Shown here piece by piece: positions 1 to 18,544 of a DNA stretch of 18,544 nt. Position 1 is the stretch's first letter. Every line of letters begins with the position of its first letter. A program made the position numbers and the translations under genes. The notes below the pieces were generated by a model. That model saw nothing but the letters and a program-made list of their open reading frames with translations, was not told where the DNA came from and made no database searches. Location of the stretch: the IMG/VR virus record IMGVR_UViG_3300045988_133636, positions 1 through 18,544 of that record. The stretch is one strand, 5' to 3'. The stretch is from a virus.

Positions 1-78
1 GTAATAGGGGGTGTACTCATTTTTTATTTTTTCCCCCAATGGGGTGGTGGAAATGACGTAATTATTTCTATGGAAATT
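1..78. repeat. Left inverted terminal repeat (78 bp); presumed protein-primed replication origin
   Basis: Bases 1-78 are the exact reverse complement of 18467-18544, compared base by base. Identity breaks at position 79. ITRs together with a protein-primed family-B polymerase gene are the hallmark of phi29-like linear genomes. Confidence 0.97.
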
Positions 79-102
79 TATTTTATTTTTCTCAAAAATG
101 TG

Positions 103-131
103 TTGACATTAGGTTAAATATTTAGTATAAT
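103..131 (+). promoter_or_regulatory. Sigma-A type promoter for the left early genes
   Basis: TTGACA (103-108), 17-nt spacer, TATAAT (126-131). It lies just inside the left ITR and points at the first plus-strand ORFs. Confidence 0.8.
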
Positions 132-249
132 TATAAGTGTCAAGGGGGTTACACTTGACTAGTAAAATACAAATTTATAGTGGAGGTAGACTTCACTTAC
201 TGGTAACAATATCTTGTACAAAATAATTAATAAAATGGAGGAATTTAAA

Positions 250-615
250 ATGGCTAAATTTTTAAACAAATTAAAAGAGGAACAACAAGGGTGTGAATTA
301 TTTGAAGGCAGAGAAGCACTAAAAATTAATGCCTTATTAGGTAAGGAATTAACACTTAGCAACATTGATGTAGTTAAGAATATCACTGATAAATTCACAG
401 GAGAATTAAAATCTGTTATATTATTAGGATTTGAAGAATATCCAAAAAATTTCGTTTATGCTAATTCACCAATAACAAACTTTTTCTTAGGTGTAGCTGA
501 TGGTGATTTCAAAGGAATGAAAGAAGAAATCAAGGATAATCATATTACTGTAGAAGTTGAACAACTTCATAACAAGAAATATAATAATGATTATTTTTGG
601 TTAAAAGTTCTATAA
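250..615 (+). CDS. Hypothetical early protein (122 aa)
   Basis: ORF track 214-615. I prefer the ATG at 250 because GGAGG (237-241) lies 8 nt upstream, and neither the track start at 214 nor the ATG at 235 has an RBS. No motif recognised. Confidence 0.75.
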   Translation: MAKFLNKLKEEQQGCELFEGREALKINALLGKELTLSNIDVVKNITDKFTGELKSVILLGFEEYPKNFVYANSPITNFFLGVADGDFKGMKEEIKDNHITVEVEQLHNKKYNNDYFWLKVL

Positions 616-633
616 TTAAGGAGGAATTAAGAA

Positions 634-891
634 ATGGTTAATGAAATTTTATTATCTTTATTAGATGAAGAAAGAACAGTAAACAGAAAGGTTGCTTTAC
701 TTGCTAATGACGGAGTGAGAGAATACTCAAAAACAAATCCAATGGATATGGAGTATATGCCTAAGGTAGAACAAAAATTAAACTTTTTAGGTGTTAAGTA
801 TCAAAAGATGGAAACGCCTAAGAGATATATAATACAACTTTTAGAAGTTGAAAAAGAAGAAAAAGAAGAAAAAGAAGAAATAACTGAATAA
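634..891 (+). CDS. Hypothetical early protein with acidic EKE-repeat C-terminal tail (85 aa)
   Basis: AGGAGG RBS upstream of the ATG at 634. The C-terminus VEKEEKEEKEEITE is encoded by three tandem 9-bp units gaaaaagaa (852-878). A terminator follows. Confidence 0.75.
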   Translation: MVNEILLSLLDEERTVNRKVALLANDGVREYSKTNPMDMEYMPKVEQKLNFLGVKYQKMETPKRYIIQLLEVEKEEKEEKEEITE

Positions 892-895
892 TATT

Positions 896-920
896 AAGGA
901 GGTTAAAACCTCCTTTTTAT
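896..920 (+). terminator. Rho-independent terminator after the left early genes
   Basis: AAGGAGG..CCTCCTT stem (about 896-915) followed by a T run (914-918). Confidence 0.75.
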
Positions 921-930
921 TTAATTAATA

Positions 931-950
931 TGTGAACAAACTGTAAACAA
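931..950. promoter_or_regulatory. Copy 1 of a conserved 20-nt element TGTKAACAAANTGTAAAYAN
   Basis: TGTGAACAAACTGTAAACAA. It matches 16663-16682 and 18440-18459 at 16 invariant positions, in the same orientation on the plus strand. It lies between the terminator and the fibre module. Confidence 0.55.
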
Positions 951-987
951 AATTAACAAGTTATTAATAATTAAAGGAGGTGATAAA

Positions 988-1302
988 TTGATTAAAGTTG
1001 ATTATCACCTAAATATGGAGGTTTCACATGGTGATTCAGGTTGTTTATATTTTGGTAGTAATCCTTATGTTTTTGAAGGTGGGGAAGAAATAACATTTGA
1101 TGTATTTATAGGTGATGATGTTATATTCTCAAAGAAGTCAAGTATTGTAGATAGGGGATTATTATTTTTAGAATTAACAAAACCTGAAATTGAAAGTATT
1201 CCTATAGGTGATTTTAGTTATAGGGTGTTCGCTAAGTATGATAATGGTTCATTAAGTGAATATGTTATTAACTCAAAAGAATTTAAAGTTAAGGAGGGAT
1301 AA
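988..1302 (+). CDS. Hypothetical protein (104 aa), first gene of the fibre/appendage module
   Basis: TTG start at 988, preceded by AGGAGGTG (975-982). The stop at 1300-1302 is tightly followed by the next gene. No motif recognised. Confidence 0.65.
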
Positions 1303-1304
1303 TT

Positions 1305-1544
1305 TTGGGATTCCTTAAACCATTTATAGGTGTTGCTGGTCCTAGAGGTCAAAAAGGTGACAAGGGAGAAAAAGGCGACATTGGGAAAAGAGGTCCAATA
1401 GGTCCAATAGGTCCAAGAGGTCCAGCGGGTCCACAAGGTCCAGCGGGTCCAGCGGGTCAAAATGGAGTTATTGAAAATTTAAGTTTTGAAATTGGAGAAG
1501 ATGGTCACTTGTATGTTACGGGTGCTAATAAAGGAGGAGAATAA
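1305..1544 (+). CDS. Collagen-like protein 1 (79 aa, about 14 Gly-X-Y triplets)
   Basis: TTG start 6 nt after AGGAGGG (1292-1298). It has an uninterrupted [43 protein letters not shown] tract and a short C-terminal [12 protein letters not shown] motif. Confidence 0.8.
1392..1454 (+). repeat. Seven tandem 9-bp units (ggtccaNNN) encoding GP-X collagen triplets
   Basis: ggtccaata x2, ggtccaaga, ggtccagcg, ggtccacaa, ggtccagcg x2. The same ggtccagcgggtcc strings recur at about 1618-1645 and 1760-1810 in the next two genes. Confidence 0.9.
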
Positions 1545-1545
1545 A

Positions 1546-1731
1546 ATGGCTGTAAAACAAGGTGGAAAAATTGATTTAGGAAGTGTTGTGGGTCCTCAAG
1601 GTCCTAGAGGTGAAGCGGGTCCAGCGGGTCCAGCGGGTCCAGCGGGTGCTAAAGGAGATAAGGGAGATACGCCAAAATTTAGATTTACTGTTGAAGGTGG
1701 TCATTTATATATGGAGGAATTAACTGAATAA
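1546..1731 (+). CDS. Collagen-like protein 2 (61 aa, about 9 Gly-X-Y triplets)
   Basis: ATG at 1546, preceded by AGGAGGAG. This is in frame with track ORF 1486-1731, but the upstream part overlaps gene 1 and has no RBS. It contains GPQGPRGEAGPAGPAGPAGAKGDKGDT followed by FTVEGGHLYMEE, the same motif type as gene 1. Confidence 0.8.
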   Translation: MAVKQGGKIDLGSVVGPQGPRGEAGPAGPAGPAGAKGDKGDTPKFRFTVEGGHLYMEELTE

Positions 1732-2111
1732 TGGCTAAACATGATTTAGGCAATGTTCAAGGTCCAGCGGGTCCGATAGGTCCAATTGGTCCAATGGGTC
1801 CAGCGGGTCCTAGCGGTTTAACTGATATTAACACTGATAGAGAGGGTTTATTAGGCTCTATTGTGTTAGGTGAAAAAATATTAATCCAGTGGGGTTATTA
1901 TGCTATTACTAAAGGTGACGCATGGGAACGAATTAATATAAATAGACCATATAAAAACGGTAATTATAATGTACAAATATCTCCTTATTGGCGTGAGGAT
2001 TACCACGATATTTATTTAGGTGTAATTGAAACAGATGGTTTTAATGTGGCTTGTGTTGGTCAACCTAAAAATGAAATGGGTGTCTATTGGTTTACAATAG
2101 GCGAAATATAA
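1731..2111 (+). CDS. Collagen-like protein 3 with about 90-aa globular C-terminal domain (126 aa)
   Basis: The ATG overlaps the previous stop (TAATG). It contains [19 protein letters not shown] (6 triplets) followed by a non-repetitive domain. Confidence 0.8.
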   Translation: MAKHDLGNVQGPAGPIGPIGPMGPAGPSGLTDINTDREGLLGSIVLGEKILIQWGYYAITKGDAWERININRPYKNGNYNVQISPYWREDYHDIYLGVIETDGFNVACVGQPKNEMGVYWFTIGEI

Positions 2112-2114
2112 GAT

Positions 2115-2139
2115 AAGGGGGCATTGTCCCCCTTTGTTT
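2115..2139 (+). terminator. Hairpin, possibly a partial terminator, after the collagen genes
   Basis: AAGGGGG (2115-2121), loop CATTGT, CCCCCTT (2128-2134), then TGTTT. The T tract is interrupted, so read-through is likely. Confidence 0.45.
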
Positions 2140-2153
2140 AATGGAGGTAAAAA

Positions 2154-3947
2154 ATGAAAGATATATTAAATAAAATTGGTAAATGTAATGTTTCTTGTGA
2201 TTCTATTCGTTCTATATATCAATGGGATGGTTTAACATGGCAAGAATTAATCTGCAAAGTATTTGAAGGTGTTAATAACTGTATAGAAACCGTTAATAAA
2301 TACACTGGAATAATAGAAGAAGTTTTAAAATGGATAGCTAGTGAGGGTTTAGAAGAAGAAGTTAGAAAAGGCTTAGATAGAATAATTGAAGATGGCACAT
2401 TATCCGAAATTATTAATGGAGAAATTTTCGGTAATATTCAAGATAAGTTAAGAGAATTAGAAGGTTTAATCAATGAAAATAAAGAAGAAATAAAGGAAGT
2501 AAAATCTGAAATAGAAACATTAAAAAATGAAATATTAGAGGAAGTTAAAAAAGCTTTAAAAAACATTACTGAAAGAGTAGAAAAATTAGAAAACAAGCCC
2601 CAAACTACTCAATTTTTCATATTAAAAAACGCTGTAGATTATGGAGATTCAAGTATTATAAAAGCGGATGATGGTTCTTTTTCCATGATAGATTGTATGT
2701 GGGAAACAAACTGGGGGGCATTAGTGGAGCAATTAGAAAAGATTGGTGTTAAGAAATTAAAGTATTTATTTATCACTCATTTCCATAGTGACCACATAGG
2801 AAACGCCCCAGCGGTTATTAATAAATATAAACCTGATTATATTGTTTATAAATCAGGAATTGATTTTGATAGGTTACCCGCTGTTGAAAAAGAATGGGAC
2901 ACAAAAGGTTATTTTGAAAGAATGATACAAGCTTGTAAAGATAATGGAGTTCATGAAATAATAGCTGACGACCAAGAAATAAAAATCGGAATAAATGACA
3001 GTGTTCAATTATTTGGTTCTCACTTTTATGATTATAGTAATTTAAATGCAATGAGTGTAAACTATATGCTTAAATCTAAAGGAATTAAAGCGGTATTTCC
3101 AGGGGACAGTGCAAAAAGCACTGAATTAGCAATTAAGGATAAAGTAGGTAAAGTTGATTTTCTTAAATTATCTCACCACGGAGCGGATGGAGGTAATTCA
3201 GATGATTGGTTTAGTGTTTTACAGCCTGAATTTTGTATGATTAATAGGGTTGAACTTTATAAAATAGATATAGTTAAAAGTTTTGCTTTAAAAGCTATTA
3301 AATTCGGTGGTAAAGTTTATACTAACGATAATAATGATTTTTGTTCTTTTAATATTGATGATGGTTGTATTTACCCTACTTGTAAAGAATATCCATTCCC
3401 TTTACAGTTTTTAGATTACTGGGATGGGACTTATAAAATGACAGATACAACTGGAAAAATAGCGACAAAGGGAATTTACCCATACAAAACAGATTATTAT
3501 TTTGTTAAAGATAATGGATTTATTGCTCAAGGTCAATGGGTAAATTATCACGGTGTTGATTACTACGCAGATTCATCAGGAAGATTGGTAAGAAATGTTT
3601 TCATAGAGGGTACTGATAATGGTCACCCAGTTTGGTATTGGATTAATGAAAAATGCGAAATGGTTCTTGATTGGACATTTGTAAATTATAAAAATAATCT
3701 TTACATTATTAAAAATAATGGGATGATGTGTGATGATATGATAGTGGAATATCAAGGCGACCATTACAAGGCTACTAAGGGAGGTCCATTATTATTAAAT
3801 GATTGGTTTCAAGATGGTTCTGATTGGTATTATTTCAGATTTGATGGTCGAATGATTAAGAATAAAACATTAGTTATAAATGGGAAATGGTACACATTTG
3901 GTTCAGATGGGAAGTGTTCTAATCCTGATGGTGAACCAATAAGTTAA
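2154..3947 (+). CDS. Appendage/receptor-binding protein candidate: coiled coil + metallo-beta-lactamase-fold hydrolase + cell-wall-binding repeats (597 aa)
   Basis: GGAGG RBS. Residues about 60-150 are heptad-rich. It has an HFHSDH (HxHxDH) motif and a later LKLSHHGADGGNS signature typical of ComEC-type MBL hydrolases. The C-terminal 170 aa hold about seven 20-aa aromatic repeats (DYYFVKDNGFIAQGQW, VDYYADSSGRLVRN, DWYYFRFDGRMIKNKT, KWYTFGSDGKC) like CW_binding_1/choline-binding repeats. Confidence 0.8.
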   Translation: MKDILNKIGKCNVSCDSIRSIYQWDGLTWQELICKVFEGVNNCIETVNKYTGIIEEVLKWIASEGLEEEVRKGLDRIIEDGTLSEIINGEIFGNIQDKLRELEGLINENKEEIKEVKSEIETLKNEILEEVKKALKNITERVEKLENKPQTTQFFILKNAVDYGDSSIIKADDGSFSMIDCMWETNWGALVEQLEKIGVKKLKYLFITHFHSDHIGNAPAVINKYKPDYIVYKSGIDFDRLPAVEKEWDTKGYFERMIQACKDNGVHEIIADDQEIKIGINDSVQLFGSHFYDYSNLNAMSVNYMLKSKGIKAVFPGDSAKSTELAIKDKVGKVDFLKLSHHGADGGNSDDWFSVLQPEFCMINRVELYKIDIVKSFALKAIKFGGKVYTNDNNDFCSFNIDDGCIYPTCKEYPFPLQFLDYWDGTYKMTDTTGKIATKGIYPYKTDYYFVKDNGFIAQGQWVNYHGVDYYADSSGRLVRNVFIEGTDNGHPVWYWINEKCEMVLDWTFVNYKNNLYIIKNNGMMCDDMIVEYQGDHYKATKGGPLLLNDWFQDGSDWYYFRFDGRMIKNKTLVINGKWYTFGSDGKCSNPDGEPIS

Positions 3948-3950
3948 ATT

Positions 3951-3966
3951 TGTTTCACGTGAAACA
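3951..3966. promoter_or_regulatory. Perfect 16-bp palindrome TGTTTCACGTGAAACA, copy 1
   Basis: Exact palindrome starting 4 nt after the stop of 2154-3947. It is identical to copies at 3976, 9399 and 9425. Confidence 0.9.
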
Positions 3967-3975
3967 TTAATATTA

Positions 3976-3991
3976 TGTTTCACGTGAAACA
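3976..3991. promoter_or_regulatory. Perfect 16-bp palindrome TGTTTCACGTGAAACA, copy 2
   Basis: Exact repeat, 25 bp start-to-start from copy 1 and 20 nt upstream of the ATPase start codon. Confidence 0.9.
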
Positions 3992-4010
3992 TTAAAAGAA
4001 AGGAGTAATT

Positions 4011-5039
4011 ATGTATTTTGAATTAAAACCATATTTGGAAAAATACCCTAATAAATTTTATTACGCTTTTTTAGGTGGTAGAGGAACGGGAAAAAGTTTT
4101 GATATAAAGGATAATATATTTAATGATTTTATGGAAAAAGGAGAGCAGGCAATTGTATTAAGAAGGTATGTAAATCAGCTTGACGACATAAAAGAGAATT
4201 ACATGGATGATGTTATTTTAGAAAAATATCCTGATTTTATGAAGGATATTACTTATAAGCATGACGCTGTTTATTATCAGGACAAGCCTTTTATTTTCTT
4301 TATGGGATTAAATAGAAAAGGAGTAATGAAGGCGGGGGCTTTTCCTAAAGTTACTAAAATAGTTTATGAAGAATTTACCCCTCAAGCTGGTGAAAAATAT
4401 CTATCAAAGGAATATCAAAGATTGGAAACATTGGCAATCACTGTCGATAGATTTCAAGATAGAGTAACCTGTTTTCTTTTAGGTAATACAACTACTACCT
4501 ATAACCCAGTTTTTCAGGCTATGAAATGTTATCCACCACTTGATTTTTCTGTAAAAGAAAATAATGAAATAATGATTGCTAGGTTTCCAACTAATGAAGA
4601 ATTAGCTGAAAAACAAACTAATTCAAGGCTGGGGAGAGTAACAAAAAGGTCGGGAACATATTCATATAATATTCAAAATGAAAACTTGTCTAATGAAATG
4701 TTTAATGTAATACCTAAGAAAGAATTTTTTAAAATTCCTGAGGTTCAAAAGGATGTATTTAACCCAGTAATTACTTGTAAAATTGATGAAAATAAATATG
4801 TTAGATTATGGCAAGGAAATTCAAATATTTTATTTGTTGATATTACAAATAAAGCTTCAAATATTCAATGTTTTTATGATTTTGATTTCCAAAATAAAGA
4901 TAATGTGCATATCAGCATGATTGACCACCCAGTGCTAGAGGTTTTCACTTTTTTATATAAACAAGGTAGGGTATTTTTTAGTAATATTGAAGCTAAAACT
5001 TTCGGGGTACAAATATTTACATTTAATGACCCTATTTAA
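4011..5039 (+). CDS. DNA encapsidation (packaging) ATPase, phi29 gp16-like (342 aa)
   Basis: AGGAG RBS. Walker A is FLGGRGTGKS near the N-terminus and the Walker B-like segment is KIVYEEF. Size and layout match small-podovirus packaging ATPases. Confidence 0.8.
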   Translation: MYFELKPYLEKYPNKFYYAFLGGRGTGKSFDIKDNIFNDFMEKGEQAIVLRRYVNQLDDIKENYMDDVILEKYPDFMKDITYKHDAVYYQDKPFIFFMGLNRKGVMKAGAFPKVTKIVYEEFTPQAGEKYLSKEYQRLETLAITVDRFQDRVTCFLLGNTTTTYNPVFQAMKCYPPLDFSVKENNEIMIARFPTNEELAEKQTNSRLGRVTKRSGTYSYNIQNENLSNEMFNVIPKKEFFKIPEVQKDVFNPVITCKIDENKYVRLWQGNSNILFVDITNKASNIQCFYDFDFQNKDNVHISMIDHPVLEVFTFLYKQGRVFFSNIEAKTFGVQIFTFNDPI

Positions 5040-5068
5040 AAGCATGATAATTTTATCATGCTTTTTTC
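5038..5068 (+). terminator. Rho-independent terminator after the ATPase gene
   Basis: AGCATGAT (5041-5048) pairs with ATCATGCT (5055-5062), followed by TTTTTT (5063-5068). Confidence 0.8.
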
Positions 5069-5079
5069 TTTACTTAGTA

Positions 5080-5106
5080 TTGACATTATGTTATAATTAA
5101 TATAAC
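5080..5106 (+). promoter_or_regulatory. Possible promoter for the terminal protein-polymerase operon
   Basis: TTGACA (5080-5085). The best -10 is TATAAC (5101-5106) with a short 15-nt spacer. The position between the terminator and the next RBS fits. Confidence 0.5.
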
Positions 5107-5128
5107 GAATAAATGGAGGTTTTAAGTT

Positions 5129-6028
5129 ATGAGTAATAGAAATACAAGGAAACAGTATTATAATAGAGTTTATCAAGAATATCAAGTTAATGGCTGGGAT
5201 TTTGAGAAATTAGTTGGGAGATATAAACATGATACAATTATTAATAATCCTAATGCTTATGAGGTGTTTAAAAATAGAGTTATTAAAGACAGAAAGTTTA
5301 GAAAAGAAAGGGCAAAAATAGAAGAAGAATACAAACAAATTCAAGAAAAAAGTAAGAAACAAGGTTATGAAATAAGGCAAAAACAATATGAAGATATAGA
5401 CAGAAAAAAGATGATAAATGCGGAGAAAAAAGGATTTATCAATAAAAATAATGTATTTTTAAATAAGAAACAAGTTAAACAATTAAAAAATATTTATACG
5501 GAACATAAAGATTTATACAAAGTTTTTAAGGAAAAATTAATTGAAGATTACGGATTTAATAAAGATGATTTGGCATTATTGGAGGGGGAAATTTTACAAA
5601 GTAATAAGGGCAATACATTTCAATTACCTATTAATATTAAGGGATTCGAAAACTTTGAAAACTTATTAAATAGTTTTACATTACAGGGTAACGTGGATAA
5701 CCTAATTAAGATTTATAAAAAAGATGTTAAATCTTTAGAAGAAAATAGAATGACTATTAATGATAGAATAGAAGGAAAAGACTTTATAGATTTGTTTGAA
5801 CAATTACATGAGGATAGAGTTATCACTGAGGGTGAATTAATTGATTTAAAAAATATGATTGCACATACAAGGTTTACCACAAAAGAAGCTATTAGAAATC
5901 ATTTTGGGAAATTAACTAATCTAATAGAAAGTGACCCGCAAACGGGTGTTAAAATAAGGAATTATTATGCTACCTTAAAGAATTGGATAGTATTATTTGA
6001 TAAGGCTGATTATACAGTAAGAAGATAG
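5129..6028 (+). CDS. Putative terminal protein (299 aa)
   Basis: A basic, Lys-rich protein encoded immediately upstream of, and apparently co-transcribed with, the protein-primed polymerase. Its size is near phi29 TP (266 aa). The assignment is by position only; no sequence motif was recognised. Confidence 0.55.
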   Translation: MSNRNTRKQYYNRVYQEYQVNGWDFEKLVGRYKHDTIINNPNAYEVFKNRVIKDRKFRKERAKIEEEYKQIQEKSKKQGYEIRQKQYEDIDRKKMINAEKKGFINKNNVFLNKKQVKQLKNIYTEHKDLYKVFKEKLIEDYGFNKDDLALLEGEILQSNKGNTFQLPINIKGFENFENLLNSFTLQGNVDNLIKIYKKDVKSLEENRMTINDRIEGKDFIDLFEQLHEDRVITEGELIDLKNMIAHTRFTTKEAIRNHFGKLTNLIESDPQTGVKIRNYYATLKNWIVLFDKADYTVRR

Positions 6029-6040
6029 GAGATTTTTAAA

Positions 6041-8437
6041 ATGTTAAATTATAGTTATTATCAGGAAAATGTGAATAGTCAATTTAATTATATAATATCT
6101 AAAGTTAAAGAAAAAAGACTTGAGGAAATAAGAGAAGATATTTCTGAAAATCAACAAATATTAAATAATATTAAAGCTAATATAGATAAATATATATTAT
6201 TTGATGAAAAATTACCATATCCTGAAACACTAATAAAAACTAAAAAATCTTATTCCGCTGACTTAGAAACGACTACAAAAGTAAATGAAAATGGAGAAAT
6301 ATATACATTTGCTTATGCTTGTGGTTTTATGGAAGTTAATAAGAAAAATCAACTTATTCATAGTAATAATATTTCTGATTTTGTGGACAACCTAGAAAAT
6401 TTACCAGCCTTAAATTCAGAAATGTATTTTCATAATTTAACGTTCGACTTAACATTTATCTTAATTGAATTAATTAAACGTGGTTATGAACCTATTATAC
6501 CGCATTTTTTAGATATTGAAGAAATAAAAAATTGTAAAGTAACTGGTGATGGTACAGTAGATAAAGAATTATTTATAACTAAAGAAATGGATTATAAAAA
6601 TAAAGATATAAAACCATATTCATTTGATTATATTTTCGCTAATGGCTCATTTTATGAATGTACTATTTATTTTGATGAAAGAAGAATTTTAAAGAACGGA
6701 AAACATGAAACTGTTACAAAAAAATTAGTATTAAAAGATAGTTTAAAATTAGTTCCTTCAACTTTACAACAATTAGCTGACGGTTATTGTGGTTTAAAAT
6801 TATCTAAAGATGGTATTGACCATGATAAACAAAGACAAGAAGGAAAAGAACACATATTACACCATTCAGAAAAAATTTATTATTATGAAGATATATACGC
6901 ATTAAAAGAATTTATTAGAATTATGATTAAGGAAGGCGTTAATATATCAGGTGAAAATATTAAATTTGATAGAATGACATCAGCTAGTTTTGCATTTAAT
7001 CAATACAAAGAAAGTTTAAAAAAAGAATATGATAATTTTGTAAAATTAGGTGAATACCCTTCATGTGATGAATTTGTAGAAATATTTTCTGAGTTATCAT
7101 TAAAGTATGCTGACAGAAAAAATGGACCATCTAAGGAAAAAATATTCAGGGCTGTTTTTCCAGTTTTATCAGCTCAACAAGACGGATTTATAAGAGAAAG
7201 TTATTTCGGTGGAATAACAATGAAAAATAAAAGGTTATTAGCTGAATTAGAAGAAATTAATTATAAGGAAAATATTAATAAACAAAATAGTAATTTAGGT
7301 ATGTATGGGGTAACTTATGATGAAAATTCAATGTACCCTGATAAAATGAATAGGTCTTTATTACCTTATGGTAGACCCAAAAATTTTAATGGAAACTATG
7401 AGGATTTAGAAGATTCTATTAAATCAAAATATCCTTTATATATTCAGAAAATTAGAGTTAAATATTTTAACTTAAAACCTGATGGAATACCAATGCAACA
7501 ATTAAGAAACTCAGTCGACTTTAACGGTAGAGAATTTATAGAAAGTAATTATTGTGAAAAATATGATAATTATGTTACTTATACATTAGTTTTAACTAAC
7601 GTTCATTTAAAAGATTTTTTTAGAAATTATGAGGTTGACGGAATAGAATACTTAGGTGGTTTATGTTTTAAAGGTACTCATGGTTTATTTAAATCATTTA
7701 TTGAAAAATGGTATAAAATTAAACAAGAAAATAAAGGTGTTGTTAAATTAGTATCAAAGTTAATATTAAATTCTTGTTATGGTAAATTTGCAAGTAATCC
7801 TGTTCGTTCTTTCAGATTTATTAACTTAAATGATGATATTTTAGATGTATCTAAATATGATTACGAGGGGGAGGAAATAAACTATTTTGAAAGTTCTATT
7901 TATACCGCTGTAGGTTCTTTTATAACTTCTTACGCTAGAGAAGATTTATTACAGATGTTACACAATAATTTTGATAGATGGTTATATGCGGACACTGATT
8001 CTTGCCATTTATTGGGATTTGATGATGCAAAAGGGGACAAGCTAGACATTAACAACACTGGTGAATTAGGATTATGGAAAAGAGAATGTTATTTCTCAGA
8101 TTCTATCTTTTTAGGTGCTAAAAGATACGCTGAAAATGAAATTAAATCAAAAGAAAATTTAAAATTAAATAGTAAATGGGAAATAAAGTGTTGTGGGCTT
8201 CCAAAAAATATAATGTCAAAAATAGATATAAAATCATTTGGATTTATTGACCCCTCAATCAATGAGGATGAATTATTTACAAGTGATGATAAAGAAGATT
8301 ACCATTACTATAAAGATAAAAATTGCACTGAGAAAGTAGTTGGTATATGGCAAAGTAGAAAGAAAAAAAGTGTTAAAGGTGGGATAATAATTAAATCGCA
8401 ACCTTATAAATTAAATAGTGCTTTTTATTTAAGATAA
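6041..8437 (+). CDS. Protein-primed family-B DNA polymerase (798 aa)
   Basis: Motifs read directly: Exo I ADLETTT, Exo II YFHNLTFDL, Exo III YYYED, motif A DENSMYP, motif B KLILNSCYGKF, motif C YADTDS, and KxY GAKRYA. All parallel the phi29 gp2 motifs. Confidence 0.95.
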   Translation: MLNYSYYQENVNSQFNYIISKVKEKRLEEIREDISENQQILNNIKANIDKYILFDEKLPYPETLIKTKKSYSADLETTTKVNENGEIYTFAYACGFMEVNKKNQLIHSNNISDFVDNLENLPALNSEMYFHNLTFDLTFILIELIKRGYEPIIPHFLDIEEIKNCKVTGDGTVDKELFITKEMDYKNKDIKPYSFDYIFANGSFYECTIYFDERRILKNGKHETVTKKLVLKDSLKLVPSTLQQLADGYCGLKLSKDGIDHDKQRQEGKEHILHHSEKIYYYEDIYALKEFIRIMIKEGVNISGENIKFDRMTSASFAFNQYKESLKKEYDNFVKLGEYPSCDEFVEIFSELSLKYADRKNGPSKEKIFRAVFPVLSAQQDGFIRESYFGGITMKNKRLLAELEEINYKENINKQNSNLGMYGVTYDENSMYPDKMNRSLLPYGRPKNFNGNYEDLEDSIKSKYPLYIQKIRVKYFNLKPDGIPMQQLRNSVDFNGREFIESNYCEKYDNYVTYTLVLTNVHLKDFFRNYEVDGIEYLGGLCFKGTHGLFKSFIEKWYKIKQENKGVVKLVSKLILNSCYGKFASNPVRSFRFINLNDDILDVSKYDYEGEEINYFESSIYTAVGSFITSYAREDLLQMLHNNFDRWLYADTDSCHLLGFDDAKGDKLDINNTGELGLWKRECYFSDSIFLGAKRYAENEIKSKENLKLNSKWEIKCCGLPKNIMSKIDIKSFGFIDPSINEDELFTSDDKEDYHYYKDKNCTEKVVGIWQSRKKKSVKGGIIIKSQPYKLNSAFYLR

Positions 8438-8450
8438 TTTTTAAAAAGTA

Positions 8451-8479
8451 TTGACATTACCCCCAATTAATGATAACAT
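8451..8479 (+). promoter_or_regulatory. Extended -10 promoter
   Basis: TTGACA (8451-8456), then TGATAACAT (8471-8479), read as TG-n-TAACAT with a 17-nt spacer. The string TGATAACATATA is shared with the promoter at 9104. Confidence 0.65.
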
Positions 8480-8530
8480 ATAGTTAGTTGAAAAATAGGG
8501 GATTAATTCCCCTTTAAGGAGGTTTACAAA

Positions 8531-8827
8531 ATGAAAAGAAAAAAGATTACTGACGTTGAAAAAGAACTTGAGTTATTAGAAGTTAGATTAGATGTTTATT
8601 CATCATTAAAAAATGCTTTATTTGAATTAGGATTACAAGACTATTACGTCACTGATGATATAGAAGATTTAAATGACAGAATAGAAAAATCGAAATTATC
8701 TTGTCAACAAATTTGTTTAAATTTAAGGGAACAAATACCTAACATTGAAAGTAATGTGAAGTTTAGAAAACTTATTAAAAAACATAACTTTGAATATTAT
8801 TCATCCCATTTTAAAGGAGGATTTTAA
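8531..8827 (+). CDS. Hypothetical protein (98 aa)
   Basis: AAGGAGG RBS. A small AGGGGA/TCCCCT hairpin (8497-8513) lies in its leader. No motif recognised. Confidence 0.75.
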   Translation: MKRKKITDVEKELELLEVRLDVYSSLKNALFELGLQDYYVTDDIEDLNDRIEKSKLSCQQICLNLREQIPNIESNVKFRKLIKKHNFEYYSSHFKGGF

Positions 8828-8829
8828 AA

Positions 8830-9126
8830 TTGAATAAAAATGATAGATTAAAATTAATGAAGGTTTTTGATAATATTTGTAAAAACAATCAGTATGTTCA
8901 ACACTATAAAGGTTGTAGAATAATATCATATAATGACCCCGAACATGAAAATGTAATATTTCAATTTCATCATAATTGTAATGATTTTTGTTATGCACAT
9001 ACTTTTATTTTAAATGATTTTTATAATAATATTGATTTAGATTCTTTCATTGAATATTATAATTTAAGCTTAGAAATTTTTAGAGAAAAACTTCAAAATT
9101 ATATTGACAATAATCTTATAGTATGA
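8830..9126 (+). CDS. Hypothetical protein (98 aa, Cys/His-rich)
   Basis: TTG start 9 nt after GGAGG (8816-8820), coupled to the previous stop. No motif recognised. Confidence 0.65.
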   Translation: MNKNDRLKLMKVFDNICKNNQYVQHYKGCRIISYNDPEHENVIFQFHHNCNDFCYAHTFILNDFYNNIDLDSFIEYYNLSLEIFREKLQNYIDNNLIV

Positions 9127-9132
9127 TAACAT
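9104..9132 (+). promoter_or_regulatory. Extended -10 promoter inside the 3' end of the preceding ORF
   Basis: TTGACA (9104-9109), 17-nt spacer including TG (9124-9125), TAACAT (9127-9132). The -10 block TGATAACATATA is the same as at 8471. Confidence 0.6.
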
Positions 9133-9168
9133 ATAATTAAAGAAAGAGATAAATTGGAGGTAATTAAA

Positions 9169-9366
9169 ATGACAAATTGTGAAGTTGGATTTGAACAAAT
9201 TAAATTCTCATGTGAGAAAGGTAACAAACATGGAATGGATAAAAAAGGTTGGTTAGAATTATATGGAAAATGTAAGGTTTTAGAGTTTCAATGTTTCCAA
9301 GCTAGTGACCCAATAGTGTACAAAGTTCAATCATTAATAGAAGATATTGAAAAAGAAATATTATAA
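9169..9366 (+). CDS. Hypothetical protein (65 aa)
   Basis: The ATG at 9169 has GGAGG (9156-9160) 8 nt upstream. The track start at 9154 is a TTG lying inside that RBS. Confidence 0.7.
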   Translation: MTNCEVGFEQIKFSCEKGNKHGMDKKGWLELYGKCKVLEFQCFQASDPIVYKVQSLIEDIEKEIL

Positions 9367-9395
9367 AAAAGGAGGGAAAATTTTCCCTCCTTTTT
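9365..9395. terminator. Bidirectional rho-independent terminator where the two arms converge
   Basis: AAAAAAGGAGGGAAAA pairs with TTTTCCCTCCTTTTT. A-run and T-run flanks give a U tract on both strands. Confidence 0.85.
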
Positions 9396-9398
9396 ATA

Positions 9399-9414
9399 TG
9401 TTTCACGTGAAACA
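9399..9414. promoter_or_regulatory. Perfect 16-bp palindrome TGTTTCACGTGAAACA, copy 3
   Basis: Exact copy immediately after the bidirectional terminator. Confidence 0.9.
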
Positions 9415-9424
9415 TTTATTTAAT

Positions 9425-9440
9425 TGTTTCACGTGAAACA
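9425..9440. promoter_or_regulatory. Perfect 16-bp palindrome TGTTTCACGTGAAACA, copy 4
   Basis: Exact copy, 26 bp from copy 3, ending 1 nt before the endolysin stop codon (9442-9444). An extra half-site GTGAAACA lies at 9455-9462. Confidence 0.9.
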
Positions 9441-9441
9441 T

Positions 9442-10116
9442 TTATATTTTCTCAGTGAAACAATATAATCCTAAATCATTTTTTATTTTACTTTCAGCTT
9501 TTTCAGCTTCTTCTTTAGTTCTAAATCTTTGAACAACTACACGGTAAAAATCAGGTTCATTTTCTAAAGGGATAGAAGGGTCAACCGCATGACATAAAGC
9601 CCTTGTTAATGTTTCATATGGACAAGGTGACCATATATTAATATCTTTTTGACTATCACAAAAACAAGTTTCAAAGATAATATTTGGTGCGTCTAAGTCT
9701 TTCATTTCCCACTGATTACCTACCTTAACACCTCTATTAAAGAAGCCTAATTTTGAATATTCTTCACATATTCTTTCAGCGACATTCCAAACTCTTGAAC
9801 CATTGGCAACTAAGCACTCAACCCCAAAAGCTTTACCGTTATAAGAGTTCATATGAAGTGATATAAATATATCAACACCAGCACTATTAGCTTTATTTAT
9901 TCCCTCATAAACTTCTGCCCTTTCTGTACTTGCATTTGAATTACAATCAATTACTGTATGACCATATTTCTCAAAACATTCTTTAACATATTGATAATAA
10001 ACTTTCATAGTAGTATGTTCATTTCTTAAACCTATTGCTCCCAAACAGTTTGGAGAATGACCAGCCCTTAAACCTATTCTTAATTTTCTACTTTTTAAAA
10101 TATCATCTAAATACAT
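9442..10116 (-). CDS. Endolysin, N-acetylmuramoyl-L-alanine amidase (Amidase_3 type) with short SPOR-like C-terminal segment (224 aa)
   Basis: AGGAGG RBS. The pattern RAGHSPN..G, DIFISLHMNS, GVECL, NRGVK, IIFETCFCD follows CD27L/PlyPSA-type Amidase_3 catalytic domains. The last 35 aa or so (YRVVVQRFRTKEEAEKAESKIKNDLGLYCF) look like one beta-alpha-beta SPOR half-repeat. Confidence 0.85.
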   Translation of the reverse strand: MYLDDILKSRKLRIGLRAGHSPNCLGAIGLRNEHTTMKVYYQYVKECFEKYGHTVIDCNSNASTERAEVYEGINKANSAGVDIFISLHMNSYNGKAFGVECLVANGSRVWNVAERICEEYSKLGFFNRGVKVGNQWEMKDLDAPNIIFETCFCDSQKDINIWSPCPYETLTRALCHAVDPSIPLENEPDFYRVVVQRFRTKEEAEKAESKIKNDLGLYCFTEKI

Positions 10117-10194
10117 TTTTAAAAACCTCCTAAATTATTATATTTGTCGATTTGTCTGATTTGGCACATTTCACAATTTTGCCCCGTTTTTGGA

Positions 10195-10242
10195 AGCCCT
10201 TCGGGCGTATCCTCACCCTGTGAGGATATTCGCCCGTGGGCT
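10195..10242 (-). other. 48-nt G+C-rich imperfect hairpin (20 bp) in the lower collar-endolysin intergenic region
   Basis: AGCCC/GGGCT + CGGGCG/CGCCCG + TATCCTCAC/GTGAGGATA with a 3-nt loop. 30 of 48 bases are G/C in an AT-rich genome. There is no flanking U tract on either strand. Confidence 0.8.
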
Positions 10243-10249
10243 AGATTAA

Positions 10250-10984
10250 TTACATAAATAACATAAATAAGTTTTCGCATTCTTCAAGATACATTTCAAA
10301 AATATTTATTAATACACTTCTCCATTTTTCTAATAATTCTGCTGAACTTGTTACACCTATGTTACCCTGAGAAATTAACTCAGTTTTTTCCAATTCTTTT
10401 CCCTTTTCATCTTCTTTTAATTTACCATTTGTTACAGAATTACTTGTATTGGTAGATGTATTTTTTGATGTGTTAGTAGAGTTTGAATTTGCTGTTATAT
10501 TTTCAATATTTTCATTTGTAATATAACCTTCACCTACTCTTGCTAAGGCTCCATCAATAGAACTTTCTTTACCATTGGATGAAGAGGAACTATTTTCCTT
10601 ATTCAGTATTTCATTTAATGTATCATCATTTGATTTTAAATTATTTTCATTTTCATTAAGTTGATTTTTATTATTTTCAGTTTGTAACTCTCTGATAAAA
10701 GTTTCTTTTAAATCCTTATTTAATAAGAAATCAATTTTTTTAGAAGCAAGTTCTGTTTCATATAATTGCTTATAATATGGGGCTATTCTATTAAGTGTAG
10801 CCATTAATCTTTGTTGGAATCTTCTTACAGTTTCAAAACCTATTTCATGAAAATAAAAATGTTCAATAAATCTCTGTTCAAAAACTCCTTTTAAATCTTC
10901 ATCTATAAAGTCATATGGAAAAGCAAAAATATTAAAATTCGGGTCTTCTGCTAAATATCTGAGTTCTAACGTGAATTTACTCAT
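10250..10984 (-). CDS. Lower collar protein, phi29 gp11-like (244 aa)
   Basis: I prefer the ATG at 10984, which has an AGGTGA RBS and overlaps the portal stop by 8 nt, over the track start at 11017. The N-terminal FHEIGFETVRRFQQRL..IAPYYKQLY block resembles lower-collar proteins of phi29-like phages, as recalled from memory. The gene lies directly after the portal gene. The centre is an S/N/T-rich low-complexity segment. Confidence 0.65.
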   Translation of the reverse strand: MSKFTLELRYLAEDPNFNIFAFPYDFIDEDLKGVFEQRFIEHFYFHEIGFETVRRFQQRLMATLNRIAPYYKQLYETELASKKIDFLLNKDLKETFIRELQTENNKNQLNENENNLKSNDDTLNEILNKENSSSSSNGKESSIDGALARVGEGYITNENIENITANSNSTNTSKNTSTNTSNSVTNGKLKEDEKGKELEKTELISQGNIGVTSSAELLEKWRSVLINIFEMYLEECENLFMLFM

Positions 10985-11897
10985 GTATTTCTTCACCTTC
11001 TCCTTTTTCAAATTCATTTTTTTCTTGTGGAGGGTCTAATAAATCCCTAACTTTTATTACTGAAATATCTAAACCAAACATTTCATTAATTTTTTTACAA
11101 GCTTCTTTTCTCATTTTATAAGCGACATCAAGGTTATTTAAAATATAACCATTATTAATGTTAACTTCATCCACTAACAATCTTTCTCTTTTATCCTGAT
11201 TAGAGTTGTTATTTATTCCTAAAACATCTAATAAATCACTTTCAATTTCATGTTTTGCTTCATTTAATTTATCGATTAAAAACTCTGCTTTAGTATTTAA
11301 AACTTCTATTATAAAATCGTCTTTTCTTTTATTTCCTAAGCCCTTATCTTGTAGAATATATTCGTCACGTTCAATCATTTCCATAAATTTCTGAGCTGAA
11401 AGTTGCATATCTTTAGTTGTGTTTATAATGTAAGGTCGTCTTTGTTGTTTAGTATTTAATTTAATTGTTTTATCTATTTCAGAAATTAATTCTGTAAAAT
11501 GGTAAACATGATTAATAATAGGGTATCTTAAATCATTTTCAAATATTGGTACCCCCTCATCAACGTTTTTAGTTTCATTAATTCCGTTGAATCCGTAAGT
11601 AGTATAATCCACCCAATCTCCGTAAACATCAGGTGTATTTATTCCATAAGCTGGTAAACATCTAAACACCCCCGATTTATCTTTAAAAAACATTGCGACA
11701 CCAGTTAAATATAAAGCCTGTTCAATATGTCTACTTTCAACACCTTCGGGTAAATTCTCCCATCTGAACCTATTCATTGCTAAAGTTTGATATTGGTTTA
11801 ATAATCTAAACCAGTTAAAGTTATCTATGCAACAAGTCATATTTCCACGACCCGTTGCAACTAATAAATTATGAAATCCTGATGTTGTACTACTCAT
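10977..11897 (-). CDS. Upper collar / portal (connector) protein, phi29 gp10-like (306 aa)
   Basis: It contains NRFRWENLPEGVESRHIEQALYLTGVAMFF and PDVYGDW blocks typical of phi29-family connectors. Size is close to phi29 gp10 (309 aa). Confidence 0.8.
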   Translation of the reverse strand: MSSTTSGFHNLLVATGRGNMTCCIDNFNWFRLLNQYQTLAMNRFRWENLPEGVESRHIEQALYLTGVAMFFKDKSGVFRCLPAYGINTPDVYGDWVDYTTYGFNGINETKNVDEGVPIFENDLRYPIINHVYHFTELISEIDKTIKLNTKQQRRPYIINTTKDMQLSAQKFMEMIERDEYILQDKGLGNKRKDDFIIEVLNTKAEFLIDKLNEAKHEIESDLLDVLGINNNSNQDKRERLLVDEVNINNGYILNNLDVAYKMRKEACKKINEMFGLDISVIKVRDLLDPPQEKNEFEKGEGEEIHE

Positions 11898-12150
11898 TTA
11901 CTTTCACCCTTTTTATAATATTTGCTAAATCTTTTCTAACTTCTCCAAGTTCATTTTTGATAATGTCTTGATACTTGTCCTCTCTTTTATAACTCTCTTG
12001 TAACAATTCCTTATATTGTTGTTCTTGTCTTAATTCTCTTTCTTTGTTTTCATCTAATATTCGTGTTACCCATTGATAACCAGCATATGCAACACCTATT
12101 AATATAGCTGGTATAATACCGAAATTTGTTATCATTTCTCCTAAGTCCAT
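11890..12150 (-). CDS. Holin-like single-pass membrane protein (86 aa)
   Basis: AGGAG RBS. There is one N-terminal hydrophobic span (ITNFGIIPAILIGVAYAGYQWV) followed by a charged coiled-coil tail, a BhlA/UviB-like topology. It is the only obvious holin candidate in the late arm. Confidence 0.5.
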   Translation of the reverse strand: MDLGEMITNFGIIPAILIGVAYAGYQWVTRILDENKERELRQEQQYKELLQESYKREDKYQDIIKNELGEVRKDLANIIKRVKVNE

Positions 12151-12174
12151 TTTTTTATTCTCCTTTATTAAATT

Positions 12175-13458
12175 TTAATCTCTATATTGTCTTTCAGCGT
12201 TATCCTTTGAATAATCCCCCACGCTATATACCGCCATATCATCAACGTGCCATAACCTGATACCACGTTCAAAAATTCCTTTTAATTCTTCTAAATGAGA
12301 TTGAGGAATATTTTTAGTTTTCATATTACATTGAAGCATTTTTACGTAATTGTAATTTAATCTACTTCTTAAATCAGGTTTCATCATTTTATTTTGTTTG
12401 TAACCATATAAAGCAAAATAATCGCCTAATCTTTGAGCGTATTCCTCAGTTATTCCGAATCGATATAATTTGACTTTTCTGTCATTATTTCTCAAACCAT
12501 ACATTATATTAGAACCTTGAGAAACTAAAGTGTTAGGAGCTGTTTTCATGTCACTACTTTTTGCTAAATTAGATTGAATAATATTTTGTTTATTGTCGGA
12601 CCACGTTTCTATGTTTTTCCTTGTATTCATATCTCTTTCAAAGTAATTATAAACACCTGACATTCCAGCCTTAATCCCTCCAATAGGATTAAGTGAAAGG
12701 ATAGAACCAAGTACACCTAAACCACTATCAAAAGTACCAGCATATTTTCCTATTTGTTCGGCTTCCTGATTGTATTTATAATCCCTATTGTTATTAATTA
12801 AACTAGCTTTAACCGCTTGTTGAGTTTGGTTTTTACTTGTTGCTATCCAATTAGCGTATTGACTTTCAGTTGAAGGTAATTCGTTACCATCTGTTGACAC
12901 TAAAGCTTCTATAAAACCGTGTGTATCACCTTTATAATTTTGTACAAAAAATGAATAACTTCCACGTTCTGATAAGCTAAGTTTAACGCCTAAATCACAT
13001 TCATACGGACATAATTCAGGCTTTAAAACCAATGGTGGATTTAATCCATCTGAAATATGAATGAAAGAATAAGGAAATTGAAGTAATTTACTTTCATTTT
13101 TCCAGTGTCTTTCCATTATAAACTTACGCTCGGGGTACGTTTTAAATTTAGCAATAAATTTACTAGGATTTATTAAATTTTTAATTCTGAAAACCATTGG
13201 TTTTGTATTTAATTCAGGTCTTATTTTATCTAATTCCCCAAACCTTTCAGTATCATATGGAATACTTGCTAAATCTAAATCAATCCCTTTTAAAAAAGGC
13301 GTGTAAACAACTGAAACTAAACCAGTAGCGTTACCAATAACTTGAGAATATTGGTCGTCAAAATCAAGTTGATTATCTAAATAATAAAGATAAAAAGCAT
13401 ACGGTAAACCGTTAATTTTATTTTTCCATGTGTCCAGTGCTTCCTCTGTTACTGTCAT
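12175..13458 (-). CDS. Tail knob / distal tail tube protein candidate (427 aa)
   Basis: AGGAGG RBS, tightly coupled to the upstream tail gene. Its position between the capsid and collar genes matches phi29 gp9. No catalytic motif is present. Assignment is mainly by synteny. Confidence 0.5.
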   Translation of the reverse strand: MTVTEEALDTWKNKINGLPYAFYLYYLDNQLDFDDQYSQVIGNATGLVSVVYTPFLKGIDLDLASIPYDTERFGELDKIRPELNTKPMVFRIKNLINPSKFIAKFKTYPERKFIMERHWKNESKLLQFPYSFIHISDGLNPPLVLKPELCPYECDLGVKLSLSERGSYSFFVQNYKGDTHGFIEALVSTDGNELPSTESQYANWIATSKNQTQQAVKASLINNNRDYKYNQEAEQIGKYAGTFDSGLGVLGSILSLNPIGGIKAGMSGVYNYFERDMNTRKNIETWSDNKQNIIQSNLAKSSDMKTAPNTLVSQGSNIMYGLRNNDRKVKLYRFGITEEYAQRLGDYFALYGYKQNKMMKPDLRSRLNYNYVKMLQCNMKTKNIPQSHLEELKGIFERGIRLWHVDDMAVYSVGDYSKDNAERQYRD

Positions 13459-13461
13459 TTT

Positions 13462-15087
13462 CTATACCTCCTCATGTAATTTTGCTTCGGGATAAGGATT
13501 GACTGTCTTTGTGTTATATTGTATAACTTCCCCAACTCTATCATTTCTAATTTCAAAATGACAATGAGGTCCAGTACTTTTCCCAGTGTCCCCACTTTTT
13601 GCTATTACCTGCCCTTGCTTTACGTGGTCACCAATATTTACAAGTAACTCACTATTATGGGCGTAAATTACTATACTATCACCATGTTGAATTTTTAAGA
13701 AATAACCATAACTTGTTGTTAATTCTTTTTTGTCAATAACTACCCCGTCCTTACTAGCCCATACTGGTGTACCTATAGGACAAGCAATATCTAAAGCATT
13801 ATGTGGATTGCCTGAGGGATAAGCGGGATAAACTGAACTGATAGTACCTTTAACTGGTAATAACCAATTATCACCAGCTTTATTATTAACATATTTTCCG
13901 TTAGGAATAGGCTTATTACCTCCACTTTCGCAGGTTGGTAACCATCCATTTCCATTATTTTCTTTGATAGGTGGACCATATGAACCATTAGGATTTATGG
14001 TCACAATACTTCTAAATTCATACACATTTTTAAAGTAAATATCACATTCCGCTTTTCGTCTTGCAACTATACCACCCTGAACTACTCCGTTATCATCCCT
14101 TATTATATAATTTTCCCATATAGGGCGGATATAACTTTCATTGAAAGGGTCTTTTTTTAAAGCATTTGGAAGTGATGTATATGTCGGTGTACCTACTACA
14201 GCACCAACCCCCGCATTAAAAGCTAAATCACATAAAGCGTCAAACTGATTTTGTTGAGTTATTCCAATTTGTTTACAAAAATTTACGATAGGTTTTCCGT
14301 ATTTTTCTTGCTTTAATTTGTATGATAATTTACTTGCGTATTCTTCATCAACTGGTTGTTTAGAAACTAAATCATTAAATTCATTTGGTTCCGATTTTGT
14401 TACTCCATAACCTATAGTTGGTACGCCCCCACTATCTTTATAAAGATATTTCCCAAAACCTTCATAGCCTTTCATAAATCTAAAACCTTTAGAACTCATT
14501 ACACCATTTTTCCAATCACCACAATTACCATCAACTGAGCCACCGCCCCCGCCTTCGCTTCCACTATCTCCAGCGGTTGCTAATTTACCTAATGGGGTAG
14601 TTGTAGCAAAAATAACACCACTTCCCATTTCAGCTATATCTTCATAACTTTTAAGAACATTTTCACCGAATCCAACACCTTCGTTTTCGTATTCCCTAGT
14701 AGGTAATCCGTCTTTGGTCCAACGGTCAACGTGACATCTATCGATAAAACATTCCAGCCATTCAAAATCAAACATATATGTTTGTAAAACATCTAATTTA
14801 ATATATAAGTAAGTAGTTTTTTCTGTTCTGAATTGTCTATCCATAATATAATAAAAATAATATTTATGGTCTAAGCCTTCATAGTAACAATAATTAACTT
14901 TTTCTAATTCTTGTAAAGGCTTATCTATTGGAATATAATATAAATTAGCGTCTGCTTTTAAAGGGGCTTCAAAGGTATAAACAGTTCTATCTCTAAAATA
15001 TTTCTCTTGATTTATAGGATTTTTAAAATCAACGTTATCCTCTGAGCCATAGAAAAAATCTGTAATATTACATAATCTTATTCTCAT
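13462..15087 (-). CDS. Tail protein with dual peptidoglycan hydrolase domains: GH24-type lysozyme + M23 peptidase (541 aa)
   Basis: The lysozyme signature is GYEGFGKYLYKDSGGVPTIGYGVT. The M23 signatures are HNALDIA (HxxxD) and GDTGKSTGPHCHFEI (HxH). This is the same domain pair as phi29 gp13. The N-terminal 170 aa or so (YFYYIMD..IKLDVLQTYMFDF) resemble, from memory, the N-terminus of phi29-family tail knob proteins. Confidence 0.85.
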   Translation of the reverse strand: MRIRLCNITDFFYGSEDNVDFKNPINQEKYFRDRTVYTFEAPLKADANLYYIPIDKPLQELEKVNYCYYEGLDHKYYFYYIMDRQFRTEKTTYLYIKLDVLQTYMFDFEWLECFIDRCHVDRWTKDGLPTREYENEGVGFGENVLKSYEDIAEMGSGVIFATTTPLGKLATAGDSGSEGGGGGSVDGNCGDWKNGVMSSKGFRFMKGYEGFGKYLYKDSGGVPTIGYGVTKSEPNEFNDLVSKQPVDEEYASKLSYKLKQEKYGKPIVNFCKQIGITQQNQFDALCDLAFNAGVGAVVGTPTYTSLPNALKKDPFNESYIRPIWENYIIRDDNGVVQGGIVARRKAECDIYFKNVYEFRSIVTINPNGSYGPPIKENNGNGWLPTCESGGNKPIPNGKYVNNKAGDNWLLPVKGTISSVYPAYPSGNPHNALDIACPIGTPVWASKDGVVIDKKELTTSYGYFLKIQHGDSIVIYAHNSELLVNIGDHVKQGQVIAKSGDTGKSTGPHCHFEIRNDRVGEVIQYNTKTVNPYPEAKLHEEV

Positions 15088-15109
15088 TTATTTACTCCTT
15101 TCTAAGAAT

Positions 15110-15133
15110 AAAAGAACGGTTACCCGTTCTTTT
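15110..15133 (-). terminator. Hairpin with U tract directly after the capsid gene (attenuator/terminator)
   Basis: AAAAGAACGG (15110-15119), loop TTAC, CCGTTCTTTT (15124-15133). On the minus strand it starts 3 nt after the capsid stop and is followed by TTTTATTCTT. Confidence 0.65.
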
Positions 15134-15135
15134 AA

Positions 15136-16221
15136 TTATTCTGTTGTTGTAAAAACAACCGCTGGGGCATATAAACAACCAGCAAAAATTCCTTCTCTAT
15201 TTGCAAAATGGTTTGTGTATTGTCCATCAGGATTAAAGAAACTTCCGCCACCATTCCAAGTGTCCCATATTTGTAAAAATTCCTTATCCATTAAAACACC
15301 AAGTATTTTTTTACCTGAGTATTTAGTTTTTGAAACTGGTATTTCATCCACATGAATTATTGAATAAGCTATTTCAGATTTATCAAGATTGAAAACATAA
15401 GCTAAGGTATTTACGTCAATTTTTGCTTCTACGTCAGGGGTAGTGATAAACACTAAATCTTCCCTATTTACCCAGTTTTCTACTTTAGCCATATTATACT
15501 TATCAGATGGAAATTCCATTAATCCAGCGGTTGCCCTAATTTGTTCTAATAACTCTTTTTGGTCCGTGTTGTAATTAGGTATTTCTATCTCTTTAACATC
15601 TTGTTTCTTAGCTGTTATATCTTCCTCGGATATTACATTAGTAACAGTATCTAACTTCTTACCTGATATTAACGCCCCTATTAAATTTTTTGTCATTTTA
15701 AATTCCATTTTTTCAAGTCCATTCTGTAAACTTGTTGTAATAGAATTTATTAATCTTTGTAATCCACCCTCAGTGTAGAAAGCTTTTTTCATATCTTTAA
15801 CCATAATAGTTATTTTAGATTTCTTATCATAGTTAGTTGTAATATAAAGCACTTCAACTTTAGGTTTAATCTTTCTGATTAAATCAGCTTCGGGTGTGTT
15901 TCCATCACCCCAGTGTTCAGTAAAATTCTTTACTTGAGCGTCAAAAACAAATTGCATTTCTAACCCATCACCATTTTCAAGGTAACCTCTTTTTAATTTT
16001 TTAAGAGGATTTGTAAAGTTCTTTGAGTAAACTCTAGGTAAAACATATTTATTAGTTAAAGTTTCAACAAAAGAGTTTAAAGTTGTTGGCATTTCTGTTA
16101 CAATATCAGCTAATCTTTTTAAACCTTCCATGTCTAATTTAGCTGGTACAGATATACCTCTTTTTTCTAAATCCTCACGCATTGGTTCAAGGACTTCGCT
16201 ATTTTTTACTACTTCAGCCAT
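15136..16221 (-). CDS. Major capsid protein (361 aa)
   Basis: AGGAGG RBS. It lies immediately downstream of a small acidic coiled-coil scaffold gene. Size and position are as for phi29 gp8-type capsid proteins. No diagnostic motif can be read by eye. Confidence 0.7.
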   Translation of the reverse strand: MAEVVKNSEVLEPMREDLEKRGISVPAKLDMEGLKRLADIVTEMPTTLNSFVETLTNKYVLPRVYSKNFTNPLKKLKRGYLENGDGLEMQFVFDAQVKNFTEHWGDGNTPEADLIRKIKPKVEVLYITTNYDKKSKITIMVKDMKKAFYTEGGLQRLINSITTSLQNGLEKMEFKMTKNLIGALISGKKLDTVTNVISEEDITAKKQDVKEIEIPNYNTDQKELLEQIRATAGLMEFPSDKYNMAKVENWVNREDLVFITTPDVEAKIDVNTLAYVFNLDKSEIAYSIIHVDEIPVSKTKYSGKKILGVLMDKEFLQIWDTWNGGGSFFNPDGQYTNHFANREGIFAGCLYAPAVVFTTTE

Positions 16222-16232
16222 TTTATTTCCTC

Positions 16233-16490
16233 CTATAATCTTTTTAATATATCATCATAAGTCACTACCTTTTCAGGTGCTTCTTTTGATTGCGTTTCTT
16301 GAGTGTTAAAATTTCCTCTTTCATATAGAACCTTATAAGCATTTTCTAATTCTATTTTTTCTTTTTTTAATTTAGCAATTTCAGAATCTCTCTCTATTAA
16401 ATCCCTTGTTAAAGTTTCAATATTAGTATTGTTATCACCTTTATTTTCAGGATTATTTGTATTATTTTCTTGACCCTTGTTATCTTCCAT
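16233..16490 (-). CDS. Scaffolding protein (85 aa)
   Basis: I prefer the ATG at 16490, which has AGGAGGTG upstream, over the track start at 16517, which lies inside the structured leader. The protein is small, acidic and helical/coiled-coil and sits directly upstream of the capsid gene. Confidence 0.65.
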   Translation of the reverse strand: MEDNKGQENNTNNPENKGDNNTNIETLTRDLIERDSEIAKLKKEKIELENAYKVLYERGNFNTQETQSKEAPEKVVTYDDILKRL

Positions 16491-16514
16491 ATTTAACACC
16501 TCCTTATATATAAC

Positions 16515-16595
16515 CACTAGGGGGGTAGTAGCAAACTACCCGAGCAATGTGTGGCGGTTTCACCCGTGCTACCCACTTTTAATCATTCCCTAGTG
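16515..16595 (-). ncRNA. Candidate structured RNA (three-way junction), possibly a pRNA-like packaging RNA or leader element
   Basis: Closing helix CACTAGGG (16515-16522) / CCCTAGTG (16588-16595). Hairpin GGGTAGT (16523-16529) / ACTACCC (16535-16541). Third arm GTGG (16551-16554) / CCAC (16573-16576) plus CGG (16555-16557) / CCG (16564-16566) with a 6-nt bulge. 42 of 81 bases are G/C. The strand is inferred from the adjacent minus-strand promoter. Confidence 0.5.
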
Positions 16596-16609
16596 AAGTT
16601 ACCAAAATT

Positions 16610-16650
16610 AAAAGCATGAGAAAAAGATTACCTCTTTAACTCATGCTTTT
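16610..16650 (-). terminator. Long hairpin with U tract between the early right operon and the structured leader
   Basis: AAAAGCATGAG (16610-16620) pairs with CTCATGCTTTT (16640-16650). An inner AAAGA/TCTTT helix is possible. On the minus strand it is followed by TTTTAATTTT. Its 5' arm abuts the -10 box of the capsid promoter. Confidence 0.6.
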
Positions 16651-16679
16651 ATTATAACATATTGTTAACAAATTGTAAA
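16651..16679 (-). promoter_or_regulatory. Near-consensus extended -10 promoter for the scaffold-capsid-tail operon
   Basis: Minus strand reads TTTACA (16679-16674), 17-nt spacer ending in TGT, TATAAT (16656-16651). Confidence 0.8.
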
Positions 16680-16682
16680 CAC
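16663..16682. promoter_or_regulatory. Copy 2 of the conserved 20-nt element, overlapping the -35 and spacer of the capsid promoter
   Basis: TGTTAACAAATTGTAAACAC. It contains the 10-bp palindrome TTGTTAACAA. Related boxes TTATTAACAA (16685-16694) and TTGTTCACAA (16706-16715) follow at roughly 20-bp spacing. Confidence 0.6.
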
Positions 16683-16701
16683 TTTATTAACAAATTATTC
16701 A

Positions 16702-17355
16702 CTATTTGTTCACAATTAGTTCATCTATTAAATTTTGGATTAATGTTTTCATGCACTCAGGTGCGTTTTGGTCAATTAATAAATTTAGCTTTTTATCTAA
16801 ATATTGCCTTATTATTTCATCCTCAGATTGACAACACTCATGTATTACCATTAAGAGTACCTCATTTAACCATTCTAATTCACTAATTCTTTCTTCACCT
16901 ACTGAAATAGAATCTCTCATAAATTCTAATGAGTGTAAATTCATATCTCTTTCAAACTTTAATTTTTCTATTGAGTTAACTAACTCTTTCTTTTCTACTG
17001 ATGATTTATTAAGTTCTTCTTTAGTTAAATTATACTTATCAAACCAGTAATCACTAGCCTTTTTCTTCACCTCATACATTTCTGATAAAGCATCCAATCG
17101 GCTTTTAAGTTCTTCGTTTTTATGTTTTAAACTTTCAACTTGCTTTTCCATAAAACTAATTACACTGTCTTTTTCTCTAATTTCTTCTCTCATTTTACCG
17201 TTAAATTCATTTAAGAAATTAGCTTGTCTTTTCCACTTATCTTTTCTTACTTCTAATTGACAAATTTCTTCCCTTAAATCAATGTTTTCCTTTATTGTTT
17301 CATTTAACATTTCCCTTGTTTTTCCTAATCCTCTACCACCTATATTAAACTTCAT
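16702..17355 (-). CDS. Coiled-coil protein with N-terminal Walker-A-like GGRGLGKT (217 aa)
   Basis: I prefer the ATG at 17355, which has a GAGAGGAAAAGG RBS and overlaps the upstream stop, over the TTG at 17376. Most of the protein is heptad-rich. Function unknown. Confidence 0.7.
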   Translation of the reverse strand: MKFNIGGRGLGKTREMLNETIKENIDLREEICQLEVRKDKWKRQANFLNEFNGKMREEIREKDSVISFMEKQVESLKHKNEELKSRLDALSEMYEVKKKASDYWFDKYNLTKEELNKSSVEKKELVNSIEKLKFERDMNLHSLEFMRDSISVGEERISELEWLNEVLLMVIHECCQSEDEIIRQYLDKKLNLLIDQNAPECMKTLIQNLIDELIVNK

Positions 17356-17734
17356 TTTCCTTTTCCTCTCTTTCAATTAATCTTAATAAAAACTGATTAG
17401 CCTTCTTTAAATCCTCAATTCCGTTTTTATCTCTCCATCTTGTTACATATTTAATAATACTACCTTCTAAAAAATCCATTCCCCAACTATCGGTATAGTC
17501 CCATGTTTCAATACCTCTTTTATAATGTTTAGGTGTAATTGGTGTATCAGGTAATTCGCCCTCAGGTCCTTTAGGGTCATAATGACCTTCTACATATTTA
17601 TTTGAATAATAATCCTCATTCATAGCATTGCAACAAGTATCAGCGTAAATTCTACTATTAAAAACATGAATAACATTATCCTTATCGTCATATATTGCAT
17701 AATCACAGCAAAAACTTTCTACTCTATACTTCAT
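17345..17734 (-). CDS. DUF3310-like phage protein (129 aa)
   Basis: ATG at 17734 after TAGGAGG. The block PKHYKRGIETWDYTDSWGMDFLEGSIIKYVTRWRDKNGIEDLKKA resembles the DUF3310 family, as recalled from memory. Confidence 0.6.
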   Translation of the reverse strand: MKYRVESFCCDYAIYDDKDNVIHVFNSRIYADTCCNAMNEDYYSNKYVEGHYDPKGPEGELPDTPITPKHYKRGIETWDYTDSWGMDFLEGSIIKYVTRWRDKNGIEDLKKANQFLLRLIEREEKENEV

Positions 17735-17745
17735 TTTAAAACCTC

Positions 17746-18003
17746 CTAACAATTATCACTAATACACTTATTTAAAACCTTTTTGTAAGCGTCAAAATAA
17801 AACTCTTTCTTATCACCATTATAAGTAACTTCAAAATATAAACCGTCACTAACATTTGTACTTAATAAAGCTTTATTATTTTGTAGTGTTTTACAAGACC
17901 AAACCACATAAATATCATCATAATCTAAAGATAAATTTAAGAAATCATAATAATAACCTCTCACTAAATCTATTGACTTTAAAATAAATTCATTATTTCC
18001 CAT
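17746..18003 (-). CDS. Hypothetical early protein (85 aa)
   Basis: TAGGAGG RBS, which overlaps the stop of the upstream micro-ORF. No motif assigned. Confidence 0.75.
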   Translation of the reverse strand: MGNNEFILKSIDLVRGYYYDFLNLSLDYDDIYVVWSCKTLQNNKALLSTNVSDGLYFEVTYNGDKKEFYFDAYKKVLNKCISDNC

Positions 18004-18015
18004 AAATAAAACCTC

Positions 18016-18171
18016 CTAATATAATATATCACTTAATAATACAACTAAAATAAATGCTAATATTACAAATATTATTGAAGTTGTAAATGTATTATTATAA
18101 ATAAACATAAAGCTTATTGTTAATAACATAGTCACTAATACAGATAATATAATTTTTATAATTTTACTCAT
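18016..18171 (-). CDS. Small membrane protein, two predicted TM helices (51 aa); not in the ORF track
   Basis: My translation is MSKIIKIILSVLVTMLLTISFMFIYNNTFTTSIIFVILAFILVVLLSDILY. AGGAAGG lies upstream. The start overlaps the previous stop (TAATG) and its TAG stop lies within the next RBS. Confidence 0.6.
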   Translation of the reverse strand: MSKIIKIILSVLVTMLLTISFMFIYNNTFTTSIIFVILAFILVVLLSDILY

Positions 18172-18251
18172 TACTTTCTTACCTTCCTATCATATAAAAA
18201 TACCAATACAAATAAATTAAATAATACCCATAATATTATATATTTTATCAT
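18171..18251 (-). CDS. Micro-ORF, single TM peptide (26 aa); not in the ORF track
   Basis: My translation is MIKYIILWVLFNLFVLVFLYDRKVRK. GAGG lies 9 nt upstream. There is an ATGA overlap with the upstream ORF and a TAATG overlap with the downstream ORF. Confidence 0.45.
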   Translation of the reverse strand: MIKYIILWVLFNLFVLVFLYDRKVRK

Positions 18252-18376
18252 TTTACAACAACCTCAATTCTTCTTTTTCCGCAATGAACACATTCTGTTA
18301 ATTTATACATTTTCCCACCACGAATTACAAAAGCAAACCTAACTAATTCATGATTACAAAATATTCTTTTAAACAT
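18248..18376 (-). CDS. Small Cys/His protein, zinc-ribbon-like (42 aa); not in the ORF track
   Basis: My translation is MFKRIFCNHELVRFAFVIRGGKMYKLTECVHCGKRRIEVVVK (CxH..CxxC). GAGGTG lies 6 nt upstream. It is the first ORF after the right-end promoter. Confidence 0.55.
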   Translation of the reverse strand: MFKRIFCNHELVRFAFVIRGGKMYKLTECVHCGKRRIEVVVK

Positions 18377-18402
18377 ATTAACACCTCATTTCTTATATCT
18401 AA

Positions 18403-18431
18403 ATTATACCATTAAATGAATATTAGTACAA
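18403..18431 (-). promoter_or_regulatory. Extended -10 promoter for the right early operon
   Basis: Minus strand reads TTGTAC (18431-18426), 17-nt spacer ending in TGG, TATAAT (18408-18403). Confidence 0.7.
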
Positions 18432-18439
18432 GCTATAAA

Positions 18440-18459
18440 TGTTAACAAAATGTAAATAT
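18440..18459. promoter_or_regulatory. Copy 3 of the conserved 20-nt element, between the right ITR and the right early promoter
   Basis: TGTTAACAAAATGTAAATAT. Same orientation as copies 1 and 2. On the minus strand it lies just upstream of the -35 box. Confidence 0.55.
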
Positions 18460-18466
18460 TAAGACC

Positions 18467-18544
18467 AATTTCCATAGAAATAATTACGTCATTTCCACCA
18501 CCCCATTGGGGGAAAAAATAAAAAATGAGTACACCCCCTATTAC
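18467..18544. repeat. Right inverted terminal repeat (78 bp)
   Basis: Exact reverse complement of 1-78. Confidence 0.97.

Follow-up and report, generated by a model that had tools for sequence, protein, structure and literature searches.

The window analysed here, 18,544 nucleotides in length, is the complete genome of a C. perfringens podovirus (Guelinviridae, Susfortunavirus). Its candidate appendage gene (hereafter the appendage gene) encodes a protein of 597 aa, the second largest in the genome after the DNA polymerase (798 aa; 6041–8437) and ahead of a third of 541 aa, which agrees with the first-pass annotation that nothing but the polymerase is larger. That annotation had also placed the gene behind collagen-like genes; indeed, two upstream ORFs, 1305–1544 and 1486–1731, match Pfam Collagen. 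Directly downstream lies the encapsidation ATPase gene, an arrangement shared with phiZP2. A promoter scan of the window returned 29 hits against 28.5 expected, which is background, so only the perfect consensus at 103–131 is noteworthy. Homologues of the 597-aa protein occur in vB_CP_qdyz_P5 (98.5% identity) and in susfortuna, CPD7 and phiQ (83%). The features of the locus are as follows:

990–3998, plus strand: variable host-recognition cassette, which near-identical genomes lack or have exchanged according to blastn breakpoints; it comprises ORF 988–1302, the two collagen-like ORFs, ORF 1731–2111 and the appendage gene
2115–2134, no strand assigned: terminator-like, G+C-rich hairpin between ORF 1731–2111 and the appendage gene
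2143–2147, plus strand: GGAGG ribosome-binding site, read from the sequence, 6 nt 5' of the ATG
2154–3947, plus strand: coding sequence of the candidate appendage protein, 597 aa, ATG start, stop codon included
2154–2429, plus strand: N-terminal helical anchor domain (aa 1–92), common to other C. perfringens podovirus appendages
2436–2594, plus strand: coiled-coil stalk (aa 95–147), from the heptad a/d pattern, AF2 helices and weak coiled-coil Pfam matches
2607–3383, plus strand: MBL-fold catalytic domain of the Pce/ComEC clade (aa 152–410), from Pfam, HMMER and Foldseek, with pLDDT mostly 80–97
2778–2795, plus strand: HFHSDH, aa 209–214 (H209, H211, D213, H214), aligned to Pce H85, H87, D89 and H90, conserved in 98–99 of 99 relatives
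2886–2900, plus strand: E245-K-E-W248-D249, aligned to Pce E120-R-L-W123-D124
3045–3047, plus strand: N298, aligned to Pce N183 (99/99)
3105–3107, plus strand: D318 in PGDS, aligned to Pce D203 (98/99)
3171–3182, plus strand: SHHG, S340–G343, with H341 and H342 aligned to Pce H228 and H229 (98 and 97 of 99)
3408–3932, plus strand: seven to eight CW_binding_1/choline-binding-type beta-hairpin repeats of ~21 aa (aa 419–593), from Pfam, HMMER, AF2 and Foldseek
3951–3991, no strand assigned: 16-bp palindrome TGTTTCACGTGAAACA in two tandem copies, immediately 3' of the stop codon and located at the right edge of the cassette

N-terminal anchor and stalk

The first-pass annotation had described the N-terminus as a coiled coil. 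This holds for aa 95–147 but not for the first ~92 aa, which are a helical anchor domain distinct from the coiled coil. Residues 4–136 match phrog_17212 'pre-neck appendage protein' (E = 1e-27), identity confined to the N-terminus reaches 46% with DCp1 ORF7 and 31% with CP1 gp21, and the phiZP2 appendage is 41% identical over aa 5–99 of the window protein. AF2 predicts helices for the anchor at low pLDDT, and its confidence is low across aa 1–150.

In the stalk, residues 95–127 place I, L, N, V, L and L, I, I, I, I at heptad positions a and d, respectively, with no proline, and the pattern runs on to aa 145 past a stutter. Because of this stutter, near aa 127–131, a fixed-phase heptad count over aa 85–152 gave a weak signal (9/20), whereas register-aware reading revealed a clear pattern. 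AF2 helices at 83–108 and 113–146 cover the region, which many coiled-coil Pfam families match weakly. The stalk is probably trimeric, as suggested by the coiled coil together with homologues mounted on collagen or BppU stalks; among collagen, BppU and Tal stalks the known cases are trimers, in favour of the same state for the window protein. In Kyte-Doolittle hydropathy profiles of the appendage protein the 19-residue mean peaks at 0.74, and neither a hydrophobic N-terminal stretch indicative of a signal peptide nor a membrane segment was found. The earlier remark that the protein has no signal peptide thus stands.

Catalytic domain and repeats compared with Pce and ComEC

Pfam Lactamase_B matches the window protein above its cut-off (E = 1.6e-10; 41.7 bits versus 22.7), and both the HxHxDH core and the SHHG signature reported in the first pass are present. 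HxHxDH arises in 2 of 20000 shuffles of the protein. HMMER aligns the candidate metal ligands H209, H211, D213, H214, N298, D318 and H342 with H85, H87, D89, H90, N183, D203 and H229 of Pce, which reportedly are the two-metal ligands of that enzyme (Hermoso 2005, Garau 2005). These seven positions are invariant in 18 close relatives and are kept in 97–99 of a sample of 99 sequences taken from clusters at 50% identity; with S301 and G343 included, conservation in the same sample spans 87–99. E245 and W248 are invariant in the alignment of close relatives, the tryptophan being present in 75 of the 99 diverse ones.

Decayed enzyme folds are frequent in phage receptor-binding proteins. By that precedent the MBL domain could be a dead scaffold or a lectin-like binder in a protein that only binds its receptor, with recognition left to the repeats, and the window protein does carry F at the second HxHxDH position (210), where the family usually has D. 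Position 210, however, is not a ligand position, and conservation of the seven ligands together with S301 and G343 to the degree observed is expected only under selection for metal chemistry. We therefore rejected a dead-enzyme role on the strength of ligand-position conservation in diverse relatives and regard it as the least probable of the alternatives discussed here; the near-invariant ligands favour a working metal site over a binding-only shell.

The pairing of an MBL-fold hydrolase with choline-binding-type repeats had been likened to Pce, and database comparison bears this out. Among PDB entries, 2bib, from Pce (CbpE/LytD), matches best by sequence (aa 192–573; E = 8e-19 with the single sequence and 2.3e-29 with a family profile), with one continuous HMMER alignment spanning the catalytic and repeat modules. 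It is also first by fold (Foldseek E = 3.2e-33), followed by Pce 1wra and then by the choline-binding module of LytB and the MBL domain of ComEC. In both proteins the MBL-fold catalytic domain precedes a superhelix built of aromatic hairpin repeats of ~20 aa, and all metal-ligand positions as well as the E-x-x-W-D motif align. In contrast to the window protein, to which it is ~20% identical, Pce lacks the 150-aa N-terminal virion anchor and coiled coil, carries 10 repeats and an 85-aa C-terminal tail (seven to eight repeats and no tail in the window protein), and is a secreted bacterial enzyme with a cleaved signal peptide rather than a phage-encoded protein devoid of one. Pce is also a monomer (PMC4929436), whereas the window protein is probably a trimer.

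The C-terminal nuclease domain of ComEC (9ic4, 9vc6) belongs to the same MBL sub-clade as Pce, and its N-x-S, GD and HHG motifs align with the window protein; it differs in being part of a membrane DNA-uptake channel that acts on DNA. We therefore considered whether the appendage protein could be a ComEC-like nuclease, virion-borne or released, that cuts DNA such as the extracellular DNA of C. perfringens biofilms while its repeats tether it to cells. Homologues are labelled 'late competence protein' or 'hypothetical protein' in GenBank, TIGR00361 (ComEC/Rec2) matches weakly (E = 1.7e-6), and the best TM-score is that to the ComEC MBL domain 9ic4 (0.76, rmsd 3.8), against 0.69–0.71 to 1wra. 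The ComEC C-terminal domain is a metal-dependent nuclease (PMC8579336). Since ComEC is as close as Pce by fold alone, the substrate class cannot be read from the fold.

Sequence and architecture nevertheless argue for Pce. By HMMER the catalytic domain matches 1wra at E = 2.1e-12 (single sequence) and 1.8e-18 (profile), whereas its match to ComEC (E = 3.5e-5) is about seven orders of magnitude weaker. E-x-x-W-D is shared with Pce but missing from the aligned ComEC segment, which is 7 residues shorter, and the entire two-module architecture is that of Pce. The TIGR00361 match, confined to the MBL part, scores 26.5 bits, far under the family cut-off of 190, and membrane segments are absent from the protein; on these grounds we rejected membership in ComEC. 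The other enzymatic modules carried by the same anchor in sister phages, pectate lyase and GDSL-like, are polysaccharide-directed. A DNA-cutting role thus appears improbable, if slightly less so than the other two alternatives. Further searches gave sub-threshold matches only (NCBIfam) or, in BFVD, two strong but unnamed viral matches (B6CXF5, F8UBN2) followed by lysin repeat domains only, so the BFVD search was uninformative for function.

The estimate of about seven C-terminal repeats agrees well with the AF2 model, in which seven regular hairpins span aa 440–582 (period 21, one of 26) and a short one occupies 419–430, with pLDDT around 90. Choline_bind_3 exceeds its Pfam cut-off (E = 7.6e-8; 32.6 bits versus 27), and together with Choline_bind_1 and _2 it is located on aa 548–587. 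HMMER matches the region to the choline-binding modules of LytB, LytA, Cpl-1 and Pce, and Foldseek to the LytB module, the CROPs of TcdA/TcdB and glucansucrase repeats. After the last repeat (r7) only ~11 residues follow, with no further domain or match in Pfam or AF2.

A canonical choline cage is formed by two tryptophans, at positions 2 and 9 of a repeat, and a Tyr of the next repeat. Both tryptophans are present in r6 alone (aa 550–571); positions 2/9 read W/D in r2 and T/W in r3 and r7, and neither Trp is found in r1, r4 and r5, with D, L, H, I or T standing in their place. By this reading, canonical choline sites number one or two at most, and with a single repeat retaining both tryptophans the ligand need not be choline. 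The literature that we searched offered no documentation of choline in C. perfringens walls, mentioning only a putative choline kinase gene. The CROP and glucan-binding repeats of large clostridial toxins and glucansucrases form the same beta-hairpin solenoid as the window protein's repeats but, unlike the choline-binding type, bind carbohydrates, so the fold of such repeats does not by itself determine what is bound.

The appendage slot and its exchangeable modules

Comparison with near-identical genomes delimits the variable cassette. CP1 is 96–98% identical to the window over 1–989 and from 3999 to the end, with no blastn match in between, and DCp1 is 94–96% identical over 7–1655 and from 3997 to the end. 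The appendages of both phages retain the N-terminus, while their C-termini are unrelated to the window protein. Conversely, in the metagenomic genome L006 the first 57 aa of the appendage are identical to those of phiZP2 (68% identity over 131 aa), yet this phiZP2-type N-terminus carries the MBL and repeat module where phiZP2 has a pectate-lyase module. In sister phages the same anchor bears pectate-lyase, GDSL-like or unknown modules.

The slot adjoining the encapsidation ATPase gene and the homologous N-terminal anchor are shared with phi29 gp12 and with the pectate-lyase-type appendages of phiCP7R, phiCPV4 and phiZP2. The presumed task, binding and degrading a secondary wall polymer, is also common to gp12, which digests wall teichoic acid (PMC9863714). 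The gp12-type proteins differ in that they are built on a right-handed beta-helix, whereas the window protein has an MBL fold and no Pfam pectate-lyase match, and in that they carry a C-terminal autocleaved intramolecular chaperone, to which no match was found in the window protein. Binding in the latter would be delegated to the separate repeat module. The L006 exchange fits the earlier proposal of a non-orthologous gp12 replacement as far as the slot is concerned; the gp12 activity itself may likewise be replaced. In the related C. perfringens podovirus CPS1, the receptor is a surface polysaccharide (PMC6893597).

Comparative evidence points to the virion as the location of the window protein, which the first-pass annotation had put forward as an appendage candidate. 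Besides the phrog_17212 match, the phiCP7R appendage, homologous to it in the N-terminal ~100 aa only, was found in CsCl-purified virions by mass spectrometry (PMC3362512). The protein could instead be a soluble, non-structural lysis or release factor, an endolysin accessory stripping teichoic-acid substituents late in infection. Its repeats match endolysin PHROGs 7854, 6745 and 1110 as well as pneumococcal autolysins and lysins, and the gene shares its strand with the polymerase, whereas the main head/tail cluster lies on the minus one. On the other hand, the anchor is homologous to the virion appendage verified in phiCP7R, a coiled-coil stalk is present, and no signal peptide or membrane segment would serve export. 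The gene is exchanged as a cassette among near-identical phages, like receptor-binding proteins, and belongs to the same transcription unit as the encapsidation ATPase gene according to the promoter/terminator annotation of susfortuna, while a separate, complete amidase endolysin is already encoded elsewhere in the genome. Together with the occurrence, in tail gene clusters, of the MBL and repeat module fused to BppU_N, Tal or collagen, these observations led us to reject an endolysin-like soluble role, which we rank as unlikely, a shade more so than a DNA-cutting one.

The fusions themselves extend the MBL and repeat module beyond podoviruses. In C. perfringens prophages, over 100 proteins join BppU_N to the module, which is ~53% identical there. 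In the BppU-MBL baseplate proteins of siphoviruses and prophages of this species (e.g. PhiS63 gp16, phiCp-B, vB_CpeS-1181) the module is ~53–55% identical to aa ~128–593 of the window protein and its active site is invariant; these proteins differ in their siphovirus baseplate anchor, BppU_N (PF10651), and in their location in a TMP-Dit-Tal-BppU-fibre cluster, the gene order in PhiS63 being TMP, Dit, Tal, BppU-MBL and fibre. P0140 and P0143 are Tal-MBL fusions, and P0124 and P0125 join a collagen triple helix to the MBL domain, P0125 having in addition a pectate-lyase-like domain. The genome papers on PhiS63 and the phiCP26F group make no statement on their MBL tail proteins, and we found no paper treating the window protein or a close homologue in the literature on C. 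perfringens phage receptor binding and MBL tail proteins.

Proposed mechanism and implications

We propose, with a probability of about 60%, that the gene encodes the neck/tail appendage, i.e. the receptor-binding protein, of this phi29-like C. perfringens podovirus, composed of a virion anchor, a stalk, a Pce-type MBL phosphodiesterase and wall-binding repeats. The Pce-like build makes it probable that the protein binds the host wall and clips phosphate-linked wall decorations. The first ~92 aa would dock the protein on the collar, and the coiled coil at 95–147 would form the stalk, probably trimeric, each chain presenting a predicted two-metal MBL phosphodiesterase domain of the Pce type and a superhelix of seven to eight hairpin repeats. 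While the repeats would keep the virion on the secondary wall polymer, the MBL site may hydrolyse either a phosphodiester-linked substituent of that polymer or one of its phosphodiester linkages. Phosphoethanolamine has been reported on C. perfringens lipoteichoic acid. We infer both catalysis and substrate, and the likeliest target would be a phospho-amine head group such as this one, with a phosphate-containing capsule as the alternative. Cleavage would let the particle advance through the polymer layer to the membrane, where the tail peptidoglycan hydrolase (ORF 13462–15087) would then act.

The enzyme and repeat block would in addition be a portable host-range module, standing in for the pectate-lyase, GDSL-like or unknown modules that this anchor bears in sister phages and likewise mounted on siphovirus baseplates (BppU, Tal) and collagen-like fibres. 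In its broadest form, the proposal is that this block is a receptor-destroying enzyme that strips phosphoethanolamine or phosphocholine from an atypical lipoteichoic acid or from capsule in at least three C. perfringens phage virion designs, namely two podovirus genera, siphoviruses with BppU or Tal baseplates, and collagen-like fibres. We advance it tentatively, at somewhat less than even odds.

Almost nothing is known of the receptors that C. perfringens phages use or of the proteins that bind them; when the capsule receptor of CPS1 was described in 2019, it was presented as the first host receptor to be identified for a phage of this species (PMC6893597). The appendage gene is a swappable host-range determinant in a group of therapeutic-candidate phages, and its GenBank labels are misleading. 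Enzymatic receptor-binding appendages are already known as a kind. If the proposed role is correct, it would extend the virion-borne receptor-modifying enzymes by a new catalytic fold, point to phosphodiester-decorated lipoteichoic acid or capsule as the likely receptor class, and offer a ready wall-binding and wall-modifying module for C. perfringens diagnostics or enzybiotics. Should the portable-module proposal also hold, no MBL-fold enzyme serving virions in adsorption would have been described before, as far as the literature searched shows, and zwitterionic envelope decoration would emerge as a major determinant of phage reception in C. perfringens.

Genome context and architecture of the probable appendage protein

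At 18,544 bp, the window is a complete genome. It belongs to a phi29-like Clostridium perfringens podovirus (Guelinviridae, Susfortunavirus) and shares 97% identity with vB_CP_qdyz_P5, 96-97% over most of its length with CP1 and DCp1, and ~83% with susfortuna, CPD7 and phiQ. The gene content is the set usual for the group, including the major head protein, the upper and lower collar proteins and the genes listed here.

Selected genes of the window
2154-3947 (+), appendage gene, ATG start, 597 aa
4011-5039, encapsidation ATPase
6041-8437, type-B DNA polymerase, 798 aa
9442-10116, amidase endolysin
12175-13458, gp9-like tail protein
13462-15087, lysozyme/M23-peptidase tail protein

In the comparison with CP1 and DCp1, the genome ends (1-110 and 18454-18544) match each other in inverted orientation: they are inverted terminal repeats, as a linear genome of the protein-primed type should have. 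The position of a 299-aa ORF directly upstream of the polymerase gene (5129-6028, +), which has no PHROG match and is named 'glycoprotein' in CP1 and 'hypothetical' elsewhere, suggests a candidate for the terminal protein of such a genome. At the left end, a perfect sigma-70 consensus (TTGACA-17-TATAAT; 103-131, +) coincides with a promoter annotated in susfortuna.

The ATG of the appendage gene lies six bases after GGAGG, and its product is the second largest protein of the genome, as the first-pass annotation had stated; every feature listed there is present. The proposed N-terminal coiled coil corresponds to a heptad pattern at aa 95-145 (a/d positions I,L,N,V,L / L,I,I,I,I, then a stutter) with long helices in the AlphaFold2 model, while aa 1-92 form a separate helical domain distinct from it. 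The metallo-beta-lactamase (MBL) assignment was borne out by Pfam Lactamase_B (E = 1.6e-10, above the curated cut-off), with the HxHxDH motif, found in just 2 of 20000 shuffled versions of the protein, located at aa 209-214 (HFHSDH) and SHHG at aa 340-343. Similarly, the repeats are of the choline-binding type (Choline_bind_3, E = 7.6e-8, above the curated cut-off), and their number, estimated at about seven, resolved into seven regular hairpins and one short one (aa 419-582; period ~21; AlphaFold2 pLDDT ~90). As claimed, the protein has no hydrophobic N-terminus that could serve as a signal peptide, and both small ORFs preceding its gene are collagen-like. A G+C-rich bidirectional hairpin (2115-2134) separates the gene from ORF 1731-2111.

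Likeness to the teichoic acid esterase Pce

[quoted passage not shown] Single-sequence HMMER aligned catalytic domain and repeats in one stretch (aa 192-573; E = 8e-19), and a family profile of 18 members reached E = 2.3e-29. Foldseek with the AlphaFold2 model placed full-length Pce (2bib) first (E = 3.2e-33), followed by its catalytic domain (1wra; TM 0.69-0.71), the LytB choline-binding module and the ComEC MBL domain (TM 0.76). In the HMMER alignment, H209, H211, D213, H214, N298, D318 and H342 line up with Pce H85, H87, D89, H90, N183, D203 and H229, which we take to be the ligands of the two-metal centre. These positions are invariant in 18 relatives of 47-83% identity. In a wider alignment of catalytic domains, built with 98 representatives of clusters at 50% identity, 97-99 of the 99 sequences keep them. 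Being both aligned and conserved, the metal ligands are therefore in register with those of Pce, a point on which the first-pass annotation had made its reading depend. Position 210 (2781-2783), a non-ligand residue adjoining the metal site, is phenylalanine in the window protein and its 83% relative (HFHSDH) and aspartate in the other 16 aligned family members (HDHSDH).

The catalytic domain alone also matched Pce (E = 2.1e-12) better than ComEC (E = 3.5e-5). E245-x-x-W248-D249 aligns with Pce E120-x-x-W123-D124, whereas the aligned segment of ComEC is 7 residues shorter and without this motif. A ComEC-like nuclease activity would be compatible with the fold alone, and we consider it a minor alternative to a Pce-like activity; identity with ComEC itself was rejected because the motif is absent and ComEC/Rec2 (TIGR00361) scores 26.5 bits, with the family cut-off at 190. 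'Late competence protein', the name used in GenBank, stems from the ComEC MBL domain, a member of the same MBL sub-clade. Fold, ligand set and module order are common to Pce and the appendage protein, but the latter has an extra 150-aa virion anchor and is not a secreted bacterial choline-binding protein.

Probable virion placement and exchange of the module

Five independent lines of evidence favour a virion role, and we estimate a probability of roughly 75-80% that the protein is a structural appendage or receptor-binding protein. First, aa 4-136 match phrog_17212 'pre-neck appendage protein' (E = 1e-27), and the N-terminus is 41% identical to that of the phiZP2 appendage. In phiCP7R, mass spectrometry of CsCl-purified virions detected the orthologous appendage (PMC3362512). 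Second, as in phiZP2, the slot of the gene is immediately upstream of the encapsidation ATPase. Third, in L006, an 18 kb metagenomic phiZP2-like genome, the protein in this slot is identical to the phiZP2 appendage over its first 57 aa (68% over 131 aa), and its remainder is the MBL+repeat module in place of the pectate-lyase body. Fourth, outside one block, CP1 and DCp1 match the window at 94-98% identity; the block ends at 3997-3999, shortly after the appendage stop codon, and the appendages of the two phages have only the N-terminal ~100-145 aa in common with the window protein (31% and 46% identity), followed by complete divergence. Fifth, the module occurs on other platforms: on BppU_N in >100 C. 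perfringens prophage proteins (~53% identity), within the TMP-Dit-Tal-BppU-fibre gene order of PhiS63 and, in more distant relatives, attached to Tal proteins (Prophage_tail) and long collagen triple-helix proteins.

Two distant relatives from the representative library, P0124 (1354 aa) and P0125 (2214 aa), carry many collagen triple-helix repeats followed by the module (~40% identity), P0125 with an additional pectate-lyase-like domain; they look like fibres with one or two enzymes per chain. A collagen triple helix is by its nature a trimer, and published work describes BppU and phi29 gp12 as trimers too; by analogy, the coiled coil would most simply be read as a trimeric stalk.

The block swapped in CP1 and DCp1 has the signature of a host-range cassette. 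In CP1 990-3998 is missing or replaced, and in DCp1 replacement runs from 1656 onward.

Cassette 990-3998
988-1302, ORF
1305-1544, collagen-like ORF
1486-1731, collagen-like ORF
1731-2111, ORF with a weak Gp53-like tail-fibre C-terminus (phrog_23936)
2154-3947, appendage gene

It follows that the small collagen-like proteins and the appendage move together in a single host-recognition cassette, and a separate fibre may be built from these small proteins. Counted from the first possible TTG starts, the two collagen-like ORFs share 59 nt. The susfortuna counterpart of the second one begins right after the end of the first, which puts the true start of the second ORF probably near 1546. The alternative appendage on the common N-terminal anchor in CP1 (gp21; 15149-16810, -) contains 'IMIGDSTRE' and a sub-threshold GDSL_2 match (E = 0.0016), suggesting an SGNH-type esterase as another receptor-modifying module.

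Two tandem pairs of a perfect 16-bp palindrome, TGTTTCACGTGAAACA, give the window four copies, where chance would predict 0.01.

Copies of the palindrome
Window: 3951-3966, 3976-3991, 9399-9414, 9425-9440
CP1 (L002): 9264
Other genomes: L003 9703; L004 845, 5971
L006: 5919, 7792, 9962, 12847

It is always intergenic, right after the appendage gene and between convergent gene clusters, and the homology breakpoints against CP1 and DCp1 (3997-3999, 9425) lie at its copies. It recurs in intergenic gaps of L006, a different genus, once just upstream of the appendage gene. The palindrome may serve as a terminator or operator, or mark a boundary of recombination.

Proposed action and substrate

The analysis establishes how the protein is built, that its metal site is conserved and that the module is exchanged. 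Mechanistically, the anchor would dock on the collar with the coiled coil as stalk, the repeats would bind a secondary wall polymer, and the MBL site would hydrolyse either a phosphodiester linkage of the polymer or a substituent attached to it by such a linkage; the virion would pass through the layer, and the tail lysozyme/peptidase would act next. We give slightly better than even odds to the protein being an active Pce-like phosphodiesterase on wall polymer.

Both canonical choline-site tryptophans are present only in repeat r6 (aa 550-571), and Foldseek showed the hairpin fold to be that of carbohydrate-binding repeats in clostridial toxins and glucansucrases. Our literature search for choline in C. 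perfringens returned only a mention of a putative choline kinase gene. Lipoteichoic acid of this species is decorated with phosphoethanolamine on a ManNAc backbone, and a phospho-amine head group, carried by lipoteichoic acid or by capsule, is our best guess for the substrate. Capsule is the receptor of the related podovirus CPS1 (PMC6893597).

By analogy with phi29 gp12, which acts on wall teichoic acid (PMC9863714), the protein would work like a tailspike with a receptor-modifying enzyme. It has the slot of gp12-type appendages but not their beta-helix body or autochaperone, shares its anchor with clostridial appendages, and is not a strict member of either the Pce or the gp12 family. No description of an MBL-fold phage appendage was found in the searchable literature; besides 'late competence protein', databases name such proteins 'MBL fold metallo-hydrolase', 'BppU family baseplate upper protein' or 'hypothetical'. 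The computational evidence confirms the initial observation and, within its limits, supports the interpretation as an appendage cleaving phosphodiester-linked wall decorations. Enzymatic receptor-binding proteins are a familiar idea. What is new, and open to direct testing, is an MBL catalytic fold on a virion, its ability to move between three virion designs, and the hint that C. perfringens phages use phosphodiester decorations as receptors.

Follow-up and report, generated by a model that had tools for sequence, protein, structure and literature searches.

Tandem pairs of parS-consensus palindromes in the genome of a phi29-like podovirus of Clostridium perfringens

The window, that is, the whole 18,544-nt stretch of DNA that was analysed, contains the complete genome of a phi29-like, protein-primed podovirus that infects Clostridium perfringens, belonging to the genus Susfortunavirus of the Guelinviridae. 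Domain searches recovered a phi29-like gene set, comprising the Gp16 ATPase, DNA_pol_B_2, the GP10 connector, the gp9 knob and Phi29_MCP, and the terminal repeat of the window measures 78 bp. No lysogeny genes are evident in this phage. The packaging ATPase gene, of the phi29 Gp16 type (PF05894), is located on the plus strand at 4011-5039, while the endolysin gene (Amidase_3 + SPOR; 9442-10116, minus strand) closes the late block of the minus strand. The two gene blocks, one on each strand, converge at a bidirectional intrinsic terminator (9366-9395), which is conserved in all relatives.

A search of the whole window located exact copies of the palindrome TGTTTCACGTGAAACA at 3951-3966 (copy 1a), 3976-3991 (copy 1b), 9399-9414 (copy 2a) and 9425-9440 (copy 2b). 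The original prediction of four copies without a fifth was thereby confirmed, and no further copy was present in the window even when up to three mismatches were allowed. In 200 dinucleotide shuffles, the mean number of matches at this tolerance was 0.14, and no shuffle reached four. The copies form two tandem pairs, with start-to-start distances of 25 bp (first pair) and 26 bp (second pair), and both pairs abut a stop codon, as had been described. The first pair occupies the intergenic region between the appendage and packaging ATPase genes: the appendage stop codon (3945-3947) is followed by three bases and then by copy 1a, and copy 1b lies 20 bp upstream of the ATPase start codon (4011), the ATPase gene being directly downstream of the pair. 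The second pair lies in the 3′ untranslated region of the endolysin gene, where a single base (9441) separates copy 2b from the stop codon (9442-9444, minus strand).

Two smaller features had also been pointed out. The half-site GTGAAACA (9455-9462, plus strand) is real and belongs to the 3′-terminal part of the endolysin gene. Its presence is probably incidental, since it is coding sequence and the region is conserved as TGTTTTAC coding sequence in relatives without the palindrome. The promoter-like arrangement proposed at the first pair (TTGTTT and TATTAT) remained below the threshold of the promoter scan.

All four copies match exactly the full parS consensus, which is printed as TGTTTCACGTGAAACA (PMC10197239), and they also match the consensus pattern tGTTNCACGTGAAACa; the parS of B. 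subtilis is given as TGTTNCACGTGAAACA (Table 1 of PMC7022226). Based on this identity, the four palindromes are almost certainly parS, the loading site of ParB/Spo0J. The half-site fitted none of the Rex, cre/CcpA, GlnR/TnrA, LacI-type, NrdR and Fnr operators, whereas the match to parS is exact. Among database sequences, the motif occurred in every bacterial phylum and in unrelated phages, and a parB gene was present within 8 kb in 59 of the 120 bacterial loci with perfect pairs. In Clostridium tertium, the genes are arranged in the order rsmG, noc-like, soj, spo0J, the stop codon of spo0J has two perfect copies immediately behind it, and the spo0J product is 48% identical to B. subtilis Spo0J. 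The best 120 matches of a ParB homology search included Clostridium proteins of C. tertium, C. nigeriense and C. sartagoforme-like organisms only, and the link to the C. perfringens host is made through the congeneric C. tertium and the general conservation of parS. The C. perfringens genome is annotated with soj and spo0J as well. Host ParB very probably binds the four phage sites in vivo.

No ParB, ParA, helix-turn-helix or ribbon-helix-helix domain was detected in any ORF of the phage with Pfam and PHROGs, and tblastn with Spo0J (a query validated as TIGR00180) and Soj gave no match in the phage loci. The palindromes had been proposed as operators for a dimeric DNA-binding protein, which was right in kind, insofar as they correspond to the site of a host protein, but the motif had not been recognised as parS, and a centromere or clamp-loading site is not a classical operator. 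An operator at which a phage-encoded dimeric regulator represses or insulates the ATPase-TP-polymerase block would be in line with a perfect, intergenic palindrome placed beside gene starts and ends. We consider it highly improbable, as no phage ORF offers a DNA-binding domain, the motif is universal to hosts of all phyla and shared by unrelated phages, and the number of sites differs among 97%-identical phages with the same small ORFs. The suggested looping between the pairs, or insulation of the 5.4-kb block, likewise found no support; the sites vary in number and placement among these relatives.

Comparison with close relatives revealed left-hand plus right-hand sites in numbers of 2 + 2 in the window, 2 + 1 in P5 and 0 + 1 in both CP1 and DCp1, while the right-hand site is decayed in CPD7 and no site is present in susfortuna or phiQ. 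The motif is conserved in only part of the related phages, and the bracketing of the ATPase-TP-polymerase block holds for the window genome and P5 but not for CP1 and DCp1, which have the right-hand site only, nor for susfortuna and phiQ. Copies 1a and 1b constitute the same pair that is found in P5, and copy 2b is common to P5, CP1 and DCp1 and is the one decayed in CPD7. Copy 2a is an extra copy, present only in the window genome among the compared relatives, and changes in copy number among them correspond to about 26 bp gained or lost. The C. perfringens podoviruses without parS are susfortuna, phiQ, CpV1, X44, CPS1, CPP2_IH_BH and LPCPA6. The phage vB_CpeB_CP1, a member of another genus with no relatedness at the nucleotide level, carries seven sites, all of them intergenic, with three pairs at 26-bp spacing.

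We then surveyed an unbiased sample of 80 phi29-like IMG/VR loci, chosen by their connector gene. Sites with at most one mismatch were present in 21 of them (26%), amounting to 53 sites against 0.10 expected. Intergenic sequence accounts for just 11% of these loci, yet it holds 36 of the 53 sites, which often occur as 25-26-bp pairs. The parS-bearing phages form 12 clusters unrelated at the nucleotide level. Among viral contigs with perfect pairs, 53 of 119 are phi29-like; the pair spacing of phi29-like phages has modes at 26 and 34 bp, and many phage sites are found a few bases upstream of a ribosome-binding site. Phage and chromosomal parS have a preference for AA/TT flanks in common, and in the Brucesealvirus group parS is kept perfect while its flanks diverge. 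This recurrence beyond chance in related replicons points to maintenance by selection.

The same comparisons bear on recombination or module exchange, with which the palindromes had also been associated. The appendage gene, next to the left pair, is variable, as is the small-ORF region next to the right pair, and shifts of about 26 bp in copy number could be expected of exchange scars or of functionless chance repeats. Chance is, however, excluded by the shuffle test, the motif is a defined protein-binding consensus, and the Brucesealvirus sites have stayed perfect despite diverging flanks. Furthermore, relatives with different modules often have no sites, and the number and placement of sites differ among 97%-identical relatives; we give scars or chance repeats next to no credence.

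Sites lie beside the packaging ATPase gene in the window, vB_CpeB_CP1, phi29 and CS229P2. A general preference of parS clusters for the neighbourhood of this gene is unconvincing, because the association was counted in 10 genomes, with 6.2 expected, and these genomes are not independent of one another. Among isolates, parS was present in 10 of 19 phages of spore-formers and in 1 of 7 phages of non-spore-formers (Fisher one-sided p = 0.09, with non-independent genomes), a weak trend only, and Enterococcus phage Athos, whose host is non-sporulating, carries parS. In the literature, we found parS reported in no Clostridium phage and in no phi29-like phage beyond phi29 and Nf. The window phage extends the known carriage of parS by phi29-type phages.

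Copies 1a and 1b together make up a composite inverted repeat (3951-3991, plus strand), which can fold into a 17-bp hairpin in the transcript or single strand (-24.3 kcal/mol, z = -7.9). The twin weak hairpins of the original prediction apply to the lone palindrome, which folds at -3.9 kcal/mol only, but not to the pair, whose members fold jointly. The second pair gives a 17-bp stem beside the terminator and is followed on the plus strand by the U-rich tail TTTATATTTTCT, the canonical terminator being already upstream. The terminator scan flagged 3951-3991 as terminator-like on the minus strand; no U-tract follows the first pair on the plus strand. Alignment of the appendage/ATPase junction showed that the parS pair of the window and P5 takes up the very position at which relatives have an unrelated hairpin. 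In susfortuna, CPD7 and phiQ this is a GC hairpin (-13.6 kcal/mol), and DCp1 has another one (-14.1 kcal/mol). Given the strength of the pair hairpins, part of the selection could act on RNA.

Taken further, the hairpin, whether formed by the transcript or by displaced single-stranded DNA, would serve to terminate or attenuate transcription between cistrons or to stabilise mRNA 3′ ends, and its parS identity would be secondary or coincidental. The folding energy of the first pair, the stem of the second near a terminator with its U-rich tail, the hairpins of relatives at the exact place of the first pair and the many phage sites just upstream of a ribosome-binding site all agree with such a role. 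A hairpin needs no set sequence, though, and yet the arms are exact parS in at least 12 unrelated phage lineages and across a wide GC range (27-72% in one contig set); no compensatory variation was seen, and variants retain the parS core. Moreover, single copies, which cannot form the pair-type hairpin, are common (CP1, DCp1 and many IMG/VR loci), and the sites of phi29 and B103 lie within coding sequence. The pairs resemble intrinsic terminators and intercistronic stem-loops in having a stable hairpin where relatives have hairpins, but their arms are AT-rich and constrained to parS, and the first pair is devoid of a plus-strand U-tract. We regard this alternative as unlikely; the hairpin is a possible second use of the pair, not a replacement for parS.

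Since the copies are perfect parS sites, the phage most likely recruits host ParB/Spo0J to its own DNA. Going by the sequence comparisons, we think it probable on balance that the palindromes are orphan host-type parS sites, by which the phage genome rides the ParABS/SMC machinery of the host, including capture in the forespore. That segregation or spore capture of the phage genome is the benefit under selection appears to us an evenly poised proposition. After injection, host ParB (Spo0J) dimers would assemble on each site and close as CTP-dependent sliding clamps, spreading over the 18.5-kb, terminal-protein-capped DNA. Loaded ParB could recruit SMC and contact Soj/ParA, so that the cell would treat the phage genome in the manner of a chromosomal origin region and would position and partition it along with its own chromosome. 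ParB loading may be faster with two perfect sites at each locus, and a locus beside the bidirectional terminator, where transcription halts from both sides, may suffer less displacement of ParB by RNA polymerase. In a cell already sporulating, the phage genome would be carried into the forespore and persist as a 'virospore' until germination.

This forespore step would parallel phi29, in which Spo0J has been implicated. The phi29 genome has five parS sites, and Spo0J is involved in moving it into the prespore (Meijer et al. 2005, as summarised in PMC2731898); we found four copies of TGTTTCACGTGGAACA, with one mismatch, at 10445, 15903, 17243 and 18760. Both phages are virulent podoviruses of the phi29 type with protein-primed replication, their hosts are spore-forming Firmicutes, and both carry several host-type parS sites without a ParB of their own. 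Each also has a locus placed after the stop codon of its last late gene and before a bidirectional terminator: site 17243 between the gene 16 stop and terminator TD1 in phi29, and 9399/9425 in the window. The window differs in its perfect, all-intergenic sites in two tandem pairs, those of phi29 being single 1-mismatch sites mostly within genes, in the absence of Spo0A (0A) boxes and in its Clostridium host. In the phi29 type of spore entrapment, such boxes at early and late promoters suppress the lytic cycle. The window contains no TGTCGAA and one TGNCGAA against three expected, and Spo0A boxes are not enriched in parS-bearing contigs. Clostridia are not known to have RacA or the Bacillus phosphorelay.

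The absence of Spo0A boxes that would suppress lysis is also compatible with a ParB decoy, whereby hundreds of phage genomes with four sites each would titrate ParB/Spo0J off the host origin and aid lytic growth, disturbing chromosome segregation, SMC loading, Soj/DnaA control or entry into sporulation rather than serving inheritance of the phage genome. Perfect tandem consensus copies are likely the highest-affinity form, the phage has no partner genes, and parS occurs in a phage with a non-sporulating host as well. B. subtilis spo0J null mutants are blocked early in sporulation; the Sda/phosphorelay link from Soj-Spo0J to sporulation is a Bacillus feature not known in clostridia, which counts against a decoy. 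Many relatives have one site or none, and published phi29 data favour segregation into the prespore (PMC2731898). We hold a decoy to be distinctly improbable.

Compared with chromosomal ParABS systems (the B. subtilis parS and the C. tertium pair), the proposed orphan parS sites share the identical 16-mer, the close tandem pairs and the AA/TT flanks. Chromosomal sites, in contrast, cluster near oriC beside parAB, whereas those of the phage are carried as orphans by a linear replicon of 18.5 kb, and chromosomal pairs (range 21-36 bp) are mostly 33-36 bp apart as against 26 and 34 bp in phi29-like phages. Plasmid prophages with P1 parABS or N15 sopABC likewise have a centromere on the phage genome that secures its inheritance, but they are temperate and encode their own ParA and ParB with a specific centromere, while the window phage encodes neither protein and copies the host centromere. 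The lack of Spo0A boxes, the patchy occurrence of parS in C. perfringens podoviruses, its presence in Athos and the pair hairpins speak against recruitment of the host machinery.

Until now, the use of host ParB by a virulent phage had been worked out for phi29 alone. Our survey suggests that the parS strategy is common, being found in 26% of the sampled phi29-like contigs, in 12 unrelated clusters and in a 43-kb phage family besides. Its occurrence in about a quarter of phi29-like contigs and in Athos, and the tandem pairs typically 26 or 34 bp apart, may indicate more, and we tentatively raise the possibility that orphan host-type parS is a hallmark, hitherto overlooked, that protein-primed podoviruses share in general with one or more further phage families, with the pairs as possible dual-use elements. 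As double-stranded DNA, a pair may load host ParB and, via ParB and SMC, organise, position or partition phage genomes; as transcript, it may form the intercistronic hairpin otherwise required at that position. Podoviruses of C. perfringens are under development as strictly lytic agents for biocontrol and therapy. Carriage of the host centromere predicts that the genomes of these phages can segregate together with the host chromosome and find shelter in heat-resistant spores or in carrier cells, which would have consequences for phage persistence, re-emergence after treatment and safety assessment.

A scan of the window located four exact copies of the 16-bp palindrome TGTTTCACGTGAAACA, starting at 3951, 3976, 9399 and 9425, as the original prediction had described. 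The spacings of 25 and 26 bp within the two pairs were also borne out, the distances of the pairs to the two neighbouring stop codons agreed with that description, and the extra half-site at 9455 is present. No further match was found in the window with up to three mismatches allowed, and dinucleotide shuffles of the window gave a mean of 0.14 matches, never reaching four.

When viral contigs were scanned for the exact 16-mer, at least 120 of them contained a match, spanning a GC content of 27 to 72%, and 27 carried several copies. A motif common to contigs of such different composition must belong to something universal. Its sequence makes the 16-mer a consensus parS of the chromosomal kind, the site at which ParB/Spo0J binds and is loaded. 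The parS consensus has been printed as exactly TGTTTCACGTGAAACA (PMC10197239), and a separate listing gives TGTTNCACGTGAAACA for B. subtilis and the exact 16-mer for Hyphomonas (PMC7022226). Perfect close pairs of parS were common across all phyla in the bacterial genomes scanned, with parB inside the 8-kb stretch at 59 of 120 bacterial loci carrying such pairs. Within the 21-36 bp range, bacterial perfect pairs were mostly 33-36 bp apart and often adjoined parB. The motif is in use in a Clostridium chromosome: in C. tertium, which belongs to the host's genus and has the gene order rsmG, noc-like parB, soj, spo0J, two perfect parS sites 35 bp apart lie directly 3' of the spo0J stop codon (L265, 4496-4546). 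In a comparison of flanks that covered the loci L134-L213 and L215-L334 and the window, phage and chromosomal sites alike tended to have AA ahead of the 16-mer and TT behind it. Of the phage sites, 81% and 76% had T in the first and second flanking position, versus 50% and 38% of chromosomal ones; this preference suggests an extended 20-bp recognition element.

The genome carrying these sites shares 95.6-97.3% identity with the Clostridium perfringens podoviruses vB_CP_qdyz_P5, CP1 and DCp1, and ~83% with phiQ, CPD7 and susfortuna (Guelinviridae, Susfortunavirus). The perfect 78-bp inverted repeat at its two ends (1-78 and 18467-18544) marks it as complete, linear and of the protein-primed type. 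Pfam matches revealed the phi29 gene set, comprising the Gp16 packaging ATPase (4011-5039), the protein-primed type-B DNA polymerase (6041-8437), the GP10 connector, the gp9 tail knob, a phi29-type major capsid protein and an Amidase_3 endolysin. The plus-strand genes reach 9366, the minus-strand block ends at 9442, and a canonical bidirectional terminator (9366-9395) lies between them. The appendage protein (2154-3947) combines a pre-neck appendage N-terminus with a metallo-beta-lactamase domain and a choline-binding repeat; its annotation in the relatives as 'late competence protein ComEC' is probably a mislabel. Three ORFs that follow or overlap one another (1305-1544, 1486-1731 and 1731-2111) encode Gly-X-Y repeats like those of collagen, together with the C-terminal domain of a tail fibre, at a local GC content of 0.38 versus 0.29 for the genome. 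This region looks like a fibre gene in three pieces, and the relatives are likewise annotated with three ORFs there.

Both the left locus, before the ATPase, and the right locus, at the terminator and endolysin, hold two sites in the window. P5 carries two at the left locus and one at the right, CP1 and DCp1 none at the left and one at the right, and CPD7 none at the left and a decayed site with three mismatches at the right; susfortuna and phiQ have no parS at either locus. The self-complementarity of each palindrome also makes the two members of a pair complementary to each other, and the 3940-4010 transcript folds into a hairpin with a 17-bp stem at -24.3 kcal/mol (z = -7.9), compared with -3.9 kcal/mol for a single copy. 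A stem equivalent to this one arises from the second pair, next to the terminator. We compared window 3940-4010 with the loci L001 (4005-4055) and L004 (3840-3890). In the junction alignment, the exact position of the first pair is occupied in susfortuna, CPD7 and phiQ by AAGGGGCGAAAGCCCCTT, a GC-rich hairpin of -13.6 kcal/mol, and DCp1 has a different inverted repeat forming a hairpin of -14.1 kcal/mol at the appendage-ATPase junction, the slot that the parS pair fills in the window and P5. Some stem-loop lies between these two genes in every relative. Given the hairpins of the relatives at this slot, a stem-loop seems to be wanted here, and the first pair may provide it in addition to its role as parS. 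Hairpin function cannot, however, be the primary explanation of the pairs, since no fixed sequence is required for a hairpin, parS often occurs as a single site and the sites of phi29 are mostly located inside genes.

The ORFs of the window gave neither a ParB nor a ParA domain, nor any other domain recognisable as DNA-binding. Searches by tblastn with Spo0J, a query confirmed as TIGR00180, returned no significant ParB homologue in 213 loci and one (L368) in the 119 viral contigs with perfect pairs, while C. tertium Soj had no match in either set. With neither ParA nor ParB in the phage, the parS sites of the window are orphans, workable only with host proteins; lacking ParAB as well as its own centromere, the phage does not represent a plasmid-prophage partition system.

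The closest known case of orphan host parS is phi29, which carries TGTTTCACGTGGAACA at 10445, 15903, 17243 and 18760; B103 has two sites. The published account of phi29 counts five parS sites, with Spo0J taking part in genome transfer to the prespore and Spo0A boxes suppressing the lytic cycle (PMC2731898). The phi29 site at 17243 lies between the stop codon of gene 16 (the ATPase, its last late gene) and the bidirectional terminator TD1. The window has the same layout, of endolysin stop, two parS copies and bidirectional terminator, so that orphan host parS and terminator-adjacent placement are common to both. Unlike those of phi29, the sites in the window match the consensus perfectly and form strictly intergenic tandem pairs, in a phage with a clostridial host and without 0A boxes. 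In the C. symbiosum phage CS229P2, a perfect parS abuts the packaging ATPase stop at a convergent junction (L457, 5780-5795), as in phi29. The literature searched on C. perfringens podoviruses and phi29-like phage diversity does not mention parS.

In another genus of C. perfringens podoviruses, vB_CpeB_CP1 (Brucesealvirus) has seven parS sites, all intergenic, with three pairs at 26 bp spacing; none was present in CpV1, X44, CPS1, CPP2_IH_BH or LPCPA6. The seven sites and a SpoVG-like protein, possibly another link to host sporulation, occur together in vB_CpeB_CP1 (L133, 6390-13180 and 1593-1904). For an unbiased estimate, 80 viral loci were chosen by connector-protein homology and sites with at most one mismatch were counted. 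At least one parS occurred in 21 of the 80, amounting to 53 sites in 1.08 Mb versus 0.10 expected, and 36 of the 53 were intergenic, versus 11% of the sequence (p = 2e-22; 80 loci). Close pairs in this sample were spaced by 23, 25 or 26 bp. The parS-bearing phages formed 12 clusters mutually unrelated at the nucleotide level, and 53 of the 119 viral contigs with perfect pairs were phi29-like, with spacing modes of 26 and 34 bp. The motif recurs under selection, and the survey suggests that orphan host parS is far more widespread than the single textbook example of phi29. Perfect pairs 23-24 bp apart were also seen in a second viral family, not phi29-like, represented by L343 (11191-11229) and about 20 similar loci from IMG/VR sample 3300045988. 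Its contigs (42-43 kb, GC 0.54) contain neither ParA nor ParB, and the L343 pair occupies a convergent gene junction adjoining a holin-like gene.

By analogy with phi29 and established ParABS biology, we infer that the four sites would be bound by dimers of host ParB, which would then close into clamps in a CTP-dependent manner and spread over the small phage genome with its terminal-protein caps; there they could recruit SMC and interact with Soj. The phage DNA would then be positioned and partitioned in the manner of a chromosomal origin and, in a cell already entering sporulation, would be carried into the forespore. The window lacks the Spo0A arm of the phi29 strategy, having no TGTCGAA and one TGNCGAA, and parS-bearing contigs showed no enrichment of Spo0A boxes. 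In Athos, an Enterococcus phage with a non-sporulating host, there is one perfect parS and one with a single mismatch (L456, 4788 and 1252), the perfect one being intergenic at the early/late junction, and parS is absent from six phi29-like phages of non-sporulating hosts (44AHJD, Cp-1, BadAztec2, Tillums, Penne and Av-1). The contrast between phages of spore-formers (10 of 19 with parS) and of non-spore-formers (1 of 7) is only a trend (p = 0.09, with non-independent genomes). Given these observations, the benefit to the phage may extend beyond spore capture: the sites may help to partition phage DNA in carrier cells or cells that grow slowly, to organise the genome through SMC, or to titrate ParB.

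What the first reader, a model, noticed from the sequence alone, without database searches (positions are those of the whole stretch)
16515..16650. Three-way-junction RNA with complementary bulge and hairpin loops next to the capsid promoter: candidate pRNA
A 211-nt non-coding gap (16491-16701) separates the early right operon from the scaffold gene. Within it, 16515-16595 is about 52% G+C (42 of 81 by hand count) in a genome that looks roughly 70% A+T.

It folds into three helices around one junction:
- 8-bp closing helix, 16515-16522 with 16588-16595.
- 7-bp hairpin, 16523-16529 with 16535-16541, 5-nt loop.
- Bipartite arm, 16551-16557 with 16564-16576, carrying a 6-nt bulge.

On the minus-strand RNA the bulge reads GUAGCA and the hairpin loop reads UUGCU, so AGCA can pair with UGCU.

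Established knowledge: phi29-family packaging motors use a pRNA built on a three-way junction. Its ring is closed by pairing between an internal/bulge loop and a hairpin loop. This genome has the gp16-like ATPase and the connector, but no other pRNA candidate is visible.

Differences from phi29: the locus is not at a genome end, and the element is shorter unless the upstream hairpin (16610-16650) is part of it. It could instead be a translational or stability leader for the scaffold/capsid mRNA.
Basis: partly seen in the sequence, partly recalled or inferred. Interest (0 to 1): 0.85.

Follow-up and report, generated by a model that had tools for sequence, protein, structure and literature searches.

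The report
Candidate packaging RNA in Clostridium phage
A small folded RNA encoded just upstream of the head genes of this Clostridium perfringens phage has the same architecture as the phi29 "prohead RNA" that drives DNA packaging, an RNA so far reported almost only from Bacillus phages; its function here is inferred and has not been tested.

Summary
Two further helices exist: P1ext and P2.0.

Across 13 homologues from at least five Guelinviridae genera and two gut contigs, 28 of 31 base pairs show compensatory changes and 94% of cells are paired.

The four bulge nucleotides next to the inner helix are complementary to the hairpin loop. This pairing covaries between lineages:
- window type: AGCA/UGCU
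- L100 and L097: GCUA/UAGC
- CpV1: CGCA/UGCG
- CPS1: GUCA/UGAC
- phiCPV4: GCCA/UGGC

The layout matches phi29 pRNA helix for helix, including the position of the pairing nucleotides. Covariance models built only from the Clostridium elements rank the true pRNAs first in the phi29, B103 and DLc1 genomes. Those scores (14-19 bits) are no higher than the best chance hits in three control genomes. Rfam RF00044 does not match the element, and also misses the B103 and GA1 pRNAs at its gathering score.

The phage encodes gp16-type ATPase and gp10-type connector homologues and has inverted terminal repeats. Papers held in the searchable library place pRNA almost only in Bacillus phages.

Verdict: probably a divergent pRNA, encoded next to the late promoter. 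Packaging function, ring formation and transcript ends are untested.

The parts
16651..16679 (-). Sigma-70-type promoter TTTACA-17-TATAAT with TG extended -10. The predicted transcription start is near 16644-16646.
   Evidence: 11 of 12 matches, TG present. Conserved in phiQ, CPD7, susfortuna and LPCPA6. The start site is inferred, not mapped.
16610..16650 (-). Hairpin with flanking A and U runs, terminator-like. It is likely the terminator of the upstream operon and/or the 5'-terminal stem-loop of transcripts from the promoter.
   Evidence: The stem sequence differs but pairing is kept in phiQ-type and LPCPA6. It is absent from the phiCPV4, CPS1 and L100 loci, so it is not part of the conserved core.
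16509..16603 (-). Conserved three-way-junction RNA core (candidate pRNA), 95 nt.
   Evidence: R1 hit of 113.9 bits. Covariation.
16588..16602 (-). 5' strand of helix A: P1ext GUAAC 16602-16598, UU bulge 16597-96, P1 CACUAGGG 16595-16588.
   Evidence: Pairs with 16510-16522. All 13 pairs show both-side changes on alignment A7.
16573..16587 (-). 5' strand of the C-like arm: P2.0 AAUG 16587-84, internal loop AUUAAAA 16583-77, P2a GUGG 16576-73.
   Evidence: The loop AUUAAAA is invariant in the window type, LPCPA6 and L100.
16567..16572 (-). 5'-side bulge GUAGCA. Its last four nucleotides, AGCA, are complementary to the P3 loop. It corresponds to the CE / right-hand loop of phi29 pRNA.
   Evidence: AGCA is invariant in the window-type sequences while the first two bulge nucleotides vary (GU, AU, AC).
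16555..16566 (-). E-like hairpin: P2b CGG/CCG with hexaloop GUGAAA (16563-16558).
   Evidence: The loop is GURRAA in nearly all Guelinviridae elements examined; one CpV1-like contig has UUAGAA. The DLc1 pRNA has the same GUGAAA loop.
16542..16554 (-). 3' strands of P2a (CCAC 16554-51) and P2.0 (CAUU 16549-46), then the junction strand GCUC 16545-42.
16523..16541 (-). D-like hairpin P3 (7 bp) with loop UUGCU 16534-16530. It corresponds to the D / left-hand loop of phi29 pRNA.
   Evidence: Loop complementarity.
16510..16522 (-). 3' strand of helix A: CCCUAGUG 16522-15, then GUUAU 16514-10.
16233..16504 (-). SD AGGAGG (16504-16499) and an 85-aa scaffold-position gene (ATG 16490). This is the first late gene, 5 nt downstream of helix A.
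   Evidence: It lies directly upstream of the major capsid gene 15136-16221. The scaffold role is inferred from position only.
4011..5039 (+). gp16-type packaging ATPase, the presumed partner of helix A.
   Evidence: Pfam Podovirus_Gp16, E = 3e-17.
10977..11897 (-). gp10-type connector (portal), the presumed docking site.
   Evidence: Pfam Phage_connector, E = 5e-41.

Best explanation
The element is the Guelinviridae counterpart of the phi29 prohead/packaging RNA (pRNA).

What is shown here: the structure, its conservation, the covariation of the loop pairing, the architectural match to pRNA, and the presence of the motor proteins.
- The minus-strand RNA 16603-16509 folds into a three-way junction.
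- Helix A (P1 plus P1ext) is formed by the 5' and 3' segments.
- A C/E-like arm carries a 5'-side bulge and a GUGAAA hexaloop.
- A D-like hairpin closes the junction.

What is inferred by analogy with phi29:
- The C/E/D end binds the portal vertex of the prohead.
- The bulge AGCA pairs with the loop UGCU of a neighbouring copy, closing a ring.
- Helix A docks the gp16-type ATPase so that the terminal-protein-capped genome can be packaged.
- The RNA leaves the mature virion.

Expression in this genome, also inferred: the RNA is transcribed from the promoter at 16679-16651, at the head of the late scaffold-capsid transcript. How a discrete RNA would be released is unknown; processing and partial termination are both possible.
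For: Structure:
- On 5 sequences, 31 pairs are 97% paired and 13 show both-side changes. Slid controls give 0-3.
- On 13 sequences from at least 5 genera, 94.2% of cells are paired, 28 of 31 pairs show both-side changes, and there are 112 compensatory cells. No shuffle of 500 reaches this. Slid controls are 36-53% paired.
- G-U pairs fix the minus strand as the RNA strand.

Conserved locus: structured elements occur at the same place in phiCPV4, CPS1 and CpV1 (z = -5.2, -6.5, -4.4).

Detection by the models:
- CpV1: 23.8 bits (R1).
- L100: 50 bits (R1).
- L097: 29.7 bits (R2).
- phiCPV4: 28.1 bits (R3).

Loop pairing:
- The last 4 bulge nucleotides are complementary to the P3 loop in 6 of the 7 lineages tested.
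- Five different sequences are used: AGCA, GCUA, CGCA, GUCA, GCCA.
- Uniform chance is 0.008-0.035 per lineage.
- A conservative composition-preserving test gives Fisher p = 0.011 on the 5 lineages not chosen for complementarity, and 1.3e-5 on all 8.
- In phi29 the pairing AACC sits at the same position, immediately 5' of the E helix.

Topology: the Rfam RF00044 structure line for phi29 (A helix, C helix, 5' bulge, 4-bp E helix, 6-nt loop, 3-nt junction, D hairpin, 0-nt junction) matches the element helix for helix.

Cross-detection: models built only from Clostridium elements rank the real pRNAs first in whole-genome, both-strand, unfiltered scans.
- B103: 19.1, 19.5 and 17.3 bits.
- phi29: 16.9, 15.4 and 14.5 bits.
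- DLc1: 17.0 bits, inside the annotated ncRNA.
- The chance that a top hit lands there is about 0.003 per genome.

Sequence similarity: the DLc1 pRNA and the CPS1 element share CACGGU(GA/AG)AACGUGCC at the equivalent E hairpin (local alignment p = 0.003 before correction for 28 comparisons).

Context:
- Gp16 and connector homologues are present.
- The inverted terminal repeats are at least 60 nt.
- In phiCPV4 a -10 box lies just upstream of helix A. In L097 a TATAAT box does too, but no -35 was found.
- In L097 the element precedes an amidase gene, not the scaffold gene.
Against: - No experiment bears on this element: no transcript map, no prohead RNA, no packaging assay.
- Rfam RF00044 gives no match, even at E <= 10 on short stretches. 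It also misses the B103 and GA1 pRNAs at its gathering score.
- The cross-family bit scores of 14-19 are no higher than the best chance hits in P68, Cp-1 and asccphi28 (16.8, 16.4 and 14.8 bits, in coding DNA). Only the positional coincidence carries weight. That could partly reflect that the pRNA is the only strongly structured RNA in those genomes.
- The GA1 pRNA and any VMY22 pRNA were not detected.
- LPCPA6 has only 3 complementary nucleotides (ACC/GGU).
- In this genome no terminator separates the element from the scaffold SD, so a discrete RNA is not evident.
- Sequence alone cannot tell intermolecular from intramolecular loop pairing.
- Helix A is only 13 bp here, against about 25 bp in phi29.
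- The covariation counts come from alignments fitted to the model.
Confidence: 0.68

Rival explanations
1. The element is a cis-acting 5' leader of the late scaffold-capsid mRNA. The folded three-way junction, locked by an intramolecular bulge-loop contact, would protect the message from 5' decay, tune translation, or bind a phage regulator. It would have no role in the packaging motor.
For: - In the window the element lies between the promoter and the scaffold SD, with only 5 nt and no terminator in between.
- It precedes the scaffold gene in the window type, LPCPA6, phiCPV4, CPS1, CpV1 and L100.
- A three-way junction with two side-by-side arms of similar height could make the contact within one molecule. 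This last point is inference.
Against: - The SD is never sequestered.
- The distance from helix A to the SD varies from about 5 to about 55 nt, with extra hairpins in phiCPV4 and CpV1.
- In L097 the next gene is an amidase.
- In the fold-only candidates L099 and L013 a canonical terminator follows the element.
- This reading does not explain the helix-for-helix match to pRNA, nor the top-ranked pRNA hits in three Bacillus phage genomes.
Confidence: 0.2
2. The element is a ligand-sensing riboswitch or another regulatory small RNA unrelated to packaging.
For: It is a conserved three-way junction with invariant unpaired nucleotides (AUUAAAA, GUGAAA) in one subgroup.
Against: - No Rfam family matches.
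- There is no alternative terminator or anti-terminator, and no SD-masking pairing.
- The unpaired nucleotides are not conserved across genera. AUUAAAA is absent from CPS1, CpV1 and phiCPV4.
- The element was found only in phi29-like podovirus genomes.
Confidence: 0.05
3. There is no specific function: a G+C-rich patch that folds by chance, or only a terminator and promoter region.
For: Both strands fold well. The neighbouring hairpin at 16610-16650 is terminator-like.
Against: Of 31 pairs, 28 show compensatory changes across sequences whose primary sequence has diverged beyond MAFFT alignment. The loop complementarity also covaries.
Confidence: 0.02

Closest known systems
phi29-family prohead/packaging RNA (pRNA; Rfam RF00044 'Phage_pRNA'), including the B103 pRNA
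   Same: - Three-way junction whose closing helix A is made of the 5' and 3' segments.
- A C arm with a 5'-side bulge directly preceding a short E helix with a 6-nt loop.
- No unpaired nucleotides opposite the bulge.
- A 3-4-nt junction strand, then the D hairpin, then a 0-nt junction back into helix A.
- A 4-nt Watson-Crick match between the last bulge nucleotides and the D loop.
- Encoded by a small protein-primed podovirus with gp16 and gp10 homologues.
   Different: - No RF00044 match.
- Helix A is 13 bp rather than about 25 bp.
- The C arm is interrupted by a 7-nt internal loop.
- The E loop is GURRAA instead of UUGAGU.
- The gene sits on the late-gene strand immediately upstream of the scaffold gene, with no terminator of its own. 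The phi29 pRNA is an early transcription unit near the left end (promoter A1 annotated).
- The host is Clostridium and the family is Guelinviridae.
pRNA of the Bacillus cereus phage DLc1 (annotated ncRNA 189-353)
   Same: - The same GUGAAA hexaloop on a short E helix.
- A C arm split into two short helices by a small internal loop.
- The stretch CACGGUGAAACGUGCC is nearly identical to CPS1 CACGGUAGAACGUGCC.
- It is the top R3 hit in that genome.
   Different: It lies at the left genome end, with a 165-nt annotated RNA that includes a second domain. I did not find a simple 4-nt bulge/loop match at the fixed position.
GA1 pRNA (annotated 1719-1879)
   Same: It is internal to the genome rather than terminal, lying between operons. 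A non-terminal location is therefore not foreign to pRNAs.
   Different: It has its own annotated promoter and terminator. None of my models detected it.
Three-way-junction leaders with loop-loop tertiary contacts, such as purine riboswitch aptamers (named from general knowledge, not tested here)
   Same: A closing helix with two side-by-side arms joined by a few Watson-Crick pairs. This is the model for the intramolecular rival.
   Different: There is no Rfam match, no expression platform, and the contact is bulge-to-loop rather than loop-to-loop.

Membership tests
Phage pRNA (phi29-type prohead RNA) | Scores at or above the Rfam RF00044 gathering threshold (100 bits). | tested here: not met
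   There is no RF00044 match in the window or in six homologous loci, even at E <= 10. The model finds phi29 at 145 bits but also misses the accepted B103 and GA1 pRNAs at its gathering score. This feature therefore defines the Rfam seed group rather than pRNAs in general.
Phage pRNA (phi29-type prohead RNA) | Secondary structure: helix A from the 5'/3' ends, a three-way junction, a C-E arm with a 5'-side bulge and a 6-nt E loop, and a D hairpin. | tested here: met
   The structure is supported by covariation. It corresponds helix for helix to the RF00044 structure line.
Phage pRNA (phi29-type prohead RNA) | Complementary right-hand (CE bulge) and left-hand (D loop) sequences that covary among relatives. 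| tested here: met
   Six of the 7 lineages tested have a 4-nt match at the fixed bulge position, using 5 different sequences. LPCPA6 has 3 nt.
Phage pRNA (phi29-type prohead RNA) | The loop pairing is intermolecular and closes an RNA ring on the prohead. | not testable with these tools
   This needs native gels or AUC of the RNA, compensatory two-mutant complementation, or cryo-EM.
Phage pRNA (phi29-type prohead RNA) | Detectable sequence and structure similarity to accepted pRNAs. | tested here: inconclusive
   Models R1-R3 rank the pRNAs first in the phi29, B103 and DLc1 genomes. The scores of 14-19 bits equal the best chance hits in control genomes. GA1 and VMY22 are not detected, and the reverse search with RF00044 fails.
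Phage pRNA (phi29-type prohead RNA) | The genome encodes a gp16-type ATPase and a gp10-type connector, and is a linear genome with inverted terminal repeats. | tested here: met
   Pfam Podovirus_Gp16 at 3e-17 and Phage_connector at 5e-41. Terminal repeats of at least 60 nt. The terminal protein itself was not identified here.
Phage pRNA (phi29-type prohead RNA) | A discrete RNA of about 120-174 nt with its own promoter and terminator. | tested here: inconclusive
   A promoter is present, but no terminator lies before the scaffold gene in the window. In phiCPV4 a -10 box abuts helix A. In L097 a TATAAT box does, with a U-rich tract after the helix. The fold-only candidates L099 and L013 have a terminator.
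Phage pRNA (phi29-type prohead RNA) | Bound to proheads, required for DNA packaging, and absent from virions. | not testable with these tools
   This can only be tested experimentally.
Riboswitch / cis-regulatory leader | An expression platform: alternative pairing that masks the SD or forms a terminator downstream of the aptamer. | tested here: not met
   The SD is unpaired in the folds. Spacing to the SD is variable. No Rfam cis-regulatory family reaches threshold.

The most novel reading that the evidence does not exclude
In Guelinviridae the packaging RNA is not a separate early gene. It is the 5' leader of the late scaffold-capsid message. The motor RNA would then be made by processing of the structural-gene mRNA, or would act while still attached to it, tying motor assembly to late expression. 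Its presence in a second phage family would mean that RNA-dependent packaging is ancestral to phi29-like podoviruses. It may then have been overlooked in relatives currently described as lacking a pRNA.
Probability: 0.3. Interest if true: 0.88.

Novelty: new member of a known kind. Interest (0 to 1): 0.78.

Why it matters
pRNA is the only RNA known to be an essential part of a viral DNA-packaging motor.

What the papers I could search say:
- Reviews describe pRNA as unique to phi29 and related Bacillus phages (PMC11476376, PMC5066667).
- A 2025 structure-based survey added 12 pRNAs. All the phages named in the passages I read are Bacillus phages, and the paper never mentions Clostridium (PMC12670572).
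- An old, unconfirmed proposal exists for Cp-1 (cited in PMC6266182).

A second, deeply diverged pRNA lineage would help in several ways:
It would also show which are dispensable, such as a long helix A or an early promoter.
- It would bear on whether the RNA is ancestral to this phage group.
- It would give a new system for motor structure work. A phiCPV4 portal structure already exists (PMC8703570).
- It would supply new self-assembling three-way-junction scaffolds for RNA nanotechnology.
- It would correct annotations that place ORFs or promoters over the RNA.

Tried and rejected
- Rfam at gathering and at E <= 10, on the window and on six short homologous loci, gave only chance hairpin hits and no RF00044 match.
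- MAFFT across genera (A4) misaligned the helices. I used model-based alignments instead.
- R1 with default filters found only close relatives. Its weak hits in L063 and L076 lie inside an ORF and were rejected.
- The R3 hits in L042, L043 and L121 lie inside the capsid gene and were rejected.
- A strict structural descriptor found the element in all C. perfringens podovirus loci, with few weak extras.
- A relaxed fixed-position version gave 181 hits in 508 kb and is too permissive to use as evidence.
- The L099 and L013 elements fit the architecture and have a terminator (L099 also a promoter), but the models do not detect them. I treat them as candidates only.
- Scans of P68, Cp-1 and asccphi28 gave only coding-region hits. 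These served as the noise control.
- The promoter that the susfortuna record places inside the element would exclude the 5' strands of covarying helices. I take it to be a false prediction.
- The MFE pairing of the middle arm is not conserved in LPCPA6 and was rejected.
- A tRNA-like fold seen by eye in L098 was not called by ARAGORN.
- The 1996 Cp-1 genome paper could not be read.

Full report
**What the window is**

- The 18,544-bp window is a complete linear genome. The inverted terminal repeats are identical over at least 60 nt.
- It is 96-97% identical to the Clostridium perfringens podoviruses vB_CP_qdyz_P5, CP1 and DCp1. It is about 83% identical to phiQ, CPD7 and susfortuna, which belong to Guelinviridae, genus Susfortunavirus.
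- Genes on the plus strand run 214-9366. Genes on the minus strand run from 18376 down to 9442.
- Pfam identifies a gp16-type packaging ATPase at 4011-5039 (E = 3e-17) and a gp10-type connector at 10977-11897 (E = 5e-41).
- The major capsid gene is 15136-16221 on the minus strand. An 85-aa gene in the scaffold position starts at ATG 16490 with SD AGGAGG at 16504-16499.

**Checking the observation**

- The gap 16491-16701 is 211 nt.
- 16515-16595 is 51.9% G+C (42 of 81), in a genome of 28.9%.
- The gap folds better than all 200 shuffles on both strands (z = -5.6 and -6.0).
- The minimum-free-energy fold draws the middle arm differently.

**Anatomy on the minus strand, 5' to 3'**

1. An inverted repeat at 16693-16662 overlaps a strong sigma-70-type promoter, TTTACA-17-TGTTATAAT, at 16679-16651.
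2. A 41-nt hairpin at 16650-16610 has flanking A and U runs.
3. P1ext, GUAAC (16602-16598).
4. A UU bulge.
5. P1, CACUAGGG (16595-16588).
6. P2.0, AAUG (16587-16584).
7. The internal loop AUUAAAA.
8. P2a, GUGG (16576-16573).
9. The bulge GUAGCA (16572-16567).
10. P2b, CGG.
11. The hexaloop GUGAAA (16563-16558).
12. The return strands CCG, CCAC, A and CAUU.
13. The junction strand GCUC.
14. P3, GGGUAGU / UUGCU / ACUACCC (16541-16523).
15. P1', CCCUAGUG (16522-16515).
16. P1ext', GUUAU (16514-16510).
17. Five nucleotides later, the SD.

**Is it a real structured RNA?**

- The homologous gap from phiQ, CPD7, susfortuna and LPCPA6 aligns well, and every helix shows compensatory changes.
- On a 5-sequence alignment, 31 pairs are 97.4% paired and 13 pairs changed on both sides. 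No shuffle of 500 matches this, and partner-slid controls give 0-3 such pairs.
- Much more distant Guelinviridae have no detectable sequence similarity here. They still carry a strongly structured element at the same place, upstream of the scaffold-position gene (z = -5.2, -6.5 and -4.4):
  - phiCPV4 (Brucesealvirus)
  - CPS1 (Gregsiragusavirus)
  - CpV1 (Capvunavirus)
- Iterated covariance models linked these elements:
  - R1, built from the window type plus LPCPA6, finds CpV1 at 23.8 bits and the gut contig L100 at 50 bits.
  - R2 finds L097 at 29.7 bits.
  - R3 finds phiCPV4 and phiZP2 at 28 and 23 bits.
- On the resulting 13-sequence alignment:
  - 94.2% of cells are paired, against 36-53% when partners are slid.
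  - 28 of 31 pairs show both-side changes.
  - There are 112 compensatory cells.
  - No shuffle of 500 matches.
- That alignment is fitted to the model, so the numbers lean towards the structure. The independent MAFFT alignment of the closer set gives the same answer.
- Numerous G-U pairs would be A-C mismatches on the other strand. The RNA strand is therefore the minus strand.

**The bulge-loop complementarity**

The four bulge nucleotides immediately 5' of P2b are the reverse complement of four nucleotides in the P3 loop:

| Lineage | Bulge | P3 loop |
|---|---|---|
| window type | AGCA | UGCU |
| L100 and L097 | GCUA | UAGC |
| CpV1 type | CGCA | UGCG |
| CPS1 type | GUCA | UGAC |
| phiCPV4 type | GCCA | UGGC |

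- LPCPA6 has only three pairing nucleotides, ACC with GGU.
- Within the window type the first two bulge nucleotides vary (GU, AU, AC) while AGCA is invariant.
- The uniform chance of such a fixed-position match is 0.008-0.035 per lineage.
- A deliberately conservative test shuffles each bulge and loop while keeping composition.
  - It gives Fisher p = 0.011 for the five lineages that were not selected with complementarity in mind.
  - It gives 1.3e-5 for all eight lineages.

**Comparison with pRNA**

Running Rfam on phi29 gives the RF00044 structure line. It shows helix A, a 1-nt junction, a C helix, a 9-nt 5'-side bulge, a 4-bp E helix, a 6-nt loop, return strands with nothing opposite the bulge, a 3-nt junction, a D hairpin with a 5-nt loop, and a 0-nt junction back into helix A.

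The Clostridium element has the same order and sidedness. Its junction strands are 0, 4 and 0 nt. In phi29 the pairing nucleotides AACC also sit directly 5' of the E helix.

Models trained only on the Clostridium elements were run without filters over whole Bacillus phage genomes, both strands. They place the true pRNA first, aligned helix for helix:

| Genome | Coordinates (minus strand) | Bits |
|---|---|---|
| B103 | 187-279 | 19.1 / 19.5 / 17.3 |
| phi29 | 215-310 | 16.9 / 15.4 / 14.5 |
| DLc1 | 253-342 (inside annotated ncRNA 189-353) | 17.0 |

- The DLc1 E hairpin is CACG-GUGAAA-CGUG. That is the window's hexaloop and almost CPS1's exact sequence.
- The chance that a random top hit falls on the pRNA is about 0.003 per genome.

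**Limits of that evidence**

- The same R3 scan of P68, Cp-1 and asccphi28 gives best hits of 16.8, 16.4 and 14.8 bits in coding DNA.
- The cross-family scores are therefore at noise level. Only the repeated positional coincidence is informative.
- That coincidence could partly reflect that pRNA is the only strongly folded RNA in those genomes.
- The GA1 pRNA, and whatever VMY22 has, are not found.
- RF00044 does not find the Clostridium elements. It also misses the B103 and GA1 pRNAs at its gathering score.

**Expression**

- In the window the only good promoter lies upstream of the 16650-16610 hairpin. The RNA would start within the 5' arm of that hairpin and run on into the scaffold gene, since no terminator intervenes.
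- Other lineages look more like a self-contained RNA whose ends pair:
  - In phiCPV4 a TTGCAA-18-TATATT promoter ends just upstream of helix A.
  - In L097 a TATAAT box lies about 7 nt before a 14-bp helix A. A U-rich tract follows the helix, and the next gene is an amidase rather than the scaffold gene. No -35 box was found there.
- Two further gut contigs have elements with the same architecture and 5-nt loop complementarity, but the models do not detect them:
  - L099 has a consensus-like promoter 5 nt upstream and a canonical terminator downstream.
  - L013 has a terminator.
- The GA1 record shows that a pRNA gene need not be at a genome end.

**Literature**

- Reviews state that pRNA is known only from phi29 and related Bacillus phages (PMC11476376, PMC5066667).
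- The paper describing phiCPV4, phiZP2 and phiCP7R mentions pRNA only as the partner of the ATPase (PMC3362512).
- A 2025 Infernal-based survey reported 12 new pRNAs. All the phages named in the passages I read are Bacillus phages, and the paper never mentions Clostridium (PMC12670572).
- asccphi28 is described as lacking evidence for a pRNA (PMC7823558).
- One paper cites the 1996 Cp-1 genome paper for a Cp-1 pRNA that their model could not identify reliably (PMC6266182). I could not read the 1996 paper.
- I found no description of this Clostridium element. This is limited to the papers held in the searchable library.

**Conclusion**

The finding is a genuine, conserved, covarying three-way-junction RNA. 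By architecture and by the behaviour of its two complementary loops it is most likely a divergent pRNA of Guelinviridae (confidence about 0.68).

The main rival is a cis-acting leader of the late mRNA with an intramolecular contact (about 0.2). It cannot be excluded for this genome.

Function in packaging, ring formation and transcript ends all need experiments.

Noticed in passing
window 3951-3966, 3976-3991, 9399-9414, 9425-9440: The perfect 16-bp palindrome TGTTTCACGTGAAACA occurs four times, as two tandem pairs in intergenic DNA. One pair lies just upstream of the gp16-like ATPase gene. The other lies where the two gene arms converge. Only 0.01 occurrences are expected by chance. It looks like the operator of a phage DNA-binding protein.
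   Followed up: partly
window 16662-16693: The inverted repeat TTGTTAA...TTAACAA overlaps the -35 box and spacer of the promoter that precedes the RNA. It is conserved in relatives and may be a regulator binding site controlling late or pRNA transcription.
   Followed up: no
window 1-60 and 18485-18544: The two genome ends are identical inverted repeats over at least 60 nt. This is much longer than the 6-nt repeats annotated for phi29.
   Followed up: partly
window 16702-17376 (minus strand): The 224-aa protein encoded just upstream of the RNA has coiled-coil-type hits. It also has a sub-threshold match of its N-terminus to Podovirus_Gp16 (E = 0.006, 16.5 bits).
   Followed up: no
L132 38-160 (CPS2 NC_048707 1337-1459); L001 17180-17211 (susfortuna): Public records place a 40-aa 'hypothetical protein' over the RNA in CPS2, and a predicted promoter inside it in susfortuna. 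Both conflict with the covariation-supported helices.
   Followed up: partly
L140 (Cp-1) 18445-18537, minus strand: The best R3 hit in Cp-1 (16.4 bits) is a long bulged helix (z = -2.9) inside the annotated orfb, near the right genome end. Cp-1 was proposed in 1996 to have a pRNA, and I could not check where.
   Followed up: partly
L099 1137-1316 and L013 2458-2598: Two gut-metagenome phi29-like contigs carry, upstream of the scaffold gene, a pRNA-like three-way junction with 5-nt bulge/loop complementarity (GACUA/UAGUC and GCUAA/UUAGC). Each is followed by a canonical terminator, and L099 also has a near-consensus promoter. The covariance models do not detect either element.
   Followed up: partly
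L098 about 1345-1405: The fold contains a cloverleaf-like stretch ending in CCACCA upstream of the scaffold gene. ARAGORN does not call a tRNA there.
   Followed up: partly
window 9366-9395: A symmetric G+C-rich hairpin with A and T runs on either side lies where the two convergent gene arms meet. It is a likely bidirectional terminator.
   Followed up: no
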